Shown here in pieces: positions 1 to 64,000 of a stretch of 64,000 nucleotides of DNA. The notes below the pieces were generated by a model, which saw nothing but the letters and a program-made list of their open reading frames with translations, did no database searches and was not told where the DNA came from. The stretch is from Desulfarculaceae bacterium (GTDB taxonomy: Bacteria > Desulfobacterota > Desulfocorpusculales > Desulfocorpusculum), in the NCBI GenBank assembly GCA_037443445.1, contig JBBIOJ010000008.1, forward strand, positions 4,122-68,121, in the 5' to 3' direction. A program made the translations under genes and the position numbers. How positions within the stretch are numbered: position 1 is the stretch's first letter; the number at the start of each line of letters is the position of its first letter.

Positions 1-333
1 CTGGACCTCGCCCTGAGCATGGCCCAGAGGGCAAAGGAAAGGGCTCCAGGGGAGCCTGCAATATCGGACACCCTGGGATGGGCATACCACCTAAAGGGGC
101 TTCCGGCCATGGCCCTTCCCCTGGTGCAGGAGGCCCTGGAGAAGATGCCCGAGAACCCCACGGTTCTCTACCACCTGGGGGCCATTCAGGCCAAACTGGG
201 CCGCCAAGAGGAGGCCAGGCAATCCCTGGAAAAAGCCCTCAAGGCAGGGGAAAAGCAGCCCTTCCCCGAGAAGGGTGATGCGGCCAAGCTCCTGGCCAGC
301 CTGGGCCCCACCCCAGCCGCCGGCAACCAGTAA
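1..333 (+). CDS. TPR-repeat protein, C-terminal part (PrsT-like, associated with EPS/PEP-CTERM loci); 5' end lies outside the window
   Basis: Frame is open from base 1. TPR-like helices DTLGWAYHLKG and PTVLYHLGAIQAKLG...EARQSLEKAL. Adjacent to EPS export genes. Confidence 0.8.
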   Translation: MDLALSMAQRAKERAPGEPAISDTLGWAYHLKGLPAMALPLVQEALEKMPENPTVLYHLGAIQAKLGRQEEARQSLEKALKAGEKQPFPEKGDAAKLLASLGPTPAAGNQ

Positions 334-345
334 CCAGCAACCAGA
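325..345 (+). repeat. Short heptamer tandem repeat (AACCAGN x3)
   Basis: AACCAGT AACCAGC AACCAGA spans the stop codon of the TPR gene. Confidence 0.5.
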
Positions 346-361
346 TTTGGCAACCCTCAAC

Positions 362-1690
362 TCAATACCTTGCGGTGATGCGGAAAAAGGCCCTGTTGTT
401 GGAATACTGGGAGGTTGTGGAACTGGTTTGCTCCAGGTGCTGGAACTCCAGACTGGCGCTTAGCCATCTGAGCAACCGGGCATTCAGGGAGGGTCTCACC
501 TGCCAGGTGGTTCTTTTCCCGCTGGAGGGGAACTCGTACCAACCCAGGGAGGCATCCAAGCCCAAGAACAAATGTCTCAAAAGGTCGTAGTGAAAGCCCA
601 CCCCCACCGCATAGAAGGTCCCAAAGCCCAGGTTCTCGGCATCCCCGTAGCTCTCGGTGTAGCCCCCCCTGAGATAACCCCTGCCCTGGAACCTGGGCCA
701 GCGAACAGTCATGGAAGCCTCCCCTTCCGGCTTCCCGTCTGACTTTCCCTCCTCGGGGACCTGGAAGAAATACCCGGCCCGGATGGCCCCTGAGAGCATG
801 GGGCTGAAAGAGTGCTCGGCCCCCAAGCTGCCCCTGTAGACCATGTAGTTGATGCTTTCTTCCTGGGCGAATACCCTGTTGGAGAAACCCGCCTGCACAT
901 AAACTGTGGTGTGGGGGCTCAGTCTGTGCCTGAGGGCAAGGGTGGCGTCCTGCCCGTCAAAGTCCGAGGATTCCACGAAATGGGCCTTGGTGTAGCTAAG
1001 GTCATAGACCAGGCCGTACTGGGGCACGAACCAGTGCTCCCCCCTGAGGCCTGCTGTGTCGCGGGTGGAGTCCCTGGAGCTTTCCTGGTCGTTTCTGTAA
1101 ATCTCGTTCCGGTAACGCAGGGAGATCCAGTCGTCCCTGCCGTAACGCCACTCCAGCACGGGCTGGAAGCTGTTCCTGATGTACTGGGAGCGGGTGAGGC
1201 GGGTGCCCACCCTGAACTCCGTGGGGCCGGGCACCTCTTCCGGGGGCGGGGGCTCCTCTGGCAGGAGCACCTCCCTGGGCTCGTCGGAAAGGATGAAGTT
1301 ATCCAGCAAGCGCAGAGTGAGATTCCGCACCAGGGCCTGGCGCGCATCCAGGTTGGCCGTGTGACCCAGGAAGTTCAGATCCTTGTTCCTGGCATAGAAG
1401 TTGGCATTTAGATGATAGTCAAAGGCCAGTTGACCGGTCTTGGTGTCCACCAGGAATTGCCCGCCAGGGGAGAAGGTGGTGATGAAGTCGCTTTGGGGGT
1501 CCTGGGAGGAAAGGTTCAGATTGTCGTTGTATTGCTCCTGGAGGGTTGCATCCAGGTGCCACTGGGTGCGAAGCTGGGCATGGGAAATGGAAATCGCCGG
1601 GAAAAGGCAGGCCAGGCCCAGGAAAAGTTTCCATGAGGCTGAAAGCAGCTTTGGGCAAAGCCTTTTCTCTTCCCAGGGGAGGACTCCCAA
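362..1690 (-). CDS. Outer-membrane beta-barrel protein of an EPS export locus
   Basis: Signal-like N-terminus, EQYNDNLNL...SDFITTFSPG motif, alternating beta-strand pattern, C-terminal aromatic residue (ITARY). Start codon uncertain. Confidence 0.8.
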   Translation of the reverse strand: MGVLPWEEKRLCPKLLSASWKLFLGLACLFPAISISHAQLRTQWHLDATLQEQYNDNLNLSSQDPQSDFITTFSPGGQFLVDTKTGQLAFDYHLNANFYARNKDLNFLGHTANLDARQALVRNLTLRLLDNFILSDEPREVLLPEEPPPPEEVPGPTEFRVGTRLTRSQYIRNSFQPVLEWRYGRDDWISLRYRNEIYRNDQESSRDSTRDTAGLRGEHWFVPQYGLVYDLSYTKAHFVESSDFDGQDATLALRHRLSPHTTVYVQAGFSNRVFAQEESINYMVYRGSLGAEHSFSPMLSGAIRAGYFFQVPEEGKSDGKPEGEASMTVRWPRFQGRGYLRGGYTESYGDAENLGFGTFYAVGVGFHYDLLRHLFLGLDASLGWYEFPSSGKRTTWQVRPSLNARLLRWLSASLEFQHLEQTSSTTSQYSNNRAFFRITARY

Positions 1691-1874
1691 TTGCGGATCT
1701 CCCGTGTCTTACCTCCTGGTAGTGCAACTTCCGCCGGAGCATTGTATGATTGAATACCGAGGGATGCAAGCGGAAAAGATGAAAGAACGAGCTATTGTGG
1801 GTATAAGGGTGGGGAAGAACAAGAAGGGAAAGGACTGAACAGGCCGAGAAGACTGCAAAAAGGGGGGGATCGGG

Positions 1875-2462
1875 ATGAAAAGATCCAGGTTGGCTTGGAT
1901 TTTGGGTGGAGCAGTTCTCGCGGCAACAATGGGGGCGGCCCATATGGGCAGCGCCCAGCAAAAACAAGTGGTGCAAGCTTCCGAGGACTACATCATCTCT
2001 GTCCAGGACGTTCTGGACATACATGTCTGGAAAGAACCCGAATTGAGCAGGGAGGTGGTGGTCAGGGAGGACGGCAAAATCTCCATACCCCTTGCCGACG
2101 ACCTCCAGGCCGCAGGCCAGACCCCGGTGGAGTTGAAAAAGGCCATAACCCAGAAGCTCTCTGACTTCCTGGCCGATCCACAGGTCACGGTGATAGTGAA
2201 GGTGCCCAAGAAGTACAAGGTTTTTGTGACAGGGAACGTGACCAAGCCCGGGCAGTACGAGTCACCCCACCCGGTCACGCCGCTTCAGGCTGTGGCCATG
2301 GCAGGGGGGCTCAACGAGTGGGCCTCAAACAAGCTCATAATCCTGAGCACTCAGGGAGGTAAGCCCACAAGAAGGGTGCTAAATTACAAGGATGTTGTCT
2401 CTGGGGAGACCCTGGAGGAGAACAAGCCCTTGAACTCCGGAGACACGGTCATAGTGCCTTGA
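1875..2462 (+). CDS. Polysaccharide export protein (Wza/OPX family, Poly_export + SLBB)
   Basis: YIISVQDVLDIHVWKEPELS...VREDGKISIPL, VTGNVTKPGQY, LNSGDTVIVP. Confidence 0.92.
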   Translation: MKRSRLAWILGGAVLAATMGAAHMGSAQQKQVVQASEDYIISVQDVLDIHVWKEPELSREVVVREDGKISIPLADDLQAAGQTPVELKKAITQKLSDFLADPQVTVIVKVPKKYKVFVTGNVTKPGQYESPHPVTPLQAVAMAGGLNEWASNKLIILSTQGGKPTRRVLNYKDVVSGETLEENKPLNSGDTVIVP

Positions 2463-2490
2463 CAGCCCTGGCACAGGGGGGGAGAAGCCC

Positions 2491-4038
2491 ATGTTGAACC
2501 TGGCTCGAAAACCCAGGCCCGAGGACTATCTGGCCTTTGCCTGGAGAAGAAAGTGGTGGATTCTGGTGCCTTTCGTGATTGTCTCGGGCCTTGGGCTGGC
2601 CGTGGTGTACCATCTTCCAAAGCTCTACAGGTCCACCACCTTGATCATGCTTGTGCCCCAGAGGGTGCCCACCGAGTACATCCGCCCCACCGTGACCACC
2701 ACCGTGGAGGAGCGCCTGCAGAGCATTGCAACCCAGGTGCTGAGCCGCACCAATTTGCAGACCATCATAGAGGAGTTCAACCTCTACCCCAAGATGGCGG
2801 CCAAGTCCTCCAAGGAGGAGGTGCTTGAGTTCATGCGCTCCAACATCGAGATAGAGCTGAAAAGAGGCCAGAAAGGAGGGCCCAGGAAAGAGACTGTGGA
2901 CGCCTTTGAGCTGTCCTTTTCCCACTCGGACCCCAAGACCGCCATGCTGGTCACAAACCGCCTGGCCTCCTTTTTCATAGAGCAGAACCTGAAGCTCAGG
3001 GAACAGCAGGCCGAAAGCACGGCAACGTTCCTGGCTGACCAGCTGAAAAAGGTGGAAGCGGATCTGGCTGCCAGGGAGCAGGAGATAGCCCAGTTCAAGG
3101 TAAAACACATGGGGGTGCTCCCCGAGCAGGTCTCGGCCAACCTGGGCATGCTCCAGCAGCTCCAGATGCAATACCAGAGGCTCAACGACAGCATCCGTTC
3201 GGCCGAGGACAGGAAGGTGCTCTACGTGAACCAGATAGCGGAGTTGAGGAGATTCTCTTCGGCGGCAAGGGCAGAGGAGGCGGGAGCTCAGGAGGACATG
3301 CCCTCCCGGCCGGGCCAGCCCACCACCCTGGAGCAGCTGGAGGCCAACCTGGCTCAACTCAGGGCCAAGTACACGGAAAAGCACCCGGACGTGGTGGCCT
3401 TGAAAAAAAGGGTTGAGGAGGCAAGGCAGGCGGGAACCTCTCAGCCAGAGGGGCAGGCTGGCAGCCAGGCACAGGGCCGCATGCGGCGAAGCGGGGCCGC
3501 AAGGGGCGGGCTGGACCAGACCGAGACCATGATTGCCAATGTGCAGGCCCAGCTGGCAGCAACAGAATCAGAGATCCGCCAGCTCAGGGCAGAAGAGCTG
3601 AAGCTCAAGGCCAGGATCAGGGAGTACGAGGAGCGCATAGAGACAGCCCCCCAGATAGAGCAGATGATGACAGACCTGACCCGGGGCTACGACAACACTA
3701 GAAAGCTCTATGAATCGCTCCTGGCCAAGAAGCTTGAGGCAGAGCAGGCAAAGGCCATGGAGCAGCGCCAACAGGGGGAGCAATTTCGAATCCTGGATCC
3801 TGCCCAGATGCCCTCCAAGCCCTGGAAGCCGGACATGCGCAAGATGATAGTGCTTTGCCTTGTGGCCGGGCTGGGGGCAGGGCTGGGGCTGGCCCTCCTG
3901 GTGGACTACAGGGACCGCTCCTTCAAGGACCCGGAGGATCTGGAGGCCTTTGCCGGGCTCAAGGTGGTGGCCATATTGCCGAGAATAGAGATGAAGGAGG
4001 AGTCAGCACGTACTAGGAAAAAGGCCGGCTCGGCCTGA
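2491..4038 (+). CDS. Polysaccharide chain-length determinant / co-polymerase (Wzz/GumC type)
   Basis: Two TM segments flank a coiled coil. Motifs YTEKHPDV and FRILDPAQMPSKPWKP. Confidence 0.92.
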   Translation: MLNLARKPRPEDYLAFAWRRKWWILVPFVIVSGLGLAVVYHLPKLYRSTTLIMLVPQRVPTEYIRPTVTTTVEERLQSIATQVLSRTNLQTIIEEFNLYPKMAAKSSKEEVLEFMRSNIEIELKRGQKGGPRKETVDAFELSFSHSDPKTAMLVTNRLASFFIEQNLKLREQQAESTATFLADQLKKVEADLAAREQEIAQFKVKHMGVLPEQVSANLGMLQQLQMQYQRLNDSIRSAEDRKVLYVNQIAELRRFSSAARAEEAGAQEDMPSRPGQPTTLEQLEANLAQLRAKYTEKHPDVVALKKRVEEARQAGTSQPEGQAGSQAQGRMRRSGAARGGLDQTETMIANVQAQLAATESEIRQLRAEELKLKARIREYEERIETAPQIEQMMTDLTRGYDNTRKLYESLLAKKLEAEQAKAMEQRQQGEQFRILDPAQMPSKPWKPDMRKMIVLCLVAGLGAGLGLALLVDYRDRSFKDPEDLEAFAGLKVVAILPRIEMKEESARTRKKAGSA

Positions 4039-4046
4039 TGCCTTTC

Positions 4047-4092
4047 AACCAGCAACCAGAAGAAGGTATTGAACCAGCAACCAGCAACCAGC
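4047..4092 (+). repeat. Intergenic heptamer repeats (AACCAGC), 2 + 3 copies
   Basis: AACCAGC AACCAGA at 4047-4060 and (AACCAGC)x3 at 4072-4092. Confidence 0.55.
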
Positions 4093-4108
4093 TCCAGAGG
4101 TTTCCCAA

Positions 4109-5143
4109 ATGTACGAATCCTTCTTCGGTCTTGAGAGAAAGCCCTTTGAGATCACCCCTGACCCGGCCTTCATGTACGCAAGCCCCCAGCACAAGGAGGC
4201 CTTGGCAAGCCTCATCTACGGGGTAAAGGAGAAAAAAGGCCTTATGGTGCTCACCGGGGAGGTGGGCACCGGGAAGACCCTCCTTCTGCGCTGCCTCCTC
4301 CAGATGCTGGGCCCGGACACCAAGACCGCGTACATCATAAACCCCAGGCTCAGCCTCATGGAGTTCTTCCACTCTATGGCCCACGAGTTGGAGCTGGGGG
4401 GGGAATTCCCCACCAAGGCTGCCTTCCTGGAGCGCATCAACGGGTTTCTCCTGGAGACCGCGGCCAAGGGAGGCAGGGCGCTTCTGATAGTGGACGAGGC
4501 CCAGAACCTGGGGCTTCCCATCCTGGAGGAGATAAGGCTCCTGATGAACCTGGAAACTGCCAAGCAGAAGCTTCTCCAGGTGATACTGGCAGGCCAGCCC
4601 GAGCTGCACAAGATCATTGAGTTCAGCTGCATGAGGCAGTTCAAACAAAGGATAAGCCTCAGGGCGCACCTGAACCCTCTCAGCCTGAAGGAGACAGGCC
4701 TTTACATAAGAAGAAGGCTGGAGGTGGCCGGCCTGAAGCAGGGGGAGATCTTCGGGAAGAGGTGCGTGGGTTTGATTCACAACTACAGCTGCGGGATCCC
4801 AAGGCTCATAAACGTGGTTTGCGACAACGCGCTTCTCACGGCCTTTGCCCTTGGGAAAAAGAAGGTGGAGCCTGGGGTTGTGAAGGAGGTCATAGGGGAC
4901 CTGGAGGGAAAGGGGCTCAAGCGAGTGGGAGGGCTCATCTGGCCCAGAGACGAGCGGGACCTGGTACAGGAGTGGACCATGCCCAGAGACCGAGGGAAGG
5001 CCCCGGGGACTGCCAGGTGGGTGTGGGCTGCGGTGGGGCTGGTGGTGGCCCTTGCAGGGGCCCTGGCCATGGTGGGGGGAGGCGCCCAGTGGATTCCCAG
5101 GGTCTGGGCAGGCCTAAAGAGGTTCCTGGATCTGGCAGGGTGA
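4109..5143 (+). CDS. ExeA/GspA-like AAA ATPase (XrtA-system-associated type)
   Basis: MYESFFGLERKPFEITPDP start, Walker A GEVGTGKT, Walker B LIVDEAQNL, GIPRLINVVCD, C-terminal TM helix. Confidence 0.92.
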   Translation: MYESFFGLERKPFEITPDPAFMYASPQHKEALASLIYGVKEKKGLMVLTGEVGTGKTLLLRCLLQMLGPDTKTAYIINPRLSLMEFFHSMAHELELGGEFPTKAAFLERINGFLLETAAKGGRALLIVDEAQNLGLPILEEIRLLMNLETAKQKLLQVILAGQPELHKIIEFSCMRQFKQRISLRAHLNPLSLKETGLYIRRRLEVAGLKQGEIFGKRCVGLIHNYSCGIPRLINVVCDNALLTAFALGKKKVEPGVVKEVIGDLEGKGLKRVGGLIWPRDERDLVQEWTMPRDRGKAPGTARWVWAAVGLVVALAGALAMVGGGAQWIPRVWAGLKRFLDLAG

Positions 5144-5247
5144 GTCTTGCACGAGTCTTGCAACAGGGTGGTCTGGCTCGGAAAGGTTGAAAAGACCCTG
5201 GAGTTGTTTTCCAGGGGGCTTGCAGTGCAAGCAGGAGGTGGAGGGAT

Positions 5248-6123
5248 TTGAGCAAGGTATTCGAGGCATTGAAAAAGGCTGAGAAGGACCAGGGGCTCTT
5301 GGAGCCCGTGCGTTTGGTTTCGGGCCAGGAGGCCCGGGAGGATGGGGGTGATGTGCCCTCGGAGGTGGCAGGCCTTGGTTCGGTGCTGGCCAAGGGCCGG
5401 GAGGAGCCGCCCGCCCGGGTGAGCCCATGGCTCTTGGTCTGCAGCCAGGCACATGGGCACGTGGTGGAGCAGATAAAGCGCTTGAGGACTCATATCCTGC
5501 ATTCAGCGCCGGGTTCGGATGTCCCCAGAGTGATAGTTGTCACAAGCGCCTCTGCAGGGGAGGGGAAGTCTCTTGTCTCGGCCAATCTGGCGGCCAGCAT
5601 AGCCCAAGGCCTGAGAGAGTCGGCCATGCTCGTGGACGCTGACCTCCGCCACGGAAAGCTGCACAGGTTCTTCCATGTGAGACCCTCCCCAGGTCTTTCA
5701 GACTACCTGGCAGGGGATTCAGACCTGGGAGAGGTGGTGCGGGAAACACCAATCCGGAAGCTTTCCCTGGTGACCTGCGGATCCTCAAGGCCAAACCCCA
5801 TAGAGCTCATCTCTTCGGAGCGGATGAGGTCCATGATAGAGCAGGTGCCCTCCCAGAAAGACAAAACCTTCCTGGTCTTGGACACCACCCCAGCCCTTCT
5901 GACAAGCGAACCCAGTATCCTGGCCCGCATGGCAGACGGGGTGGTCTTTGTGGTGCGCCACGACCTGACCCCCAGAAACTGCATCAAAGAAGCCCTGGAA
6001 TACTTCCCCAAGGAAAAGCTCCTGGCCTTGGTGTTCAACGATGTGCCACCCCAGTCCTTGAAGCTTTACGGGCATGCGTACGGATCCTACTACTATTGGG
6101 GCACATACAGGGAAGAAGCATGA
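5248..6123 (+). CDS. CpsD/CapB-family bacterial tyrosine kinase
   Basis: Walker A GEGKS, VDADLR, LDTTP, C-terminal Tyr cluster YGHAYGSYYYW. TTG start after a GGAGG-like RBS. Confidence 0.92.
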   Translation: MSKVFEALKKAEKDQGLLEPVRLVSGQEAREDGGDVPSEVAGLGSVLAKGREEPPARVSPWLLVCSQAHGHVVEQIKRLRTHILHSAPGSDVPRVIVVTSASAGEGKSLVSANLAASIAQGLRESAMLVDADLRHGKLHRFFHVRPSPGLSDYLAGDSDLGEVVRETPIRKLSLVTCGSSRPNPIELISSERMRSMIEQVPSQKDKTFLVLDTTPALLTSEPSILARMADGVVFVVRHDLTPRNCIKEALEYFPKEKLLALVFNDVPPQSLKLYGHAYGSYYYWGTYREEA

Positions 6124-6329
6124 AAGCCGGGATCATTAGCCTGTGCCGGAAGAAATTGGGAATCGGGGGATCCACGTCGAGATTCTTTACACCGACCCGG
6201 ATTGTCCTACGAGCTGGAGCAGATTGGGGGCTTGTGCCCCCGAGCCCCTGGGATGCTTCAAGGGGTTTTGCCGAACGGGGAGGCTCTTTTCAGGTCCGGC
6301 TGCACTACTCCTTCCACATAAAGCAGCAC

Positions 6330-6521
6330 GGGCCGGGGGTGAACCCCGCTCCTACGAGCCCTAACATATTGGAATCAGGAGGTTTGAGGTAGGGGAGGGG
6401 TTTATCCCCTCCCGCAAGGTTTTGGGGTTTTGGTTTTGCCCGGGCATTTCGGGCGGGGGTGAACCCCGCCCTTACGAGACCCATGGACACCGAAATGGGG
6501 GCGGGTGTGGACCCCTGCCTC
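6330..6521. repeat. GTAG-type REP / BIME-like cluster (about 4 REP units)
   Basis: Palindromic units GGGCGGGGGTGAACCCCGCCCCTAC and GTAGGGGAGGGGTTTATCCCCTCCC. Linkers are shared with the cluster at 20834-21145. Confidence 0.8.
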
Positions 6522-6582
6522 GTGGCCCGGCCAATCTAGAAGGGCAGCCCGGCATTCTCCACGAGGGCAGAATCAATCTGGC

Positions 6583-6825
6583 TTAGAGCACCAGGATCAG
6601 GATCCCAGCCCACATGGAGGCGCTCAGAAGCGCCCCCAGGAGGATCCCTTTCATGAATCTGGTTCCTGAGTCCCTGTCCTCCAGAAGTTGGCTAGCGGCT
6701 TGGGAAGGGCCCCCGGGGAGGGCTTCTGCCTGGGGGTTGAAGCCCAAGGGCCCTTGCAGTATTTCATCTCCCAGCCCCTGGCGGGCCTCCTGTGACGAGA
6801 CACTCCATGCGCAATGCTCCATCAC
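6583..6825 (-). CDS. Small protein with a single C-terminal TM helix
   Basis: GGAGG RBS before GTG/ATG, 25 nt downstream of the FN3 gene on the same strand. Hydrophobic C-terminus ILLGALLSASMWAGILILVL. Confidence 0.6.
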   Translation of the reverse strand: MMEHCAWSVSSQEARQGLGDEILQGPLGFNPQAEALPGGPSQAASQLLEDRDSGTRFMKGILLGALLSASMWAGILILVL

Positions 6826-6850
6826 GAACCTCCTATGGGATCATTGCAGC

Positions 6851-7756
6851 TCATTGAATAAGAAAACCTCCCGGAGAAGAGGCCCGGCAGGCCCCGTGGC
6901 TTTCCGAACGAACCACCACTCTGTGGCGTCCGCCTGGCCTGAGTTGCTGGGGCAAGCTCCAGGAGAACTCCCCTGTGTTGGGCACATGGGTGCCTATGAA
7001 ACACAGGCGTCTGGAACCTCGGTGCAGGGACAGGGAAACCGAATCACCGCAGAAGCTGGCCGGGTTCCATCGGATCCAAACCAAATCTCCCCTGGAAAAC
7101 ACGGTCCCTTCCTGGGGAGCCGTGACCAGGGGCTCCAGGATGGAAAAGGTCTTCTGGGATTCATCCATTTCCTGCGGAAGCTGTTTGCCCCGGACCCTGA
7201 GCAAGTAACCCTCCCCAGGGGGGTGTTTCTTTCGCACCCTGAAAAGGAAGGAGCCGTCGTTGGGGGTGGAAGAGCTCAGGGTGATATTTCCAGAGGGGCC
7301 CGCCAGCTCCAGGGAAACACTCGAGGACTCAAAGCCGGCCCACCTGATTTCGTACACACAGCCCCGTGCCCAGGTCACACCCCCGGCTTTGGGGTAAACC
7401 AGTCTGGGCTCTGCGTAGAGATCTGCGAAGACCTCCTGACTGTACCCGCTTTCCAGCCCGTCCAGATTCAAAGCAGTGACAGCAAAGTACCAACGTCCCT
7501 GGGGCAGCTCCAGTGTGTGCTGGCACACCCCGGCGCTGCACTGTCTGGAGCCCACTTCTTCATGGAGGCTGTAAGTTCGAGAGGAGTTGCCGTAGTAAAG
7601 ACGGTAGCTCCTGATGCGCTCCTCAGGGGGGGATTCGTCCCAGGCCAAGGTTACCTGGAGAGCCCTGGCCTGCCCCGTGAGGCAGGAAAAGAAAAGCCAG
7701 ATTAAAGCCAGGCCGTGGGGAATGAAAAGTGTTGTATTTTTGTCGCTACGAGTCAA
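6851..7756 (-). CDS. Secreted protein: FN3-like domain + two Ig-like (Kre9/GPI-anchored-type) domains
   Basis: Signal peptide ending ARA. VTLAWD...YRLYYG...WYFAVTALN..GLESGYS. Two repeats of P.GG..W..G..Y.I.W and NDG/NTG.F.W. Confidence 0.8.
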   Translation of the reverse strand: MTRSDKNTTLFIPHGLALIWLFFSCLTGQARALQVTLAWDESPPEERIRSYRLYYGNSSRTYSLHEEVGSRQCSAGVCQHTLELPQGRWYFAVTALNLDGLESGYSQEVFADLYAEPRLVYPKAGGVTWARGCVYEIRWAGFESSSVSLELAGPSGNITLSSSTPNDGSFLFRVRKKHPPGEGYLLRVRGKQLPQEMDESQKTFSILEPLVTAPQEGTVFSRGDLVWIRWNPASFCGDSVSLSLHRGSRRLCFIGTHVPNTGEFSWSLPQQLRPGGRHRVVVRSESHGACRASSPGGFLIQ

Positions 7757-7870
7757 GAAAATCCCTCTCCAGAAGGATCCGGATCCTGGAAGAACAGAGC
7801 CCCGAGGCCGCAGGCCGAGGATTTGTCGGCTTTTTCCCCCATGGTTTCTTTTTTCTTCTCTTTGGCCTTA

Positions 7871-7885
7871 GCAGGAAAGATGCCA
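7871..7885 (-). promoter_or_regulatory. Putative sigma54 (-24/-12) promoter
   Basis: Minus strand TGGCATCTTTCCTGC has exact GG-N10-GC spacing, about 115 nt upstream of the 7756 gene. Confidence 0.6.
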
Positions 7886-8340
7886 TGGCTTGAACCAATT
7901 CTTGGCCGGGAGGGGAAGGACACAAAGGTTGCGCAGGACTCGGATCTTGGGGCCCGGGGGCCTGGGATCCCAGGAAACCCCGGGGGAAAGCGAGAAAGTG
8001 CATGGGATCCGCGGGTGCCCACGTCCTAGAGAGGGCCATCCTGCACATGATGGCTCCTGGGCCCTTGAGTAATAAATTAAATCTCAAGTTGCTTAGCATC
8101 TACAAGCTCAAATGTCAAGTGAGGAATTGATGCATAACCATTGGATTTTCCAGTTTATGGCTGGATAGGCCCATGTGCCTGGGCCCACCTTGGGAACTGT
8201 AGCCCCCAAGCCCTTTGGGGATTGCCTTGAGGGAGGGGTCTTCTCCCATGTGGCGGAGCCCGGGTCAAGACCCAAACGAATTTGTTTGCACCTGGGCCCC
8301 GGAATGGTTAGAATCGGCCTGGAGGTTTTTGGGGGGAGAA

Positions 8341-8586
8341 ATGCAAGGAGCCGGAGTGGGGATTCCCGGTGAGAGTGTTGCCTTGAGCACGGTGGAAAGA
8401 AGAGTGGCCGAGAGACGTGTTGGGGACAGGAGAAAAGGGGAGAGGAGAGCCCCGGTTGTGGACTACGGGTTTCTTCTCTCTGGGGTGGCCTGCAGGCGTA
8501 GCGGTCAGGACAGGAGGGTGGCAGAGAGACGGCAGGGGGAAAGGAGAAGAGGCACGCAGGGCTACTTGGGGATACCTGCCCAGTAG
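8341..8586 (+). CDS. Small Arg-rich protein with repeated (D/E)RR motifs
   Basis: GGAG RBS before ATG 8341. ERRVAERRVGDRRKGERR...RRSGQDRRVAERRQGERRR. Confidence 0.65.
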   Translation: MQGAGVGIPGESVALSTVERRVAERRVGDRRKGERRAPVVDYGFLLSGVACRRSGQDRRVAERRQGERRRGTQGYLGIPAQ

Positions 8587-8714
8587 CCCTTCAATTCGAA
8601 ACAGGCCCTTTCAGAAGGCTGTTCTGAGTTTTCCTTGCTTGACCCAAGGACAAATTGGGTCAAGGGGACCTGGGCATCTTAGGCCAGAACCCCTTGACCC
8701 CAATTTTTTTCCGG

Positions 8715-10286
8715 CTATTCTTTGCGGCTCAGCTTCAGGCCCTTGGGGGGCGAGGGGGCCGTGTTTACCCGGATGGTGAAGCTCTTGGACTGGGTGGCCC
8801 CGTCGTCATCTCTTACCTGCACGAGGGCTGTGAAAGTCCCCTCCACACTATAGGTGTGCTGGGTGACCAACCTGGTGTCAGTGGTACCGTCCCCGAAATC
8901 CCAGAGCACAGAGACTATTTGGCCATCGGGGTCAGATGCTGAGGCAGTGAAGGAAACCGTAAGGGGTGGCGCACCCCTGAGGGGTGAGGCCTCGGCAGTG
9001 AGACTGGGAGGCTGGTTGGGGGGCTGAACTGTTATCTGGATTGACTTGGAGGCCGTGGCCCCTGCATCGTCCCTCACGGTGAGGGTGGCAGTGTAGGTTC
9101 CTGCTGTGCTGTAAGTGTGTGTGGGGCTTTGCTGGGTGGAGCCGAGGCCATCACCGAAAGCCCAGGAGTAGCTGGTGACAGTGCCGTCGGGGTCTGTACC
9201 AGACCCCACGAAGGCTACGGTCAAGGGCGCATGCCCCGAGGTGGGTGTGGCAGTCAAGTTGGCAGAAGGGGGCTGATTCGGGGCCGTGACCGTGATCTGC
9301 ACCGAGGCCGAGGCAGTTGCCCCGTCATCATCCCTCACGGTCAGACGGGCTGTGTACTGGCCAGCACTGTTGTAAAGGTGGGAAGGATTTGCCTGGGAAG
9401 AGGAACCTCCGTCCCCGAAGTCCCAAGAGTAGCTGGCAATGCTCCCGTCACTGTCAGAGGCCGATGAAGAGAAGGAAACATTCAAGGGAGCCTGGCCTGA
9501 TAGGGGAGCCGCGGAGATGCTCAGCGTTGGAGGCAGATTAGGGGGAAGCACGTTGATCTGCACTGTGGCGCTGGCCGTGGCCCCGTCATTGTCGCTGATT
9601 GTCAAGCGGGCAGTGAAAGTGCCGGCAGTAGTAAAGGTGTGGGAAGGATTCTGGAGATTGGAAGAAGCCCCGTCCCCGAAATCCCAGGAGTAGGACACTA
9701 TGGTGCCGTCCTGGTCCGTGCCGTTGCCCTGGAAACTCACTGTCAGGGGGGCGTGGCCCGAGCCAGGAGATGAGGAGGCCGAGGCCTGGGGAGGGAGATT
9801 GTTCCTGGCGCTCACCTCGTTGGAATACCCGCTCTCATTCCCCTCTGTGTCATACGCGGTCACGGCAAAGTAATACGTGACCCCGTCTTGGAGCCCTGTC
9901 AGGGTGTACTGGGTGAGGTTGCCCACATCCATGTTTTGTTGGTAGCTGCGGGAGGAGGTCCCGTAGTAGAGCTTGTAACCGGCCAGATCAGGCTCCTGAT
10001 TGGGATCCCAGGCCAGGGTGAAGCTGGCCCCGGGGCTGGAAACAGGGAAGACAAGCCAATTGAAAAGAAAGACCCAGGACCAAAGCCAGAAGGAAGGCCT
10101 GCCTCCTGGGAACCCCGGGCCGGACCACCGGGGCCTGAAGCCATGCTGAGGCCCTGTTCCGAGGCCTTCTGCGAGAGACCTAGGAACTCCTCTTTCCCCG
10201 TTCTGCCTGATCCCCACCCCTGAGCTCCCGGGCATTTTCCTGCTCAACCCTTCCAGTCTTTGCCCCTCTGCAATACTTGCCAACAA
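8715..10286 (-). CDS. Secreted FN3 + 4x PKD-domain protein (true start probably downstream of 10286)
   Basis: FTLAWDPN...YKLYYG...YYFAVTAYD, followed by four APL.V.F...D.DG.I.SY.W(D/A)FGDG repeats. Confidence 0.9.
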   Translation of the reverse strand: MLASIAEGQRLEGLSRKMPGSSGVGIRQNGERGVPRSLAEGLGTGPQHGFRPRWSGPGFPGGRPSFWLWSWVFLFNWLVFPVSSPGASFTLAWDPNQEPDLAGYKLYYGTSSRSYQQNMDVGNLTQYTLTGLQDGVTYYFAVTAYDTEGNESGYSNEVSARNNLPPQASASSSPGSGHAPLTVSFQGNGTDQDGTIVSYSWDFGDGASSNLQNPSHTFTTAGTFTARLTISDNDGATASATVQINVLPPNLPPTLSISAAPLSGQAPLNVSFSSSASDSDGSIASYSWDFGDGGSSSQANPSHLYNSAGQYTARLTVRDDDGATASASVQITVTAPNQPPSANLTATPTSGHAPLTVAFVGSGTDPDGTVTSYSWAFGDGLGSTQQSPTHTYSTAGTYTATLTVRDDAGATASKSIQITVQPPNQPPSLTAEASPLRGAPPLTVSFTASASDPDGQIVSVLWDFGDGTTDTRLVTQHTYSVEGTFTALVQVRDDDGATQSKSFTIRVNTAPSPPKGLKLSRKE

Positions 10287-10319
10287 CCCCGATTAGATCC
10301 CCCTCTCATAGCCAAGGGC

Positions 10320-11294
10320 CTACTGTGCGGCAAAGTACCCCTCGGAATATCCGAAGCAGCCCTTGTTCCAACTGGCGGCTATCTTTATGCGGTAGCGGCT
10401 GCTGGGCTTGAGCTCCGGGGGGACCTCCCACTGGTAATAGCCCGTGTTGGGGGCCGAGGGGGCAATGCTCAAGACCTGCCTCGTACCCTTGAGAAGGGAT
10501 ATTTCCACCTCAGGGCCGCAGAAGGTCTCTGGATCCCAGATGATGCTTTGCGGGTTTGCCTTCTCCAGCAAAGTCCCCTTGGCAGGGGATATTACAGTGG
10601 GGGCCACTATCCGGAACTCCTCCTCCGAGGAATCGGCCTCCTGTTTCCCAGAGACCCTCACACTGTAGCCCTCCCCGGGCTGTACCTTCTTGCTCACGAC
10701 CCAGGAGAAGACCCCGTCGTTCTTAGTGCCCTTGGCGATTTTCCTTGCCGGAACCCCGTCTTTCAGAAGCTCCAAGGTGAGCTTGGGGTCAGAGAAATTC
10801 TCCCAGAGGATGTCGTAGGAACAGCCCCTGATCCAGGTGATTGTGCCGTTGGGATAGACGAGGGTGGGCTCCAGGCTTCCAGAGATCACGTGGAGCTCCT
10901 GGCTAAAGTCGCTTTCATTCGCTTGCTGGTCAAAGGCTGTCACAGCCACGTACCAGTGGCCTGGCTCCAGATCCACCTCTGCAGTGCAGGAGTTCCCCTG
11001 GCAGGCCTCTGTGCCCAGGGGCAAATGGTAATGGTATTGGCGAGGTTCAGAACCCCAGTAAAGGATATAGCCTGCCACGTCAGGCTCAGGGCTGCGGTCC
11101 CATTGGAAGCGAAAGCTCTCCCCCATGGCAGAGCCAGCCACAACGAGCAGGAGTGCCTGGCCCAGAAGCCCTGCAAGCCCCCAAGGGCCCCTCCTGTTCA
11201 AAATTGTCCTTGGTTTCACAAAATCGTAATTCCTCTCTGGCCCAACATCCTGCCCCACCCGATCAATCACATTTAATATCGCTAAGTTATCCAT
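10320..11294 (-). CDS. Secreted FN3 + two Ig-like (Kre9-type) domain protein, paralogue of 6851..7756
   Basis: Same architecture and shared motifs (CxxxxC in FN3, W.RGC, FCG, PNTG...W). Start placed downstream of the sigma54-like site; exact start uncertain. Confidence 0.8.
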   Translation of the reverse strand: MDNLAILNVIDRVGQDVGPERNYDFVKPRTILNRRGPWGLAGLLGQALLLVVAGSAMGESFRFQWDRSPEPDVAGYILYWGSEPRQYHYHLPLGTEACQGNSCTAEVDLEPGHWYVAVTAFDQQANESDFSQELHVISGSLEPTLVYPNGTITWIRGCSYDILWENFSDPKLTLELLKDGVPARKIAKGTKNDGVFSWVVSKKVQPGEGYSVRVSGKQEADSSEEEFRIVAPTVISPAKGTLLEKANPQSIIWDPETFCGPEVEISLLKGTRQVLSIAPSAPNTGYYQWEVPPELKPSSRYRIKIAASWNKGCFGYSEGYFAAQ

Positions 11295-11334
11295 TGTGCG
11301 ATCCCCTCTTGCTTTCTTGACTTCCCTGCAATAC

Positions 11335-11348
11335 GCAAGGGTTGTGCC
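11335..11348 (-). promoter_or_regulatory. Putative sigma54 promoter
   Basis: Minus strand GGCACAACCCTTGC, an exact GGCAC-N5-TTGC match. Confidence 0.7.
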
Positions 11349-11553
11349 CAAGGGGAAAGCTTGTTGAACCCAACCTGGGAGGTGGATGTTGGTTCGGGAG
11401 ATTCTGGTTCCGGGGAAAAGGGGGGTGTATTCCCTGGCTCAGAGCCCTTGGGAAATGCTCCAGGTCAGGGGGGAGGTCCCATTTGGGAACGCCGGGCACG
11501 ATTTTGTAACAGATTTTTCTCTGCACAGGGCAAGCAGCCTTGTTTTTCAACAA

Positions 11554-11567
11554 GGCACAAGGCTTGC
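11554..11567 (+). promoter_or_regulatory. Putative sigma54 promoter
   Basis: GGCACAAGGCTTGC, an exact GGCAC-N5-TTGC match, 36 nt upstream of ATG 11604. Confidence 0.7.
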
Positions 11568-11603
11568 ATATTCACACGGTGCGAGACAGGCAGGAGAGGT
11601 CAA

Positions 11604-11870
11604 ATGAGTGTGGAGAACGCCAAGACTTGCGAGATCCTGACCAGGCGCATATCCCTGACCCGCATCGAAAGTGTGGGACAGGACCCAAAGGGCGTGGTGG
11701 TGGGCTGGGAGTACGCCCCCCCCAGAAAAGGGGAGCGTTACGCGGTTTACCTGGGCAAGGGCCGGGTACTCAGGACCAGTGTGGTGGAAGATGTGAGGGA
11801 GAACATGGGCTCCTTGCTCATCAAGACCGCCAACTCCATCTACAAGGTGCAGTATCTCAACGGGAAGTAA
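11604..11870 (+). CDS. Small hypothetical beta-rich protein (88 aa)
   Basis: GGAGAGG RBS, strong GC3 codon bias, LRTSVV...IKTANSIY motif. Confidence 0.75.
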   Translation: MSVENAKTCEILTRRISLTRIESVGQDPKGVVVGWEYAPPRKGERYAVYLGKGRVLRTSVVEDVRENMGSLLIKTANSIYKVQYLNGK

Positions 11871-12498
11871 CCGGCTCTTCTTGTCCCATGTCCCTCGGGG
11901 CCGCAAGAGCCCTGCCCCTGGGGGTGGCCTTTGGGGGGGCAGCCCCCCTGATGGAGAAAAATTCCAACCCCATCCTCAGGCTTTCCAGGTTTCGCTCCAG
12001 AAGGGCACTCCTGGAAAGGGCCCTCAGCCCCTTTTCTATCTCCGGGGCGGAAAAGGGAAGCCAGCCCAGGGCACAGGCTGCCCCCAGCAGCACAAGGTTA
12101 GCCCCCAGGGGAAAACCTGCCTGCTGGGCAATGCACATGGCCGGCACACTCTCCGCTTTTATGCCCATGGCAGCCAGGTACCCGCCTACTGCTGGAAGCC
12201 AAAGCTTGCCCTTGCCTTTCTCTAGAAGCAGAAGGCCTCCTTTCTTGAGGTAGGCCAGATGCCTGAGACCTTCATCCTCGTTGAGTCCAAGGAGCAGATC
12301 CGCCTTCCCCTTCCTGATCAGAGGCCCCGCCTCTTTTCTGCCCAGCCTCAGGTGAGATACCACGGAGCCGCCCCTTTGGGCCATCCCGTGGGTCTCACAA
12401 GCACAGACAGGCCAACCCTTTTCCAGGCCCAGGTGGGCCAGAAGCCCGGTCACGAAAAGGATTCCCTGCCCGCCCACACCTGCAAGGAGCAGATTCAC
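11857..12498 (-). CDS. iorB: Indolepyruvate:ferredoxin oxidoreductase, beta subunit
   Basis: AGVGGQG, ETHGMAQRGGSV, ANLVLLG. Overlaps the iorA stop. Confidence 0.92.
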   Translation of the reverse strand: MNLLLAGVGGQGILFVTGLLAHLGLEKGWPVCACETHGMAQRGGSVVSHLRLGRKEAGPLIRKGKADLLLGLNEDEGLRHLAYLKKGGLLLLEKGKGKLWLPAVGGYLAAMGIKAESVPAMCIAQQAGFPLGANLVLLGAACALGWLPFSAPEIEKGLRALSRSALLERNLESLRMGLEFFSIRGAAPPKATPRGRALAAPRDMGQEEPVTSR

Positions 12499-14390
12499 CT
12501 GCCCACCTCCTCATTCGGCTGTATGGCCCCCCGGGGGCAAACAAGCACGCAGACATTGCAGCCCACGCAAAGGGGCTCCAGAATCATGGCTCGCCCCTCG
12601 GCCTCGTCCCATGCCAGGGCAGGGCACTCGAAAGCCTCCACACAGTGGCGGCAGGCTTTGCAGCGCTCTGTGAGTACCCGAGGAAGTGCGCCTTTCTGCG
12701 CGCTTCGACCCTGGTGAAGCAGGCAGGGGTGTCTTGCCACCACCACGGAGACTCCTCCCTGTTCGGAGCTGGCCCTCTGCCAAGCCCTCTTCAGTGCCTT
12801 CACCATGGCCTTCAGATCATAGGGGTCGCACACTTCCAGGGAATCCACTCCGCAGCCCTGCACCAAGCGCTCCAACGGGATCTGGTTCCCAGGGGAGCCG
12901 TCGGCCCTTTTGTCCCAGGCCGGGGTGGATTGCATGCCTGTCATGGCCGTGACCTGATTGTCCAGGAGCACCAGCACAAAGCGGGCCTTGTTGTGCACAG
13001 CGTTTATGAGCGCGGCCGTGCCGGAGTGGTAGAAGGTGGAATCACCCATGGTGGCTATGATGGGCTGCTCCACCCCGTCCAGGTGAAAAGCCTGGTAAAT
13101 GCCGCTGGCCAGGGTGATGCCCGAGCCCATGTCCAGCACGGTGTCCACCCCCCCTAGGTTGGAGCCCAGGGTGTAACAGCCTATGTCGCTGGGGTAGATG
13201 GCCTTGGGGAACGCCCTTCGAATAGCATAAAATGAGGCCCTGTGTGGACATCCGGCGCACAAGGTGGGCCTTCGGCCAGGCAGCTGGGCTTGCTGAAGGG
13301 CTTTTCCCAGCAGGTTGCTCTTGTCTCTTTTCCTGGAGGCTGCAGCAACCAGCCCCACCTCCCTAAGGCAGCTTTCCATCACCTCCCAGATCACCTCAGG
13401 GAGAAGCTCTCCCTCTGCTGGAACATGGCCGCTTGCACGGCCCAGAACCCGAGCCCATTCCTGGAGCTGAAACTCCAGGAAAGAGTCCGGCTCTTCCAGC
13501 ACCAAGACCTTCTCACAGGCCTCCAGGAACTGCGAGGCAGTCCTTCTGGGGAAAGGGAAGGGCATGCCCACGGTCAGCAAGGGGATCTCCCCGAGGCCCT
13601 CCTCCTCCAGGAGTTCCTTGGCCACCAAGGCCGGAACCCCCCCAGCCACTATTCCAAGGGGCATCCTCTTCTTTCCCTGCAAGGTACCCCTCAGCATGAG
13701 CATCTTCTCAGAGACCCTCTCCAACCTCTTGAGCTTAAGGTTGAGCTCCTTGTGCAACAGAAACCTGAACCTGGGCGTGGCTGCCCAGCGTGCAGGGTTT
13801 CGCTTGAAGCAGGCCTTCTTGAGTCTGCTGTTGGGGGGAGGGGGCTGGCCCACTGTCATGTCCTGCCTGCCGTGGCTCAGGCGGGTCACGGAGCGAAGCA
13901 TCACCGGTATCTTGAATCTCTCTGAGATCTCGAGCCCTTTGCGGGCCAGGGACCTTGCCTCCTGGGGGCAGGAGGGATCCAGCACCGGCACCTTGGCCGT
14001 CCAGGCCATGCGGCGGGAGTCCTGCTCTGTCTGCGAGGAGTGGGGGCCGGGGTCGTCGCAGGAGACTATTAGGAATCCCCCCTCCACTCCCGTGTAAGCT
14101 GAGCTCATGAGGGAATCGCAAGCCACATTGAGACCCACCTGCTTCATGCAGCAGGCGGCCCTCTTGCCCACCATGGCTGCGGCATAGGCCTGGTCAAAGG
14201 CCACCTTTTCATTGGTGGACCACTCAGCATAAAGGGGCAAAGCCCAACTGCGGCTCATGCTGATGGCTGCCGGCAGGATCTCAGAGCTGGGGGTTCCGGG
14301 ATAGCCCGTGACCACTTCGCAGCCGCCTTCCAGCAACCCCAAGGCTATGGCCTCGTTGCCCATGAGCACTTCCCTGCGCCTACGGGCCAT
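12495..14390 (-). CDS. iorA: Indolepyruvate:ferredoxin oxidoreductase, alpha subunit
   Basis: MGNEAIA, GYPGTPSSEI, CAGCPHR, SDIGCY, GDSTFYHSG, C-terminal 2x[4Fe-4S] motifs. Confidence 0.95.
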   Translation of the reverse strand: MARRRREVLMGNEAIALGLLEGGCEVVTGYPGTPSSEILPAAISMSRSWALPLYAEWSTNEKVAFDQAYAAAMVGKRAACCMKQVGLNVACDSLMSSAYTGVEGGFLIVSCDDPGPHSSQTEQDSRRMAWTAKVPVLDPSCPQEARSLARKGLEISERFKIPVMLRSVTRLSHGRQDMTVGQPPPPNSRLKKACFKRNPARWAATPRFRFLLHKELNLKLKRLERVSEKMLMLRGTLQGKKRMPLGIVAGGVPALVAKELLEEEGLGEIPLLTVGMPFPFPRRTASQFLEACEKVLVLEEPDSFLEFQLQEWARVLGRASGHVPAEGELLPEVIWEVMESCLREVGLVAAASRKRDKSNLLGKALQQAQLPGRRPTLCAGCPHRASFYAIRRAFPKAIYPSDIGCYTLGSNLGGVDTVLDMGSGITLASGIYQAFHLDGVEQPIIATMGDSTFYHSGTAALINAVHNKARFVLVLLDNQVTAMTGMQSTPAWDKRADGSPGNQIPLERLVQGCGVDSLEVCDPYDLKAMVKALKRAWQRASSEQGGVSVVVARHPCLLHQGRSAQKGALPRVLTERCKACRHCVEAFECPALAWDEAEGRAMILEPLCVGCNVCVLVCPRGAIQPNEEVGR

Positions 14391-14676
14391 TTAACTCTCC
14401 CTCCCCTGGGTTCCCATCCCCCTTGAGCAAGGCCTTTGCTTTGCGGATCTCCTCCACCAAAGCCACTGCCTTGGGCTGGGGGGGCTTCTCAAAGTAGGCT
14501 TCCCATCTCTCTGGTGGAACAAGCCTGGCCAGGACCCTTCTCAGGTTGGTCAGCCTCCACTCCCAGCAAATCAGCATCCTGGCACAGGGCCTTCCCTCGG
14601 GCTGCTGGTAGCAATAGGCCAAGGGGACTTGGTCCCCCAGCCTCGGGCAGCGGATCTCCAGGCTCTTGGTTTCCAC
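14380..14676 (-). CDS. Small Cys-containing hypothetical protein
   Basis: RCPRLG...YC...PC...CW motif. Overlaps the iorA start. Confidence 0.75.
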   Translation of the reverse strand: METKSLEIRCPRLGDQVPLAYCYQQPEGRPCARMLICWEWRLTNLRRVLARLVPPERWEAYFEKPPQPKAVALVEEIRKAKALLKGDGNPGEGELNGP

Positions 14677-14779
14677 CAGGACTCGCTTTCTGGTCTGCCC
14701 CAGGGGAAGCCTGGGCCTTCCCGGCCCGGGTTCCCTCGGGGCTGGACCGCTCGGATTCAGTTGGAAGAGGCTTCCCAGC

Positions 14780-16150
14780 TCAGGCCTTGGGTTTTGGCAA
14801 GGCCGAGATGTCCTTGAGGGCCCTCTCGATCTCCTCTTCGGGCAGCTCGTGGTCTGCCAGTTTCCCGTCCAGAAAGGCAGAATAGGCCCCCAGGTCCACC
14901 AGCCCGTGGCCGCTCCAGTTGAAGAGGATCACCTTCTGACGTCCCTCTTCCTTGGCCTTGAGAGCCTCTCTTATGACCACGGCTATGGCATGGGCTGTCT
15001 CTGGGGCGCTTATGAACCCTTCTGTCTGGGCAAAGGTGATGCCTGCCTGGAAGGTCTCCATCTGGGGCACTGCCACTGGGGTCACCAGCCCGTCTACCAC
15101 CAGCTGGCTCACTATGGGGGCCATGCCGTGGTACCGAAGGCCCCCTGCATGGATGGGCTCAGGCACGAAGGTGTGCCCCAGGGTGTGCATGGGCAGCAGG
15201 GGGGTCATGCCCACGGTGTCCCCAAAGTCATAGGCAAAGGGACCCCTCGTCATGGTGGGACAGGAGGCGGGCTCCACAGCATAGACCTTAACATCCTTGC
15301 CGTTTATCTTGTCAGCCACAAAAGGCAGGGCCAGCCCTGCGAAATTGCTCCCCCCGCCTGCACAACCGATCACCACGTCCGGATAGACCCCCACCTGGGC
15401 CATTTGCTTCTTGGCCTCCAGGCCTATTATGGTCTGGTGAAGGAGAACGTGGTTCAAAACGCTTCCCAGGGAGTACTTGGTGTCCTCCCTGCTAACTGCT
15501 GCTTCCACTGCCTCGCTGATGGCTATGCCCAGGCTGCCCGGGGAATCCGGGTGCTGGGCCAGGATCTTCCTGCCAGCTTCTGTCTCCTGGCTGGGACTGG
15601 GGGTACAGTTGGCCCCCCAGGTCTGCATCATGATCCTCCTGTAAGGCTTCTGCTCGTACGAGATGCGCACCATGAAGACCTTGCACTCAAGGCCAAAGAG
15701 CTTGCAGGCAAAACTAAGGGCGCTGCCCCACTGCCCGGCCCCTGTCTCGGTGGTGAGCCTCTTGACCCCGGCCACCTTGTTGTAATAGGCCTGGGGCACC
15801 GCAGTATTGGGCTTGTGACTCCCCGGGGGGCTCACTCCTTCGTTCTTGAAATAAATCCTGGCCGGGCTCTGCAAGCGTTCCTCCAGGGCCTTGGCCCTTA
15901 CCAGGGGAGTGGGCCTCCAAAGCAAGTACTTCTCCATCACGGGCTCGGGAATGTCTATCCACCGATCCTGGCTCATTTCCTGCTCCAGGAGGTTCATGGG
16001 GAATATGGGCGCCATGTCCTCCGGGCCCACCGGCTGCCCTGTGGCAGGGTGCAAGGGGGGCTGAAGTCCCCTGGGAAGATCCGGCAGGATGTTGTACCAC
16101 TGCCTGGGGATGTCCGCCTCCTGAAGCAGGATCTTCTTGGCTCCCTCCAT
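14780..16150 (-). CDS. trpB2: TrpB2-type PLP enzyme (tryptophan synthase beta, type 2)
   Basis: GSHKPNTA (PLP Lys), [31 protein letters not shown]. Confidence 0.95.
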
Positions 16151-16200
16151 GACTCTACCTCCTTTCCAGACTCTTGGTTTTTTTGACCCCGAAGGGCTTT

Positions 16201-16240
16201 AAAAAACAAAAAAAGACCGCCTGGTTCTCGCCTGCGGTCT
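16201..16240 (-). terminator. Intrinsic terminator in the trpB2 leader (probable attenuator)
   Basis: Minus strand AGACCGC-13 nt-GCGGTCT followed by a long U tract, 50 nt upstream of trpB2. Confidence 0.75.
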
Positions 16241-16852
16241 CATGGGAAGTGCAAGCCGGGAGAGGCGGCCTGCACAGGAGCTCCAGCCAAGGGCTGATCA
16301 AGAGCCTCCCCCCACCAATTGTGGTTCAGGCAAAGGGGTTCAAACCATACCAGGAGGCTATGGATCAGCGTGTGAGTTCTAGTACCACAAGGGACCCTGG
16401 GCTGTCAATACAAAAAGAATACATTTCAGGCTCCCCTCAGAGTTGGGCTCCGAGGAATCGCATTAGGCTTTGGCCAAAGAAGGCGAAGTTCCAGAGGCCA
16501 GCAGGGACACGGCCAACCCAGGCGAGCCGCAGCAGGCTGAGCGCACAGCCGGCATGGCAGCAGATTCGAAAAAAAAGAGCAGTCTTTCTCGGGATTGCTC
16601 TACCCACAGCCATTTCCAAGACTTTGAAGGGGGGCCGAACACGCATTACCTCCACTGGATTTCCCGTCAAGCCATGTTTAGTTTTTATGTAAACCTGCCC
16701 GGCAAGGGAAAAAGAGGCCGTGGCAGGCCGCTCGGCCCTTTGAACCAGTCGCACCTCCTGAAAGTGGCGGGGGCTTGGGGGCTTGAGCCCCCAGTAAGGC
16801 GGGGCCAGGGTGAATCTTCAGGGCCGGATAACAGGAAGGAGAGATAGAATCC

Positions 16853-19477
16853 ATGGATATCCAAAAGTTCACAGTCAAATCCCAGGAAGCGCTCCAGGAG
16901 GCCCAAACAAAGGCTGTTCGCTACAATCACCTGGAGGTGGACGGAGAGCACCTGCTCCTGGCCCTCTTGGAGCAGAGCGAGGGGCTCGTCCCAAGGCTGC
17001 TCATGCGCATGGAGGTGCCCCTGGATCAGGTGAAAGCCAGGCTGGAGCAGGAGCTGGACAGAAGGCCCAGGGTGAGCGGTCCTGGTGCAGAGCCAGGCAA
17101 GGTGTACCTCACCCAGCGATTGAGCCGGCTCCTGGTCAGGGCCCAGGACGAGGCGCGTCGCCTCAAGGACGAGTATGTCTCGGTGGAACACATACTGTTG
17201 GCCATGGCCGAGGAGGGGGATTCCACGGCTGCTGGAAAGATCCTGAAGGATTTCGGACTCAGCCGCGATGCGCTTCTCAGGGTCCTTAGCGAGGTGCGGG
17301 GTCACCAGAGGGTCACCAGCGCAACTCCCGAAGAGACCTACGAGGCTTTGCAGAAGTACGGGCGAGACCTGGTGGCTGAGGCCGGAGCCAACCGGCTGGA
17401 CCCTGTCATCGGCAGAGACTCGGAGATAAGAAGGGTGATCAGGATCCTCAGCCGCAAGACCAAGAACAACCCCGTGCTCATAGGAGAGGCCGGTGTGGGC
17501 AAGACAGCGATAGTGGAGGGTCTGGCCCACAGAATAGTGCGGGGAGACGTGCCCGAGGGTCTCAAGAACAAGAGCATATTTGCCCTGGATATGGGGGCCC
17601 TGGTGGCGGGGGCCAAGTACAGGGGGGAGTTCGAAGAGAGGCTCAAGGCAGTGCTGCAGGAGATCAAGGAGTCCGAGGGAAGGATTCTGCTTTTCATTGA
17701 CGAGCTGCATACCATAGTGGGGGCTGGAAAGGCAGAAGGGGCCATGGATGCGGGGAATATGCTCAAGCCCATGCTGGCCAGGGGCGAGCTCCACTGCATA
17801 GGGGCCACCACCCTGGATGAGTATCGCAAGTACATAGAGAAGGATGCCGCCCTGGAGAGGCGTTTCCAACCGGTAATGGTGGACCCCCCCACTGTGGAGG
17901 ACACGGTCTCCATATTGCGTGGGCTCAAAGAGCGCTTCGAGGTGCACCACGGGGTCAAGATCCAGGACAATGCCCTGGTGGCAGCAGCAGTGCTCTCCAA
18001 CCGTTACATCACGGACCGTTTCCTGCCTGACAAGGCCATAGACCTGGTGGATGAGGCCTGCGCCATGATCCGCACGGAGATGGACTCCATGCCCACTGAC
18101 CTGGACGAGGTCACAAGGCGGGTAATGCAGTTGGAAATAGAGGAAGCTGCCCTCAAGAAGGAGCGTGACAGGGCCTCCCAGGAGAGGCTGGAGTCCCTGA
18201 GAAAGGAGCTGGCCGAGTTGCGCTCCAGGGCGGAAACCCTAAAGGTGCAGTGGGAGTCGGAGAAGGAAGCCATTAGAAAGCTTCAAAGCCTCAGGGAAGA
18301 GATGGAGCAGGCCCGCAGGGAGCTGGAGCAGGCCGAGCGCCAGTATGACTTGAGCCGAGCTGCTGAGCTTCGTCACGGAAGGCTCCCGGCCTTGGAGCAG
18401 AGGCTCCGGGCAGAGGAGGAACGTCTCTCGGCCCGTTTCGGGAGCCAGAGGCTGCTGCGCGAGGAGGTGACAGAGCAAGAGATAGCCGAGATAGTCTCCA
18501 GGTGGACCGGTATCCCTGTGAGCAGGCTCGTGGAAGGGGAGAGGGAGAAGCTGCTTAGGCTGGACGAGGTGCTGCATCGCAGGGTGGTGGGGCAGGATGA
18601 GGCGGTGAGGCTTGTGGCAGACGCGGTAATCAGGGCCAGATCAGGCATTAAGGATCCCAGAAGGCCCATAGGCTCCTTCATCTTCCTGGGTCCCACCGGG
18701 GTGGGAAAGACAGAGCTGGCCAAGACCCTGGCCCAGGCCCTGTTCGACTCAGAGGAGAACATGGTCCGAATAGACATGAGCGAGTACATGGAGAAGCACA
18801 CGGTGAGCCGACTCATGGGAGCCCCCCCGGGTTACGTGGGGTACGAGGAAGGGGGTCAGCTCACAGAGGCTGTGAGAAGAAAGCCTTACAGCGTGATCCT
18901 CTTCGACGAGATAGAAAAGGCTCATCAGGAAGTGTTCAACGTGCTGTTGCAGATTCTGGACGACGGCAGACTCACCGATGCCCAGGGCCGCACCGTGGAC
19001 TTCAAGAACACCGTGATCATAATGACCAGCAACATAGGCTCGGAGTACCTCCTGGAAGGGATCACCAGCGAGGGCCAGATAAGGGAAAGTGCTCGCCAGC
19101 AGGTGATGAGCGCCCTAAGAAGACACTTCCGGCCTGAGTTCCTAAACAGGGTGGACGACGTGGTGCTCTTCAAGCCCCTCACCATGGAAGAGGTGAAGGC
19201 CATAGTGGATCTCTTGACCCAGGACCTGATGCTGAGGCTGCAAGACAGAAGGATCAGCCTGAGGATCACAGACAAGGCCAAGAGCTTCATAGCCAAGAGC
19301 GCCTACGACCCGGTGTACGGGGCCCGCCCCCTCAAGCGTTTTCTCCAGCACGAGCTTGAAACACGCATAGGCAGAGCCCTGATAGCAGGGGAAATCCTGG
19401 AGGGCTCGCTCATAACCGTGGATATGGGAAACAGCGCTTTGGAGGTAAGATATGAGCAAACAGCTAACCCCACATGA
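16853..19477 (+). CDS. clpB: ATP-dependent chaperone ClpB
   Basis: Clp-N repeats, two AAA modules ([16 protein letters not shown]), coiled-coil middle domain, GARPLKR. Confidence 0.97.
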
Positions 19478-19618
19478 ATTTGAGCAGGCAGCTTGGGGCA
19501 CTCCAGTACCTGGGGCCCCCAACCGGGCAGGAAGTGGTGAGTAGCAAGGGCCGGCCCCGCAGGAGTGAAAGGGCAGCCCCAGGAGCAAGAACTCAGTGCA
19601 GCCGAGAGGAGGGAAGCC

Positions 19619-20188
19619 ATGGGGGAGAAGAGTTCCGAGACCGTGTATTTCGAAAAACCCGGGCCGGCCAACACGGAAAGAACCCTTGAGGTGGCAGCCA
19701 AGAGGGTTCAGGAACTGGGGCTTGGGAGCGCCCTGGTGGCTTCCACCAGCGGCCACACAGGCCTCAGGGCTGTCCAGAGGTTCCGGGGTCTGAGTGTGGT
19801 GGTGGTCACCCACTCCACAGGGTTCAGAGAGCCCAACACCCAGGAGCTCACCCCTGAGAACAGGGCCGCCATAGAGGAGGCAGGGGGAAGGATACTGACG
19901 TGCATGCACGCCTTTGGCGGACCCAACAGGGCCGTCAGGATAAAGCTGGGCACCTATGCCCTGGATGAGATAGTGGCCTATGTGCTGCGCACCCTGGGCC
20001 AGGGCTTCAAGGTCTGCGTGGAGATAGCCCTCATGGCCGCCGATGCGGGGCTGGCCAGGGTGGGTGAGCCATGCCTGGCCATAGGCGGCACAGGGAGGGG
20101 CGCGGACACTGCCGTGGTCCTCTCGCCCGCCAATGCCCAGAATTTCCTGGATATCAAGATCCATGAGATACTCTGCAAGCCTTATTGA
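19619..20188 (+). CDS. Pyruvate-kinase C-terminal-like (MTH1675-type) protein
   Basis: YFEKPGPANT, VASTSGHT, GQGFKVCVEIALMAADAG, GGTGRGADTA. Confidence 0.85.
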   Translation: MGEKSSETVYFEKPGPANTERTLEVAAKRVQELGLGSALVASTSGHTGLRAVQRFRGLSVVVVTHSTGFREPNTQELTPENRAAIEEAGGRILTCMHAFGGPNRAVRIKLGTYALDEIVAYVLRTLGQGFKVCVEIALMAADAGLARVGEPCLAIGGTGRGADTAVVLSPANAQNFLDIKIHEILCKPY

Positions 20189-20212
20189 CAAAACAGCCCA
20201 GGGGTGGGGGGC

Positions 20213-20236
20213 TTGACAGGCGAGGTGTCAGACACC
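20213..20236 (+). promoter_or_regulatory. TTGACA element with overlapping inverted repeats upstream of hsp20
   Basis: TGACA-N7-TGTCA and GGTGTC-A-GACACC. The -10 element is weak. Confidence 0.4.
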
Positions 20237-20296
20237 AATTTATAGAGCGGAAGCTGAATGATAACAATTAGTACAACAAAGAAAGGAGGGATCACC

Positions 20297-20743
20297 ATGT
20301 TCGACCTGATTCCTTGGAGGGAAAGAGGTGAGCTCTCTAGCCTGCGCCGCGAGATAGACACTCTCTTTGACCGATTCTTCGAGGGGTGGCCTTTCAGGAC
20401 TTCGGGGCTTCGGCAGTGGGTGCCCTCGGTGGACGTCTCTGAGACGGCCCAGGAGGTGATCGTGCAAGCAGAGCTGCCCGGGGTGGACCCCAAGGAGATA
20501 GACATATCGGTCCAGGGCAATGTGCTGACGCTGAAGGGGGAGCGCAAACAGGAAAAAGAGGAGCAAGGGGCCAACTACCACAGGATAGAGCGCTCCTTCG
20601 GGGCTTTCTCCAGAAGCTTGCAGCTCCCGGCAGAGGTGGATGTGGACAAGGTAGGTGCGGTTTACAAAAACGGTGTGCTCAGAATCACCCTGCCCAAGAC
20701 CGAGGCTGCAGCCGTCAAGAAGATCGAGGTGAAAACCGCCTGA
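20297..20743 (+). CDS. Hsp20/alpha-crystallin small heat-shock protein
   Basis: AAGGAGG RBS. PSVDV.E, AELPGV, ERSFGAFSRSLQLP, YKNGVLRITLPK. Confidence 0.95.
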   Translation: MFDLIPWRERGELSSLRREIDTLFDRFFEGWPFRTSGLRQWVPSVDVSETAQEVIVQAELPGVDPKEIDISVQGNVLTLKGERKQEKEEQGANYHRIERSFGAFSRSLQLPAEVDVDKVGAVYKNGVLRITLPKTEAAAVKKIEVKTA

Positions 20744-20770
20744 TCCGCGGGCGCAGGGGCCAACAGAGAG

Positions 20771-20799
20771 AAAAAAGCGGGCGCAAGCCCGCTTTTTTT
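20771..20799. terminator. Bidirectional intrinsic terminator
   Basis: A6-GCGGGC-GCAA-GCCCGC-T7. Confidence 0.9.
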
Positions 20800-20833
20800 G
20801 TGTGTATGCGTGCTCGTTTGAACACCCAATTTC

Positions 20834-21145
20834 GGGCGGGGATGAAGCCCGGCCCGACAAAACCCGTGGACATCCAAACCTGGGCGGGGGTGAACCCTGC
20901 CCCTACGACCCCTAACATATTGGAATCAAGAGGTTTAATGTAGGGGAGGCGTTTACCCCCTCCCGATGGGTTTGGGGTTTTGGTTTTGCCCGGGCATTAC
21001 GGGCGGGGGTGAACCCCGTCCCTACGACCCCTAACATATTGAAATCAGGAGGTTTAATGTAGGGGAGGGGTTTACCCCCTCCCGATGGTTTTGGGGGTTT
21101 TGGTTTTGCCCGGGCATTACGGGCGGGGGTGAAACCCGCCTTTGC
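20834..21145. repeat. GTAG-type REP / BIME-like tandem array (119-120 nt unit x2 plus flanking REPs)
   Basis: Near-identical units at 20882-21000 and 21001-21120. Each carries an inverted REP pair and constant linkers. Confidence 0.85.
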
Positions 21146-21213
21146 AAGGCCAGCCCCCTGTGGTCAACGGCATTTTCTCAGGGGAGAATCTCGCCCCAAA
21201 CCCTTATTGATTA

Positions 21214-21576
21214 TCATGGGTTCAGCCAGCGAAGCACCCGGAAGTGGTAAGCCGTGGGGTTCAGGCCCTCCATCTCCTTGAACACATCTATGAAATCTTT
21301 TGCCTTTATCAGGTAGCAGGTGGAGCCCCTGAACACAGCCACCACCACCCCCTCGGGACTTTCGGGATCCAGGGACTTGTACTTCAGATAGCGTGCAAAA
21401 AACGGGTACACCCGGTCCCTCAAGTATTCCCAGGGCCGGTCCTCCATCAAGGACAACTCATAGTGGAGAACCCTTTCCTGGGCAGAGTCCGCCAGGTCCT
21501 GCCGATACCTGTTGTAGTGCTCTCCGGGCATGCTCAAGTAGGCCTTGCCCAGGAGCAGATCCAGATAAGCACCCAT
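21214..21576 (-). CDS. Hypothetical protein
   Basis: Follows the AhpD-like gene on the same strand, with typical codon usage. Start may be 21576 or 21531. Confidence 0.75.
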   Translation of the reverse strand: MGAYLDLLLGKAYLSMPGEHYNRYRQDLADSAQERVLHYELSLMEDRPWEYLRDRVYPFFARYLKYKSLDPESPEGVVVAVFRGSTCYLIKAKDFIDVFKEMEGLNPTAYHFRVLRWLNP

Positions 21577-21601
21577 TTTGGCAGCCCCCGCAGGCCTTGC
21601 C

Positions 21602-22132
21602 TCACTCCAAAGGAGGTGCATCCAGATAGTCCAGCTCCACATCCCCCACTATGGCCACGTAGTTGGAAAGGGTGGCCAACGCAATGGTGCCCAGGGCCTC
21701 CACCAGCTCCTCGTCAGTGAAGCCCTGTGCCTTGACCTCCTGGAAGGCCTCTTCGGAGATGTGCCCCCTTTTTTCCACCACCTCCCGCGCGAAGTTGAGC
21801 AGCGCGTTGATCCTGGGATCTGGGCTGACTCCCTTTCTGGCCTGGAGGCTCTCCTCTTTGGTCATCACCCCGTGCTCCACTGCTGTGGCGGTGTGGGAGG
21901 CCAGACAGTAATGGCACCCGTTGATCTGGGACGTGAGCAGGTAAACCATCTCCCTGAGCTTCTTGTCCAGCCGGGCCGCCTCCATGCAGCGGGTGAGCTT
22001 CAGAAATCCGTCAAACACGGTGGAGGAGTTGGCCATCATGCAGTAGAGGTTGGGGACCATCCCTACCTGGTCGAAGAGCTTGCGCGTGAAAGCATCTGCC
22101 TCTTCCGGCTCCACATAGTTGAATCTGGGCAT
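21602..22132 (-). CDS. AhpD/carboxymuconolactone decarboxylase-family protein
   Basis: GMVPNLY, REMVYL..SQINGCHYCLASH (CxxC-H). Confidence 0.9.
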   Translation of the reverse strand: MPRFNYVEPEEADAFTRKLFDQVGMVPNLYCMMANSSTVFDGFLKLTRCMEAARLDKKLREMVYLLTSQINGCHYCLASHTATAVEHGVMTKEESLQARKGVSPDPRINALLNFAREVVEKRGHISEEAFQEVKAQGFTDEELVEALGTIALATLSNYVAIVGDVELDYLDAPPLE

Positions 22133-22356
22133 TGCGAACCTCCCCCTTCACAATGGGGCCCCGGGGCTCCCGAGGCTGCTTGGAGTGAGTACCAAAGTAG
22201 CAAGCCCGTGTCAAGGGGGCCTGGGTTCTCGAAAACAGCCCAGGGTTCCCAGGGGAAAGGGGGGGGCGATCCAGGGGGAAGGCCCTGCCTTGCCAGATTG
22301 TGCTGAAGGGCCGGAAAGGATACCATTGGGATTCAGAGTCCTGCTCAGGGGAAAGC

Positions 22357-24090
22357 ATGCGTGCCAGGATAGCCTCCATAGAGAACCTCATAGCACAAGA
22401 CCCTGGCCATAGAAACATCTTGCCTCTCATCCAGCGGGACCACCTGCGCCTGGCTGCCATGAGCCTTCTGGGGGCCAGGCAGGTGCTCTTGACCAGCGGC
22501 TTCCCCATCCTCAAGGCACTCGCAGGAGAGACGGACGGCCCTCCAGGGGTCCTGGCCATTGGTCAGGCCCTCACCAGGCTGGGCATCCAGGTGGCGTACA
22601 TGACCGACAAGCGCCATGAACACCTGTTCCAGGCCATTGGCGCAATGCCCCTGATTCCTTTCGGGCCTGGGTTACTCCAAAAGCATGGGTTCTCTCACCT
22701 GGTGGCAGTGGAGCGGCCCGGAAGGGCCAGAGACGGCCGCTACTACAACATGAGGGGGGAGGAGATCACTGCACTGGTGGAGCCCCTGGACCGGCTTTTC
22801 ATGGAGGCCGAGCTGAGCGGCGCTCTCACCATTGGTATCGGGGACGGAGGCAACGAGGTGGGCATGGGCAGGGTCTTCAGGGGGGTGGCCAGGGCCATAG
22901 AAAATGGATCCAAGATCGCCTCCGTAGTGCTCACGGACTACGTGGTAGTCTCAGGAGTCTCCAACTGGGGTGCGTATGGCCTGGTGGGAGCCCTCTCAGT
23001 GCTGAGCGGCCAAGACCTCTTGCCCTCCGGGGATGAGATCAGAGAGACCCTGGGAAGGCTGGTCATGGCCGGGGCCGTGGACGGCCTGAGCGGCAAACCA
23101 GAACTCAAGGTGGATGGCCTTGAGCTGGAGCACACCTTGGAGCTGGTGGAGGAGATCCGGTGCCAGCTTCGCCCAGCGCCTTTGAGCCGGGTGAAAGGGC
23201 TTGAGGTGGGGGTGGTGGGGGCAGGCCGAAGCGGGCTGGCTGTAAGCCGATTGCTGGCTTCCCAGGGGGCCCGTGTGCGAATAACCGAGCAGCGCCACGT
23301 GGAGGTGCCCAGAGATCTGGAGAAGTGCAGTTGGGAGCTGGGTGGCCACAGTTTGGATTTCATGGAAGGGGTGGAGCTAGTTGTGCGGAGCCCAGGGGTG
23401 GACCCTCGCATTCCCCTCATCAGGGGGCTCAGGCAAAGGGGGGTCCCGGTTGTGAGTGAGCTAGAGGCTGCATTCCAGCTTGGTGAGCCAAAGCTGGTGG
23501 CCGTCACAGGAAGCAAGGGCAAGAAGAGCACCGTGGAGCTCCTGTCAGCCGTCATGGCCAGTTGCGCAAGACCAATTCCCATTGGTGGGAACAAAGGAAA
23601 GCCTCTTTCCGAGCTCCTGCTAGAAGACCCCCAGAACTGGATGGCCCTGGCAGTCTCCAGCTTTCAGATGGAAAGCATAGTGCGATTCAGACCGCGGGTG
23701 GCCGCCATACTGAATATCCTCCCTCTCCACCTGGACCGGCACCAGGACCCCGCAGAAACGGTCCGCATCAAGAGCCGCATCTTCATGAACCAGGGAGCAG
23801 AAGACCTGCTCATCTTGAACCATGACGACCCAAGGCTGAGACCCCTGGCAGAGAAACACTGGGGGGAGACGATGTGGGTCTCTTCCAGGGAGCCTGTGGA
23901 CAGGGGGGCCTGGATCCAGGGAAACGAGGTTTTCTTGGCTCCGCAGGGGGATGTGGTGGAACAGATAGGCTTTGAGGGCGCCATCCCCCCAGAGAACCTC
24001 CTAACCGCCATCTTGGCAGCATGGGCCCTGGGCATAAAGCCGGCTCAACTGCAAGGTGCCCTGGCTCACCTGGGACATCCAGGTTCATGA
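22357..24090 (+). CDS. Fusion of a DUF4392 (D-glutamate cyclase-like) domain and truncated, degenerate MurD N-terminal + middle domains
   Basis: ETDGPPG, VERPGRA.DG.YYNMRG, IGDGGNEVGMG, VSNWG, then GAGRSG, SPGV, SELE, VTGSKGK, VSSFQ, HLDRH, NHDD. Confidence 0.85.
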   Translation: MRARIASIENLIAQDPGHRNILPLIQRDHLRLAAMSLLGARQVLLTSGFPILKALAGETDGPPGVLAIGQALTRLGIQVAYMTDKRHEHLFQAIGAMPLIPFGPGLLQKHGFSHLVAVERPGRARDGRYYNMRGEEITALVEPLDRLFMEAELSGALTIGIGDGGNEVGMGRVFRGVARAIENGSKIASVVLTDYVVVSGVSNWGAYGLVGALSVLSGQDLLPSGDEIRETLGRLVMAGAVDGLSGKPELKVDGLELEHTLELVEEIRCQLRPAPLSRVKGLEVGVVGAGRSGLAVSRLLASQGARVRITEQRHVEVPRDLEKCSWELGGHSLDFMEGVELVVRSPGVDPRIPLIRGLRQRGVPVVSELEAAFQLGEPKLVAVTGSKGKKSTVELLSAVMASCARPIPIGGNKGKPLSELLLEDPQNWMALAVSSFQMESIVRFRPRVAAILNILPLHLDRHQDPAETVRIKSRIFMNQGAEDLLILNHDDPRLRPLAEKHWGETMWVSSREPVDRGAWIQGNEVFLAPQGDVVEQIGFEGAIPPENLLTAILAAWALGIKPAQLQGALAHLGHPGS

Positions 24091-24252
24091 GAATCCAAAC
24101 CCTCGAACCAGGTGCCTGCCTCGAGCGAAGAAAGCCGGGGATTGAACTGGCTTGGGGAAGCTTGCTATGCTGCAGCCCTCTGCACGGGGAGGCCCCAGGG
24201 ATCAGCAAGGAGGTTGAGCGAGTTGGGTGAGAAAACATGGGAAACAGAGCAG

Positions 24253-25623
24253 ATGCGAGAAGATGCCAGGGCGATTTTCCAGGCTGCCCTGGCTGCAGTG
24301 GACCCCGAGGAGGCAGTTCTCAGGCACCTTAAGCTGGATGGGGAGCTCCTCCAGGTGGGGGAGTTGGGCCTGGAGTTAAACAGGTTTGAGAAGATCTGGA
24401 TCTTGGGTGCCGGAAAAGCCAATGCGCCCATGGCCCGCGCCTTGGAAAGGCTGCTGGGAGACAGGATCTCAGGGGGATTGATAGTGGTAAAGGAGGGCCA
24501 CGGCCTGAACTTGGGGCGGGTACAGGTTTGGGAGGCCTCGCATCCCCTGCCTGACCAGAGGGGCGTGGAGGGGACCAGCAGGGTGCTCCAACTGGCAAGC
24601 AAAGCCGGCCCAAGGGACTTGGTCTTGGCTCTTTTTTCAGGGGGTGGATCAGCCTTGCTGGTGGCCCCAGCCCAGGGGCTCTGTCTTGAGGACAAGCAGC
24701 AGACCACAAGAGTGCTCCTGGCATGTGGGGCCACCATCCACGAGATCAATACTGTGAGGAAACACCTCTCCCTGGTCAAGGGCGGCCAGCTGGCCAGGGC
24801 CTGTTATCCGGCCACGGTACTCAGCCTGATCCTGTCGGACGTGATAGGGGACGACCTGGATGCCATAGCCTCGGGGCCCACAGTCCCTGACACCAGCACT
24901 TACGCCCAAGCCAGGGAGGTGCTCCTGAAGTACGGGGTCTGGGGAAGTGTCCCGGAAGCTGTAAGGGAAAGGCTGGAGGCGGGCTGCCAGGGAAGACTTG
25001 AGGAGACCCCCAAGGCGGAAGACCCCTGCTTTCAGAACACCCACTGGAAAATACTGGGGAGCAACCTAGAGGCACTAAAGGCTGCCAAGGTCCACGCCGA
25101 GAAGATAGGTTACAGGGCTTTGGTGCTCAGCTCGGGCATGGAGGGGGAGGCCAGAGAGGTGGCAAGGGCCCTGGCAGCAATGGCCAAGGAGGTGCTCAGA
25201 TCCGGGAATCCCATACCGGCTCCGGCATGCCTACTTTGCGGTGGTGAGACCACCGTGACCCTCAGGGGCGGTGGGAAAGGAGGCCGAAACCAGGAGTTTG
25301 TGCTGGCAGCGGCCATGGCCCTGGAGGGCTGGGAGAATGTGGTGGTTCTGAGCGCAGGCACCGATGGGACAGATGGTCCCACTGACGCGGCAGGGGCTTT
25401 GGCAGACGGTAGCACGGTACAGAGGGCTCGCAAAACCGGTCTTTCGCCTGAGGCCCATCTCATGGAGAACGATTCCTACAACTTCTTCAGGTCCTTGGGT
25501 GAGCTCTTGGTTACGGGGCCTACCAGGACCAATGTGATGGATGTAAACATCTTCTTGATGCGTGAGTCCAAGGTAAGAACTTGCTTCGGCTTCAAACAAG
25601 AAGGGGGAAAAAAGTTGGAATGA
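24253..25623 (+). CDS. Class II glycerate kinase (MOFRL/TtuD family)
   Basis: GAGKA, SHPLPD, SGGGSAL, KGGQLA, GGETTV, GGRNQE, TDGTDGPT, TNVMD. Start uncertain. Confidence 0.93.
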   Translation: MREDARAIFQAALAAVDPEEAVLRHLKLDGELLQVGELGLELNRFEKIWILGAGKANAPMARALERLLGDRISGGLIVVKEGHGLNLGRVQVWEASHPLPDQRGVEGTSRVLQLASKAGPRDLVLALFSGGGSALLVAPAQGLCLEDKQQTTRVLLACGATIHEINTVRKHLSLVKGGQLARACYPATVLSLILSDVIGDDLDAIASGPTVPDTSTYAQAREVLLKYGVWGSVPEAVRERLEAGCQGRLEETPKAEDPCFQNTHWKILGSNLEALKAAKVHAEKIGYRALVLSSGMEGEAREVARALAAMAKEVLRSGNPIPAPACLLCGGETTVTLRGGGKGGRNQEFVLAAAMALEGWENVVVLSAGTDGTDGPTDAAGALADGSTVQRARKTGLSPEAHLMENDSYNFFRSLGELLVTGPTRTNVMDVNIFLMRESKVRTCFGFKQEGGKKLE

Positions 25624-25721
25624 GAGAAGAACGGCAGGCCAGACCCTGTGAACAGAGATTGTGGAGGGAGGGGCTGCCTCAAATTGGAATGGGGAACTCA
25701 AAAAAACAGGGAGGAAGATCC

Positions 25722-28610
25722 ATGGGGAGGCTTTTGGTTGCTCTTTGGCTTGCGACTTTGGCTTTGGTGGGGCTGGCCCAGGCTCAGGAACCGGTTCTCA
25801 TCGGAAGGGTGGCACACATAGAAGGAGGGGTGCTTCGGTACGTGACCGTGGAGGACGACTGGGTGGCAACCGTGGCCGACTCTCCCCTTAGGGCAGATGA
25901 CATCATATACACCGAGCCTGCGGGGAGGGCTGAGTTCATATTCCCCAACAACACCTGGGTTCGGGTGGATGGAAACACGGGTGTGGATGTGGTTGCCCTG
26001 AGAAGGGATCTCACTGGCATTTACGTGGATGGGGGAGTGCTGCGGGTTTACAACAGGAGCCAGGAGGCTCTGGTGAGGGTGGAGACCCGCCTGGGTTACC
26101 TGGCTGCTGAGCCAGGGGACGTGGTGGATCTCTACGTGGGGGACGAGGATATCCAGGTCATAGCCCTGGAGGGCTCTCCCAACTTCTTTTACATAGGCAG
26201 GGGCAGAGAGGAGATCCGCTACGAGGTCCTGGCAGACGGCCCGGCCATTTTCGTTGACGAGATGAGTGTGGAGGCGGCCGAGCCCCTGGTGGACAGGGAC
26301 TGGGAAAGCTGGAACTACAAGAGGGATCAGCTCCTGGCCGAGCGCAGGCGGGTTCGCTCAGCCCATCTCCCCGAGGCTTTTCAGTACGATGCACAGGTGT
26401 TCGAGACCCAGGGCAGATGGGAGAGGGTCTATTACAGGGAGAAATACGTCTGGTGCTGGACACCCATCCATGTGGACGTTAGCTGGAGGCCCTTCACGGT
26501 GGGGCGCTGGACCACATACTACGAGGAGAACGTGTGGGTTCCTTATGAGCCCTGGGGTTGGGTGACACATCACCACGGGCACTGGATACAAGTGGAAAAC
26601 AGGTGGTGGTGGACGCCATACGTCTCTGTGAACGTGGTGACTCCAGGGGTGGATGTGAGGGTGGATGTGGGAGTCCCCCCTCCGCCGGACTACTACTGGT
26701 ACTGGCATCCGGGACGTGTGGCATGGATCCACAGCGAGGTGCACGTGGGATGGTTCCCCCTTGCCCCATGGGAGCCGTACTATGGCTGGTATCCATGGTA
26801 CGGGAACACGGTGGTAGTGAACAACACCAACATAACGAATATCAACATCAACATCTCCAATTACAATTATTTCAGTAACGCGGTGGTAGTTAATTACAAC
26901 AACTTCTACAATGTGCCATACGGTAACAACTATATTCAGAATAATGTCATAAACGTGACCAACGTCAACAATACAACTATAATAAACAATTACCATGCGG
27001 CTCCTGTTATCCACAAGACGGTGATAAAAAATCAAAATTTTTTCAAGAATCAATATAATTTTTCCGACCGGCAAATTGTTTACAAGCCGCATCACTCGGT
27101 CGTGGAGAAGGCCTCCTTTGCCAAGAGCAGTTTTCAGAAACACGGGTTCACCAGTGCTGCCGATTATCACGGCAAGCGGGACAGGGTTCTCAAAGCAGAT
27201 CCCCCCCTGGGGGATGCGCACAAAAGAGCGCGGGGGCTGGCGGCAGCCAACAAGCTCGTAAAGCCGGAGGAGGTGAAAAAGCCGGCGGGTCAGATGAAGT
27301 TCGGCTCCAAGGAGCCCAAGCTTCAGGCAGAGAGGCCCAAGCTGCACGAAGCCGAAAAGCAAAGCTCAAGGCAGATAAAACAGGCAGCCTCCCAAGGGGG
27401 ACTCGGCCGGGAAGGTCGCACCGGAAGACCGGGGAAAGGGGGCCTCCAGGAGGCCACCGGGAAGGCAAGGGATGAGAAGCCGGGGGTTTCCGGGGGAAGA
27501 AGGGGCAAGGAGGATTCCCTGAGGCCCACCGGTCAGGAAACAAGACAGGACAGGCCCCCGAGGGACAGAGATGTGAAGCTGCAAGGGGAAGGCAGAAAGG
27601 GAGTGGTGGAGGACTCTGGAGGCCGGGCAGGCAGACGCCTCAGGCCAGAGCAGGAAGTGAAGCGTGGTGAGCTCAAGAGCGGAGCCGGGTCAGGTGAACC
27701 GGAGAAAACAAGCCAGGGAGGTCAAAAGCGGGTAGAGGGCAGGCGCACAGGCCGGCCGGGGCCTGCCGGAGCTGAGACAGGGCTAAAGGGCATGGAAAAA
27801 CAAGGCGGCGCGGCCCAGTTGGAAGACCGGCCCGGCCATGGCAGGAGGGACACAGAGAAAGCCACCAGGTCAAAGGGGCTGGACAGGCCAGAGGAGGCCA
27901 AGGGACATGGCCAGCCTTCCATGGAAAAGCCCAAACAGAGGGGTCTCCAGGAAGGCTCCTCCAGGGGGGAGCCCCAAAGCAGCACAGGCGGCCCCCAGAA
28001 GCCTCAGGACAGACTCAAGGCCTCAGGGCAGGAGCAAAAACCGGACAAACAGAAATCTTCCCAGGGCCCTGGACAGGCAAGACAGGAGCTGAGACCCGGA
28101 CAGGAAAGAAAACAGCTCCAAGAACAGGGACCCTCGCACCAAGGCTCCCACCAAAGGCAGCAGCAACCAACACAGGAGCAGGGTAGACAAAAACCCAAGC
28201 AGCAGCTCCCAGAGCAGCAAAAGCCCAAACAGCAAGGGCAGGTTCACCAGGGACAACCCCAAATGCAGCAGCAGCACCAGGGCCAGCAAAGACAGTTGCA
28301 GCAACAGCAGCAGCAACACAAACAGATGCAGCACCAGCAACAACAGCCAAGACAGGAGCTAGGAGGCCAGAAACCCAAGCAGCAGCTCCCAGAGCAGCAA
28401 AAGCCCAAACAGCAAGGGCAGGTTCACCAGGGACAACCCCAAATGCAGCAGCAGCACCAGGGCCAGCAAAGACAGTTGCAGCAACAGCAGCAGCAACACA
28501 AACAGATGCAGCAGCCAGGCCCTCAGGGCCAGCGCGTCCAGCAGCCGCAGCACGAGGACCCACAAAAGAGGAAAAAGAAGCCTCAGCATGGAGAGCAGCC
28601 CCAGCAGTAA
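25722..28610 (+). CDS. Secreted FecR-like + DUF6600-like protein with an Asn-rich segment and a long disordered Gln-rich tail
   Basis: GGAGG RBS and signal peptide. WRPF..GRW...WVPYEPWGWVTHHHGHW...VGWFPLAP.E. Low-complexity C-terminal half. Confidence 0.85.
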   Translation: MGRLLVALWLATLALVGLAQAQEPVLIGRVAHIEGGVLRYVTVEDDWVATVADSPLRADDIIYTEPAGRAEFIFPNNTWVRVDGNTGVDVVALRRDLTGIYVDGGVLRVYNRSQEALVRVETRLGYLAAEPGDVVDLYVGDEDIQVIALEGSPNFFYIGRGREEIRYEVLADGPAIFVDEMSVEAAEPLVDRDWESWNYKRDQLLAERRRVRSAHLPEAFQYDAQVFETQGRWERVYYREKYVWCWTPIHVDVSWRPFTVGRWTTYYEENVWVPYEPWGWVTHHHGHWIQVENRWWWTPYVSVNVVTPGVDVRVDVGVPPPPDYYWYWHPGRVAWIHSEVHVGWFPLAPWEPYYGWYPWYGNTVVVNNTNITNININISNYNYFSNAVVVNYNNFYNVPYGNNYIQNNVINVTNVNNTTIINNYHAAPVIHKTVIKNQNFFKNQYNFSDRQIVYKPHHSVVEKASFAKSSFQKHGFTSAADYHGKRDRVLKADPPLGDAHKRARGLAAANKLVKPEEVKKPAGQMKFGSKEPKLQAERPKLHEAEKQSSRQIKQAASQGGLGREGRTGRPGKGGLQEATGKARDEKPGVSGGRRGKEDSLRPTGQETRQDRPPRDRDVKLQGEGRKGVVEDSGGRAGRRLRPEQEVKRGELKSGAGSGEPEKTSQGGQKRVEGRRTGRPGPAGAETGLKGMEKQGGAAQLEDRPGHGRRDTEKATRSKGLDRPEEAKGHGQPSMEKPKQRGLQEGSSRGEPQSSTGGPQKPQDRLKASGQEQKPDKQKSSQGPGQARQELRPGQERKQLQEQGPSHQGSHQRQQQPTQEQGRQKPKQQLPEQQKPKQQGQVHQGQPQMQQQHQGQQRQLQQQQQQHKQMQHQQQQPRQELGGQKPKQQLPEQQKPKQQGQVHQGQPQMQQQHQGQQRQLQQQQQQHKQMQQPGPQGQRVQQPQHEDPQKRKKKPQHGEQPQQ
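28191..28513 (+). repeat. Exact 143-nt intragenic duplication, offset 180 nt
   Basis: 28191-28333 is identical to 28371-28513. Confidence 0.9.
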
Positions 28611-28619
28611 GACTGGCCA

Positions 28620-28652
28620 GGGGGGTCATCCACCCGGTGTGGATGACCCCCC
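28620..28652. terminator. Strong hairpin between convergent genes
   Basis: GGGGGGTCATCCAC-CCGGT-GTGGATGACCCCCC, 14-bp perfect stem, no long U tract. Confidence 0.6.
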
Positions 28653-28774
28653 TTGGCTGAATTCCTCACCCCGTAGGACAGGCCAGGGCCGCGATGGCCA
28701 AAGGCCTTCTGTTTCTGGAGCAACAAACATGTTAGAGGCCCAGGGCTCCAAAGCATGCCCGTGTGGAAGATTCC

Positions 28775-29701
28775 CTAATCATGGGCTTTGGCGGGCTGGA
28801 CCTTGCCGCCTTTCCCCTCCTTGAGGAGATTTCGTTCGTAAGCCAGGCGTTCTTCCAGGGCCAACCTTTCGTGTATCTGGCTGAGGGCTAGGTGGCAGGC
28901 CCTTGGGTCCATGCCCAGATGCAAGGCCCTCTCATAAGCCTCCTGCGCTTCCCTCCAGCGGCTCAGCTGGTAAAGGAGCTTTCCCAGGCCAAGGAAGATC
29001 TCCCCTCTGGAAGGTGCGATCCTGGAGGCTTGCCGCAGGTGGCTCAGAGCCTCCTCCAGCGAGCCTGTCTCGGCTAGGATACCAGAAGCTTTGAGATGTG
29101 CTTCCAGGTCCATGGGGTTTCCCTTGGCAGCCTCCTTAAACAAGGATAAGGCCCTTTGCTTCTCGCCTCTTGCTTCGGCTGCCAGGCCCAACCCAAAATG
29201 GGCATTGGCCCAGGCCGGATCCCTCTTCAGAGCCAGTGAAAAAGCTTTCTCAGCATCCTGGATGCGGCCTTGCCTCAAATAGAAAAAGCCCAGGTGGGAA
29301 GGGGCTAAAGGTGAGTCCTTGTCTGATTCCATGGCCTTGCCAAGTGATTTTTCCGCCTCTGGGAGCTCTCCCTGGGTCTCCTGTATGGAAGACAGGTTGA
29401 CCCAGGCTGCTGTGTACCCAGGATGGGTGGCCAGGATGGCCAGGTACTGCTCTCGGGCCAGATCCAGGCTGCCTTGATCCTGGTAAAGCACGCCCAAGTT
29501 GAACCTGGGGGCCGGGTCCCTTGGATTTAGTTCTATGGCCCTTCGGTATTCCTGGGCCGCCTTCAGGAGCTCACCCCTGTCCTGGAAATTCACCCCCCGG
29601 TTGTAATGGTTCACCGGGGAAGTGGCGCAGCCAGCCAGAAATCCGGCCAGAACGGCCCAGAAAACAAAGGGTCTTACAGGCTCACTCTTATTCCTTGCCA
29701 T
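28775..29701 (-). CDS. TPR-repeat lipoprotein
   Basis: Lipobox FLAGC followed by multiple TPRs. Overlaps the mlaD stop. Confidence 0.88.
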   Translation of the reverse strand: MARNKSEPVRPFVFWAVLAGFLAGCATSPVNHYNRGVNFQDRGELLKAAQEYRRAIELNPRDPAPRFNLGVLYQDQGSLDLAREQYLAILATHPGYTAAWVNLSSIQETQGELPEAEKSLGKAMESDKDSPLAPSHLGFFYLRQGRIQDAEKAFSLALKRDPAWANAHFGLGLAAEARGEKQRALSLFKEAAKGNPMDLEAHLKASGILAETGSLEEALSHLRQASRIAPSRGEIFLGLGKLLYQLSRWREAQEAYERALHLGMDPRACHLALSQIHERLALEERLAYERNLLKEGKGGKVQPAKAHD

Positions 29702-30746
29702 GGCGTCCTATCCTTCCGCGCGCACGCCACTCCTCCGGGCCCTTGGGGGGGCCTCCCAGGCTCGGGTCCCCGTCCTGTTTCCAGACTATTTTCCAGGGGT
29801 GGGCTCTGAGGTCCTCGCTCAGGGCCTGGAGATGCCTGGATGTCTCCTCCAGTTGCAGCAAGAGCAGGTAGATGTTCTGATCGTTCACATCCAGGACATG
29901 GCGGGCATCCTTCACAAGTCCCTTGGTCTCCACCAGTCCCTCCTGCGCCTGGCCCAGCACGGGCAGCAGGTGGGCCTCGAGTCTGGCCATGCGCTCTTGG
30001 AGGGAGCGGTTTGTCTCCCTCAGCTCCTGGAGCAAGCCCACCAGCTCCTGCCCTCCTCTTCCCAAGGTGTTGTTCAGTTGCCGGGCAACCCCTTCCACCG
30101 AACCGGAAAGCTTTTTCATGGAGCCCTGGGAGGTGCCCAAGAGCTCGTCCACCTTTCTGAATATGCCCTCCAGATCCCGGTTCCTTTGCCTTAGCTCCTC
30201 CAGGAAAGCCGCAGCGTTTTGCACTGCCTGGGGAATGGTGCCCCCTGCCCTGATTTCCTTGATCATGCCCTGGATCTCACCCAGGGTTTGCTCCAGCCCG
30301 CTGGCTATGCGCTGTCCTGTCTCCAGGATCTCGGACATGGAAACCGGAGTCTCCCCATCCAAACTCTCCCCAGGCCCGAGTTCCGGGGCTTCGGGGGAGC
30401 CGGGGGAGATCTCCACATACTTGGCCCCCATCATTCCCAGGCTTCTTATGTAGGCTCTAGAGTCCTTTCTCACACGGATCTGTGGATCCAGCCGGAGGCT
30501 CAGGGCAATGCGATCCTCCCTCCCCGGCGCCATGGCCACCTTGCTGACCTCCCCCACCTCCATACCAGCGTACCAGACCGGGGAGCCCTTGGAGATCCCA
30601 TCTGCGTACCTGAACAGCACCACCACCTCGCGCTTGTCCTCCCAGAGGCTGCCCATGTCGCTGATCAAGAAGATCCCCACCACCAGGATGACAGCCGAGA
30701 CAAGGATCAGGACGCCCGAGCGGATTTCTGAACGGAATACTTCCAT
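29688..30746 (-). CDS. mlaD: MlaD/MCE-domain protein with long helical extension
   Basis: N-terminal TM, GISKGSPVWYAGMEVGEV, GMMGAKYVEISPG, HPWKIV. Confidence 0.9.
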   Translation of the reverse strand: MEVFRSEIRSGVLILVSAVILVVGIFLISDMGSLWEDKREVVVLFRYADGISKGSPVWYAGMEVGEVSKVAMAPGREDRIALSLRLDPQIRVRKDSRAYIRSLGMMGAKYVEISPGSPEAPELGPGESLDGETPVSMSEILETGQRIASGLEQTLGEIQGMIKEIRAGGTIPQAVQNAAAFLEELRQRNRDLEGIFRKVDELLGTSQGSMKKLSGSVEGVARQLNNTLGRGGQELVGLLQELRETNRSLQERMARLEAHLLPVLGQAQEGLVETKGLVKDARHVLDVNDQNIYLLLLQLEETSRHLQALSEDLRAHPWKIVWKQDGDPSLGGPPKGPEEWRARGRIGRHGKE

Positions 30747-30840
30747 GCCTCTGACCTCTCCTTATGCTTTGGCTGCTTCAATGAATCTTTGTTGTCCACT
30801 GCCCCCGAATAATGCTGACTCAGAGCCGGGTCGCACTGTC

Positions 30841-31665
30841 TCATTCCATGTCCAAGAGATCCTCCAGGTAGTCCCGGCTGGACTGCCTGAGGGGTATGGG
30901 TCCATCCGGGCTGCCGGCCAGGAACTGTTGTACCAGGGGATCTTCAGAGCACCTTATCTCCTCCGGGCTTCCCTGGGCCACCACCTTGCCCTTGAAAAGT
31001 ACCACAATCTTGTGGGCGATGCGGAAAGCACTTCTTGTGTCGTGGGTTACCACCACAGAGGTGATCCCAAGCCTCCGGCTCAGGTCCCCTATGAGTTGAT
31101 CTATGACTCCGCTTACCACAGGGTCCAACCCTGAGGTGGGTTCGTCGTAGAAGACTATCTCGGGGTCCAGAGCCAGGGCCCTGGCCAGAGCAACCCGCTT
31201 CTGCATCCCCCCGCTTAGCTGGGCAGGCTTCAGGTGCTCGAAGTCCCTAAGGCCCACCAGCTCCAGCTTCATTTTCACTATCATGCCTATGATCTTCTCT
31301 TCCAGGCGAGTGTGCTCCCTAAGGGGCAGGGCGATGTTGTCCTTGACTGTGAGGGAGTTGAGCAGGGCACCACCCTGGAAGAGCATGCCGAAGCGCTTCC
31401 TGTAGGTCTCCATCTCCTCCTCTGTGAAACGGGTCATGTCCCTGCCTCTTACCCAGATGTGCCCGGAGTCGGGCCTTAGAACACCTATGAGATGCCTGAG
31501 AAGGGTGCTCTTGCCGCAGCCACTGCCTCCCATTATGGCTGTGACCTGTCCCTGGTGAATGTCCAGGTTTATCCCATCCAGCACGACCCTACCCCCGAAG
31601 GTCTTGACCAGATCTTCAACCCTGATGATTACATCTTGCGCCTGGCGGGTCTCAACTCCGTTCAA
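30841..31665 (-). CDS. mlaF: MlaF/Mkl-type ABC ATPase
   Basis: GGSGCGKS, LFQGGALL, LSGGMQKRVALARA, DEPTSGLDP. Confidence 0.93.
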   Translation of the reverse strand: MNGVETRQAQDVIIRVEDLVKTFGGRVVLDGINLDIHQGQVTAIMGGSGCGKSTLLRHLIGVLRPDSGHIWVRGRDMTRFTEEEMETYRKRFGMLFQGGALLNSLTVKDNIALPLREHTRLEEKIIGMIVKMKLELVGLRDFEHLKPAQLSGGMQKRVALARALALDPEIVFYDEPTSGLDPVVSGVIDQLIGDLSRRLGITSVVVTHDTRSAFRIAHKIVVLFKGKVVAQGSPEEIRCSEDPLVQQFLAGSPDGPIPLRQSSRDYLEDLLDME

Positions 31666-31677
31666 GGCCGTTCTACC

Positions 31678-32469
31678 TCACAGAAACAAGTAAAAGAGGG
31701 TGGTGAAGAAACAGTCGGCCAGGATTATGAGGATCAGGGAGGTGACCACAGAGACCATGGTGGAGCGACCCACCCCCTCTGCCCCTCCCTTGACCACAAA
31801 GGCCATGTAGCAACCCACCATTGCTATTATGAGGGCGAACACAACGCTCTTGACCAAACCCGTCAGAACGTCCTTAAGGAGCATTGCCTCCAAGGCTGTC
31901 TCTATGTAAAGGCTGGAGCGGATCCCCACAGCTGTGGTACCCACCACGTACCCACCCACCATGCCCACCAAGTCTGCCACGATGGTCAGGCAAGGGAGCA
32001 TCACCACCATTGCCAAGAGGCGGGGCACAACCAGGTACGCGATGGGATGTATGGCCATCACCTCCAGGGCCAGGATCTCCTCCGTGACCATCATGGTGCC
32101 CAGCTCTGCAGTGAAGGCTGCGCTTACCCTGCCGGCCACCACTATGGCGGTCAGAAGAGGGCCCAGCTCTCTGGTCAAGGCCACACTGGAGAGGCTTGCC
32201 GCATAGTTCACTGCCCCGAATTTCTCCAGCTGGTACGCGGTCTGGAGCACCAGGATGATACCTATGAAAAAGGAAACCAGGCACACAATGGGAAGGGACT
32301 TGACACCCACCTCGTCCATCTGGAGGAAAACAGAGTGAACCCTCAAGGGTTTCCCCTGCAGGGGCTTCAGAATGGTCCAGCGAAGCGTCTCCAGGAAAAG
32401 GTAATAGATGCTGCTCAGGTGCTTGAGGAAGATCAGGACGGGAGTCTCTCCCCGTTCTGGCTGGCTCAT
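31678..32469 (-). CDS. mlaE: MlaE-family permease
   Basis: RELGPLLTAIVVAGR, AELGTM...E.I.ALE.M, GGAEGVG. Confidence 0.93.
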   Translation of the reverse strand: MSQPERGETPVLIFLKHLSSIYYLFLETLRWTILKPLQGKPLRVHSVFLQMDEVGVKSLPIVCLVSFFIGIILVLQTAYQLEKFGAVNYAASLSSVALTRELGPLLTAIVVAGRVSAAFTAELGTMMVTEEILALEVMAIHPIAYLVVPRLLAMVVMLPCLTIVADLVGMVGGYVVGTTAVGIRSSLYIETALEAMLLKDVLTGLVKSVVFALIIAMVGCYMAFVVKGGAEGVGRSTMVSVVTSLILIILADCFFTTLFYLFL

Positions 32470-32810
32470 CTCCGAAGCACCTCCTCAAAGGCCTCCTCCA
32501 CTTGGGGGACCACCCGGAAAACCTCCATCAAGTGGGCCACCTCGAAGGCTGCACTCACAGAGGCGCTGAGACCCGCCAGTGCGAACTGTATGGACCTCCT
32601 TTGTGAGAGCTGAAGCCCCTCCACCAACGTGGCGATGCCCGAGCTGTCCATGTAGGGAACCTCGGAAAGATCCACCAGGACTAATCTGGTGCCAGGGCAA
32701 AACAAAGGCACCAGGAGCTTTCTGAGCTCCGGGGACGTGCTCATGTCCACCTCTCCCTGGGGTCTTACCAGGTAGACCCCAGGGGCCCTTTCCTCCACCA
32801 GCACCTTCAT
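32466..32810 (-). CDS. STAS-domain anti-anti-sigma-factor-like protein
   Basis: GEVD, DLSEVPYMDSSGIATL with the phosphorylatable Ser motif. Confidence 0.92.
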   Translation of the reverse strand: MKVLVEERAPGVYLVRPQGEVDMSTSPELRKLLVPLFCPGTRLVLVDLSEVPYMDSSGIATLVEGLQLSQRRSIQFALAGLSASVSAAFEVAHLMEVFRVVPQVEEAFEEVLRR

Positions 32811-33250
32811 GGCGAACCTCCCTGCCTGTGTCTGAAAAGCACAAGCCTAAGAAGGCAACCCTTCTGCCCCGGTACCTCCTCGTAGTGCACCTCGTCCGCG
32901 CCTGCCCTTATCAGGTGAAGCCCGAGGCCCCCGGGCCTGAGTTCTCCCAGATCCCTTGGGATGAGCTTAGAGGGCTCGGGCGGCAGGGCAAAATCCCTTA
33001 CCTGCACCTCGAGGCGTTCCTGGCAGAAGCTGAACTTGAGGGAGATGCGCTCCTGGCTCCTTCCTCCGTACGCGTGTCTGATCACGTTGGAGCAGGCCTC
33101 GTCCACGGCCTGGGTGAGGCGAATGACCCTTTCCTCCGGGAAACCCAGGTGCCTGGTGAGTCTTTCCACGAGGCAACGCACCAGGAAAAGCGCCCTTGGG
33201 TCCCCCGGGATCTCCATGAGCACCGGTCCGCTCAGCTCTTGCTGGGGCAT
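32807..33250 (-). CDS. RsbW/SpoIIAB-like serine kinase (HATPase_c)
   Basis: AVDEACSNVIRHAY, VRDF, GGLGLHLI. Confidence 0.9.
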   Translation of the reverse strand: MPQQELSGPVLMEIPGDPRALFLVRCLVERLTRHLGFPEERVIRLTQAVDEACSNVIRHAYGGRSQERISLKFSFCQERLEVQVRDFALPPEPSKLIPRDLGELRPGGLGLHLIRAGADEVHYEEVPGQKGCLLRLVLFRHRQGGSP

Positions 33251-34551
33251 GGCTTGCCAACCCCCAAGGCAATCATGGTCACATCATCGGCCTGGGGGGC
33301 ATTTCCCTTGAATCTTTCCACGGCCTCCACGAGGCTCTCTATGACGCCTTGGGCCGAGGAAGAGCCCGAAGAAGCCAGGGCAGCTTCTATCCTTTCCCAG
33401 CCGAAGCTCTCCCCCCTTGGATTTCGGGCCTCCAGGAGCCCGTCCGTCAGCAGGAGCAGACAGTCCCCCTCTTCCATTCTGAAGCTGTAAGAACGGTAGC
33501 ACAGGCTTTCCAGGATTCCCAGAGGAGGCCCTCCCTTGCTCCAGAGCCTAGAGGGCCGCCTCGCTCCTGGTCTCCATAGAAGGGGTGGGAGATGCCCTGC
33601 ATTGACAAAACGCACCTTTCTGCTGGCAGGCTCCAAGACAAGATAAAGCAGGGTGACAAAGGCACCCCTTTGGCCATTGCGACAAAGCTCGGCGTTCATC
33701 TGGTTCAGCAGCCGGGAGGGGCTTCCCACCTGCAGAGCCCTTGTCCTGAAATCAGAGGTAAGTCTTGCCATGTAAAGGGCAGAGGCCACCCCCTTACCCG
33801 AGACGTCTCCGATGAGCAGACCCCAACGCCTTGCCTTCAAGGGGATAAAGTCGTAAAAATCTCCGCCCACCTCCAGGGCCGGACTGTAATGGGCTGAGAA
33901 GCTGTAATCCTCCACCCTGGGAAGCTCCCTGGGTAGAAAGCTGTGCTGCACAATGGAGGCCAGGGCCAAGTCCCTGTCCATTCTTTCCTTCAAGACAAGG
34001 GCCTCATGCATCCTGGCGTTCTCTATGGCTACGGCCGCATGCCTGCAAAGGTCTGTGAAAGTCTCCAAGTCCTCAGGGGTGAAGGGTCTGTTGTCCAACC
34101 TGTTTATCACCTGGGAGACCCCGATGATCCTGTCTTTCACCTTGAGGGGCACACAAAGCATGGAGCGGGTCCTGTAGCCTGTGCGCTCGTCGAACTCCCT
34201 GTGAAATCTGGGGTGCTTGTACGCGTCTTCCACCAGGAGGGGCTCCCCGCTTTCACACACAAACCCGGCTATGCCTTGCCCTTTGGGCAGCCTGAAACCT
34301 TCCTTGAGCCTTTCACCCACCTGGCCCTGGGCCACCTGGAAGACCAGCTCCCCGGATTTTTCGTCCAGGAGCAGGAGGCTGCTGGCATCTGCCTGCATGA
34401 TTTCCCTGGAGGTTCTCATTATGCGATCCAGGACTTCCCCCAGGTCCAGGGAGGAGCTGATAAGCCGAGAGACCTCCATGCACATGGAAAGCCTCTGAAT
34501 GCGCTCCTGGCAGCTTCGCAGCAGGGCCGCAAGATCCTCCCGAGTGTCCAT
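33232..34551 (-). CDS. GAF + PP2C (RsbU/SpoIIE-like) phosphatase
   Basis: GAF motifs GIAG and D.RTGY.TRS.LCVPL. PP2C motifs GGDFYD, GDVSGKG, NAGH, TDGL, DDVT. Confidence 0.93.
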   Translation of the reverse strand: MDTREDLAALLRSCQERIQRLSMCMEVSRLISSSLDLGEVLDRIMRTSREIMQADASSLLLLDEKSGELVFQVAQGQVGERLKEGFRLPKGQGIAGFVCESGEPLLVEDAYKHPRFHREFDERTGYRTRSMLCVPLKVKDRIIGVSQVINRLDNRPFTPEDLETFTDLCRHAAVAIENARMHEALVLKERMDRDLALASIVQHSFLPRELPRVEDYSFSAHYSPALEVGGDFYDFIPLKARRWGLLIGDVSGKGVASALYMARLTSDFRTRALQVGSPSRLLNQMNAELCRNGQRGAFVTLLYLVLEPASRKVRFVNAGHLPPLLWRPGARRPSRLWSKGGPPLGILESLCYRSYSFRMEEGDCLLLLTDGLLEARNPRGESFGWERIEAALASSGSSSAQGVIESLVEAVERFKGNAPQADDVTMIALGVGKPCPSKS

Positions 34552-34552
34552 C

Positions 34553-34939
34553 TCAGTCTCCCATGGGCTCCAGCTGGACCTGTTCCTGGAAACTCTCCAA
34601 CAGTCTGTTGCAAAGCTCGCGGAAGCTCTCAGGGCTCTCGGTTTCCACCACAAGGCCCCCGTCATCGAATACCTTGAGGCGGCAGTAAGGTTTGGCAATC
34701 TCCAGAAACAGCTTGGGATCCACGGTTATCCAGCCTTTCATCCTGCCAAGCAGCTCCTCCCCTGTGAATGGCCTCTCAAGGGTCAGATCCACCTTTCTGA
34801 ATCGGCCACGCCAGCCCACCCGGGCGGGGGCCACCAGCATGGGCTGCACCGGATCTCCCATGGCCGCGCACCTGAACCACAGTCTTGCCCTTACCATGGC
34901 CATCTCCCAAGGATCCTGCCTCAAAACGGCTTCAAGCAT
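34553..34939 (-). CDS. Hypothetical protein, first gene of the switch/Mla operon
   Basis: Stop abuts the phosphatase start. Typical codon usage. Start uncertain. Confidence 0.7.
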   Translation of the reverse strand: MLEAVLRQDPWEMAMVRARLWFRCAAMGDPVQPMLVAPARVGWRGRFRKVDLTLERPFTGEELLGRMKGWITVDPKLFLEIAKPYCRLKVFDDGGLVVETESPESFRELCNRLLESFQEQVQLEPMGD

Positions 34940-35165
34940 ACGGGAGCCTACCAAGTGGGTCAAGGGAGGGGAATATGTCCTGGGCAAAGGCCACGGATTT
35001 GCCTCTTTGAAACCAGCCTCTGCCCCAGGAAGCACAGGCCAGAGCCGGGCCTGTTGAAACCCCTGCCCGGATTCCCATTGACGCGGTGAAGATGTGTTTG
35101 TAGGTTGAAGCTCAGGTCCCAGCATTGGAGGAAAAGAAAACTTGAAGTTGCCCTAGGAGGCAGTC

Positions 35166-35819
35166 ATGGAGCTAGTCCAGACCATTGAGGGCCGCAGGAG
35201 CTGCAGGGCCTTTTCCAGCAAGCCTGTGCAGAGGGAACTGGTGGCAGAGCTTCTCAGGAGAGCTGGGAGGGCCCCCTCGGCCCTGAACCTGCAGCCCTGG
35301 GAGGTAACCGTGGTCATGGGGGAGGAAGTGAGGCGCCTGGCAAGAAGGATCTCCTCGGCCCACCAGGAGAGGCAGACAGGCTGCAGCCCGGGGGCCAGAC
35401 GTCCCATCCCGGAGCAGCACCAAAGAAGAAGAAGGGAGACCTTTTTGCCCCTTGCCCAGACATTGGGAAACATGGGTCTTGACCTGGAGAGGTTTGTGGG
35501 GGAGGGGAGCTGCCGCTTCTATGATGCCCCGGTGGCCCTGATCCTGTGTATGGACAGCTCCTATTCCCTGGATAGGTACCTATGTATGGGGATTTTCTCG
35601 GGGTACCTTCTTCTGGCCGCCCAGGATCTGGGCCTCTCAACCTGCCCGGTGGGGCTGGTGACAGCCTACGGGGAGGAGATAAAGGATCAGCTCAACATTC
35701 CGGAGGAAAAGCAGGTGGTCTTGGGCATAGCCCTGGGCTATCCAGAGCCTGGATCTCCCCTTTGCGCTTTTCCCACGCCCAGGGAACCCCTGGAGAGCTT
35801 CGTGAGGTGGTACGGCTAG
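35166..35819 (+). CDS. Nitroreductase-family protein
   Basis: RRSCRAF, APSALNLQPW, GLSTC, GIALGYP. Confidence 0.92.
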   Translation: MELVQTIEGRRSCRAFSSKPVQRELVAELLRRAGRAPSALNLQPWEVTVVMGEEVRRLARRISSAHQERQTGCSPGARRPIPEQHQRRRRETFLPLAQTLGNMGLDLERFVGEGSCRFYDAPVALILCMDSSYSLDRYLCMGIFSGYLLLAAQDLGLSTCPVGLVTAYGEEIKDQLNIPEEKQVVLGIALGYPEPGSPLCAFPTPREPLESFVRWYG

Positions 35820-35966
35820 GCTGCAGAATCTGTTCTTCCTGAACATGCAGCTCAGGCCTACCTGGGCCACCGACCTTGCTGGCCCGGGAAGGATCCGGGA
35901 TCAGAGCCTGATTCTCCTTGCACCAGGACCTGAAGCGAATATAATAGCGCTGCGGACTGGACCTCA

Positions 35967-36554
35967 TTGATTTCCCCCAAGGGGAGGCCGGGAGTGGAGA
36001 CATACCCTTCCAGATCCAGCTGTTTGGAGATTCTGAAGAGCCGGGGGGTGCCCACACACATCATAGTGCACAGCATGCAGGTGAACCGGGTGGCCCGTTT
36101 CCTGGCCGAGAAGCTCAACGAGCAGGGGGAGGGGCTGGATTTGGGGCTCATAGACGCGGCTTCCTTGCTTCACGACATGACAAAGATGGACGGCTTGCGC
36201 ACGGGCGAGAATCATGCCAAGGCTGCCGGAGCTTTGCTGCGGCAAATGGGGCTGTCCAAGGTGGCCAGAGTGGTGGAGCAGCATGTGGTAGTGGAAGATG
36301 TGCCCGGTTTGGCGAAAATCACCGAGGAGGAGGTTGTGAATTACTCAGACAAGAGGGTCATGCATGACAGGATAGTGACCCTGGAGGAACGCTTCCAGGA
36401 CCTCAAAGAACGCTACGGCCGAAACCCTGAGGGCCGCGCCCTGATAGGCGGTTACCTGGAGAAGGCCAAGCAGATAGAGAGGAAGATCTTCAGACGGCTT
36501 TCCCTGAAGCCTGAGGAGCTACAGGAGCATATCAAGGCCTCGGCCGCGGCCTGA
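35967..36554 (+). CDS. HD-domain metal-dependent phosphohydrolase
   Basis: HS, LLHD, NHA, YSDKRV. Confidence 0.88.
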   Translation: MISPKGRPGVETYPSRSSCLEILKSRGVPTHIIVHSMQVNRVARFLAEKLNEQGEGLDLGLIDAASLLHDMTKMDGLRTGENHAKAAGALLRQMGLSKVARVVEQHVVVEDVPGLAKITEEEVVNYSDKRVMHDRIVTLEERFQDLKERYGRNPEGRALIGGYLEKAKQIERKIFRRLSLKPEELQEHIKASAAA

Positions 36555-36598
36555 GCCTCAAACAGGACTGGTGTGCCCTGCACCCAAGGAGGTAACCC

Positions 36599-36832
36599 AT
36601 GCCCATATCAGCCTTCGTGTTCGTGGAATGCACGGCAGGGAGGGCCATCCAGATTGCCAGGGAGATCAGGGAGATCCCAGGGGTCAAGTACGCCCATGCT
36701 GCCACGGGTCCATACGACGTGATAGCCCTCATAGAGGCTGCCGACCTTCAGATCATGGGGGAGATGGTGATCAGAAGGATCCAGTCCATATCGGGGGTGA
36801 TCCGGACGCAGACCAACGTCGTGGTGGAGTGA
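36599..36832 (+). CDS. Stand-alone Lrp/AsnC ligand-binding-domain protein
   Basis: AGGAGG RBS. TGPYDVIA...I..I.GV..T.T. Confidence 0.88.
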   Translation: MPISAFVFVECTAGRAIQIAREIREIPGVKYAHAATGPYDVIALIEAADLQIMGEMVIRRIQSISGVIRTQTNVVVE

Positions 36833-36839
36833 TCCCCTA

Positions 36840-39026
36840 GTGGAAAAGCACAGGCAGGATCAGGAAATCCGGGAGCGCCTGTTCAAAGTGCTGAGGGAAT
36901 TCCCGGTCCTGTACAGGGCGCGGTTGGGAGTGGGCACAAGGCTGCTCAACCCCTTCCAGCCCCTTCAGCATGTGGTAAGCACCCACGTCAATCCCCTGAT
37001 CTTGTACATAAATGACCTTGTGGAGGAGATAAAGTCGGGGGTTCCTTATCTGGAGGCCCTGGAGCGGGTCGTGCTCTTCGCCGTGCGCTACCCTTACAGG
37101 GACCGAGTCAGGGAGGCGGTGGATCAGCTGATCTCCATAGAAGGGGATCGGCCTTACTTCATGTGGGGGCTGGCGCATCTGGCCAGAGCAGAGGATGCGA
37201 CCACCAGGGGTGCCAGACTCAGGGAGTTTCACCGCCGGCTCTACCTCATGAACAAGTATTACAAGGAGCACCTGGAGATCAAGGGGGATCACGACCTAAT
37301 ACCTTGGCGGGCTTCCTTCCGGGCCCAGGCGGATGGAGTGACCGAGGGCTCCTACGAGTTCCCAACCAGAAGAGAACTGGAAACCTTTCGAAACGCCCTC
37401 CTGTGCCTTGCAGATCTTTGGGCCACCAGGTGCCGGGGAGGCCGGGCCCGCAAATCCCTGGGGGCCAGGATCCATGGGGAAATGGAGCAATTGGGCCGGC
37501 TCTTGTTCGACTACGGTTACACTGTGCAGGAGATCTGCGGAAAACTGAGAAGGGATGACTTTTCCCTGCCCGAGTTCCTCAACGGGCTTCTCCTCCAGGA
37601 GCTGCACAAGAGCCTGGTTTCCCCCATGGACACGGCCAGTGCCTCCAGGCACATCCTGGGCCTCACGCTCTTGGATTTTGTTTCAGTGGTGCCTTTCAGG
37701 ACGTTTTATTGCAGAGTTAGCCGCACCAAGGAAGCCATGGAGATGGCCAAAGAGGTGGAAAAGAGGCTGGGCTCCAAGAACAGCCTGTACAGGAGGGTGC
37801 TGGAGCTCTACCTGGGCTACCGCGAGGTGCAACCTCCCCTTGCCGCTTACTACCTGGAATACCGCTTCAGCAAGGCCCACGGCGACTACTTCCCGGCCAA
37901 GAGCGGTGAGCACTTCGGGGTGGACATAACCAAGAAGTTTTTCTTCAAATACTTCGACCAGCAGACAGTGCAGGAAGAGGCCACCCAGGCGGCCAAGAGA
38001 CTTTACAGTTCAAAGACCTCCCAGGAGGTGGTGGAACTTCTCCAGCTCTTGCTCTCGGCCCTTTCCCGTCCTGATACAGTAAGAGGCAGGCAGGTTCACA
38101 TTCTGGGCCACATTCAGTCCGGGGCCATGGGAAGGGTGCTTTTGGGTGTTTACAAGGCCGAGATAGTGGCCCTGAAGGAGGCAGTGGTCCCTGCGGGCTC
38201 CTCCATGCCCCTTAGCGAGAAAGTCAGGCAGCTGGAGTATGAGGGCCGCATACACGGTCATGTCCAGTCCGGGGAAAAACAACACGAGAACATAGTGGAA
38301 TGCTTTGGAATAGTGGAGGAAGAGGGCCGAAGATACCTGGCCATAGGTTACCATCCGGCAGAGACCCTGGGATCCCTGATAAGAAGACTTCAGAGTGCCC
38401 TGGCCAGAGGGAGAGGCCCCAGCCGGGTGCTTAGTCTGGGAGAGTTCGGGCTCATCGCCTCGCAACTCCTGAGCGTGCTTGCCCATCTGCGCTCCAGGCA
38501 GGTGATCCACCGGGATCTGAAGCCTGCCAACCTTCTGTATCTGGTGGACGAGACAGGTCGGCTGAGCCTCATCAAGCTGATAGACTTCGGGGTAGCCCTG
38601 GGCTTGGCCGAGGGATTGCCCAAGGACATGTTCAGGCGCCAGGTGGTGGGCACCATGGCTTACATGGCCCCTGAGGTGGTCATGGCCCAGAGTTCCTATG
38701 CCTCGGATCTCTATTCTGCAGGGGTCATTCTGTACCAGCTGATGAGCGGGGGGCTCCCCTTGGAGCTGGCCAGGCCCAAGAGCCGAGAAGATCTTAAGAT
38801 GCAGCTAAAACGCGTGGTGACAGAAAAGAGGAGGCCCCTTCTCCAGGCCAACCCAAGCCTGGGGAAAGAGCCCTATTTGAAAAGGCTTGCAGAGCTCGTG
38901 CAATCCATGATCCGCATGGATCCCACAACGCGCCCGCCCGTGGATCTCCTGGAGCGGGACTGGGAGGAAGCCTGGTCCCAGCTCCCACCAGAGGTTCTGG
39001 AAACCCCATTCCCTTATGGTCCCTGA
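36840..39026 (+). CDS. Hanks-type Ser/Thr protein kinase with a large unknown N-terminal region
   Basis: SGAMGRV, VALK, HENIV, HRDLKPANL, DFG, YMAPE, SDLYSAG. No obvious TM segment. Confidence 0.9.
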   Translation: MEKHRQDQEIRERLFKVLREFPVLYRARLGVGTRLLNPFQPLQHVVSTHVNPLILYINDLVEEIKSGVPYLEALERVVLFAVRYPYRDRVREAVDQLISIEGDRPYFMWGLAHLARAEDATTRGARLREFHRRLYLMNKYYKEHLEIKGDHDLIPWRASFRAQADGVTEGSYEFPTRRELETFRNALLCLADLWATRCRGGRARKSLGARIHGEMEQLGRLLFDYGYTVQEICGKLRRDDFSLPEFLNGLLLQELHKSLVSPMDTASASRHILGLTLLDFVSVVPFRTFYCRVSRTKEAMEMAKEVEKRLGSKNSLYRRVLELYLGYREVQPPLAAYYLEYRFSKAHGDYFPAKSGEHFGVDITKKFFFKYFDQQTVQEEATQAAKRLYSSKTSQEVVELLQLLLSALSRPDTVRGRQVHILGHIQSGAMGRVLLGVYKAEIVALKEAVVPAGSSMPLSEKVRQLEYEGRIHGHVQSGEKQHENIVECFGIVEEEGRRYLAIGYHPAETLGSLIRRLQSALARGRGPSRVLSLGEFGLIASQLLSVLAHLRSRQVIHRDLKPANLLYLVDETGRLSLIKLIDFGVALGLAEGLPKDMFRRQVVGTMAYMAPEVVMAQSSYASDLYSAGVILYQLMSGGLPLELARPKSREDLKMQLKRVVTEKRRPLLQANPSLGKEPYLKRLAELVQSMIRMDPTTRPPVDLLERDWEEAWSQLPPEVLETPFPYGP

Positions 39027-39271
39027 ATCCCCCCCGAGGGTTCTGGCAAGGCTGTTTGGCCGGCCATTTCCCTCAGGATCTTGAGCGTCTCCAGGGCTTC
39101 CTCCTCGTCCAGCCGCTGGATGGCAAATCCCGCATGGACTATCACGTGCTCCCCCGGCAGGATGCCAGGCACCAGCACCAGGGAGACAGCCCTTCTCACC
39201 CCGTCCAGCTCCACGATGCCGTCTTGTTCGTCGATCAGCTCCACCACCTTGGCAGGAACCCCGACACACAT
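39014..39271 (-). CDS. hypC: Hydrogenase maturation chaperone HypC/HupF
   Basis: MCVGVPAKV, GEHVIVHAGFAI...DEEEA.ETL. Confidence 0.93.
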   Translation of the reverse strand: MCVGVPAKVVELIDEQDGIVELDGVRRAVSLVLVPGILPGEHVIVHAGFAIQRLDEEEALETLKILREMAGQTALPEPSGGIQGP

Positions 39272-39293
39272 GCTTCGCTCCTCTCTTGACTTC

Positions 39294-40460
39294 TCATTTT
39301 CGATGGTAAAGGGGGGACATCTTTCTGAGCCGCTCCACTATGGGAGGGAATTGCTCCAGCACGTAATCCACGTCTTCCTCACTGGTGTGCTCCCCAATGC
39401 TGAAAAGCAAGGAACCTTGGGCCAGATCAGGAGGTACGCCCATGGAGGTCAGCACGTGAGAGGCCTTGAGAGACACGGATGTGCAGGCCGAGCCGCTTGC
39501 CACAGCTATCCCCACAGAGTCCATGAAGAGCAGCATCGCCTCCCCCTCCACGAACTCCACAGAGACGCTTTGGAAGCCTGGAAGCCTCTGGGTGGGATGC
39601 CCGTTCCAGTGAAGGTGATCCACCCTTTCCGAGAGTCCCTCTCTCAGCTTCTCCCCCAGAGAGCGGCAGTGGGCCATCCTCTTGGGCATCTCTGCCACGG
39701 CCAACTCTGCAGCAACTCCCATCCCAACTATGGCAGGCACGTTCTCGGTGCCTCCCCTGCGACCGTCCTCCTGTGCCCCTCCGTCCAGGAGCCTCTGGGT
39801 GGGGGTGCCACGGCGCATGTACAGTGCTCCAACCCCCCTGGGACCGTAAAACTGGTCTGCAGAGCAGCTCAGAAGATCCACCCCCAGCTCCTCCACGTCA
39901 ACAGGCACGCGGCCCACTGAGCCCACCGCGTCGGTGTGGAAGACCACCCCCGCCTCCTTCACGATCTTGGCTATTTCCTTTATGGGTTGGAGAGTTCCCA
40001 CCTCAGGCGTGCTGTGCATGATGGAAACCATTATGGTGTCCTTGCGAAGGGCCTTTCGTACCTCCTCGGGATCCACCTGGCCATTGGTATCCACAGGGAC
40101 CTTGGTGACCTGGAACCCCCATCGCTCCAGGGTGTTGGCCACGTAAAGGACCGAGAAGTGCTCCACCGAGGAGATCACCACATGCTGGCCCTTGTCCCGG
40201 TTCTTCCAAACAGTGCCCTTGAGGGCCCAGTTGTTGGCTTCTGTGCCGCAAGACGTGAAGTAGACTTCCTCAGGGCTCGCAGCCCCCAGGAGTTTGGACA
40301 CCTTGCCCCTGGCCTCGGTGACTGCCTTCAGGGGCTCCTCCCCCAGGTGGTGGATGCTGGAGGGGTTTCCGAAGTGCTCCCTGAAGAAAGGAAGCATGGC
40401 TTGGAAGACCTCTTCTCTGACAGGGGTGCCTGCGTAGGAATCCATGTTCACACTTTTCAT
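39294..40460 (-). CDS. IscS/NifS-like class V PLP-fold protein lacking the PLP lysine
   Basis: FGNPSS, FTSCGTEANN, RGGTEN, SGSACTS are present, but SADQFYGP replaces S.HK.YGP. Confidence 0.9.
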   Translation of the reverse strand: MKSVNMDSYAGTPVREEVFQAMLPFFREHFGNPSSIHHLGEEPLKAVTEARGKVSKLLGAASPEEVYFTSCGTEANNWALKGTVWKNRDKGQHVVISSVEHFSVLYVANTLERWGFQVTKVPVDTNGQVDPEEVRKALRKDTIMVSIMHSTPEVGTLQPIKEIAKIVKEAGVVFHTDAVGSVGRVPVDVEELGVDLLSCSADQFYGPRGVGALYMRRGTPTQRLLDGGAQEDGRRGGTENVPAIVGMGVAAELAVAEMPKRMAHCRSLGEKLREGLSERVDHLHWNGHPTQRLPGFQSVSVEFVEGEAMLLFMDSVGIAVASGSACTSVSLKASHVLTSMGVPPDLAQGSLLFSIGEHTSEEDVDYVLEQFPPIVERLRKMSPLYHRK

Positions 40461-40501
40461 TGCCTGCTCCTTTTCCCTATCCTTCCTCTTCTTATTTCCA
40501 C

Positions 40502-40529
40502 ATTATCCATCGGGTTGGGCCCCGGTCAA
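40502..40529 (-). promoter_or_regulatory. Putative sigma70 promoter of the iscS-like/hypC operon
   Basis: TTGACC-N16-GATAAT on the minus strand. Confidence 0.5.
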
Positions 40530-40553
40530 CCCTGGAGTGTATTATTTGCTTTG

Positions 40554-40717
40554 GTGCTCTCCTGTCCACACTTGCAGGGAAGTCTATTTCGCGCCAAGTG
40601 GCTCCTTACCCGAGACCGGCCTCAGGAGCATGTCCAATGGGTTGTCCCCGACCCCGTGGATCTGAACTTTCCAGGTGAAAAGGCTCTTTGAATCGTCCAG
40701 GCCGGGGAGGGGGTCAC
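40554..40717 (+). ncRNA. Candidate rod-shaped structured RNA (6S-like architecture)
   Basis: End-to-end pairing with G-U wobbles, a central bubble, apical GGAGCATGTCC, and TATTAT just upstream. Folded by eye only. Confidence 0.4.
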
Positions 40718-40751
40718 AATAGAATCTCGAGGCCAAAATATCCCGATGGAG

Positions 40752-40780
40752 TTGACAATCACTGGCCTTGTGACTAGGGT
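40752..40780 (+). promoter_or_regulatory. Putative sigma70 promoter of yjbQ
   Basis: TTGACA-N17-TAGGGT. Confidence 0.6.
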
Positions 40781-40875
40781 GATCCTTGCAACCCGGAGAA
40801 ATGGGATGGATGGTTTGGGAAGGCCTGTTGGGTGACTAGGGCACAGGCGAAATTCCCAAGGAATGGGGAGGCCTG

Positions 40876-41295
40876 ATGAAAAGCTACCGCAAAGAGCTTT
40901 GGTTCAATATCCCGGCCCGCCGGGGATTCGTGAACATAACTTCACAGGTGGAGCAGTGCTTGAAGGAAAGCGGGATCAAGGAGGGGTTCGCCCTTGTCAA
41001 TGCCATGCACATAACCGCCTCGGTTTTCATAAACGACAACGAGGCGGGGTTGCATGAAGACTTTGAAAAATGGCTGGAAGAACTGGCGCCACATGAGCCT
41101 GTTTCCCGCTACAGGCACAACCGCACCGGTGAGGACAACGCAGATGCCCATCTCAAGCGCCAGCTCATGGGCCGGGAGGTGGTGGTAGCTGTCACAGCCG
41201 GGAGGTTGGACTTTGGTCCCTGGGAGCAGATCTTCTATGGCGAGTTTGACGGAGGCCGGCGCAAGAGGGTTCTGGTCAAGATAATAGGGGAATGA
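40876..41295 (+). CDS. yjbQ: YjbQ/UPF0047-family protein
   Basis: [37 protein letters not shown]. Confidence 0.93.
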
Positions 41296-41313
41296 GAACA
41301 AGGGGCCACAGTG

Positions 41314-41475
41314 ATGGCCCAAAACGACCTGCCCCAGGAGGTGTTCCAGAAACTCACCAAGCCCGAGGCCAAGAGGATGGTGGTCATAGGAGAGGGCACC
41401 CATGCCGTGGCCCTGGAGAAGAACAGGCTTCAGCTTTTCAGGGAAACCGCCCTGTTCCTGGAGGAGGAGCATTGA
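41314..41475 (+). pseudogene. C-terminal remnant of an alpha/beta hydrolase (53 aa, not in the ORF track)
   Basis: MAQNDLPQEVFQKLTKPEAKRMVVIGEGTHAVALEKNRLQLFRETALFLEEEH contains the catalytic-His loop and final helix only. Confidence 0.6.
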
Positions 41476-41581
41476 GGCCAGGGAAAAGCAACCGGGCTTT
41501 CTCCTCATGTGAGGACGGTCCACCCAAGCTTTGGACCAAGAGGGATGTCTCAGTCTTGTTTGCCAGGCCGGGGGGCTGGAA

Positions 41582-42457
41582 ATGAAAGACCAGAGCCGTC
41601 TGCTTGAGGGGGCGGTGGACATGCACGTGCACTGCTCCCCGGATGTGGTGCCTCGCAGTCTGGATGTGATTGAGGCGGCCAGGCAGGCTGCACGAGCCGG
41701 GCTGGCCGCCTTGGTGATCAAGAGTCACTCGTACTGCACAGCTCCCCTGGCCATTATGGCGGAAAAGGCCGTGGAAGGGGTAAGGGTCTTCGGATCTTTG
41801 GTCCTCAACAGGGCCGTGGGCGGCCTCAACCCAGAGGCTGTCAAGACGGCCCTCAGCCTGGGCGCCAAAGTGGTCTGGATGCCCACTGTCTCGGCCTCAA
41901 ACCATCAGAGGGCCCTGCAGAGCTCCCCGCGGGCAGAGCACCTGAAAAGACTGGGATCAGAGACCGGGGGATTGAGCATACTGAGTCCAGACGGCACGGT
42001 CCTGCCCGAGGTAATAGAGATAATAAGACTGGTCAGGGATGGGGGCGCTGTGCTTGCATCCGGCCATCTGGGGCTTGCCGAGGTGAAGGCCCTTGTTGAG
42101 TGCGCTTCCAGGGAGGGGCTCAACCGCCTGGTGGTGACCCATCCTGAGCTGGACATTACATGGATTCCCGAGCAGGAGCAAAAGGAGCTTGCCTCCAAGG
42201 GGGCCTTGTTCGAGCGCTGCTGGTACTCCTCCAGCCCAGGGGGCTACGGGCTGGACCCTGGCAGAATAGCCTCAAGCATAAGAAATTTGGGCGCACAAAG
42301 CACGATACTGTCTTCTGACATGGGCCAGTTGGGCAATCCCACCCCTGTCAAAGGTCTGGCCAGGTTCCTGGAGGAACTCATGGATCGGGGTGTGGGAAGA
42401 GAGGAAATCGAACTCATGAGCAAGCACACCCCCAGAAAACTACTGGGTTTGGACTGA
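41582..42457 (+). CDS. Amidohydrolase-fold metalloprotein (DUF6282-like)
   Basis: DMHVHCSPD, KSH, WMPT, ASGH, VTHP, SSDMGQ. Confidence 0.85.
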   Translation: MKDQSRLLEGAVDMHVHCSPDVVPRSLDVIEAARQAARAGLAALVIKSHSYCTAPLAIMAEKAVEGVRVFGSLVLNRAVGGLNPEAVKTALSLGAKVVWMPTVSASNHQRALQSSPRAEHLKRLGSETGGLSILSPDGTVLPEVIEIIRLVRDGGAVLASGHLGLAEVKALVECASREGLNRLVVTHPELDITWIPEQEQKELASKGALFERCWYSSSPGGYGLDPGRIASSIRNLGAQSTILSSDMGQLGNPTPVKGLARFLEELMDRGVGREEIELMSKHTPRKLLGLD

Positions 42458-42494
42458 GAAGAGGCAGGTTCCCTGTGCAGCCCGGTCTGTTCCA

Positions 42495-42929
42495 TCAGGC
42501 CTCGGATTCGGTCCACCTGAAATCTATGAGTTCCAGGAGCACGCCGTTGAGCTTTCCCGGGTTGATGAAAGCAAACTCACAGTCTTCGAAAGGCCTTGTC
42601 TTCTTCCCCTCCGAAGTGGGAATGAAGGGGTAGCCTAGCAATTCCAGCTCTTGCACCGCCTGCCTCGTATTGTCCACATTCAAGCCCAGGACCATGAGCC
42701 CCTCCCCGTGCTGCTCAATCCACCTGGCCACAGGGCCGTCGGGGCTGGTGGACTCCATGAGCTCCAGCCCAATTCCTCCCACGTGGTACCTAGCCACCCG
42801 GATCTTCTCTGGCTCGTGCGTGTACAACCGGTCCGGCCCGGACTTGCCAATGAGAGGCTCCCAGACCTCCATGGCCTGCTCCAGGTTCCTGACGGCTATG
42901 CATAGGTGGTCTATCTTGTTGATTCTCAT
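42495..42929 (-). CDS. VOC-family protein (methylmalonyl-CoA epimerase-like)
   Basis: KIDHLCIAV, LELME, GEGL, AFINP...GVLLELI. Confidence 0.85.
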   Translation of the reverse strand: MRINKIDHLCIAVRNLEQAMEVWEPLIGKSGPDRLYTHEPEKIRVARYHVGGIGLELMESTSPDGPVARWIEQHGEGLMVLGLNVDNTRQAVQELELLGYPFIPTSEGKKTRPFEDCEFAFINPGKLNGVLLELIDFRWTESEA

Positions 42930-43314
42930 TCTTTTATAGTCCTCCCCGCGCAAAACTTGCAAAAGGATCCAAGACAAAGACACATCTACCATCCTTAAAA
43001 CACCAAGGCCGTGCAACACCACCCAAGCAAGGGCTTTGAGTCCGGACATCTCGAAGCATCCCGGCAGCCTTGGGGGCGCAATCCCCGAACCAGCCCGGCC
43101 CGGTCAATGATCCGGGCCAGGCACAAAGCATTTCATAACAGAAAGGGTATTCCTTCCACAACTCTGGAATCCTCCTTTCGGTGCCCTGGGCACTGGGGCC
43201 TGCATCCCAGGGAATTGAGCCAGCCGCTTGCATTGACCGGCTGGCTGGGGGATATTGGTGTTGTGAGCCCCAGGTGATCTGCCTGGAGAAGGGAAGAATT
43301 GGGAGTCACAACAA

Positions 43315-43929
43315 ATGGCCTTGGCAGACAGAACCCTTGCAGGGTTCCTGGAGCAGGTGGCAGGTATCGCCCCCACAGTCCCGGCTGGAGGATGCGTGGT
43401 GGGGCTGGCAGGGGCCCTGGCCGCATCCCTGGGCAGGTTTGTCTCGGCCCTCAGCGCCAGGAGAGCAGAGGAGCCGGGCAGGGTGGAGAGATACCAGGCC
43501 ATGGAAGCACGTCTGGAGGTGTTGCAGCAAAGATGCCTGGCCCTCATGGACCAGGATATGGAAGCTTGCGAGAGGCTCTTCCAAGCCAGGCTCAGCATGG
43601 CCAGGGCTAGGTCCGGAGGGCATGCCGAGGGGCTCCAGGAGGCCGCCTGTGCCTTGATGGAGCCCCCGCTGGCGCTTGCCCGCTGCGGCCTGGAGCTTCT
43701 CAGAATAAACTTGGAGCTTGCCCAAAAGGGCAATCCTGTGGCCAAGGCCGATGCGGCTGTGGCAGCAGAGATGGCAAATGCCTGTGCCAGGGGGGGGCTC
43801 TGGATAGCCAGGGCCAACCTGGGCCTCCTGGGCAGAGGGCTCGGAAAGTCCCACTCAGAAAGCATGGACCACTTGGAAGTGGAGCTGGAAGCCCTTTATG
43901 GGAGGCTTTCCCAGGAAATGGGGAAGTGA
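43315..43929 (+). CDS. Formiminotransferase-cyclodeaminase C-terminal-domain (cyclodeaminase/cyclohydrolase) protein
   Basis: FL..VA...PTVPAGG...LAGALAASL, KGNP.A..DA, ARANL. Confidence 0.8.
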   Translation: MALADRTLAGFLEQVAGIAPTVPAGGCVVGLAGALAASLGRFVSALSARRAEEPGRVERYQAMEARLEVLQQRCLALMDQDMEACERLFQARLSMARARSGGHAEGLQEAACALMEPPLALARCGLELLRINLELAQKGNPVAKADAAVAAEMANACARGGLWIARANLGLLGRGLGKSHSESMDHLEVELEALYGRLSQEMGK

Positions 43930-43933
43930 GGAA

Positions 43934-44866
43934 ATGATCCGACCTGCATCCAGGAAATTCTTGAGCCTCTTTGGGTGCATTTTGGCCTTTTTCTCGGCTC
44001 AGGGTCTCCCTTTGCTCCACGCCGCAGAGAAGGGGGGAGGAATGACTGGGCCGGCCTTGCCGCGGCAGGTGGGAGAGTGGCGCCTGGAGGGCCTGGATGA
44101 GAGCTACACCCCGGAGACGCTCTTTGACTACATGGACGGGGCTGCGGAGCTTTATCTGTCCTACAATTTCCGCCTTATGAGAATGGGCCGTTACAGCAGG
44201 GGAGAAGGGCCCCGGATCGTGCTGGAGCTTTATGAAATGGCCTCCTCGGAAGACGCCTTTGGGATCTTCTCCTTTGAGCGGGAGGACCGGGAGGCTGGAA
44301 TAGGGCAGGGCTCGGAGATGGGGGGAGGCATCCTGAGGTTCTGGAAAGGCCGCTACTTCGCCAGCGTATATGGGGAGGAAGAGACCTCTGAGGCTGCGAT
44401 CCTGGCCCTGGGGAAGGCCTTGGAAGCCGAGATCCGGGAACAGGGCAGGCCCCCGGAACTCCTGGCTTTCCTGCCAGAGCCCTCCCAAGGTCTGGAGCCT
44501 GGATCGGTCCGCTTCTTCAGGAGCCATGTTTGCCTCAACCAGCGCTTTTTCGTGGCCAACAAGAACATACTTCTGCTGGGCCCGGAAACAGGTGGGGTGT
44601 TGGCTGTGCTCTCAGGCCCCTGGGGCAAGGTTCACCTGGTGCTGGTGCGCTACCCAACCGAGTCCAAGGCAGCCGAAGCCCAAGAGAGTTTCGCCTCGGC
44701 CTACATGCCAGAGGCAGGCCCGGAAGGGGTGCTCCTCACAGAGGACAAGAAGTGGACCGGTGCCCTGCGAAGGGGAGACCTCTGGGTAGGGGTCTTCGGG
44801 GCCGAAAGCCGCGAGGATCTGGGAAAGATCCTGGAGATGCTCCTGGCAAGAAAGGCAGCAAGATGA
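43934..44866 (+). CDS. Exported DUF6599-like protein
   Basis: Signal peptide, LFDYMDGAAELY, YEM....DAFGIFS, FWKGRYF. Confidence 0.75.
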   Translation: MIRPASRKFLSLFGCILAFFSAQGLPLLHAAEKGGGMTGPALPRQVGEWRLEGLDESYTPETLFDYMDGAAELYLSYNFRLMRMGRYSRGEGPRIVLELYEMASSEDAFGIFSFEREDREAGIGQGSEMGGGILRFWKGRYFASVYGEEETSEAAILALGKALEAEIREQGRPPELLAFLPEPSQGLEPGSVRFFRSHVCLNQRFFVANKNILLLGPETGGVLAVLSGPWGKVHLVLVRYPTESKAAEAQESFASAYMPEAGPEGVLLTEDKKWTGALRRGDLWVGVFGAESREDLGKILEMLLARKAAR

Positions 44867-45747
44867 GCCCTCTTGTCACGAGAAGGGATTTTCTAAGAAC
44901 AGGCGGGCAGATAGGCCTGGGTTGGGCCCTGGGCTCCTCCTTGGCCGGGGCCGAGGCGCCCAAGGGGGGCTCCCGAGTGGTACTTGTGCGGGACCCAGGG
45001 ATTTTGGGCCCGGATGGGGGCATAGTATCAAACCGCCTGGCTTCTGTCTTGGATGAGGGGGTGAGGGTCCTTTTGAGCCTGGGAGATGCCAGTGAGGCCT
45101 GGGCCAAGCTGATCTGTCCCCGGGACATGGTGGGCATAAAGAGCAATGTCTGGCATTACCTGCCCACGCCCAAGGAGCTGGAGCAGGCCATAGTGAGGAG
45201 GCTCAGGGGCCTCGGGGTAAGCCCGGAGAGGATCTCTGTGGATGACCGAGGAGTGAGGTCCAACCCAGTTTTCCAGAAGGCTACGGCACTGGTGAACGTG
45301 AGGCCTCTGAGGACCCACTTTTGGTCAGGGATCGGAGGCTGCATCAAGAACTACATAATGTTCGTACCCAACCCCTCGGAGTACCATGCTGATGGCTGCG
45401 CCAATCTGGGGGCTGTCTGGAAAGAGCCCATGGTCAAGGGGAAAACCAGGCTGAATGTGCTTTGCGCCATCACTCCCCAGTTCTACGGCAGAGGTCCCCA
45501 CTACTTTGACCGCAGGTACACCTGGCCTTACTGCGGACTGATCCTGAGCCTGGACCCCGTGGCTGCGGATTCGGTGGGGGCCAGGTTGCTTTCTGCCAAG
45601 CGAAGGGAGCACTTCGGGGAGGACAAGCCCCTGGATGTGACCCCTCATCACATAGAGGTTGCCGAGAAAGTGTATGGGCTGGGGGTCGGCGACCCTGCCA
45701 GAATCCAGCTCCTGAAGTTGGGCTGGAACGAGGGGGCCTTGATCTGA
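44863..45747 (+). CDS. Tat-exported DUF362-domain protein
   Basis: TRRDFL Tat motif, VGIKSN, NVRPLRTH.WSG.GGCIKN, DPVAAD. Confidence 0.85.
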   Translation: MSPLVTRRDFLRTGGQIGLGWALGSSLAGAEAPKGGSRVVLVRDPGILGPDGGIVSNRLASVLDEGVRVLLSLGDASEAWAKLICPRDMVGIKSNVWHYLPTPKELEQAIVRRLRGLGVSPERISVDDRGVRSNPVFQKATALVNVRPLRTHFWSGIGGCIKNYIMFVPNPSEYHADGCANLGAVWKEPMVKGKTRLNVLCAITPQFYGRGPHYFDRRYTWPYCGLILSLDPVAADSVGARLLSAKRREHFGEDKPLDVTPHHIEVAEKVYGLGVGDPARIQLLKLGWNEGALI

Positions 45748-45992
45748 ACTTTATCTGAAAAGTTCTTTTCCAACCTGGATGACTGGCCGGGATCCACCAA
45801 ACCTAGGGCTCTCCCCCCTCCAGAATCCCCGGGACACTTTGAGATTTCCACTATTAAAACCTCGCTTCTGACGTCATAGCACGGGCAGAGTTTTTCTTGA
45901 GCTCCAGACACATGAATCCAACCAAACAAAATTCTTAGCCTGGATTATTTACCGCTGGTGAGCAATCCAGGCCAACAGGATTTCCCAACAAC

Positions 45993-46985
45993 TCAGGCTG
46001 GGTGAGGGGCGAAGAGGTATTCCACGGTCCTGTTTAGCATCCTGGCCCCCTTCACCTCTGTCTCAAAAAGGGGCACCAGGCTCCTGACCCTGTCCCCGAA
46101 TATCCTCCAGATCTCTTCCATGTGTTCCTGTTGCATCATGAGCCTGTTTTGGACGAACTGCGGGGCATCCTCCCCCACCAGCTCCTTTTGGATCAGGCCA
46201 TTGACCACGACTCCACCCACGGGGATCCCGAAGTCGTGGAACCAATTGATGAACCTAGTAATGACAGCTATGGGCAGGGCTTCTGGCAGAGTCACGAAAA
46301 AGAAGGCCGTAAGGGACTCGTCGGTCAGGAGCTCCTTGGCCTTTCCCATGCGCTCTCTGAAAGTGAGGAGGTAGTCCAGCAGGGGATCCTTCTCCTCCTT
46401 CTTGGAAAAGGAGAGCATCTCCCTTAGGGATCTGGCCTCTTGTCTGCTCCTGAGCATCTTTTCCACCCACATGGAGTAAACCTTGGACATGCCCAAGAGC
46501 CTTCTGGCATTGGCGGTCGGGGCTGTGTCGAAGACATAGAAGTCGTACTCGTCCCTGAACATGATCTCCATCATGTTCTCGAACATGGCCGACTCCTCGA
46601 AGGCCGGATTCATGGTGGCCGACTCTATGAAGTCCTCTGCCTTGGTGGTGATGTCAGCGAACTTAAGAAACCAGTTTATCTTCTCCCTTATCTCCTGCTT
46701 GGAGCGTTCTATGGTGTCTTTGGTGTCTATCTCAAAGGCGTAACAGTTCTGCTCGTCGCAAACCACTGCCACCTTGCCAAAGACGTCCTTTTCCAGCAGA
46801 TTTGAGAGGCTGTGCACCGGGTTGGTGGAGGCAAGAAGCGTCTTTTTGCCCTGCCTGGCCGCCCAGAGGGCTGCGGCCCCCGCCATGACCGTCTTGCCCA
46901 CACCTCCTTTGCCCCCGAAGAACACGTACTTGAGCTTGGGGTGCTCCTGCATGAAACGGTTCATGTCCTTGGTAATGCTGCCCAC
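45993..46985 (-). CDS. ArsA/GET3-family ATPase, single domain, STNP variant
   Basis: GKGGVGKT, STNPVHSL, FDTAPT. Confidence 0.9.
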   Translation of the reverse strand: MGSITKDMNRFMQEHPKLKYVFFGGKGGVGKTVMAGAAALWAARQGKKTLLASTNPVHSLSNLLEKDVFGKVAVVCDEQNCYAFEIDTKDTIERSKQEIREKINWFLKFADITTKAEDFIESATMNPAFEESAMFENMMEIMFRDEYDFYVFDTAPTANARRLLGMSKVYSMWVEKMLRSRQEARSLREMLSFSKKEEKDPLLDYLLTFRERMGKAKELLTDESLTAFFFVTLPEALPIAVITRFINWFHDFGIPVGGVVVNGLIQKELVGEDAPQFVQNRLMMQQEHMEEIWRIFGDRVRSLVPLFETEVKGARMLNRTVEYLFAPHPA

Positions 46986-47204
46986 GTGGCTTCTCCTTCC
47001 CTGGCTCGGATCATTGCCCGGGCCGAGTGCGTTCGGGGGCCCAAGCTCCTAAGCCCCCGGGCTGCCATGAGATGTCCGAACCCAAAACCCTTTCTCGAAA
47101 ATCATCACACAGGCAGAAGCTTTTCAGGCATATTCGCCTCGCTGTGAGTCCAAGCCGTTCGGCGCATTTTCCACTTCCCCTGAACAGTGCTGGCCGGCTG
47201 CGGT

Positions 47205-48191
47205 TCAGAACTCCCCGAACATTACCCTAGCCATTCTCTCTATCATGGGAAGCCCCGTGACATCCCTTTCCATCTCAGGCACCGCTGCCAAGATCTGATC
47301 CCCAAAAGTGCTGCTTATGACCTTCAGATAGTGCTCCTGCATTGCCAGCCTGTTTTTCAAGTAATCCGGGATGGCCTGGTGCTTGAGCTCCTGGGGGATC
47401 AACCTGTTGATAATGTAGCCGCTCAGGGGCACATCGAACTTGGAGAATAGCTCCGCAGCCTTCACAGTGTCCTTGATTACCATCTCCTCCGGAGTGATGA
47501 CGAAGAAAAAGGCGGTCATTTTCTTGTCCGTCAGGATCTTGGAGGACTTGTTGATCCTGTCCTTGATATAGAGGAGCTCGTTCAAAATGGCGTCCTCGTC
47601 CAGCTCCTTCTCCCTCTTGATCACCGCCGCCACCTGGTCGTACTCGCGCATCTGCTGGCGAAGTCCCGTGATCTTCCCGATCCAGGCGTCGTATACCGAT
47701 GCCATGCTGAGGTAATAGAGGGCATGGCCCAAGGGCACCAGATCGTAAACATAGTAGTCGTACCCTCCCTGGACCACTATGTCCACAACCTGGTCAAAGA
47801 TGGCGCTCTCTTCCATGGCCGGCTCTGCTGCGGCAGCCTGGATGTAGCTCTCTATCTCCTCGGGGATCGTGTCCATCCCGTACATGTCCCTTATCTTCTG
47901 CCTGATTTCCTCCTGATACTCCCGCACCCTCTTGTCAGCATCTATCTCCTGGGCATAGAGATTGGGAATGATTTCCGTGGGTCCCTTCCCGAAGATGTCC
48001 CTCTGAAAGATGTCGGTGAGAGAGGCCTGCGGGTCCACGGAAAAGATCAGGACCCTGTGTCCCCTTTTGGCCAGGTAGTAGGCTGTGGCTGCCGAAAAGG
48101 TGGTCTTGCCGAGACCCCCTTTCCCGCCGAACATTATGTAACGCCGGTCAGGAAACTGCTCGAAGATCCGTGCCAGAGAAATGGGAATCAC
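47205..48191 (-). CDS. ArsA/GET3-family ATPase, single domain, DLVPLGH variant
   Basis: GKGGLGKTT, SVDPQASL, YDLVPLGH. Confidence 0.9.
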   Translation of the reverse strand: MIPISLARIFEQFPDRRYIMFGGKGGLGKTTFSAATAYYLAKRGHRVLIFSVDPQASLTDIFQRDIFGKGPTEIIPNLYAQEIDADKRVREYQEEIRQKIRDMYGMDTIPEEIESYIQAAAAEPAMEESAIFDQVVDIVVQGGYDYYVYDLVPLGHALYYLSMASVYDAWIGKITGLRQQMREYDQVAAVIKREKELDEDAILNELLYIKDRINKSSKILTDKKMTAFFFVITPEEMVIKDTVKAAELFSKFDVPLSGYIINRLIPQELKHQAIPDYLKNRLAMQEHYLKVISSTFGDQILAAVPEMERDVTGLPMIERMARVMFGEF

Positions 48192-48287
48192 CCCCCTTCC
48201 TTTTTGCCTCTTCCCCCAAGCAGCCGAGTGGGGTCAAGCCCCTTGGCGGCTCTGACCGCTTCACTCCAAGGGCCAAGCAGAGACTTT

Positions 48288-48560
48288 TCAAGCCAGGGCG
48301 TCGGTCAAGTCCTTTTCCCTGAGCATCCTTCTCTTCCAAGTGGATATCTGGGGAACCACGTACGGGAGAAGGCGAAGGGAATAATAAGGGGGCAAGATGG
48401 GGACCCCCAACATGTCTCCCATGGTTATGAGGATAAAGAGGTGCTCCATGCTGGCCCTGGTCTTGAGGGCAAAGCGGGCAGAGTCGTGGGCAGCCACCCC
48501 GTACACGAATTCCTTTACGGCCTGGAAAAATCCCCCTTTTTTCTTCTCCTCTTTGGACAT
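48288..48560 (-). CDS. Small cstA-associated hypothetical protein
   Basis: EFVYG...EHLFILITMGDMLGVPILPPYYSLRLLPY. Lies between cstA and the ArsA-like genes. Confidence 0.8.
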   Translation of the reverse strand: MSKEEKKKGGFFQAVKEFVYGVAAHDSARFALKTRASMEHLFILITMGDMLGVPILPPYYSLRLLPYVVPQISTWKRRMLREKDLTDALA

Positions 48561-48641
48561 GTCCACCGTCTCCTCACCCTGTGCCTTGCTGGGTGGTGCC
48601 CCCCCCCAGCCGGGGAGACACCACCCCATCCAGAATCCCTA

Positions 48642-50327
48642 TCAGGCCTGCGCACCTGCGGGTTGAACCTTCATGGCCCTGTACCGGCCAAAGGCCTTGA
48701 GGCCCTCGTAGGCCAGCACAAAGGAGGCCAGGACCAGGAAGAAGCCGATGATCCCTATGACCGCATTGCCTGCAGCGGCCTCTCCCTTGACCGCCCCCTT
48801 GAAGACCTTGTCCAGCAGATTGTAGGAGGTGTAAAGCAGCGCCGCCACCGTGGTCACGAACATGAACACCGTGGGCCACAGGCTCCAGGAGGCTGGTCTA
48901 CCCTCGGACATGAGCCAGGCCGTGATGATCATCAAAGCCATGGAGGCCATGAGCTGGTTGGCCCCGCCAAAGAGGATCCAGAGGTACTGCCACCATCCTG
49001 TCATGACCAGGAAGATGCCCAGGAGACTGGCTATGAAGGTCCCCACGTGGGCATTCCTGAAAACCGGGCTAATGTCGCTCAGGAGCTCTGAGGTGGCTAT
49101 CCTCATGAAACGGATCACCAGCTGCATGATAGTGATGGCCAGGAATATCATCATGACGCTCCCGTAGGAACGGCCCACATCTGCCGGGAGCCCCACTGCC
49201 CCCAGGAATTTGGACACCCCTGCTGCGAATACCCCGCCGGGCCCCTTGGCTATGGCCTCTCCGTACTGGGCCGGAGAGGCATAAAGGGTGCCTGCGATTA
49301 TGAGGGCGAACAGTGCCAGCAACATCTCCACGAACATGACCCCACCTCCCACGGGCAGGGCATCCTGCTCGTTCTCAAGCTGCCTGGCCGTGCCCGAGCT
49401 TGACACCAGGCTATGCCATCCTGAGATGGCCCCGCAGGCCACGGTCACGAACATTATGGGCCAGATGGGCCCAATCTTGATGGTGAAGGAGGAGTAGGCC
49501 GGGAGCGTGAAGTCGGGGTGAAGGATCACAACCCCGATGAGCCCGAAGAAAAGCCCCAGGAAAACCACGTAGGCTGCCACGTAGTTTATGGGAAGGGCAA
49601 AGCGCCAGATGGGAAGCACTGCCGCAAAGTAACAGAAAACGAACGCCGCGATGGCCCACAGCCATCTTTCGTTTGCCAGGCCTGCCCCTATTATCTTGTC
49701 CGAAGGGGCCACGGTGCCAACCCAGATCCCTATTAAGGCCAGCACCACGGTCACCACCGTAGTCAAGATAATGTCCTTGCGCCACCTGTAGATCATCTGC
49801 CCTGCCAGGAGGCCTGCCCCTGTCAGGAAAAGCCAAGCCATGGGGGAGCCCTTTAGGCCTATGGCGGTGCTGACCACCACGTTCCCGAAGGCCCCGGCTA
49901 TGAGGAGAAGGTAGAAATAGATAAAGGCCAAGAGGATCATCCTGGCCCTGGGGGAGATGAGCTTGTGACTGAGCCCTCCCATGGAGGCACCGTCTTTGCG
50001 CATGGCCACCATGGCGCTGGCGTAATCTTGCACCCAGCCTATGAACAGTGTGCCCAGTAGGATCCAGACCAGGGCCGGCAGCCACCCCCACTGAAGGGCT
50101 ATGATGGGACCCAGGATGGGCCCTGCCCCAGCTATGGACTTGAACTGGTACCCGAATAGGATGTTTCTGCTTGTGGGCATGAACTCCACACCGTCCATGT
50201 ACATCTTGGCGGGAGTAGCCTTGCGCGGGTCGGACTGGATTACCCTCCTGTCAATGCGTTTAGCGTAGAGGCGGTAGCCGAAATAGGCCACCGCAAGTCC
50301 CAGTACTAGAACGACCACCGAGTTCAT
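48642..50327 (-). CDS. cstA: Carbon starvation protein A-family transporter
   Basis: TPA...DG.EF.PT, FKSIAGAGPILGP, VACGAISGWHSL, FGGANQL. Many TM helices. Confidence 0.93.
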   Translation of the reverse strand: MNSVVVLVLGLAVAYFGYRLYAKRIDRRVIQSDPRKATPAKMYMDGVEFMPTSRNILFGYQFKSIAGAGPILGPIIALQWGWLPALVWILLGTLFIGWVQDYASAMVAMRKDGASMGGLSHKLISPRARMILLAFIYFYLLLIAGAFGNVVVSTAIGLKGSPMAWLFLTGAGLLAGQMIYRWRKDIILTTVVTVVLALIGIWVGTVAPSDKIIGAGLANERWLWAIAAFVFCYFAAVLPIWRFALPINYVAAYVVFLGLFFGLIGVVILHPDFTLPAYSSFTIKIGPIWPIMFVTVACGAISGWHSLVSSSGTARQLENEQDALPVGGGVMFVEMLLALFALIIAGTLYASPAQYGEAIAKGPGGVFAAGVSKFLGAVGLPADVGRSYGSVMMIFLAITIMQLVIRFMRIATSELLSDISPVFRNAHVGTFIASLLGIFLVMTGWWQYLWILFGGANQLMASMALMIITAWLMSEGRPASWSLWPTVFMFVTTVAALLYTSYNLLDKVFKGAVKGEAAAGNAVIGIIGFFLVLASFVLAYEGLKAFGRYRAMKVQPAGAQA

Positions 50328-50606
50328 TCCTCCACCTCCTTATGGTTTTGGGGTGATAAAGGAACGCCTTAAAAGGCGCACTAGGGCTTCTCCTAATGCC
50401 CCCGCACCTTCTCATCCACAAAGGACTTTTGGCTCTAGTGGTCATTGGCTGTTGGGATTGATTGGAACTGGAACCGAGAGAATCCTATATCTTCTTCACT
50501 TACGGTGTCAAGAACAAATGCTCCTTTTTTCCTCTGGATCAGCTTGACTTGGAAAGCCCAAGGCTGTACATCCTGGGTGCGGCCTCAGGGGAAAGGAAAA
50601 TGGGAC

Positions 50607-51308
50607 ATGCTCAGGTTCGTGCTCTTCGACATAGACCAGACTTTGATTGACGCCAAGGGGGCCGGGGCAAGGGCCCTGGCCAGCGCCTTGCGGGAGCTGT
50701 GCGGTGGGAACTGTGGCATTGAGGGCCTGGAGATGGCAGGAAAGACAGACCTTCAGATAGTGAAGGAAGCCTTGGGCAGGGAGGGATTGGCCCTGGATGA
50801 AGGGTTGGTCCTGAAGGTCTCAAGGAGTTACATCCATCACCTCAGGCAGGAAATGGCTTCTTGCAAAGGGCATCTCATGCCTGGAGTGAGGGAGCTGTTG
50901 GGAAGGCTGAGGGAGCAGGAAGGGGTACATCTGGGGCTCTTGACCGGAAATCTGGAGGAGGGGGCGCGGCTCAAGCTGGGCCCCTTCGGACTAAACGAGT
51001 TTTTCCCCTTGGGGGCCTTCGGGGGGGACAGGGAGGACAGAAACCAGCTCCTGCCGGTGGCTGTGGAGAGACTCAAGGCAGAAAGGGGGATCCAGGTTCG
51101 ATTCGAGGAGTGTGTGGTCATAGGAGACACCCCCAGGGACGTGGCCTGTGCCAAAGTGCATGGAAGCCCGTGCATAGGGGTGGCCACAGGACGTTATTCA
51201 GTGGAGGTCTTGAGAAGCGCAGGGGCGGATTTGGCCGTGGAAGACCTCTCCAGAACAGAGGAGATCCTGGAGTGGATCCATAAGCCTCTTTCGGCTCGCT
51301 GTGTCTAG
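50607..51308 (+). CDS. HAD-superfamily hydrolase
   Basis: LFDIDQTL, LTGN, IGDTPRD. Confidence 0.9.
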   Translation: MLRFVLFDIDQTLIDAKGAGARALASALRELCGGNCGIEGLEMAGKTDLQIVKEALGREGLALDEGLVLKVSRSYIHHLRQEMASCKGHLMPGVRELLGRLREQEGVHLGLLTGNLEEGARLKLGPFGLNEFFPLGAFGGDREDRNQLLPVAVERLKAERGIQVRFEECVVIGDTPRDVACAKVHGSPCIGVATGRYSVEVLRSAGADLAVEDLSRTEEILEWIHKPLSARCV

Positions 51309-51379
51309 CTCGGGTCAGGGCCTGCAGCTCAGGGGGATCAAGCCCCCAGGACTTCCTGGTGACCCAAGAGAGGTGAGCC

Positions 51380-52678
51380 ATGGTTAACACAGATGAATCC
51401 CTGGCCAAGTCTCTTCGCTACAGATGGTTGATCTTCTGGATCCTGGCCTTTGGCTACATCCTGGTTTACTTCCACCGCCTTTGCCCGGCCGTGGTGGCCG
51501 TGGACATGATGAAGGATCTGCAAACCAGCGGGGAGCTGCTGGGGCTTCTGGCCTCAGCTTATTTCTATCCTTACGCCGTGATGCAACTGCCAGCAGGGCT
51601 GCTTTCAGACTCCTGGGGTCCCAGACGGACCATAACCTTGTTTTTCTGCTTGGCCTTTGTGGGGTCGGTGATCCTGGGAATGGCTCCCACAGTGGGGCTG
51701 GCCGTGGTGGGGAGGGCCCTTGTGGGCCTCGGGGTTTCAATGCTCTTTGTGCCCACCCTCAAGATACTGGCCGAGTGGTTCCTGACAAGAGAGTTTGCCA
51801 CCATGACCGGAATCCTCATGGCCACGGGCGGCATAGGCTCCCTGAGCGCTGCCACTCCCCTGGCCCTCTTGAGCGGCTGGTTGGGTTGGAGGCTTTCCTT
51901 TGGGTTTGTGGGGGGGTTGACACTGCTTCTGGCCTTGATGGTATGGACCCTGGTGAGGGACAAGCCCTCGGAGTTCGGATGGAGTTCCCCCACAGAGGCC
52001 GAGAGAAAACAGACAGCCTTGCCTCCCATAGGCCTGTGGGAGGGAGTCAGGAAGGTGCTCGCCCACCCCCCCTTTTGGCCGGTGGCAGCCTGGTTCTTCT
52101 TTGACTGCGGGGTCTTTTTCTCCTTCGGGGGGCTTTGGGGTGGGCCTTACCTGGCGCATGTGTACGGGCTGGGCCGGGACAAGGCCGGGCACGTGCTCTC
52201 CATGATGGCCGTTGGAATGATCCTGGGAAGCCCGCTTCTGAGCTATGCCTCGGACAAGTGGGTAAAGGGCAGGAAACCGGTCCTGGTGATCTGCAGTCTG
52301 GCCCTGGTGGGCCTCACCGGGGTTCTGGCCTTTGCCACCACGGACATCCCCCTTTGGGGCCTGTACGGGATCTGCCTGGGGCTGGGTGTTTTCTCCAGCG
52401 CCATTGTGGTCATAGCCTTTACCACTGCCAAGGAGCTCTTCCCAGTGCAGATTGCCGGCACCTCCACGGGCCTCGTGAACCTGTTCCCCTTTGCGGGGGG
52501 AGCGGTTTTCCAGCCTGTGCTGGGCCACATCCTGGAGAAGCATGGGAGGGTCTCGGGGGCCTTCCAGCCAGCAGGCTACCAGGAAGCCTTTCTGGTGCTC
52601 TTCGGGTGTGGATTGGCAGCTTTGACAGCAAGCCTCCTGCTCAAGGAGACTCTCATCAGGCAGGCTCCTTCCGGGTAG
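51380..52678 (+). CDS. MFS transporter
   Basis: About 12 TM helices, GLLSDSWGPRR motif A. Confidence 0.92.
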   Translation: MVNTDESLAKSLRYRWLIFWILAFGYILVYFHRLCPAVVAVDMMKDLQTSGELLGLLASAYFYPYAVMQLPAGLLSDSWGPRRTITLFFCLAFVGSVILGMAPTVGLAVVGRALVGLGVSMLFVPTLKILAEWFLTREFATMTGILMATGGIGSLSAATPLALLSGWLGWRLSFGFVGGLTLLLALMVWTLVRDKPSEFGWSSPTEAERKQTALPPIGLWEGVRKVLAHPPFWPVAAWFFFDCGVFFSFGGLWGGPYLAHVYGLGRDKAGHVLSMMAVGMILGSPLLSYASDKWVKGRKPVLVICSLALVGLTGVLAFATTDIPLWGLYGICLGLGVFSSAIVVIAFTTAKELFPVQIAGTSTGLVNLFPFAGGAVFQPVLGHILEKHGRVSGAFQPAGYQEAFLVLFGCGLAALTASLLLKETLIRQAPSG

Positions 52679-52838
52679 GCGCCAGAGGCCCTCTGTGCTA
52701 CAATGGCCTGGTCCCTTGAGGCCCGCTTTTCTGAAAAACATCACACAGGGTTTTCACAACCGGGAACCACCAACATCACTGGGTATTAACTTCGGCCAGT
52801 GGGGTTTGCCCACCAATTCATCCAGAGAGGTGCATGGC

Positions 52839-53339
52839 ATGAAATCAGCCCAGGTGGACCTCACCGGATACTTCCCCGGTCTCATAGGCAGGGTGGTGGA
52901 GTTGCACGCCAGTTACTACCACGAGCACTGGGGGCTTGATCTTTCTTTTGAAATCCAGGTGGCAACAGAGCTGTCCCGGTTCATGGCTGCCTTTGTGCCG
53001 GGGAGGGACGGTTTTTGGGCAGCCAGGTGTGATGGGGAGTTTGCGGGCTTCCTGGCCATAGACGGAAGCCAGGCCGCCCAGGAGGGAGCCAGGCTGCGAT
53101 GGTTCATCGTGGCCCCGGAATTCCAGGGTCGGGGAGTCGGGAACCTCTTGATAAGAGAAGGCATGAGGTTCTGCCAGGAAGCCGGTCACAAGAAGGTATT
53201 CCTCTGGACATTCGAGGGGCTGGACGTGGCAAGGAGGCTCTATGAGCAGCAGGGCTTTTCTTTGACCTTGCAGCAAAAGGTCAGACAGTGGGGCCGCTTG
53301 ATCCGGGAGCAGAGGTTCGAGTGGAAAGCCAGCCCTTAG
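52839..53339 (+). CDS. GNAT-family acetyltransferase
   Basis: LRWFIV.PEFQGRGVG..L, ARRLYEQQGF. Confidence 0.9.
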   Translation: MKSAQVDLTGYFPGLIGRVVELHASYYHEHWGLDLSFEIQVATELSRFMAAFVPGRDGFWAARCDGEFAGFLAIDGSQAAQEGARLRWFIVAPEFQGRGVGNLLIREGMRFCQEAGHKKVFLWTFEGLDVARRLYEQQGFSLTLQQKVRQWGRLIREQRFEWKASP

Positions 53340-53354
53340 GGTTCGGGGAGAGCC

Positions 53355-55079
53355 GTGGGAAAGGAAACAAAGCTCTTTCAAATAGGCCAGCCCACAGAGC
53401 GTTCCTTTGGCTGGGGAGATCTGGTTGTTCTCCTGGGGATCATGGGAGCAGCCTATATAGGGGTCAGGCTGGCCCTGGGAAGCCCAAGATCAGTGCAGGG
53501 GCCGGAGATATCCCTGTCCCCCTGGGCTCTTCCGTGGTATGCCTGCCTTTCCATGGGACGAATGGCCGCAGCCTATGCGCTTTCCATGATTTTCTCGCTT
53601 GTTTACGGTTATCTGGCGGCCAGAAGAAAGGGTGCCGAAAGGGTGATGATCCCCCTTTTGGACATCCTCCAGAGCATCCCGCTGCTTTCTTTCTTGCCGG
53701 TGGTGCTGCTGAGCTTCAGGGCCATCTTCCCCCCGGGTGTGGCTGCTGAGCTGGCCTCCATAGTGCTCATCTTTACCAGCCAGGCTTGGAACCTTACCTT
53801 TGCCTGGTATCAGTCATTGCTCACCATCCCCAGGGAACTTAGGGAAGCAGGCCGGGTGCTGCGTATTTCACCCTGGGTGAGGTTTCGGAAGTTGGAGCTT
53901 CCCTTTGCGGCCATAAGCCTCATCTGGAACAGCGTCATGAGCTGGTCCGGAGGCTGGTTTTTCCTCATGGCCGCAGAGATATTCTCTTTGGGGGAGATGG
54001 ATTTCAGGCTTCCCGGGCTGGGAGCATATCTACAGGAGGCTGCCCAGAGGGGGGATGTGGAGGCCATCTTTTGGGGTATGGGTACCCTGGTCTTGGTGAT
54101 AGTGGCATTGGACCAGATAGTGTGGAGGCCGCTTCTGGCCTGGGCGGACAGGTTCAAGCTGGAGATGGTGGAGGCGGAATCCCCTCCTGGCTCATGGTGC
54201 TATGATGCCCTCATGAATTCAGCCCTGGCCAAATGGATGGGGGAAAGACTCTGGGGGCCTTGTCTGGACAGGTTGGATGAACTCTTGAGCCGAGTCTTCC
54301 CGTACAGGGAAGAGGAGAAGGAGGATCGGCCCAGAAGCGGCAGGCTGCAGCTATTTCTGTGGAGCCTGGCCTCGGCCGTGCTCCTGCTGGGGGTTTTCAG
54401 GGCGGGCCACATGATGGCAGGCCTAAGCCTCCCCCAGTGGAGCCAGATCGGTGTCAGCCTGGGGGCCACCCTTCTGAGAGTGATGGCAGCCTTGGGCATT
54501 GCACTGGCCTGGACCCTCCCGGTGGGTGTGGCCATCGGCACAAACCCCAGGCTGGCCGCCTTCCTCCAGCCCTTGGTGCAGATCGCGGCCTCAGTGCCAG
54601 CCACAGCCCTTTTCCCCGTGGTTGTGCTGGTCCTGTACAGACTCCCAGGGGGGATGGACATGGCAGCGGTGCTGCTCATGCTCATGGGCACCCAGTGGTA
54701 CCTGCTCTTCAACGTGATAGCCGGTGCCACAGCCATACCCCAGGATCTCAAGTATACGGCCACCCTCCTGCACTTGGGGAGATGGGGAAAGTGGCGCAGG
54801 CTCATACTGCCGACACTGTTCCCATACCTCATCACAGGCACCATGGTGGCAAGCGGAGGGGCCTGGAACGCCAGCATAGTGGCCGAGTACGCGCATTTCG
54901 GAGGGGAGACCCGCCACACCCCTGGAATAGGCTCCCTCATAGCGCAAGCCACAGCAGAGGCTGATTACTCCTTCCTCCTGGCGGGGACCCTTTCCATGGT
55001 GGTGGTCGTGGTGCTGATCAACAGGCTGGTCTGGAGGCGTCTTTATCAGCGTGCTGAGGAACTCTACAGACTGGAGTGA
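53355..55079 (+). CDS. NitT/TauT-family ABC permease with two TM domains
   Basis: LDILQSIPLL, NSVMSWSGGWFF, GGAWNASIVAE. Confidence 0.9.
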   Translation: MGKETKLFQIGQPTERSFGWGDLVVLLGIMGAAYIGVRLALGSPRSVQGPEISLSPWALPWYACLSMGRMAAAYALSMIFSLVYGYLAARRKGAERVMIPLLDILQSIPLLSFLPVVLLSFRAIFPPGVAAELASIVLIFTSQAWNLTFAWYQSLLTIPRELREAGRVLRISPWVRFRKLELPFAAISLIWNSVMSWSGGWFFLMAAEIFSLGEMDFRLPGLGAYLQEAAQRGDVEAIFWGMGTLVLVIVALDQIVWRPLLAWADRFKLEMVEAESPPGSWCYDALMNSALAKWMGERLWGPCLDRLDELLSRVFPYREEEKEDRPRSGRLQLFLWSLASAVLLLGVFRAGHMMAGLSLPQWSQIGVSLGATLLRVMAALGIALAWTLPVGVAIGTNPRLAAFLQPLVQIAASVPATALFPVVVLVLYRLPGGMDMAAVLLMLMGTQWYLLFNVIAGATAIPQDLKYTATLLHLGRWGKWRRLILPTLFPYLITGTMVASGGAWNASIVAEYAHFGGETRHTPGIGSLIAQATAEADYSFLLAGTLSMVVVVVLINRLVWRRLYQRAEELYRLE

Positions 55080-55082
55080 GCC

Positions 55083-56399
55083 ATGGCCGGCAACGGTGTG
55101 CTTCTGGATCTTCAGAACATTCGGCAGGTGTACGGAACCGGGCCCAGGGCCTTCACCGCAGTGGAGGACGTGAGCTTCTCGGTCAACGACGGGGAATTCG
55201 TGGCCCTGTTGGGACCTTCAGGCTGCGGCAAGAGCACCTTGCTCAGGATAATCGCAGGACTTCAAAGACCCACTTCGGGCAAAGTCCTGTACAGAGGAAA
55301 GCCGCTCCATGGGGTGAACCCTTATGCCTCCATAATATTCCAAACCTTTGCCTTGTTCCCTTGGCTCACGGTGCAGGAGAACGTGGAGGTGGCTCTTCAG
55401 GCCAGGGGGGTTCCCTCCAAGCTCAGGGCCGCCAGGGCCTTGGATCTCCTGGACCGGGTAGGTCTGGACGGGTTCGAGACCGCTTACCCCAGGGAACTCT
55501 CGGCAGGAATGCGCCAGAAAGTGGGTTTTGCCAGGGCCATGGCCGTGGAGCCGGAACTTCTCTGCCTGGACGAGCCTTTCTCCAGCCTGGATGTGCTCTC
55601 TGCGGATGCCTTGCGAGGGGAACTCTTGGAGCTCTGGCTCAGCGGGAACATGCCCACCAAGGCAATGCTCATGGTGACCCACGACATAGAGGAGGCGGTT
55701 TTCATGGCGGGCCGTGTGATTCTCATGGAGAAGAGCCCGGGCAGGGTCATCACCGATATAACCATTCCCCTTGCCCAGCCAAGGGCAAAAAAGGAAACAA
55801 AGTTCCTGGAGATAGTGGACAGGGTCTACGCCATCCTGGCCGGGCAGACCCAGCCCGAGCACGTGGAGCTGGGCACAGCCCCGGGTGAGCCGGGCCGCAC
55901 CAGGGCCCTGCCCCACATCACCATAAACGACCTGGCGGGCCTCCTGGAGCATTTGAGCGACCTGCCAGCCAACCGGGCTGATCTTTACCAGCTGGCTCAG
56001 GACCTGAAGGTGAATTCAGACCAGCTACTTAGTCTCACAGAGGCAGCAGAGCTCCTGGGCTTTGCCACTGTGGCCCAGGGTGACATAATGCTGACAGCCT
56101 TGGGGGAGACCTTTGCAGAGGCGAGCATCCTGGCCCGAAAGGAGATCTTTGCCACTCGCATCAGGAGGCTTCCCATCTTCAAGTGGCTTCTTAGCATGCT
56201 CAAGAAGGCCGAAAAACACCAGCTCAAGTGGGACGTGGTCCAGACCGCCTTGGAGCTGGAGTTCCCAGAGGAGGAAGCCTACAGACAGCTTGACACTGCC
56301 GTGGACTGGGGCCGATACGCCGAGATCCTGGCCTACGAGGACGCAAGTGAGGTGATCTATCTGGAGCCCCTGGCCTCGCAGGCCGCCAGGCCGGCTTAG
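55083..56399 (+). CDS. NitT/TauT-family ABC ATP-binding protein with C-terminal AAA-associated domain
   Basis: GPSGCGKS, LSAGMRQKV, DEPFSSLD, WGRYAE. Confidence 0.92.
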   Translation: MAGNGVLLDLQNIRQVYGTGPRAFTAVEDVSFSVNDGEFVALLGPSGCGKSTLLRIIAGLQRPTSGKVLYRGKPLHGVNPYASIIFQTFALFPWLTVQENVEVALQARGVPSKLRAARALDLLDRVGLDGFETAYPRELSAGMRQKVGFARAMAVEPELLCLDEPFSSLDVLSADALRGELLELWLSGNMPTKAMLMVTHDIEEAVFMAGRVILMEKSPGRVITDITIPLAQPRAKKETKFLEIVDRVYAILAGQTQPEHVELGTAPGEPGRTRALPHITINDLAGLLEHLSDLPANRADLYQLAQDLKVNSDQLLSLTEAAELLGFATVAQGDIMLTALGETFAEASILARKEIFATRIRRLPIFKWLLSMLKKAEKHQLKWDVVQTALELEFPEEEAYRQLDTAVDWGRYAEILAYEDASEVIYLEPLASQAARPA

Positions 56400-57715
56400 G
56401 ATGAGGTGGTCAGGAAAGGAAGGAGTCTTTGGGCCACGGCCAGAAGTTCCTCCTCCTGCATCCACTTCCCCACCAACTGCACGCCCATGGGCAAGCCCTC
56501 GGGAGTCTTTCCCGCAGGGATGGAGAGAGCCGGCAGCCCGGCATGGGTCCAGGGCAGGTTCATTATGGACTCCCCGGTGCTGTGAAGTCCCAGGGGAGCT
56601 GGGCCCACAGTGGCCGGGGCCAGCCAAACGGCCAGCCCCTCCCTCTCCATCACCTCGCCGAGGGTTTCTCGGAGACGGATTCGGCTGAGCCTGTAGGTCT
56701 CCAATTCCTTGGGCGGAACAGTCATACCCCTCTCCATGAGGGCCTTGGTCTCTTTGCGGTAACGGGATCCGAACTCCTTGAACCACCTCCGGTGAACCCA
56801 GGCTGCCTCCCCTGCCAAGAGACGATGGTGCCTGTGGGCTATCTCCTCGAAATTCTCCATTACCTTAAGGAGCTTTATCCTGAAGCCCGCTTCCAGCAGC
56901 CTGCCCATCACCCCTTGGAGGTGATCCAGGCAGCGCTGGCCTGCCCGCCTGATGTAAGGGCCATCTGGAATCCCTATGAGGGGCTCCTCTATAGTGGTGG
57001 ATTCTCTCCAGTCATGGCACAGGAGCGAGGCTGCCAGCGCCATGCCTTCCAGGTCCCTGGTGAAGAGCCCCACGTGGTCCAGGGAGGGGGAAAGGGGAAT
57101 GCTTCCCTCTGTGGGAATTCGGCCAAAACTCGGCTTGAACCCCACCACTCCACAGAAAGCCGCAGGCCTTAGGACGGAGCCCACGGTCTGGGTGCCTATG
57201 GCCAACGGGCACATTGCGCAAGCCACTGCAGCTGCGGAACCGCTACTGGAGCCCCCTGGGGTTCTGTCCAAGTCATGGGGGTTGCGGGTGGGGGCAGGAG
57301 CCAGATACGCGAACTCAGAGGTGTGCGTCTTGCCCAGGACCAGGGCCCCGAGTCCCCTCAGCCTTCGAACCAAAGGACCCTCTGGGCCGGCCAGGACCTC
57401 AGGTGGCAGCAAGCTCCCCGCCCTGGTGGGGAAGCCCTCCACGTGGATCACGTCCTTGACTCCCACGGGTATTGCGTAAAGGGGAGGCCTCTTGCCTGGC
57501 TCAGGGAAGCCTGCCTCCAGGCTCTCCAGCTCTTTTTCCAGCCTGCTGAAGGGGTCTTGGGCCTCAGGCACAAATGCCTGCACCAGAGGTTCCAGGCGAG
57601 AAAACCTTCTTTTGAGGAGCTGCAGGTAGTGATTTGGGTGCAGGTCTCCCATGGCCAGGGCTCTTACCAGCTCTGCCAGCCCCTCCAGGGGGGTGTTGGG
57701 AAGGACGTTTTTCAT
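56396..57715 (-). CDS. Amidase-signature-family protein
   Basis: GVKD, TPGGSSSGSAAAV, GTQTVGSVLRPAAFCG. Confidence 0.92.
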   Translation of the reverse strand: MKNVLPNTPLEGLAELVRALAMGDLHPNHYLQLLKRRFSRLEPLVQAFVPEAQDPFSRLEKELESLEAGFPEPGKRPPLYAIPVGVKDVIHVEGFPTRAGSLLPPEVLAGPEGPLVRRLRGLGALVLGKTHTSEFAYLAPAPTRNPHDLDRTPGGSSSGSAAAVACAMCPLAIGTQTVGSVLRPAAFCGVVGFKPSFGRIPTEGSIPLSPSLDHVGLFTRDLEGMALAASLLCHDWRESTTIEEPLIGIPDGPYIRRAGQRCLDHLQGVMGRLLEAGFRIKLLKVMENFEEIAHRHHRLLAGEAAWVHRRWFKEFGSRYRKETKALMERGMTVPPKELETYRLSRIRLRETLGEVMEREGLAVWLAPATVGPAPLGLHSTGESIMNLPWTHAGLPALSIPAGKTPEGLPMGVQLVGKWMQEEELLAVAQRLLPFLTTSS

Positions 57716-57983
57716 CTTGCCGGCCTTTTCCCTCCGAGAGTGCATGGATTTTGGTTGTGAGCTGGGGCCTTGTCAAGGAGTAAAAGGATTCCAGGCGAGG
57801 GAACATTTCTCATGGCTCGGGCAAGAAGCTCAACCCGCATTGTTCAGGAGCAGTGGATGTTTAACGTTAACTCATGGGTTTGTTTGCCCTGAGCCGGGTG
57901 TGTTTCAGAGCAGTCTTACTCTGATATGGGACCTAAAAGAGGCTCTCAGCCTGGGGGCCAAAGCAAAGGGAGAGCAGGCAAGA

Positions 57984-59459
57984 TCAGGGAACGCGGCGGT
58001 CTTGAAGGCGCTCCTTATTGATCTGCTTGATTTTCTCTTCCACCAAGCTGGTGTCGTACCCTGGGCAGAGCTGCTTTAGGCTATTGAGCATGTGCTCTAT
58101 GCCTGCCAGATAGGCAGCCGCTTCCATATTCCCCCAGATCTCGGTGTTGAACTTGTTGAAGCGGGCCTTGTCTGTCCGACATTGGAACAAGTGGGTGTTT
58201 TCATGCCTCAATATGCCTTCGACCACCTCCACAGGAATACATTTTCTGAGCGAGTCCTGCCGATAGGCTTTTTCAGCCTCTTCACCCTTCTTGCCTTGGT
58301 AGATCAGCTCGCACTTTGAGTTCACACCGATTTCGTCGCCCATGGGAGAGGCTTGGCTCCAGGGAGAAGACTCGGGTTTGTGAATTTCATAGGCTTTTTC
58401 ATCCACGTACTCTTTGTACTTCTCTATGTCGGAGGTTCTCTTCCTTGTGGCAGGGTCCAAATAGGCCTGGGTGTAAGCCAAGTCGTTGAGAATGGTCTGG
58501 ATCAGGTCTTCACAGGGTTCCCTGGGTTTGAATTCCCAATGCACGGTACAGATCTGTTCCAGATGGGGCTTTTTTTCCTGGAACAAGGTGTGGGAACCGC
58601 TGCAGCCCCGTGGGTCGAACTCCATGTGCCAGGATGCGAAAGTGCCCGGCAGCTTAGCCAAAACATAGGGACGGGTCAAGACTGTGGTGTTTGGGGAAAT
58701 GGAACCAACAGCAGCCCCAGCATGCTCCTGCCCTGGGGCCACTGGCTGGAATTCAATACGCTTTTCAGTGGTCTGTGCTGTGCACACATCGTGCCTCTGG
58801 GTGAGGCTGTAGCCTTCGATGGCATCGTAGACTAACGCCTCAAAGCTGCAAAGGTAGCGGCCAGCCCATTTGCATGTACCCGCCTTTGTTCTGGGCTCAG
58901 TGCCCGAAGGCTCCCTCGGGATAAAAATCATGGTGAAAGAAGGCTTGTAATTGCTGTTGAGCTTGAATTGTCTTTGGGCTTGGGCTGGTTCCAAGAAGAC
59001 TCTGGTTTGTTTTTCCACTGTCCTTTCCCAGTTGCCCGGCCTCTCGATACGCACATTCCCCCGTGTGCGGTGAACCGGAGAGCAATCGGTTGACTTGTAA
59101 ACGACCTTCACGTCCTGTTGTTCGAGCATATCAACTTCGTGGCTCGCTCCCAGGACGGCTGTTTGCCCCTCATACAAACAGACTCTTGCCTTGGTCTTTA
59201 CGAAATGGCGCGTGGTTCGGGGTATCCCGGAGATGGTGGCGCCCGAGGGGGCATGGAGCTCACCGGCATCCTTGTTCAGCCGGTATTCCACAGTGATCTC
59301 CCCTTCCAGCTGGGAACTGCAGCCCAAAGAAGGTTGGGGTTGCCAGACCATGCAGAAAATGGCTATCAGGGACGCGCTGAGAATTGTCAGAAGCGGTTTT
59401 TTCAGGCTCCCCTCCCTTGAGAATGGCAGGAGCTTATCTGGATGGGATTCTCGGCCCAA
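57984..59459 (-). CDS. Secreted Cys-rich hypothetical protein with a C-terminal HExxH motif
   Basis: Signal-like KKPLLTILSASLIAIFC, RHENTH...EAAAY. Visibly more AT-rich than its neighbours. Start is TTG 59459 or CTG 59405. Confidence 0.75.
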   Translation of the reverse strand: MGRESHPDKLLPFSREGSLKKPLLTILSASLIAIFCMVWQPQPSLGCSSQLEGEITVEYRLNKDAGELHAPSGATISGIPRTTRHFVKTKARVCLYEGQTAVLGASHEVDMLEQQDVKVVYKSTDCSPVHRTRGNVRIERPGNWERTVEKQTRVFLEPAQAQRQFKLNSNYKPSFTMIFIPREPSGTEPRTKAGTCKWAGRYLCSFEALVYDAIEGYSLTQRHDVCTAQTTEKRIEFQPVAPGQEHAGAAVGSISPNTTVLTRPYVLAKLPGTFASWHMEFDPRGCSGSHTLFQEKKPHLEQICTVHWEFKPREPCEDLIQTILNDLAYTQAYLDPATRKRTSDIEKYKEYVDEKAYEIHKPESSPWSQASPMGDEIGVNSKCELIYQGKKGEEAEKAYRQDSLRKCIPVEVVEGILRHENTHLFQCRTDKARFNKFNTEIWGNMEAAAYLAGIEHMLNSLKQLCPGYDTSLVEEKIKQINKERLQDRRVP

Positions 59460-59612
59460 GAGCCTGACTCCCCCCCGGGGGCTACACCCAGGGCAAGCCC
59501 TGGAGAACGCTCTTAGGCTTACACCTCCTCCGGGGTGGAGGTCAAGAAAGAAGATTGTTGACGTGCCTGGTCTTGGGCTCTATAAGATAAGGAAACCAGC
59601 TCATGCCCCCAG

Positions 59613-60608
59613 ATGGAGAAACCCATGTGCCAGCGTATCATAATCGACACAGACCCGGGAGTGGACGACGCCCTGGCCCTGATCCTGGCCCTGAGGTCCC
59701 CTGAGGTAAGGCTGGAGGCAGTCACCACCGTGGGAGGAAACGTGGAGCTGGAGCAAACCACGAGAAACGCTCTCAGAGTGCTTCAGCTCTTGGAGCCCTT
59801 CCCCCGACCTGTCTTGGCAAGAGGCGGCTCCCCGCCGGCCAAGAGGGGCGTGCTGAGGCCCCGATCGGTCCACGGAAAGGACGGACTAGGGGAGCTACAC
59901 AGGTTCCTGGAGCCGGATGGGTCCCCTGTGTACCCAGAGGTGCAGGTTCCCGGGGACCTGCCCAGGGCCCTGGATGTGGTAGCTGACCTTCTGGAAAGGT
60001 ACCCAGGCGAAATCCTCATGATAAGCCTGGGACCGCTTACAAACCTGGCAGAGCTTCTCAGGAGAGCTCCGGAGAAGGCCAGGAGACTAAAAGGGGTCAT
60101 AGCCATGGGAGGTGCCATGGGCTGCTGCGGGAATGTGACCCCTGTTGCAGAGTTCAACATGTACGCAGACCCGGAGGCTGCCCAGAGGGTCTTTTCCTCT
60201 GGGCTTCCCCTGAGCTTGGTAGGCTTAGATGTGACCAGGCAGGTGAGGCTCAACAGACAGGACCTGGAGAGGGTACCAGGGGCAGGGGAGGATCCTGTGG
60301 TGAGGTTCCTCAAGCATTCAACCCAAAATGTGCTTGAGTTCATGGAGCAAAGGGAAGGGGTTTCCTCCATGGCCCTTCATGATCCCCTGGCTGTGGGGGT
60401 GGCCATAGATCCAGATCTTGTGAAAATGGTGCCCCTGCACGTGGAGGTAGAAACCCGAGGAAGAATAACTTATGGGATGACGGTGGCGGACACAAGACCC
60501 ATAAAGCCTTGTTTCAAAAGGCCTCCCAACCTCCAGGCGGCCCTGGAGGTGGACGCCCGCCGATTCCTGGCCCTTTTCAAGGAGAGGATATGCCCAGGGT
60601 GGTCGTGA
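59613..60608 (+). CDS. Nucleoside hydrolase (IU-NH family)
   Basis: DTDPGVDD, HGKDGLG, GPLTN, AEFN...DPEAA, LHDPLAV. Confidence 0.93.
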   Translation: MEKPMCQRIIIDTDPGVDDALALILALRSPEVRLEAVTTVGGNVELEQTTRNALRVLQLLEPFPRPVLARGGSPPAKRGVLRPRSVHGKDGLGELHRFLEPDGSPVYPEVQVPGDLPRALDVVADLLERYPGEILMISLGPLTNLAELLRRAPEKARRLKGVIAMGGAMGCCGNVTPVAEFNMYADPEAAQRVFSSGLPLSLVGLDVTRQVRLNRQDLERVPGAGEDPVVRFLKHSTQNVLEFMEQREGVSSMALHDPLAVGVAIDPDLVKMVPLHVEVETRGRITYGMTVADTRPIKPCFKRPPNLQAALEVDARRFLALFKERICPGWS

Positions 60609-61510
60609 TAGGCTCTGCCAACGTGGACCTCACGGTGAGACTACCCAGACTTCCAAAAGCAGGGGAGACGGTCTCAGGCGGGGAGTTCTACAAGTGTTTC
60701 GGTGGGAAAGGGGCCAATCAGGCAGTGGCGGCAATGAGGGCAGGGGCTGAAGTGAAGTTCTTGGCCAAGCTGGGCCAGGATGTCATGGGCAATGAGCTGA
60801 GGGCTCATCTGGAGGGGCTGGGTCTCCCAGGCCAATATCTCATTACCCAGCAGAGCGCACCCACGGGCACGGCCCTGATTCTGGTGGACCTGCAAGGCAG
60901 GAACCTGATAGGAGTGGCCCCTGGGGCCAACAGCTCCTTGAGCCGGCAGGAGGTGATCTCTTCCGCAGAGCTCTTCCAGTGGGGGGAGCTTCTTCTGTGC
61001 CAGCTGGAGGTGCCGCTAGAAGCAGTGGAGACGGCCTTGGAGCTGGCCAAGAAAAGTGGCATGGTCACGATGCTGAACCCTGCCCCTGTAAAGCAGCTGC
61101 CCAAAGAGACCTTGCGGTTGGTGGATGTCATAACACCCAACGAGGGGGAGGCCATGGCCCTGGCCGGCTCGGCCAGCCCGGAGGCTGCGGCCCGCAGGCT
61201 TTGGGAAATGGGCCCCTCCGAGGTGATTCTGACCCTGGGGGAGAGGGGCGTCATGTTCCTCAGGCAGGGAGAGCCATGCTTCCTGCCTTCTTACAAGGTG
61301 AAGGCCGTGGACACAACCGGCTGCGGGGATGCCTTCAATGGTGCCCTGGCCTGCGCCTTGGCAGAGGGCAAAAGCCTGGAGGAGGCCCTCGGCTTTGCTG
61401 TTGCGGCTGGGGCCTTGGCAGCCACCGTGAAAGGGGCTCAGGATGCCATGCCCTCCAGAGAGGGGATACTAGGGCTCATGAGGGCTCAAGGGGCACTTTA
61501 CGAAGCATGA
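60590..61510 (+). CDS. rbsK: Ribokinase
   Basis: GSANVD, GGKGANQAVA, PNEGEA, DTTGCGDAF. Confidence 0.92.
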   Translation: MPRVVVIGSANVDLTVRLPRLPKAGETVSGGEFYKCFGGKGANQAVAAMRAGAEVKFLAKLGQDVMGNELRAHLEGLGLPGQYLITQQSAPTGTALILVDLQGRNLIGVAPGANSSLSRQEVISSAELFQWGELLLCQLEVPLEAVETALELAKKSGMVTMLNPAPVKQLPKETLRLVDVITPNEGEAMALAGSASPEAAARRLWEMGPSEVILTLGERGVMFLRQGEPCFLPSYKVKAVDTTGCGDAFNGALACALAEGKSLEEALGFAVAAGALAATVKGAQDAMPSREGILGLMRAQGALYEA

Positions 61511-61600
61511 CTTATGGATTAGTCTTAAGCCAAAGCTCGGAGCCGACGAAAATTCCGGTTGCCCGCAAGGGAGCGGGCCTCCAGCCAGGAGAAACCAGCC

Positions 61601-63097
61601 ATGAAAGTGCTCTTGGTTTACCCCAGGTACCCTGACACCTTTTGGAGTTTCCGCTATGCCCTCAAGTTCATTTCTCGAAAGGCGGCCTTTCCTCCCCTGG
61701 GCCTTATCACAGTGGCTTCCCTGATGCCTGAGACTTGGGAGAAGAAACTGGTGGACTTGAATGTGAGGAAGCTCCAGGAAAAGGACCTGGAAGGGGTGGA
61801 CTACGTTTTTTTGAGCGCAATGCTGGTACAGCAGGAAAGCGTGAGGGAAGTGGTGGACTTCTGCCACTCCAGGGGTGTGCCGGTGGTGGCGGGGGGACCC
61901 CTCTTCATGGTCTCCCAGGAGGGCGAGTTCTCAGACGTGGACCATCTTGTGCTGGGAGAAGCCGAGGTCACCTTCCCCATGTTTCTCAAGGACCTGGAAG
62001 CTGGCCAACTCAAGAGGGTGTACAGCTCTGATGAGAGGCCGGATCTGAGCCTGACTCCGCTGCCTTCCTGGGACCTCATATCTTTCAAGAACTACGCCAC
62101 CATGCCGGTTCAATATTCCAGGGGCTGTCCGTTTAATTGCGATTTCTGCGACATAATAATCATGAACGGGCGGGTTCCCCGCACCAAGAGCGACGAACAG
62201 CTGCTTCGGGAACTGGATGCCCTTTACCAAAGAGGCTGGCGCGGTGCGGTCTTCATCGTGGACGACAACTTCATCGGCCACAAGAACAAAGTAAAAAAGC
62301 TCCTTCCCATGGTAATAGAATGGAACCGCAGGAGAAGGTACCCCTTCAACTTCATAACAGAGGCCTCCTTGAATCTGGCTGATGACGAAGAGCTTCTCAG
62401 CTTAATGGCCCAGGCCAATTTCTCCCAGGTATTTCTTGGTCTGGAAACCCCCAACGAGGGCAGCTTAAACGAGTGCAACAAGCTGCAGAACACCCAGAGG
62501 GATCTAGTGGCTTCTGTAAAGAAGATTCAACGCGCTGGGATAGAAGTCTTGGGCGGATTCATTGTGGGATTCGACAGCGATCCTCCCAACATCTTCGAAC
62601 AGCAGATACAGTTCATCCACAGGATTGGGGTTGTGACGGCCATGGTTGGGGTGCTTCAGGCAGTTCCAGGCACCAGACTCTACCAGAAGTTGAAGGAGCA
62701 AGGCAGGCTCCTCATGAATCCCTCCGGGAACCACACGGATGGTAGGCTCAACTTCATCCCCAAGATGGACACCAAGGCCCTCCTGGAAGGCTACCGCAGG
62801 ATCATAGACACCATCTACTCCCCCAGAAACTACTACGAGAGGGTCCTGACCTTTCTCAAAGAGTACAGACCGTGCTCCAAGGGAAGAAGGATTCACTTTC
62901 GCGACCTCAAGGCCTTCCTGAAATCCCTTTTCGTGCTGGGTCTCCTGGAAGAGGAAAGGCGCTATTACTGGAGACTCCTCACCAAGGCTTTTGTACGGTA
63001 CAGAAAGGCCTTCCCTGAGGCTGTGGCAGCAACCATCTACGGGTACCATTTCCGAAAGGTGCTGGGTGCCCAGGCAGCCCGGGAAAGAAAGCCCTGA
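61601..63097 (+). CDS. Cobalamin-binding-domain radical SAM protein (DUF4070-type)
   Basis: PPLGL, SRGCPFNCDFC, VDDNF, GFIVGFDSD. Confidence 0.92.
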   Translation: MKVLLVYPRYPDTFWSFRYALKFISRKAAFPPLGLITVASLMPETWEKKLVDLNVRKLQEKDLEGVDYVFLSAMLVQQESVREVVDFCHSRGVPVVAGGPLFMVSQEGEFSDVDHLVLGEAEVTFPMFLKDLEAGQLKRVYSSDERPDLSLTPLPSWDLISFKNYATMPVQYSRGCPFNCDFCDIIIMNGRVPRTKSDEQLLRELDALYQRGWRGAVFIVDDNFIGHKNKVKKLLPMVIEWNRRRRYPFNFITEASLNLADDEELLSLMAQANFSQVFLGLETPNEGSLNECNKLQNTQRDLVASVKKIQRAGIEVLGGFIVGFDSDPPNIFEQQIQFIHRIGVVTAMVGVLQAVPGTRLYQKLKEQGRLLMNPSGNHTDGRLNFIPKMDTKALLEGYRRIIDTIYSPRNYYERVLTFLKEYRPCSKGRRIHFRDLKAFLKSLFVLGLLEEERRYYWRLLTKAFVRYRKAFPEAVAATIYGYHFRKVLGAQAARERKP

Positions 63098-63217
63098 ACC
63101 GGGCTTTGCTGGGGCATGGCCGGACCAATGAAACGGCTGCGGCCTCCTGCCGGCCGGGCTGCAAAGGGCGCGGAAAAGCCCGGGTCTTTTCTCAAATTAG
63201 CGCCGCCGTGCTCTAAG

Positions 63218-64000
63218 GTGAGATACACCCTCGCGGCCCTTGTCTTGATCTGGGCATGGGCCTTGTCCTTCGAGCCGTGGCCCCAGGCTCTGGGAAATGA
63301 CGGGAATACCTGGGGGGGGAGGCATTCCAGGTGGAGCACCCAGAAGCAGGGGAAGGTCTGGTGGCTCCTCAGCCCCGAGGGAAAGCGCTTTTTCTCTGTG
63401 GGGGTGAATGTGGTCACAGGTGGCTCGGAGCAGCGGGATTACAGGGGAAGGATTTGGTATAGTTGGCCGTCTTTTTACCCCAGTTTCGAGACCTGGCTTT
63501 TGGCCACCAGGGTGAGGCTCAGGGAGTGGGGATTCAACACCGCAGGGGGCTGGTCCTTGCACCCAAAGGAGCTCAGGCTCCCGGTCACCCCGGAGTTGGA
63601 TCTGGGGAGGTTGTCCAGATTCCACTGGTTCGATCCCTTTGAGCCCTCCATGAAAGAGCGCATGAAGCAGATGGCTAGGCAACTGGTGGCCCCGTACAGA
63701 GGAAACCCCTATCGCATAGGCTACTTTTCGGACAACGAGGTGGGCTGGTGGAATGGGCCCCTTTTTGTGTACTACATCCAGAAGCCTGCCTCCAACCACA
63801 CCAAGAGAAGGCTGGTGGAGCTCCTCAAAGAGCATTACCAGGGGGACTGGAGCCGCTTCCTGGAGGACTTCCAGGTACCGCTGGGCATAGGCTCCTTCGA
63901 GGAGTTGGCCAAGACCGGCGGCACCGACGTGCTCATGCGGCCAGGGGGAAAAGGGATTCAGGTGGTCAGGCGCTGGACAGGGATTCTCTCTTCCCATTAT
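63218..64000 (+). CDS. Secreted GH50 (beta-agarase-like) glycoside hydrolase; runs off the window end and is not in the ORF track
   Basis: GTG start and signal peptide. WWLLSPEGKRFFSVGVN, RLREWGFNTAGGWS, IGYFSDNE. Confidence 0.8.
   Translation, partial: MRYTLAALVLIWAWALSFEPWPQALGNDGNTWGGRHSRWSTQKQGKVWWLLSPEGKRFFSVGVNVVTGGSEQRDYRGRIWYSWPSFYPSFETWLLATRVRLREWGFNTAGGWSLHPKELRLPVTPELDLGRLSRFHWFDPFEPSMKERMKQMARQLVAPYRGNPYRIGYFSDNEVGWWNGPLFVYYIQKPASNHTKRRLVELLKEHYQGDWSRFLEDFQVPLGIGSFEELAKTGGTDVLMRPGGKGIQVVRRWTGILSSHY

Follow-up and report, generated by a model that had tools for sequence, protein, structure and literature searches.

Fibres held together by donor-strand complementation are central to adhesion and biofilm structure in bacteria and archaea, and to our knowledge the systems of this kind in diderm bacteria require either a chaperone and an usher or a dedicated protease. 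A gene cluster in a Desulfarculaceae genome raises the question of whether a secreted protein could achieve the same end by carrying a split FN3 domain in two parts, a socket at its N-terminus and the corresponding plug at its C-terminus. The lineage is a relative of sulfate reducers that is uncultured and known from metagenome bins only, and the stretch of DNA analysed here (64,000 nucleotides, hereafter the window) carries the cluster.

The cluster lies on the minus strand. Its central gene, B (8715-10235), encodes a signal peptide, an FN3 head devoid of strand A, four PKD domains and a strand-A tail; translation from the ATG at 10235 gives 506 residues, compared with 500 in the public gene call, and the reading frame stays open as far as 10286. 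Gene A (6851-7756, minus strand) codes for a signal peptide, an A-less FN3 head and two Kre9_KNH-type Ig-like domains, and gene C (10320-11351, minus strand; public call of 324 residues from an ATG at 11294) for an A-less head with two Kre9_KNH-type domains, preceded by a long conserved N-terminal region and then a hydrophobic segment. Both A and C are tail-less, i.e. socket only, and searches of the ESM Atlas with C returned generic Ig-like leads only, with scores of 0.88 or less. Downstream of A is a small ORF (6583-6825, minus strand) of 80 residues with a hydrophobic C-terminal segment; a Pfam search assigned it to no family, and tblastn found it in two genomes of the same genus (65% identity over 74 residues in G002 and 50% over 82 residues in G001). 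The order C-B-A is common to four Desulfarculaceae genomes (G000, G001, G002 and G003), beside XrtA/PEP-CTERM exopolysaccharide genes, while G006 keeps the order C-B up to the point where its contig stops, and the NCBI accessions of B and C orthologues are adjacent.

The exopolysaccharide locus that the initial annotation had placed next to the cluster is indeed there and can now be specified as being of the XrtA/PEP-CTERM type. On the plus strand, NCBIfam models match an export protein (1875-2462, TIGR03027), a chain length determinant (2491-4038, TIGR03007), a system ATPase (4109-5143, TIGR03015) and a tyrosine autokinase (5248-6123, TIGR03018), of which TIGR03007 alone passes its curated cut-off. 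The sigma54-like promoters also attributed to the cluster, on the other hand, do not hold up: a scan of the 64-kb window with the consensus TGGCAC-N5-TTGCW at up to two mismatches yielded 40 matches against 41.3 expected, and the three minus-strand matches near gene starts (7870-7885, 10355-10370 and 11334-11349) do not rise above chance. Between positions 6000 and 12000, a scan for sigma-70 promoters and terminators gave no excess over shuffled sequence, and Rfam gave zero matches at E values up to 1.

In each of the three secreted proteins the signal peptide is followed at once by FN3 strand B, as had been noticed at the outset. The cleavage sites of A, B and C are putative, being assigned from the sequences themselves; that of B would fall at SSPGA|SFTLAWD, making residue 87 of the ORF the first of the mature protein. 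From this residue the B head (9801-10028, minus strand; mature residues 1-76, strands B to G) aligns with positions 14-83 of the 84 in the Pfam fn3 profile at 36.3 bits, above the curated PF00041 cut-off of 25 bits. The A head aligns from profile position 15 (residue 34) with a score of 16.7 bits, and for C the search gave no fn3 match at E ≤ 0.01; both heads are related to that of B (E values of 1.1e-11 for A and 5.0e-11 for C), and the head type is found in the genome three times, in A, B and C. Query residue 2 of the head aligns with residues 17-33 of FN3 domains in the PDB, which means that complete domains have some 16 or more residues ahead of this point. AlphaFold2 models the head of mature B as six strands with block pLDDT values of 90-94 and the seventh strand absent. 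Heads of this kind are also common elsewhere: at E ≤ 0.001 the head finds matches in 49,815 library proteins, and among 150 representatives, 23 have an A-less first FN3 domain and none a tail. A socket by itself therefore proves nothing and, given also the confident six-strand model, the head is probably stable on its own, independently of completion.

What sets B apart is its C-terminus. Behind the head stand the four PKD domains (8766-9788, minus strand; mature residues 81-421), which match PKD_4 in four stretches at an E value of 1.4e-83 in agreement with the AlphaFold2 strand pattern, and which are joined by short, proline-rich linkers. A fold search with the model of an orthologue carrying two PKD domains found as its best matches generic rod-like tandem Ig/FN3 arrays such as SiiE and GhpA. 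The chain then ends in the tail NTAPSPPKGLKLSRKE (8718-8765, minus strand; mature residues 422-437), which corresponds to strand A of an FN3 domain together with half of its A-B loop. The orphan first strand originally read at this end is plain in the sequence, with the C-terminus reading RVNTAPSPPKGLKLSRKE up to the stop codon and the 13-residue segment PSPPKGLKLSRKE at 8718-8756, and equally plain is the lack of such a tail in A (ending GGFLIQ) and C (ending GYFAAQ).

Several measures identify this tail as a strand A. Its 13 residues equal the number of fn3 profile positions that the B head lacks, the match there starting at position 14. The distance from the last proline to the tryptophan is most commonly 16 in 285 internal copies of the FN3 subfamily (135/285), and the two parts of B add up to the same value (9 tail residues, 6 mature head residues and 1). 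On a weight matrix built from the 133 unique internal strand-A 13-mers of the subfamily, the tail scores 12.1 bits, a score reached by a fraction of 1.4e-5 of 70,775 background 13-mers; for tails of the family, the background fraction is 0.007 or less in 14 of 15, with P0100 at 0.39. One natural complete FN3 domain, that of P0184, has PAVPKGLKV as its strand A, the single strict motif match among 150 proteins. Within the genome, the strict tail motif terminates 3 of 16,452 stop-to-stop frames of at least 100 residues, namely B and two others on contigs C7 and C13.

The co-occurrence of tail and A-strand-less head extends to the homologues. Among the 120 homologues listed, the tail is present in 16 of the 18 FN3-PKD proteins that bear the head, down to 54% identity, and in none of the 102 PKD proteins that do not, although the 16 are kin rather than independent cases. 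All 15 orthologues have a tail of 12-14 residues, whether they contain 2, 3 or 4 PKD domains, and in most of them it ends in basic residues. Across 12 tail codons, G000 and G001 differ by six synonymous changes and one replacement, and synonymous differences equal or outnumber replacements in 7 of 10 genome pairs, the three exceptions all involving G006. An overlapping gene as the sole cause of this conservation was considered and rejected, since no plus-strand ORF comes closer than one that stops at 8586 and the variation in the tail codons is synonymous. Inspection by eye of the alignment of B orthologues for covariation of tail and head found very few independent changes. Among the 120 longer homologues listed, two have a head-like motif well away from their N-terminus, and none has the fused FN3-PKD-FN3-PKD form or a tail-like motif, which is weak evidence given that giant PKD proteins crowd this list.

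Structure prediction bears on the pairing directly. The pair modelled was the B head (residues 1-82) and a B partner comprising the fourth PKD domain plus the tail (residues 336-437). In the resulting complex, the tail lies against strands B, F and G of the head, the strand-A position, with an ipSAE of 0.67 (0.69, 0.66 and 0.67 in the individual runs) against 0.04 for the best of three controls, in line with the docking first envisaged; at least 94% of contacts agree between runs, the partner pLDDT is at least 82, and the interface is formed by head residues 3-8, 54-60 and 64-72 and partner residues 353 and 422-435. For calibration, 58 of 80 solved complexes attain the ipSAE mark, as do 2 of 110 mismatched pairs; this holds only roughly here because the complex was modelled from an alignment of our own with 16 rows. 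The pass may also stem from intact FN3 domains that the model has memorised, so that the result shows a resemblance of head and tail to a cut FN3 domain, from which binding in the cell does not follow. In AlphaFold2 monomers, the tail is an unbound coil both in B (pLDDT 71, then 53) and in the orthologue with two PKD domains (74, then 54), a contrast between cis and trans that is not a clean control since monomers and complex come from different programs. The initial interpretation thus stands in part. Its core, completion by the tail of an A-less head on a different molecule, passed the computational tests named for it: the tail is conserved in homologues and docks in trans, and the monomers stay open. 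The head, however, is modelled confidently with six strands in the absence of the peptide, and the suggested roles of B as a homopolymer shaft, of A and C as caps and of the small membrane protein as an anchor stay putative.

By computation, then, the tail of B is a conserved strand A with a fit to the head in trans, and C-B-A is a syntenic trio. We infer that the two bind in the cell, and likewise the homopolymer and its length, the roles of A and C, the route of export and passage of the outer membrane, and a function in the matrix. In the mechanism proposed, B would be a split, effectively circularly permuted FN3 protein. Cleavage of the signal peptide would expose a head of strands B to G whose edge is open at the place of strand A; a rigid PKD rod would follow, and the chain would terminate in exactly the absent strand. 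After export, the tail of one molecule would lie antiparallel to strand B in the head of another, with Leu431 packing into the core beside Trp7, restoring a normal seven-stranded FN3 domain with a nick in the A-B loop. Because FN3 termini lie at opposite poles, every such joint would extend the rod, and with both FN3 halves on one protein and joints that continue the rod, B could chain head to tail. A free B tail could alternatively be captured by the socket-only A or C, which would end the chain or link it to something else via the Kre9_KNH-type domains. Assembly would require neither a chaperone nor an usher: at 99.94% completeness, the genome gave zero matches to PF00345 (PapD_N) and PF00577 (Usher), and the genes next to the cluster belong to other families. 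As a periplasmic protein of a diderm, B would have to escape chaining too early and to get through the outer membrane; four secretin genes are located elsewhere in the genome. What results would be a proteinaceous fibre or cross-linker in the exopolysaccharide matrix made by the neighbouring XrtA/PEP-CTERM locus. That B is a split FN3 rod building such a structure by chaperone-free strand complementation in trans has, in our estimation, about an even chance of being correct.

The same complementarity of head and tail would be expected if the tail completed the head of its own chain, the PKD domains looping as a triangle, square or pentagon when there are 2, 3 or 4 of them. Intra-chain closure is favoured at low concentration where geometry permits, and on geometric reasoning rods of near-equal length could close as a polygon. 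Yet the ring stays open in the AlphaFold2 models of both the four-PKD and the two-PKD protein, the linkers are short and proline-rich, the PKD count shifts from 2 to 4 while head and tail stay constant, and the conserved adjacent socket-only paralogues would be left partnerless; we consider such a closed monomer quite unlikely. Very improbable is that the tail is a functionless leftover, the start of a downstream FN3 domain that was lost. Junctions from PKD to FN3 domains in longer proteins resemble this end of B, and truncation after strand A would be a simple origin for such an end, but a neutral remnant would be expected to shorten and drift, and the tail instead persists at near-constant length in nearly all head-bearing homologues, with mainly synonymous codon differences among the closer genomes.

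It is also conceivable, if still unlikely, that the six-stranded heads are complete as they are and that the tail does another job, either as a basic recognition tag that serves export or processing or tethers the protein to polysaccharide or membrane, or as a ligand of A and C only and never of B. The frequency of A-less heads in proteins without tails, their modelled stability and the basic ends of most orthologue tails fit this idea, as does the adjoining XrtA/PEP-CTERM system, whose cargo bear C-terminal sorting tags. Against it stand the sequence and exact length of an FN3 strand A, the high-confidence docking at the strand-A position, and the absence of the tail from the 102 head-less proteins listed. 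The B tail moreover has neither a PEP motif nor a hydrophobic segment, and a genome search with PF07589 (PEP-CTERM) matched one frame, on contig C66, and none of A, B and C; the reading of the tail as a PEP-CTERM/exosortase cargo signal was rejected on these grounds. A lipoprotein reading of A was likewise rejected, as its signal peptide contains a cysteine that lacks conservation, and neither the B family nor the A/C family has a conserved cysteine at the cleavage site.

If the split-rod reading is true, a rod bearing both FN3 halves would represent a far simpler route to a fibre, for which the Sec pathway alone would suffice and in which the length module, the number of PKD domains, would be free to evolve. 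It would also supply a testable protein scaffold for PEP-CTERM-type exopolysaccharide loci, about whose matrix proteins little is understood, and a natural plug-and-socket pair for protein engineers. More tentatively, and on the doubtful side in our view, B may exemplify a new class of bacterial fibre that needs neither chaperone nor usher, in which rods of adjustable length (2-4 PKD domains) are chained via split FN3 domains, ordinary signal-peptide cleavage creates the socket, and socket-only adaptors, namely A, C and FG-GAP proteins that relatives encode, plug in cargo, the A-less first FN3 domain being a general socket for strand-A tags. Should that role hold for many such domains, an ignored common trait of secreted proteins would gain meaning.

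Full-text searches of the literature outside subscription journals yielded no FN3-based or PKD-containing donor-strand fibre, no FN3 domain split like that of B, and no association of PEP-CTERM with an FN3/PKD donor-strand fibre. Several known systems offer close parallels. In the type V pili of Bacteroidota (FimA, Mfa1), proteolysis after export strips an N-terminal strand and opens a groove, into which the following subunit inserts its C-terminal strand without a PapD-type chaperone or usher; B is proposed to fill its groove in the same way. Type V pilins, however, are lipoproteins with a two-domain pilin fold of their own, cut by an arginine protease, whereas the lipobox is not conserved in the present proteins, their domains are FN3, PKD and Kre9_KNH, and in B the cut is ordinary signal-peptide cleavage, the fold FN3, and a PKD rod separates socket from plug. 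The subunits of chaperone-usher pili (Pap, Fim, Caf1, CupE) are Ig-like domains one strand short, completed by a neighbour's terminal extension, and in this B would resemble them. They lack the last strand, use an N-terminal donor and depend on a PapD chaperone and an usher, in contrast to B, where the missing strand is A, the donor is C-terminal, and the genome shows no such chaperone or usher.

Further comparisons concern usher-free or FN3-containing systems. PamR, an RbmA-like, membrane-anchored protein of two FN3 domains, is proposed from models to join the Pam donor-strand fibre through an extra N-terminal strand; the Pam pilins of Candidate Phyla Radiation bacteria are themselves non-FN3 and need membrane-anchored chaperones (PMC13278184). 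B lies outside the PamR family, scoring 28.2 bits against a cut-off of 300 for model NF058578 with a match on its PKD stretch. TasA of Bacillus and the archaeal bundling pili, threads and cannulae are secreted matrix subunits that polymerise by donor strands without an usher (PMC9674648, PMC9245690, PMC9715654, PMC12518558). These four have other folds, single-domain subunits and N-terminal donors, and B is distinguished from all of them by an FN3 domain cut in the A-B loop and a multi-domain spacer between its halves.

The minus strand carries genes A (6851-7756; 301 aa), B (ORF 8715-10286; 506 aa from a probable ATG at 10235) and C (10320-11351; 343 aa, or 324 aa in the public gene call), which encode exported proteins with an FN3 head. 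B joins an fn3 match of 36.3 bits to four PKD domains (Pfam PKD_4, E 1.4e-83), and both A (E 2.8e-09) and C (E 9.7e-15) carry Kre9_KNH-type Ig-like domains identified with Pfam. In each product, a hydrophobic N-terminal segment is followed by a small-residue motif, the putative signal-peptide cleavage site, directly before ...TLAWD or ...FQWD. The lineage, uncultured Desulfarculaceae, is represented solely by metagenome bins; at NCBI, B orthologues are named 'PKD domain-containing protein' and C orthologues 'Ser-Thr-rich GPI-anchored membrane family protein', and the accession numbers of the two are adjacent. The C family is very small, numbering 12 proteins at an E-value threshold of 1e-5. 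Near their N-termini (11120-11294, minus strand, in C), C and its orthologues share about 40 conserved residues (NYDFV..RTILN), followed by a hydrophobic segment of approximately 21 residues that runs up to the FN3 head. Given this arrangement, C may not be secreted but may instead stay uncleaved, as a socket anchored in the membrane.

The heads begin at strand B of the FN3 fold, as the initial annotation had read them. The fn3 alignment of B starts at profile position 14 of 84, which corresponds to the first mature residue, and that of A at position 15; the solved FN3 domains 1k85, 5j7k, 4yfe and 1x5z pair query residue 2 with their own residue 17-33, so that approximately 16 or more residues precede this point in complete domains. 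An AlphaFold2 model of mature B, built from a 16-row alignment of B orthologues (mean pLDDT 92.4), has six strands in the head (residues 3-6, 15-23, 31-36, 40-43, 52-60 and 72-74) and no seventh. A, B and C are the only proteins in the genome with heads of this type, and an N-terminal head lacking strand A occurs in 23 of 150 library representatives. Among tandem-FN3 proteins of the same subfamily, drawn from many sources (P0172, P0248, P0279, P0281 and P0213), the copy nearest the signal peptide likewise begins at strand B, and internal copies have a normal P..P...L strand A. A first copy without strand A thus looks like a general trait of secreted FN3 arrays, and apparently one that has not been described. 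Because such copies occur widely elsewhere, an open socket alone is, judged by these sequences, an ordinary feature and not special to this locus, and the commonness of open FN3 sockets with no plug calls for caution over a split-FN3 reading of B.

What sets B apart is its C-terminal end, PSPPKGLKLSRKE (8718-8756), whose 13 residues equal the number of fn3 profile positions absent from its head. In the 285 internal FN3 copies located within the 150 library representatives, the last proline most often stands 16 positions ahead of the conserved tryptophan (135 copies); in B, nine tail residues past the proline, six mature head residues and the tryptophan also make 16. A strand-A weight matrix was derived from 133 unique internal 13-mers (consensus PAAPQILSATAGN, with Pro at position 4 fixed by construction). 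The B tail scores 12.1 bits with this matrix, a value reached by a fraction of 1.4e-5 of 70,775 background 13-mers taken from PKD-rich homologues. Fourteen of 15 family tails fall at or below a background fraction of 0.007, the outlier being that of P0100 (0.39), in which Leu replaces the second Pro. One natural complete FN3 domain, in P0184, has PAVPKGLKV as its strand A. The proposal that B ends in an orphan FN3 strand A is thus upheld, and computation shows the head and tail halves of B to be complementary.

Computation also shows that the tail is conserved. It persists in B orthologues of four related genomes although the number of PKD domains varies, with NAAPSPPKGLKLSKK following three PKD domains in G001, NAAPSAPKGLKVGRR following four in G002, and NAAPSRPKGLKIGKIK and NAAPRRPKGVRFAGSR each following two in G003 and G006, respectively. 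All 15 aligned orthologues have a tail of 12-14 residues. The survey of homologues suggested in the initial annotation, carried out on the best 120 of 5,547, found the tail in 16 of the 18 whose N-terminal head was recognised by sequence pattern and never in the 102 PKD proteins that lack a head; the 16 are kin and not independent, and include the window's own B and two near-duplicates. Of the two head-bearing proteins without a tail, P0080 and P0052, the latter has additional domains at its C-terminus. Across 12 tail codons, genomes G000 and G001 differ by six synonymous changes and one replacement, and synonymous changes equal or exceed replacements in 7 of 10 genome pairs; G006 is a member of each of the other three. 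In the window's genome, 3 of 16,452 frames end in the strict tail motif, that of B among them.

The A, B and C genes are syntenic: the order C-B-A is shared by G000, G001, G002 and G003, and in G006 the order C-B is kept before the contig ends. The cluster does adjoin an exopolysaccharide locus, as had been claimed; genes of XrtA/PEP-CTERM type, found upstream and on the plus strand, specify a chain length determinant, which alone of the set exceeds its curated cut-off, as well as an export protein, a system ATPase and a tyrosine autokinase. A PEP-CTERM-associated outer-membrane protein is encoded at 362-1690. An exosortase and one PEP-CTERM protein are encoded on another contig. The sigma-54-like promoters also ascribed to the cluster dissolve into chance, with 40 sites found against 41.3 expected. 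In two relatives, G003 (locus L016, 7127-9634) and G006 (locus L008, 1348-3829), a gene directly downstream of a Wzz-like gene encodes a signal peptide, an FN3 head without strand A, at least two PKD domains and FG-GAP-like repeats, so that the same head is reused on other exopolysaccharide-linked proteins; the tail is absent from the complete G003 copy, and the G006 copy is cut off by the end of its locus.

Several other reading frames in the window drew attention. Between A and B, an opposite-strand ORF (8215-8586, plus strand; 123 aa) rich in repeated RR..(D/E)RR motifs matched no Pfam family. It is kept beside the B orthologue in G002 (61% identity over 96 aa) and G001 (55% over 78 aa), with weaker conservation in G006; the ORF probably represents a genuine small gene, in which case the 960-bp 'gap' separating A from B is occupied. 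Upstream of C, a divergent ORF (11361-11870, plus strand), matching no Pfam or NCBIfam family, is 97% identical in G002 over its last ~90 residues, 72% identical in G001 across 155 aa and 36% in G003 across 72 aa. Farther away, identical 31-base stretches 180 bases apart (28270-28300 and 28450-28480, minus strand) within ORF 25581-28610 (1009 aa; no NCBIfam family found) point to a 60-residue tandem repeat in its product.

Modelling of the B head (mature residues 1-82) with PKD4 plus tail (336-437), both taken from the orthologue alignment, bore out the suggestion that the tail would dock. The complex reached an ipSAE of 0.67 (runs 0.69, 0.66 and 0.67; best of three controls, 0.04), judged against a mark that was attained by 58 of 80 complexes of solved structure and by 2 of 110 mismatched pairs, which is a rough guide here as our own alignment was supplied. 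Contact agreement between runs was at least 94% and partner pLDDT at least 82. On the head, the predicted interface takes in strand B (residues 3-8), strand F (54-60) and the F-G loop with strand G (64-72); on the partner, it takes in residue 353 and the tail itself (422-435); Leu431 packs on Leu5, Ala6, Trp7, Phe54-Val56, Ser69, Asn70 and Val72, and the modelled tail occupies the strand-A position of a normal FN3 domain. As the PDB is full of intact FN3 domains, this result may be a recall of the fold. The model supports, but does not show, binding of tail by head; it shows that the two resemble an FN3 domain cut in the A-B loop, from which binding in the cell is a further step.

Whether the tail would complete its own head or another's bears on what B builds. 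In the models of single chains, made with a different program from the complex, the tail is left as coil both in mature B (422-437; block pLDDT 71, then 53) and in the two-PKD orthologue of G003 (248-263; 74, then 54). B may form a ring, in which the tail completes the head of the same chain; however, this would require sharp turns at short proline-rich linkers for each PKD number from 2 to 4. The termini of an FN3 domain lie at opposite poles, so that a tail entering the next head would prolong a rod. Action in trans is favoured, and docking in trans is what the complex model predicts. No fused two-unit form (FN3-PKD-FN3-PKD) was found among the 120 longer homologues listed.

In the pathway proposed here, Sec export and signal-peptide cleavage would create the socket, and the tail, the last part to leave the translocon, would pair with strand B in the head of a second molecule. 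B molecules would chain, and A and C would each accept one tail, ending the chain or tying it to the ligand of their Kre9_KNH-type domains; the product would be a protein scaffold for a polysaccharide matrix. Head-tail binding in vivo, polymer length, capping by A and C, avoidance of premature chaining and passage across the outer membrane are matters that we infer, as is any role of the 80-aa membrane ORF (6583-6825, conserved in the genus). The genome, which is 99.94% complete and has four secretin genes, yielded neither a PapD chaperone nor an usher, and no FN3- or PKD-based donor-strand fibre was found in the non-subscription literature searched. The B system does not share the defining features of chaperone-usher and type V pili, the proposed principle of strand donation alone being common, and as proposed it is akin to TasA, the archaeal bundling pili and similar matrix fibres that form with no chaperone. 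In type V pili, proteolysis removes an N-terminal strand and so opens a groove for a C-terminal donor; with its N-terminal opening and putative C-terminal donor, the proposed split-FN3 joint of B comes closest to this logic.

Follow-up and report, generated by a model that had tools for sequence, protein, structure and literature searches.

Architecture of the fusion gene

The window, a 64,000-nucleotide stretch of DNA from a Desulfarculaceae bacterium (GenBank assembly GCA_037443445.1, contig JBBIOJ010000008.1), carries a gene that encodes a DUF4392 domain followed by the first two domains of MurD (Table 1). A single frame runs without internal stops from the ATG at 22357 to 24090 on the forward strand, yielding a protein of 577 residues. 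Translation could also start from a GTG at 22300; close homologues (577 residues, 82–84% identity) begin at the equivalent of the ATG and not of the GTG. A promoter and terminator scan of positions 21500–25900 returned nothing above shuffled expectation. Both flanking genes, a divergent CMD gene and a downstream glycerate-2-kinase-like gene, recur at a related Desulfarculaceae locus (L019, genome G165). Since this genome belongs to the same family, the sharing is not independent evidence, and the two neighbours say nothing about glutamate.

Table 1 Features of the fusion gene and its neighbours (positions within the window).
Feature	Position	Strand	Extent	Basis
Whole fusion gene	22357..24090	+	577 aa	ORF/translation, Pfam, NCBIfam, AF2 model
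DUF4392/GLUCM-like_C/TON_0340-type metal-enzyme domain	22378..23160	+	residues 8-268	PF14336, E 5.7e-78
MurD-like N-terminal (UDP-binding) domain	23206..23454	+	residues 284-366	PF21799 MurD-like_N, E 1.5e-9
Mur ligase middle domain, remodelled	23503..24015	+	residues 383-553	PF08245 Mur_ligase_M, E 7.5e-14
P-loop GSKGKKS	23509..23529	+	residues 385-391	Aligned with E. coli and own-genome MurD
Ala432 at the MurD Glu157 position (E. coli literature numbering)	23650..23652	+		Family alignment
DUF4147 + MOFRL, glycerate-2-kinase-like, downstream neighbour	24112..25623	+		Pfam, NCBIfam
CMD (carboxymuconolactone decarboxylase/AhpD-like), divergent upstream neighbour	21602..22132	-		Pfam

The protein stops about 24 residues past the Mur ligase middle domain and lacks MurD domain 3. 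Pfam detected no Mur_ligase_C (PF02875) match in it, and the NCBIfam murD model TIGR01087 scored 192.9 bits, below its equivalog cut-off of 211.95, aligning over model positions 2–299 of 441 only; the MurD C-terminal domain is therefore missing. The two domains that are present derive from MurD, as the same 192.9 bits compare with 52 for murC. The AF2 model of the fusion protein is confident (pLDDT 88.2, pTM 0.89), and Foldseek matched it to both the TON_0340 and the MurD folds, the latter through 3lk7 (E 5.7e-24, 311 columns). The domain assignment and the fold are solid. They bear out a preliminary description of this DNA, made from the sequence alone, which had proposed an in-frame fusion of DUF4392 with MurD domains 1–2 that ends before the C-terminal domain. 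The four altered motifs listed there are all found in the translation (GSKGKKS, residues 385–391; LAVSSFQ, 431–437; PLHLD, 456–460; PPEN, 544–547), as are the UDP-sugar-binding motifs that it reported as kept (GAGRSG, 288–293; SPG, 345–347).

The metal site of the DUF4392 domain

PF14336 matched the fusion protein with 262.8 bits (cut-off 27.9) and spanned profile positions 1–291 of 291. A phmmer comparison of the DUF4392 domain with the chains of TON_0340 from Thermococcus onnurineus (PDB 4DWZ, 4FC5, 5GL2-4) gave an E value of 3.2e-46, with identity at six of six metal-ligand positions. The predicted ligands E58, D60, E119, D163, E167 and D253 correspond to Glu59, Asp61, Glu115, Asp157, Glu161 and Asp246, the six acidic metal ligands of TON_0340 listed in PMC5132392; five are invariant in our alignment (A1), and the sixth, E167, shows conservation of at least 90%. 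Foldseek aligned the model to 4fc5_C with a TM score (target) of 0.89 and an rmsd of 1.9 Å. Judged by this residue pattern, the metal site is intact. TON_0340 is a stand-alone protein of 268 residues that shares the fold and the six acidic ligands with the fusion protein, to which a MurD-derived half has been added. According to PMC5132392, the activity known so far for TON_0340 is that of a Mn2+-dependent phosphatase in vitro only, and its cavity is described as small and invariant.

The MurD-derived half is remodelled across the family

We compared MurD residues in the 120 fusion-family members among the matches listed, using E. coli literature numbering and residue roles taken from a review (PMC9780078). 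Gly73, Gly114, Lys115, Asn138, Asn178 and Arg200 are kept in all 120 members, and His183 and Lys198 nearly throughout (119 and 118 of 120, respectively). Asp35 is kept as Asp or Glu in 120, Thr117 as Thr or Ser in 110 and Thr16 as Thr or Ser in 106, and Asn271 is retained in 103. The UDP/UMA-contact and second-metal positions Thr16, Asp35, Gly73, Asn138, His183 and Lys198 are all represented among these. Thr36 and Arg37, two UMA contacts of MurD, are not conserved across the family, a loss that counts against the interpretation we favour below.

Other positions have changed. Ser116, the Walker Ser/Thr that follows the P-loop Lys, is replaced by Arg in 106 of the 120 members and by Lys in two, with Ser retained in four; in the protein of the window it is Lys, and the preceding P-loop Lys is retained. 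Ile139 has become Arg or Lys in 120/120, the Glu157 position holds Ala (113) or Ser (7) and Glu in no member, Asp182 is mostly Ala or Leu (94/120), and Asn268 is an aromatic residue or Pro in 115/120. The family departs from the G-K-[ST] P-loop, the Glu157 and the three-domain organisation of MurD. The missing domain 3 holds the D-Glu site (Thr321, Lys348, Ser415, Leu416, Phe422) as well as Arg302 and Asp317, which contact ADP (PMC9780078).

Members share a mean pairwise identity of 0.64 in DUF4392, 0.53 in MurD-N and 0.58 in Mur-M; the MurD half comes close to the enzyme half in conservation and is therefore under selection. The preliminary description had called it a degenerate MurD. Its altered motifs are real, and the decay that the term implies does not stand, as the same changes recur throughout the 120 members of the family; on this pattern, they are a family-wide remodelling. 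In MurD, Glu157 and the Walker Ser/Thr are first-metal ligands, and His183 and Lys198 hold the second Mg2+, serving catalysis rather than substrate binding. The absence of domain 3, with its D-Glu site, Arg302 and Asp317, together with the replacement of Glu157 by Ala and of the Walker Ser/Thr by Arg or Lys, indicates that the MurD-derived head would be unable to ligate. The remodelled half can probably bind but not ligate. The preliminary description had suggested looking for a canonical murD, and the genome does encode a separate full-length MurD in its dcw cluster (TIGR01087, 421.8 bits), which carries the D-Glu-type Asp182/Lys348 signature (signature from PMC8788868).

The same residues could be read in terms of altered chemistry. 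The P-loop Lys, His183, Lys198 and the two new basic residues might activate a carboxylate or lactam, for example by phosphorylation, on 5-oxoproline, D-Glu or UDP-MurNAc-L-Ala, and the two-metal centre of DUF4392 would then process the phosphorylated intermediate. The retention of Lys115, His183, Lys198, Arg200 and Asn138 speaks for such a role, and the pattern of His183 and Lys198 fits a catalytic function at least as well as a sensory one; the gain of two basic residues, combined with the missing Glu157, suggests a phosphate pocket redesigned rather than dead, and TON_0340 acts as a phosphatase in vitro (PMC5132392). Against it, the ADP contacts have gone with domain 3 (PMC9780078), and both first-metal ligands are replaced. 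Moreover, most DUF4392 proteins lack a MurD part, so the core chemistry does not require it. We consider a catalytic MurD half unlikely.

Distribution of the fusion

The preliminary description would have been undermined by a fusion unique to this assembly, as expected of an assembly chimera or a decaying pseudogene. The absent C-terminal domain and the altered catalytic motifs are compatible with such an origin. The intact frame argues otherwise, as does the occurrence of the same architecture in 120 of 120 homologues among the matches listed, which come from many sources (Desulfobacterota-type, SAR324 and Planctomycetota) and from long contigs. The gene is also present in six of the seven genomes of the family, the MurD half is highly conserved and the model is confident. 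We therefore rejected a chimera or pseudogene as almost certainly wrong.

Phylogenetic analysis placed the fused DUF4392 domains (23 sampled) on one side of a branch from 48 stand-alone domains with an SH-aLRT support of 99, and the fused forms thus group as one clade. Longer forms (>1010 aa) were absent at E <= 1e-20 among 7999 candidates, which is weak evidence. Split forms (<317 aa, matching query residues 276–577) gave 21 matches, mostly on contigs shorter than 5 kb, and most are probably fragments; four (P0123, P0131, P0132 and P0139) lie on contigs longer than 16 kb. The preliminary description had also considered that the protein might use the Glu residue within a UDP-MurNAc-peptide as its substrate, which is less likely given that most DUF4392 proteins occur without MurD and that the cavity of TON_0340 is small (PMC5132392).

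The architecture had further been thought undescribed. Databases do carry it, under names such as "glutamate cyclase domain-containing protein". We found no paper describing a DUF4392–MurD fusion among the listed publications on DUF4392, DUF1445, D-glutamate cyclase, MurL/MurD2 and DGLUCY. The Mur chimeras in the main text of a survey (PMC10214165) are MurE-MurF, MurC-Ddl, MurC-MurB, MurG-MurC, MurD-FtsW and MraY-MurG only; its supplement may list rarer ones.

Genomic context links the family to DUF1445 and 5-oxoprolinases

Neighbouring genes were counted with a crude ORF caller in genomes many of which are kin. In Phycisphaerae-type fused loci, a gene of about 1300 codons immediately precedes the fusion gene, in the same orientation, in seven of seven cases, and in the four scanned its product consists of Hydant_A_N, Hydantoinase_A and Hydantoinase_B. 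This hydantoinase-type protein passed no NCBIfam equivalog cut-off, and its assignment as an oxoprolinase is putative. A DUF1445 gene lies directly downstream in 4/7 of these loci (confirmed in 3/3 scanned). Four of the 120 listed homologues are triple fusions (DUF4392, MurD-N, Mur-M, DUF1445) in which DUF1445 occupies the place of MurD domain 3. At stand-alone DUF4392 loci, DUF1445 is a neighbour in 21/71, 15 of them with the gene directly upstream, and PxpB/C-type CT_C_D and CT_A_B genes are neighbours in 6/71 each. Across a sample of 101 Planctomycetota genomes, PF07286 (DUF1445) occurs in 9/9 genomes with PF14336 and in 4/92 of the others.

In the genome of the window, the single DUF1445 gene lies on another contig (C38) with a Liv-type ABC transporter and pxpC-pxpB-pxpA, of which PxpA and PxpB pass the NCBIfam cut-offs. 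The fusion gene is thus not linked to either DUF1445 or pxpABC. Its product lacks PF07286 and does not combine DUF1445 and DUF4392 in one polypeptide as DGLUCY does. The window thus shows that the fusion extends beyond Phycisphaerae and occurs without operon linkage. A hydantoinase A/B on contig C20 was considered as the counterpart of the Phycisphaerae oxoprolinase-type gene and set aside as not a clear orthologue, since identity is only 27–29%.

Taken together, the context points to 5-oxoproline and D-glutamate metabolism, and the link to D-Glu and 5-oxoproline made in the preliminary description is strongly backed by the operons, the triple fusions and the co-occurrence. For the catalytic reading of the MurD half, the operon cuts both ways: 5-oxoprolinase chemistry is ATP-dependent and the Phycisphaerae gene adjoins such an enzyme, but the operon thereby already has a separate ATP-dependent enzyme.

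A predicted complex of the fusion protein with DUF1445 from its own genome scored 0.39, compared with 0.02 for the best of three controls. The passing mark for such scores is reached by 58/80 solved complexes and 2/110 mismatches, and among scores that pass it at 0.60 or less, wrong pairings outnumber right ones unless the pairing is likely beforehand. Between-run contact agreement was at least 0% and the partner pLDDT at least 86. The prediction weakly supports a pairing of the two proteins. It would also suit a head that is a protein scaffold only, bridging DUF4392 and DUF1445 or docking onto a cytoplasmic Mur-ligase assembly, with no sensing of small molecules. The triple fusions place DUF1445 straight after Mur-M, the pTM (0.89) is suggestive of a rigid body with two lobes, and MurD has an affinity of about 0.8 uM for a MurE-MurF chimera (PMC10214165). 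A scaffold would, however, have no need for the invariant P-loop Lys, GGN, SSFQ, His183 and Lys198, nor for the conservation of newly gained basic residues around the former active site, and we regard it as very improbable.

The source of D-glutamate

The preliminary description had proposed a check for murI. No TIGR00067 (MurI) match was found in the genome of the window, which is 99.94% complete. Its only PF01177-family gene above cut-off scores as the cysteate racemase CuyB and adjoins CuyA, and its only class-IV aminotransferase scores as IlvE. MurI was likewise above cut-off in 0/5 fusion-bearing relatives and in 0/4 further Phycisphaerae-type carriers, a count that leaves out a fifth carrier genome (G165) already in the set. 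This absence is uninformative, as a MurI-less background is common: MurI was above cut-off in 50/81 sampled genomes of the same phylum (missing in 31/81) and in 16/101 Planctomycetota (missing in 85/101). Both MurI (E <= 1e-20) and DUF4392 are lacking in 74/101 Planctomycetota, so another source of D-Glu must exist there. The 9 DUF4392 and 18 MurI genomes among these 101 overlap in none, compared with about 1.6 expected, which is near chance. We therefore discarded the idea of a phyletic signal for the fusion replacing MurI, since MurI-less genomes are mostly without the fusion too.

These data bear on whether the module is biosynthetic, that is, whether it supplies MurD with D-glutamate independently of MurI, through ATP-driven chemistry via 5-oxoproline, with the head switching it on when UDP-MurNAc-L-Ala builds up. 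The lack of a MurI match in a nearly complete genome and in the other carriers, the CuyB-like and IlvE-like character of the remaining candidates and the D-Glu-type Asp182/Lys348 of the genome's own MurD (PMC8788868) are all in its favour. They are offset by the MurI-less background, the 74 Planctomycetota genomes that manage without MurI and DUF4392, and the near-chance overlap. Glutamate cyclisation is favourable, and DUF1445 would consequently tend to consume D-Glu. We judge a biosynthetic role to be decidedly unlikely.

A proposed role for the MurD-derived head

The explanation that we favour, and to which we give about even credence, is that the protein is the DUF4392 component of a D-glutamate/5-oxoproline module with a non-ligase, ligand-binding head derived from MurD, the likely ligand being UDP-MurNAc-L-Ala. 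The module, widespread in bacteria, would handle D-glutamate and 5-oxoproline. Alongside a DUF4392 protein it would contain DUF1445, named "D-glutamate cyclase", and a 5-oxoprolinase that depends on ATP and belongs to the PxpABC or to the hydantoinase A/B type. One clade of DUF4392 enzymes has gained the UDP-binding and central domains of MurD. These would no longer ligate, yet they are strongly constrained and retain residues that in MurD contact UDP-MurNAc-L-Ala and nucleotide phosphate. Such a head would most likely be regulatory and bridging: DUF1445 may dock at the former place of MurD domain 3, and sensing of UDP-MurNAc-L-Ala (or of a nucleotide) would tie D-glutamate turnover to the demand for cell-wall precursors. 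The direction we favour runs from D-Glu through 5-oxo-D-proline to L-Glu, as salvage or catabolism. The preliminary description had likewise proposed a pseudo-ligase sensor that couples D-Glu/5-oxo-D-proline conversion to the level of peptidoglycan precursors. Our data show the architecture, the residue conservation, the intact metal site and the associations among genes and fusions; we infer the substrates, the direction, the ligand of the head and the regulation, and UDP-MurNAc-L-Ala fits the residue pattern.

A bolder version, which we regard as a long shot, is that DUF1445, DUF4392 and ATP-dependent 5-oxoprolinase constitute an unrecognised interconversion of L- and D-glutamate via 5-oxoproline, gated by a MurD-derived receptor for UDP-MurNAc-L-Ala, and may be the missing D-glutamate source in MurI-less bacteria such as this one. 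Were the gating real, the supply or destruction of D-glutamate would be set by the very substrate that awaits it. Conservation of DUF4392 and DUF1445 extends from archaea to humans, in whom the two jointly form DGLUCY. With its remodelled MurD, the fusion family brings in a third partner, which would tie the pair to the one pathway in which D-glutamate is indispensable. Candidate ligands follow from this: UDP-MurNAc-L-Ala, nucleotides, D- and L-Glu, and 5-oxo-D- and 5-oxo-L-proline. A sensory head would clearly exemplify the reuse of a Mur ligase as a receptor domain, and a module that makes D-Glu would help to explain how the MurI-less Planctomycetota and Desulfobacterota that carry it build their walls.

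Comparison with known systems

With MurD, the fusion family has in common GxGxxG, SPG, the P-loop Gly-Lys, GGN, SSFQ, Asn178, His183 and Lys198, whereas domain 3 with its D-Glu site, Glu157, Ser116, Ile139 and Asp182 are absent or changed. A regulatory parallel is offered by the E. coli glutamate racemase MurI, which is activated by UDP-MurNAc-L-Ala. By analogy, a D-glutamate-handling enzyme gated by the substrate of MurD would follow the logic proposed here for the fusion; the MurI effector binds the racemase itself, whereas the receptor of the fusion would be a whole MurD-derived two-domain module.

Bacterial 5-oxoprolinase operons provide a second comparison, with DUF4392 genes adjoining DUF1445 and PxpB/C-type or fused hydantoinase A/B genes. 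We take the B. subtilis operon ycsF-ycsG-ycsI-kipI-kipA to be PxpABC with YcsI/DUF1445, for which PMC10448178 is an indirect source. The link between DUF4392 and animal D-glutamate cyclase, as given in the preliminary description, is correct: the C-terminal domain of mammalian DGLUCY/C14orf159 belongs to the DUF4392 family and has DUF1445 as its partner (PMC5339696, PMC5132392). The fusion family mirrors this partnership in its operon neighbours, triple fusions and co-occurrence. In DGLUCY, DUF1445 forms the N-terminal part and MurD is absent, whereas the genome of the window encodes DUF1445 separately, on a different contig. Our literature search found no study establishing which domain of DGLUCY carries the cyclase activity.

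Finally, the Xanthomonas MurD2/MurL system also combines a MurD paralogue with an unusual enzyme that acts on glutamate stereochemistry (PMC8788868, PMC5808125). MurD2 has all three domains, is active as a ligase and bears a Glu197/Arg358 signature, whereas the fusion protein lacks the domain that bears Arg358; MurL is described as having no known domains. The full-length MurD encoded elsewhere in the genome of the window is of the Asp182/Lys348 type.

Architecture of the fusion protein

The fusion is encoded by a single unbroken frame of 577 aa, whose ATG start is backed by 577-aa homologues sharing 82–84% identity. Pfam places a complete DUF4392 domain ahead of a MurD-like N-terminal domain and a Mur ligase middle domain, and the NCBIfam murD equivalog model scored 192.9 bits against a cut-off of 211.95. 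Because that model was covered only at positions 2–299 of 441, the protein stops at the start of the would-be third MurD domain. The preliminary description had reported this architecture lacking domain 3, and it was right on that point; the altered and retained motifs that it quoted were likewise all found as written in the translation. The AF2 model of the fusion reached a pLDDT of 88.2 and a pTM of 0.89.

The N-terminal half matched the solved chains of TON_0340, the stand-alone DUF4392 protein of Thermococcus onnurineus (E 3.2e-46), and superposed on them with a TM of 0.89 and an rmsd of 1.9 Å. The metal binders of TON_0340 named in PMC5132392 (Glu59, Asp61, Glu115, Asp157, Glu161 and Asp246) align with E58, D60, E119, D163, E167 and D253 of the fusion; in a 24-sequence alignment, five of the six ligands were invariant and the sixth was at least 90% conserved.

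Two other reading frames of the window drew attention. A 1009-aa ORF starts with a signal-like segment, is rich in Asn, Tyr and Trp in its middle part and ends in a long tail rich in Gln, Lys and Pro, within which ~50 residues are duplicated almost exactly. A 207-aa gene, flanked by clpB and an Hsp20 gene, matches the pyruvate kinase alpha/beta domain just below threshold (27.3 bits, cut-off 28).

Locations of the features discussed
Feature	Location	Strand	Evidence
DUF4392–MurD fusion gene, ATG to stop	window 22357–24090	+	
GLUCM-like_C/DUF4392, complete	residues 8–268		Pfam, E 5.7e-78
MurD-like N-terminal domain	residues 284–366		Pfam
Mur ligase middle domain	residues 383–553		Pfam
207-aa gene	window 19565–20188	+	
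1009-aa ORF	window 25581–28610	+	
Separate murD, own genome (G000)	C29:15631–16947		
DUF1445–transporter–pxp cluster, own genome	L107 (G000:C38:4000–18000), 2325–10877		
CuyB-like and CuyA-like genes, own genome	L016 (G000:C15:65048–68707), 1453–3256		NCBIfam
DUF4392 beside aminotransferase or MR_MLE gene, example	L034, 10855–12210		
DUF4392 beside aminotransferase or MR_MLE gene, example	L085, 6825–7973		
DUF1445 match in long frame	G315:C108:2636–3061		
DUF1445 match in long frame	G321:C109:15289–15729		
DUF1445 match in long frame	G326:C373:4641–5081		

Remodelling of the MurD-derived half

Structurally, the C-terminal half matches domains 1–2 of MurD (3lk7, E 5.7e-24, 311 columns). We aligned 120 family members with two MurD sequences, that of the organism itself and that of E. 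coli, the latter taken from NC_000913.3 (its gene numbering runs one above the literature numbering, which is used here). According to the review PMC9780078, MurD contacts UDP-MurNAc-L-Ala through Leu15, Thr16, Asp35, Thr36, Arg37, Gly73 and Asn138, ADP through Gly114, Lys115, Ser116, Thr117, Asn271, Arg302 and Asp317, and Mg2+ through His183, while all D-Glu contacts lie within domain 3. Gly73, Gly114, Lys115, Asn138, Asn178 and Arg200 were kept in all 120 family members, His183 in 119, Lys198 in 118 and Asn271 in 103; position 35 was Asp or Glu in 120, and Thr or Ser occupied position 117 in 110 and position 16 in 106. Thr36 and Arg37 were variable. Ser116 was replaced by Arg in 106 (Lys in the window protein), Ile139 by Arg or Lys in all 120, Asn268 by an aromatic residue or Pro in 115, Asp182 by Ala (74), Leu (20) or Glu (14), and Glu157 by Ala (113) or Ser (7), with Glu in none. 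In MurD, Glu157 and the Walker Ser/Thr are the first-metal ligands, and Lys198 is carbamylated.

Mean pairwise identity was 0.64 for DUF4392, 0.53 for MurD-N and 0.58 for Mur-M; this, together with the residue pattern, argues that the old MurD active site is under selection. The half previously called degenerate is better described as remodelled, with changes fixed across the 120 members. Judged from the alignment, the old site has lost domain 3 and its first-metal ligands and gained two basic side chains. D-Glu ligation by this half is excluded, and it could plausibly bind an anionic ligand of the nucleotide type; that the head is a pure scaffold seems very improbable to us. Retention of His183 and Lys198 suggests the main rival reading, a modified phosphotransfer role for the head, which we consider unlikely.

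Distribution and origin

Of 8000 candidates scored in a search of a 5.8-billion-protein collection, 520 matched at E ≤ 1e-5. The 120 matches listed all combine PF14336 (DUF4392) with PF08245, so the fusion is not unique to this assembly, as the preliminary description had considered, and an assembly artefact is a negligible prospect. Their lengths were 550–640 aa in 116 and 864–913 aa in four, and named sources comprised Syntrophobacteraceae, the SAR324 cluster, Planctomycetes and Phycisphaerae. Within a 301-genome sample of the phylum, the full-length fusion occurred in six genomes, all of the window organism's own family; the seventh member of that family is in 830 contigs.

A quick IQ-TREE analysis covered DUF4392 domains from 23 fused proteins, which we subsampled from the 120, and from 48 stand-alone ones, namely those loci with a central ORF of 260–345 aa on the + strand. 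One branch separated all fused domains (SH-aLRT 99), comprising a Desulfobacterota-type subclade (n = 7, including the window protein), a Planctomycetota-type subclade (n = 15) and the SAR324 protein. The simplest reading of this tree is a single origin followed by spread.

Four proteins of 248–286 aa (P0123, P0131, P0132 and P0139), on contigs of 16–194 kb, resemble the MurD-like half and may be truly split or stand-alone heads; P0131 also has FAD/NAD-binding Pfam matches.

Partner genes of the DUF4392 module

We compared 80 loci from named genomes: eight complete fused loci, 71 stand-alone DUF4392 loci and one fused locus (L025), excluded because it is cut at residue 386. At all seven Phycisphaerae-type fused loci, a ~1300-aa gene of one BLAST cluster lies directly upstream on the same strand (truncated in L024, partly masked in L027). 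It comprised Hydant_A_N, Hydantoinase_A and Hydantoinase_B in the four scanned by Pfam. No NCBIfam name was scored above cut-off for it, caprolactamase subunits being nearest and far under threshold, and it is therefore assigned only at the level of the oxoprolinase family, as an ATP-dependent lactam-opening enzyme. Directly downstream, four of the seven loci carry a gene from one cluster of 266–279 aa, identified as DUF1445 (PF07286, D-Glu_cyclase) in three of three scanned. All four of the long relatives prove to be triple fusions that run DUF4392, MurD-N, Mur-M, DUF1445; by their domain matches, a D-Glu-cyclase-family domain stands exactly at the position of the former D-Glu-binding domain of MurD.

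Among the 71 stand-alone loci, counted with a crude longest-ORF caller and one representative scanned per cluster, DUF1445 was a neighbour at 21 (directly upstream in 15), and CT_C_D and CT_A_B, the PxpB and PxpC folds, at six each. In a 101-genome Planctomycetota sample, the nine genomes with PF14336 all fell within the 13 with PF07286, a co-occurrence that does not amount to a formal test because the genomes are partly kin. A class-III aminotransferase adjoined eight stand-alone loci, of Rokubacteria/Methylomirabilota type, and an enolase-superfamily (MR_MLE) gene adjoined five, from Dehalococcoidia; both enzymes are possible further partners. In three Planctomycetota genomes, DUF1445 matches lie inside open frames of 1026–1707 aa, which may be further fusions, perhaps with oxoprolinase.

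In the organism's own genome, the fusion is the sole PF14336 gene. Its DUF1445 gene (NF003969, 402.6 bits, above cut-off) lies on another contig, C38. Behind it come five genes of a Liv-type ABC transporter and, in convergent orientation, pxpC-pxpB-pxpA, the genes of bacterial 5-oxoprolinase. PxpB (TIGR00370, 216.8 bits; cut-off 145.55) and PxpA (NF003814, 369.6; cut-off 226) exceeded their thresholds, and the PxpC-like gene lay above the TIGR00724 cut-off and below that of the PxpC equivalog. The cluster resembles a cassette that combines uptake with 5-oxoproline/glutamate handling; genes for an M23 peptidase and for MgtC are found immediately upstream. DUF1445 was present in six of the family's seven genomes, the exception being 80% complete. 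The predicted complex between the fusion and its own DUF1445 scored 0.39 against 0.02 for the best of three controls, passing a mark that 58 of 80 solved complexes and two of 110 mismatched pairs attained in calibration, although a passing score of 0.60 or less is wrong more often than not unless the pairing was already likely a priori. Three runs shared at least 0% of contacts, with a partner pLDDT of at least 86; the model thus lends weak support to such a complex.

Source of D-glutamate and proposed role

The organism has a separate, canonical MurD with Asp182/Lys348, the D-Glu-type signature (PMC8788868, section 5). Its 99.94% complete genome contained no TIGR00067 (glutamate racemase) match, and neither a glutamate racemase nor a D-amino-acid transaminase could be recognised: the one gene of the Asp/Glu racemase family to pass the Pfam cut-off scores as the cysteate racemase CuyB, beside CuyA, and the sole class-IV aminotransferase as IlvE. 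The adjacent CuyB-like gene and CuyA-like (D-cysteate sulfo-lyase) gene both exceed their NCBIfam cut-offs and come after an amino-acid ABC transporter, which suggests L-cysteate degradation.

MurI over cut-off was also found in none of five fusion-bearing relatives and four further Phycisphaerae-type carriers, as would suit a module running in the biosynthetic direction. However, no more than 50 of 81 phylum-sample genomes and 16 of 101 Planctomycetota had MurI over cut-off, and 74 of the 101 lacked both MurI (E ≤ 1e-20) and DUF4392. We rejected its absence as a fusion-specific lead, which leaves the biosynthetic reading unsupported and, in our view, quite unlikely.

The reading we favour, with an even chance of being correct, is that the fusion contributes the DUF4392 subunit to a D-glutamate/5-oxoproline module. 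Its MurD-derived head would be a non-ligase ligand-binding and bridging domain, most likely recognising UDP-MurNAc-L-Ala, and could thereby couple D-glutamate turnover to wall-precursor demand.

Comparison with known proteins

The DUF4392–MurD architecture is already present in databases under loose names, and we found no published description of it in the literature, supplements aside. New here are its occurrence outside Phycisphaerae and unlinked from its partner genes, the apparent single origin of the fused clade, the residue-level pattern of kept and changed positions in the head, and, in the triple fusions, the substitution of DUF1445 for domain 3. Set against known systems, the fusion falls outside MurD by score, by domain 3 and by first-metal ligands, and outside the single-polypeptide type of the animal D-glutamate cyclase DGLUCY (DUF1445 + DUF4392); it belongs to DUF4392 by every membership test.

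Follow-up and report, generated by a model that had tools for sequence, protein, structure and literature searches.

A STAS protein encoded beside a kinase and a phosphatase as a candidate MlaB-like subunit of an MCE transporter in a Desulfarculaceae bacterium

Organization of the gene cluster

The window analyzed here is a stretch of 64,000 nucleotides from a Desulfarculaceae bacterium (assembly GCA_037443445.1, contig JBBIOJ010000008.1, positions 4,122 to 68,121). Its minus strand carries a cluster that encodes, in this order, a GAF-PP2C phosphatase, an RsbW-like kinase, a STAS protein, MlaE, MlaF, a long MlaD and a TPR lipoprotein (Table 1). No sigma factor, mlaC or mlaA is found within the cluster. 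The first-pass annotation had proposed this layout, and the order, strand and identities of the genes, the overlaps of stops and starts from the phosphatase through to mlaE, and the absence of the three genes were all borne out. The phosphatase and kinase genes overlap by 19 nt, whereas the kinase/STAS and STAS/mlaE junctions are ATGA overlaps of 4 nt each. Gaps of 12 and 94 nt separate mlaE from mlaF and mlaF from mlaD, respectively, and mlaD overlaps the TPR gene by 14 nt. These overlaps are the basis on which the cluster is predicted to be co-transcribed; a promoter scan returned 2 sites against 1.1 expected.

Table 1. Features of the cluster (positions in the window)
Feature	Position	Strand	Description
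Conserved hypothetical protein, adjacent passenger	34553..34897	-	114 aa; probable start, from orthologues
GAF-PP2C (SpoIIE/RsbU-type) phosphatase	33232..34551	-	439 aa; Pfam GAF 4.6e-23, SpoIIE 8.4e-51; stop at 33232
RsbW/SpoIIAB-like Ser/Thr kinase	32807..33250	-	147 aa; HATPase_c_2 6.9e-24
Free STAS protein	32466..32810	-	114 aa; YMDSSG; TIGR00377 above cut-off
STAS Ser56 codon	32643..32645	-	aligned to SpoIIAA S58, RsbV S56, E. coli MlaB T52
MlaE permease, no fused STAS domain	31678..32469	-	263 aa; PF02405 4.6e-76, TIGR00056 above cut-off
MlaF ABC ATPase	30841..31665	-	274 aa, TTG start; best NCBIfam model PRK11831 MlaF
MlaF helical-subdomain helix, predicted STAS-binding patch T119/M132/K133	31261..31320	-	= E. 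coli T114/M127/K128
MlaF C-terminal extension (handshake), Y266/L270/L271	30841..30930	-	= E. coli Y261/L265/L266 (alignment)
Long MlaD: membrane anchor, MCE domain, helical stalk, HPWK, 37-aa tail	29688..30746	-	352 aa; PF02470 7.6e-19
TPR protein, N-terminal lipobox-like LAG-C25	28775..29701	-	profile match and position after mlaD

A hypothetical gene, separated from the phosphatase gene by 1 nt, had been taken as the first gene of the operon, with a start at 34939. The start most likely lies at 34897, since the corresponding ATG yields 114 aa in three orthologues and is closely preceded by an in-frame stop in one. The protein has 2570 homologues; its atlas matches are weak (0.81) and its fold resembles generic ferredoxin-like domains only (best Z 6.7). 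Given its presence in 50 of 301 genomes of the phylum and its position beside the module in 4 of the 20 loci examined, all of its own family, the gene was rejected as a part of the system and is regarded as a passenger.

The STAS protein

The STAS protein is the only free STAS protein found in the genome, which is 99.9% complete, and it has no plasmid match at E 1e-15. Its predicted structure (pLDDT 95) displays the full SpoIIAA fold and matches anti-anti-sigma proteins best (Z 18.4, rmsd 1.6, 111 aligned). The model includes a strand at residues 99–101 and a helix at residues 104–113, and thus departs from MlaB, which is described as a minimal STAS fold without the fifth strand and the C-terminal helix (PMC7367683). 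The score against the MlaB family model NF033618 is 21.5 bits, with a cut-off of 90. By this score and the full SpoIIAA fold, the protein is no member of the MlaB family, but it likely works like MlaB. The earlier designation of the protein as a phosphorylatable MlaB therefore holds in part: family membership is lost, whereas the partner MlaF keeps the MlaB-binding surface, as described below.

An hhalign comparison with MlaB (probability 82%) pairs S56 with T52, I59 with L55 and V63 with L59, so that helix 2 of the STAS protein begins with a serine and has hydrophobic residues where MlaB has L55 and L59. Ser56 is invariant (99/99 rows), and the D22/R25 docking pair is kept. The subfamily carries a signature in helix 2, A60/T61/E64, in which E64 occurs in 99/99 members against 0/34 of the other free STAS proteins; the latter mostly have G60.

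Phosphatase, kinase and sigma factors

The GAF-PP2C phosphatase contains the sole SpoIIE-type domain found in the genome (a single match in a local HMM search) and is likely the signal input. The four catalytic motifs are present in 31 of the 37 full-length module phosphatases. In the kinase, R25, E51, N55, H59, D86 and the GGLG motif are invariant (21/21 rows), and the first four of these residues align to SpoIIAB R20, E46, N50 and H54; in the kinase of this cluster, the Gly of the G1 box is replaced by Ala. The cluster has the RsbU/V/W-type trio of a PP2C phosphatase, a GHKL kinase and a STAS protein bearing a phospho-acceptor, all with intact motifs. By homology and adjacency, the kinase likely phosphorylates the STAS serine. 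Within this genome the kinase, like the phosphatase, is the sole representative of its kind; another SpoIIAB-like gene was rejected as a STAS partner, because it is located in a hydrogenase-type cluster without a STAS gene.

The genome encodes ten sigma factors: RpoD, an RpoD-like protein, an RpoH-type protein, FliA and six ECF factors. No SigB/F/G protein (TIGR02980) scores above the cut-off in this genome or in any of the 31 module-bearing genomes, many of which are incomplete, and the lack of a sigma factor noted at the outset extends in this sense beyond the cluster. FliA is present in 26 of the 31 module genomes, with a phylum background of 77/121, and was not found in two module genomes that are 100% complete, G245 and G133.

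The MlaF surface

The best solved relatives of the cluster MlaF are the MlaF chains 7d06, 6z5u and 7ch8, and E. coli 6xbd. In E. coli, MlaF contacts MlaB through T114, M127, K128 and Y261 (PMC7784689), and the handshake is formed by Y261, L265 and L266 (PMC7367683). According to the alignment, the cluster MlaF keeps all of these residues. An unbiased column scan of 46 module-linked against 28 other MlaFs placed positions 114, 117 and 121 (E. coli 120, 123 and 127), together with the Y/L of the tail, at the top. The position of M127 holds M, I, L or V in 46/46 linked MlaFs, in 20/22 of those beside an N-terminally extended (STAS-fused) MlaE and in 0/43 beside a short MlaE, and the tail Y/F is found in 45/46, 0/22 and 0/43, respectively; these counts represent few independent events because the three classes are largely clades, with about 19 effective sequences among the linked MlaFs and 4 label changes on a quick tree. 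L018 (long extra tail) and L033 (frameshift-rich locus), two of the 47 complete linked MlaFs, were omitted from the count alignment. The three MlaFs of the genome itself have M (this cluster), L (beside an extended MlaE) and K (beside a short MlaE) at the M127 position. MlaF as the STAS partner, already suggested in the first-pass annotation, is thus favored by a surface that is kept here and absent from STAS-less MlaFs.

Conservation of the linkage

The linkage implied by the proposal of a single operon is conserved. Among 80 metagenome loci, mlaE follows the STAS gene within 1 kb in 71 (not in six, with three cut off), and 73 have the kinase ahead of the STAS gene (two do not, and five are cut off); L153 has no kinase next to STAS-mlaE. 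In the set of 49 genome loci, the 21 top-ranked ones have mlaE immediately downstream of the STAS gene, and 20 of them have the kinase before the STAS gene (one is cut off); just 1 of the remaining 28 has such linkage. The association of STAS with mlaE is far beyond chance, and the linked subfamily spans about five phyla, as labelled in the records. The phosphatase adjoins the module in 28/57 and mlaF in 36/54 informative metagenome loci; unlinked SpoIIE-type phosphatases were found in 4 of the 5 searched Acidobacteriota and Planctomycetota genomes.

The linkage survives both rearrangement and splitting. G133 has the genes arranged as mlaF-mlaE-mlaD-STAS, with an ATGA overlap and a convergent kinase, and in five Planctomycetota genomes the kinase-STAS-mlaE genes lie apart from mlaF. 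In all five of these genomes, which constitute an out-of-sample case, exactly one of the two MlaFs combines patch and tail, and the search within 1.5 kb of this orphan revealed no mlaE.

A proposed switch and its alternatives

We propose, with a probability of roughly 0.65, that the STAS protein is an MlaB-like subunit of the adjacent MlaFED that is switched through phosphorylation by the adjacent kinase and phosphatase. Envelope lipid transport is likely the switched process, since the genes overlap and the ATPase keeps the residues that grip the STAS protein in E. coli. The STAS protein would be a cytoplasmic subunit of the neighboring transporter, with its helix 2 presumably docked between the helical subdomain of MlaF and the C-terminal helix of the partner MlaF, as in E. 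coli. The kinase would phosphorylate Ser56 and the GAF-sensor phosphatase would reverse the modification, and a signal would thereby switch the transporter. Because the same face of helix 2 is the kinase-binding face, the kinase and the ATPase would compete for the STAS protein. Unphosphorylated STAS would correspond to the assembled, active transporter and phosphorylated STAS to the released, inactive state, a sign that is modestly preferred over the opposite one. The cargo would be a lipid or another hydrophobic molecule. In favor of the proposal, E. coli MlaF depends on MlaB for its assembly into the complex, and the binding of MlaB to MlaF is weakened by the T52E mimic (PMC5016091, PMC7367683). 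The RsbV/SpoIIAA-like STAS, the clade structure of the MlaF classes, the often non-adjacent phosphatase and mlaF, the frequency of FliA, the missing kinase in L153 and the six loci in which no mlaE follows the STAS gene are points against the proposal as a whole.

The opposite sign, a sub-case of the proposed switch in which phosphorylated STAS is freed from the kinase to bind or activate MlaF and the phosphatase turns transport off, is possible if somewhat unlikely. Immediately ahead of M127, linked MlaFs have R/K (46/46) where E. coli has M, and together with the invariant K128 this residue could form a phosphate pocket. Asp occupies the phospho-position in four STAS-MlaE fusions from a single clade, each beside an MlaF with that R/K. 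The E. coli T52A variant abolishes ATPase activity with the complex intact, which its authors considered hard to square with simple phosphoregulation (PMC7367683). By contrast, the weaker MlaB-MlaF binding of the T52E mimic speaks against this sign (PMC7367683). The partner of the extra R/K could also be E64 of the STAS protein, as helix geometry suggests, although their covariation in fused systems is not clean.

Readings outside the proposed switch differ in where the output lies. The STAS protein may bind MlaF with the transporter as a sink or sensor, while the true output is another kinase partner such as FliA, the housekeeping sigma factor or another regulator. The full anti-anti-sigma fold with its docking pair, the frequent FliA and a chlamydial module that controls the housekeeping sigma factor (PMC8256260) are consistent with such a reversed flow; it is nevertheless improbable in view of the missing SigB/F/G in 31 genomes, the two complete genomes in which FliA was not found and the sigma-less cluster. 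We give little credence to an ordinary partner-switching cassette that is co-transcribed with the MCE transporter and whose STAS protein never touches MlaF: some sigma-less modules are known to have other outputs (SypA/SypE, BtrUVW; PMC8256260) and the STAS protein is RsbV-like in sequence and fold, with an MlaB score far under the cut-off, but MlaF has a hydrophobic patch and a terminal helix that are missing from STAS-less MlaFs, the genome revealed no other free STAS protein that could cover that patch, and the linkage persists in G133 and the Planctomycetota. Very unlikely as well is a constitutive MlaB-like subunit whose free pool is buffered or chaperoned by the kinase and phosphatase with no gating. 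STAS-MlaE fusions and E. coli MlaB do work without a known kinase, the phosphatase is often non-adjacent and L153 lacks an adjacent kinase; yet the kinase, with its invariant catalytic residues, neighbors the STAS gene in 73 of 75 informative loci, and unlinked phosphatases occur in several genomes, as noted above.

As for the proposed switch, the kinase-controlled form may be ancestral, because the linked MlaFs are spread over the base of an outgroup-rooted quick tree without a resolved order, intermixed with the STAS-fused, STAS-less and E. coli types. The joint claim that the switch operates and that its kinase-controlled form is the ancestor of E. coli MlaB and of the STAS-MlaE fusions is doubtful.

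Relation to known systems

The cluster shares with E. coli MlaFEDB the MlaE and MlaF orthologues, the handshake, the MlaB-contact residues and the equivalence of Ser56 and Thr52 (PMC5016091, PMC7367683, PMC7784689). It differs in the full SpoIIAA-type STAS protein, with a fifth strand and a last helix, in place of the minimal MlaB, in the kinase and phosphatase alongside, in the long MlaD and in the lack of MlaC and MlaA in the cluster. With the Bacillus RsbU-RsbV-RsbW and SpoIIE-SpoIIAA-SpoIIAB switches (PMC8256260, PMC11418112; PDB 6m36, 1th8), which are the best sequence and fold matches, it has in common the PP2C phosphatase, the GHKL kinase and the phospho-serine STAS protein. Here, by contrast, SigB/F/G is found neither in the cluster nor in the 31 genomes, an ABC ATPase is predicted as the output, and helix 2 of the STAS protein carries A60/T61/E64. 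In the sigma-less modules SiaABC and HsbA/HsbR of Pseudomonas, it is the STAS protein that delivers the output; its targets are unknown or signalling proteins and are not known to include a transporter ATPase. The STAS protein is also the output in the sigma-less Vibrio SypA/SypE and Bordetella BtrUVW, whose targets are unknown or signalling proteins, as opposed to the transporter ATPase predicted here (PMC8256260).

Phosphorylation of MlaB Thr52 was proposed for E. coli in 2016 and 2020 (PMC5016091, PMC7367683); a literature search turned up neither a kinase for it nor an operon of this kind. The present cluster unites kinase, phosphatase and STAS protein beside an MlaF with the MlaB-binding surface, and the question of MlaB phosphoregulation becomes testable in vitro because the cluster offers four small soluble proteins. 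If the proposal is correct, partner switching would gain a further type of output, the direct post-translational control of an ABC motor, and envelope lipid transport would be switched without transcription, through a STAS protein that shuttles between kinase and MlaF. STAS subunits would also occur on MCE transporters well outside the Proteobacteria, in which a 2023 survey placed most MlaB (PMC10665443).

MlaD, the TPR protein and other Mla genes

The best solved match of MlaD is PDB 13hr, a 312-aa MCE protein. The length of the MlaD tail tracks the presence of the TPR gene, which follows mlaD in 17 related loci, whereas a PqiC-like PF03886 gene follows it in three scanned loci. The TPR protein is predicted to occupy the place of the PqiC-like lipoprotein of these other loci; LAG-C25 is its putative lipobox. 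Because tail length tracks the TPR gene, it is plausible that the two proteins bridge the periplasm, as the first-pass annotation had suggested: a hexameric long MlaD would span it, and the TPR lipoprotein would retain the MlaD tail at the outer membrane. In the ancestry reading, this lipoprotein would represent a novel way of anchoring MCE stalks to the outer membrane.

A long MlaD without MlaC, predicted here to span the periplasm, is shared with Brucella MpcEFDA (PMC12436622), P. aeruginosa PA3211-PA3214 (PMC13631591) and Veillonella MlaEFD (PMC10665443), and in such Mla-Pqi hybrids the C-terminal peptide of the MCE protein binds an outer-membrane lipoprotein (PMC12436622, PMC13631591, PMC10665443). 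The cluster resembles the Mpc/PA3211-14 hybrids in its MlaE, MlaF and long helical MlaD. It differs in the TPR protein, where the lipoprotein of the hybrids is PqiC-like (PMC12436622, PMC13631591), and in its 263-aa MlaE with a free, kinase-linked STAS protein, where Brucella MpcE has the STAS domain fused to MlaE (PMC12436622). With an MlaD of 352 aa and no mlaC or mlaA in the cluster, the system also falls outside the six-component Mla type (MlaABCDEF). Elsewhere, the genome carries mlaA and two mlaC genes, one of them inside a separate, STAS-less mlaEFDC locus.

Gene organization and conservation

The cluster is genuine and conserved, and it joins two systems of known kinds, one like MlaFEDB and one like RsbUVW. 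It encodes a hypothetical protein, a phosphatase, a kinase, a STAS protein, MlaE, MlaF, MlaD and a TPR protein, in that order. The phosphatase and kinase genes overlap by 19 nt, the kinase/STAS and STAS/mlaE junctions are ATGA overlaps, and the mlaD and TPR genes overlap by 14 nt, while gaps of 12 nt and 94 nt separate mlaE from mlaF and mlaF from mlaD. The first-pass annotation described the same gene order, identities and overlaps; its start for the hypothetical gene should probably be moved to 34897.

Features of the cluster and its surroundings
Feature	Coordinates	Strand	Remarks
Whole cluster	34897-28775	-	
Hypothetical protein	34553-34897	-	Family with 2570 homologues, W-x-R-C-A-A invariant near the start; often two copies per Desulfobacterota genome, in varied contexts; fold weakly ferredoxin-like
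GAF-SpoIIE phosphatase		-	439 aa
HATPase_c_2 kinase		-	147 aa
STAS protein		-	114 aa
MlaD		-	352 aa
TPR protein		-	Lipobox-like LAG-C
Inverted repeat	28620-28652		Perfect, 14 bp, 5-nt loop, between the convergent DUF6600 and TPR genes (read from sequence); no T-run; absent from the terminator-scan list
FecR/DUF6600 protein	25581-28610		Long Gln-rich low-complexity tail, direct repeat of period about 180 bp; locus L001 has such a gene after the cluster as well
728-aa protein	36840-39026	other than cluster	C-terminal Hanks-type kinase domain; long N-terminal region with no match in Pfam; distance to the cluster 2 kb
D-glutamate-cyclase-like domain fused to MurD-like part	22300-24090		

Searching species genomes with the STAS protein yielded 49 loci. 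In the best 21, mlaE lies directly downstream of the STAS gene in every case and the kinase gene directly upstream in 20, the remaining one being cut off; among the other 28 loci, only L033 shows the kinase-STAS-mlaE arrangement. The record labels, taken as given, span Desulfobacterota families, Planctomycetota, Acidobacteriota, Nitrospirota and Hydrogenedentota. Among the best 80 of 592 metagenome relatives, mlaE adjoins the STAS gene in 71 (6 no, 3 cut), and the kinase gene adjoins it in 73 (2 no, 5 cut); 36 have mlaF no more than 2.5 kb away (18 no, 26 cut), and 28 have the phosphatase (29 no, 23 cut). The search pattern was built from linked STAS proteins and therefore describes one subfamily, its selection being blind to neighbour genes. 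The conserved core is kinase-STAS-mlaE, with the phosphatase often elsewhere, and the operon conservation that the first-pass annotation proposed as a check holds for this linkage. SpoIIE matches occur in four of the five searched genomes whose phosphatase is away from the module.

Within Desulfobacterota the STAS subfamily is patchy (12/301 genomes, ten with mla genes beside STAS), and the lowest-scoring two lie in PP2C-STAS-RsbW clusters that lack mla. Five of the six other members of the family possess it. Rearrangements include L270 (genome G133, contig C144, 1-3011), which reads mlaF-mlaE-short mlaD-STAS with a convergent kinase gene at the contig end. At L113, L114 and L129, what comes after kinase-STAS is a broken mlaE or the TPR gene itself, possibly through transporter decay or assembly error.

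The proteins of the proposed switch

The motifs of the kinase, the STAS protein and the phosphatase look intact. Kinase residues R25, E51, N55, H59, D86 and GGLG are kept in 21/21 rows; the first four align to SpoIIAB R20, E46, N50 and H54, and the G1-box glycine is replaced by alanine in this protein and some relatives. Of 37 full-length phosphatases, 31 contain the four PP2C motifs. The predicted phospho-site of the STAS protein, Ser56, is invariant in 99 rows and aligns to SpoIIAA S58, RsbV S56 and E. coli MlaB T52. The helix-2 signature comprises A60 (98/99 subfamily rows) and E64 (99/99), as against G60 in 31 and E64 in none of the 34 other STAS hits, out of 55, with a readable motif. The protein is not a family MlaB, since its score of 21.5 bits falls short of the cut-off, 90, and its structure model contains a fifth strand and a last helix, both missing from MlaB.

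The genome (G000) is 99.94% complete. It has a single Pfam STAS match, that of the cluster, and local HMMs at full sensitivity detected a single free STAS, a single SpoIIE-type domain and a single strong hit to an RsbW-like kinase. A weaker SpoIIAB-like gene sits in a hydrogenase-type cluster (L059:2061-4694, contig C16) with small redox-type and HATPase genes, adjoining NADH-dehydrogenase-like genes (all these identities judged by eye); no STAS gene was found in this cluster. Of three mlaEF loci, one is that of the module, one has an N-terminally extended MlaE and one is a short-MlaE mlaEFDC; mlaA and a second mlaC lie outside all three.

The MlaF surface

MlaF aligns without gaps to E. coli MlaF and keeps all MlaB-contact residues, among them E. 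coli T114, M127, K128 and Y261 (PMC7784689). All MlaF columns were ranked by comparing 46 linked proteins, from kinase-STAS loci, with 28 others, without use of these published contacts. At the top stood a single face of a helix (E. coli 120, 123 and 127; hydrophobic versus mostly charged), Tyr and Leu of the tail, and position 98. With 40 loci added after the ranking, M, I, L or V occupies the M127 position in 46/46 linked MlaFs, in 20/22 whose neighbouring MlaE is greatly extended at the N terminus (18 extensions scored STAS-like), in 0/43 beside a short MlaE (no STAS detected within the 2-4 kb examined) and in 1/3 for which no MlaE was visible. Tail Y/F occurs in 45/46 linked, 0/22 extended-MlaE and 0/43 short-MlaE proteins. 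T114 and K128 discriminate less, being also kept in 32/43 and 23/43 short-MlaE MlaFs. The short tails of STAS-less MlaFs resemble the shorter C-terminal extension of Veillonella MlaF, described without MlaB (PMC10665443).

In several Planctomycetota loci (L004-L007, L015, L020; L260-L269) kinase-STAS-mlaE is separated from the likely mlaF(-mlaD). Five such genomes served as an out-of-sample test: each has two MlaFs, one with patch and tail and the other without the patch, and no mlaE was detected within 1.5 kb of the patch-bearing one. On an MlaF tree from which helix and tail were omitted, no more than four label changes account for the classes, so that the counts represent a few evolutionary events. 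At residue level, the transporter ATPase appears built to bind a STAS protein, and just one free STAS was found in G000 to do so.

Proposed mechanism and output of the switch

We propose, with a probability of about 0.65, that the STAS protein docks on MlaF as MlaB does, through a helix-2 face that would also receive the kinase, and that the phosphorylation state of Ser56 decides which of the two holds it. Unphosphorylated STAS would mean transport on, the GAF-activated phosphatase switching on and the kinase resetting. The analogy behind this choice of sign is E. coli, in which MlaB-MlaF binding is weakened by T52E and MlaF stays out of the complex without MlaB (PMC7367683). The opposite sign, with phosphorylated STAS driving transport, has somewhat less than an even chance: T52A abolishes ATPase activity with the complex intact (PMC7367683, PMC5016091), linked MlaFs carry one more invariant residue, R/K, adjoining M127, and four STAS-MlaE fusions of one clade (L222, L228, L237, L256) carry Asp at the free-STAS phospho-serine position, possibly a natural phosphomimic.

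A sigma-type output common to all module genomes is unlikely, though some of them may have one. The first-pass annotation saw no sigma factor; the cluster encodes none, and the SigB/F/G model (TIGR02980) is not matched above cut-off in any of the 31 genomes with the module, a set that includes incomplete and closely related ones. The ten sigma-70 factors of G000 (RpoD, one RpoD-like, one RpoH-type, FliA and six ECF) all fall below that cut-off. A chlamydial partner-switching module targets the housekeeping sigma factor (PMC8256260). FliA is present in 26/31 module genomes, against a lower phylum background of 77/121; two module genomes of 100% completeness yielded no FliA.

The module is proposed to work like E. 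coli MlaFEDB and like RsbUVW, although its STAS lies outside the MlaB family and the module outside sigma-regulating systems in the strict sense. MlaB phosphorylation was proposed by Thong 2016 (PMC5016091) and by Kolich 2020, the latter stating that evidence for it is lacking (PMC7367683); the cluster makes this stated open question directly testable. Brucella MpcE carries a fused STAS (PMC12436622). Grasekamp 2023 assigned MlaABC mostly to Proteobacteria with a profile based on NF033618, on which the present STAS scores poorly (PMC10665443). No paper linking an MCE transporter to a cassette of kinase, phosphatase and STAS was found among the literature matches listed, in a coverage that excludes most subscription journals.

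The periplasmic side

Among solved structures, MlaD is matched best by PDB 13hr, an MCE protein of 312 aa. In PA3213 and PqiB, an outer-membrane lipoprotein is bound by a C-terminal peptide (PMC13631591). The MlaD tail, measured from an HPW-like motif in locus groups assigned by hand, is 33-40 aa in 17/17 TPR loci, 15-18 aa in four loci with a following PqiC-like gene (PF03886 confirmed in three) and 9-20 aa in 11/13 loci with neither. These lengths suggest that the TPR protein may hold the MlaD tail.
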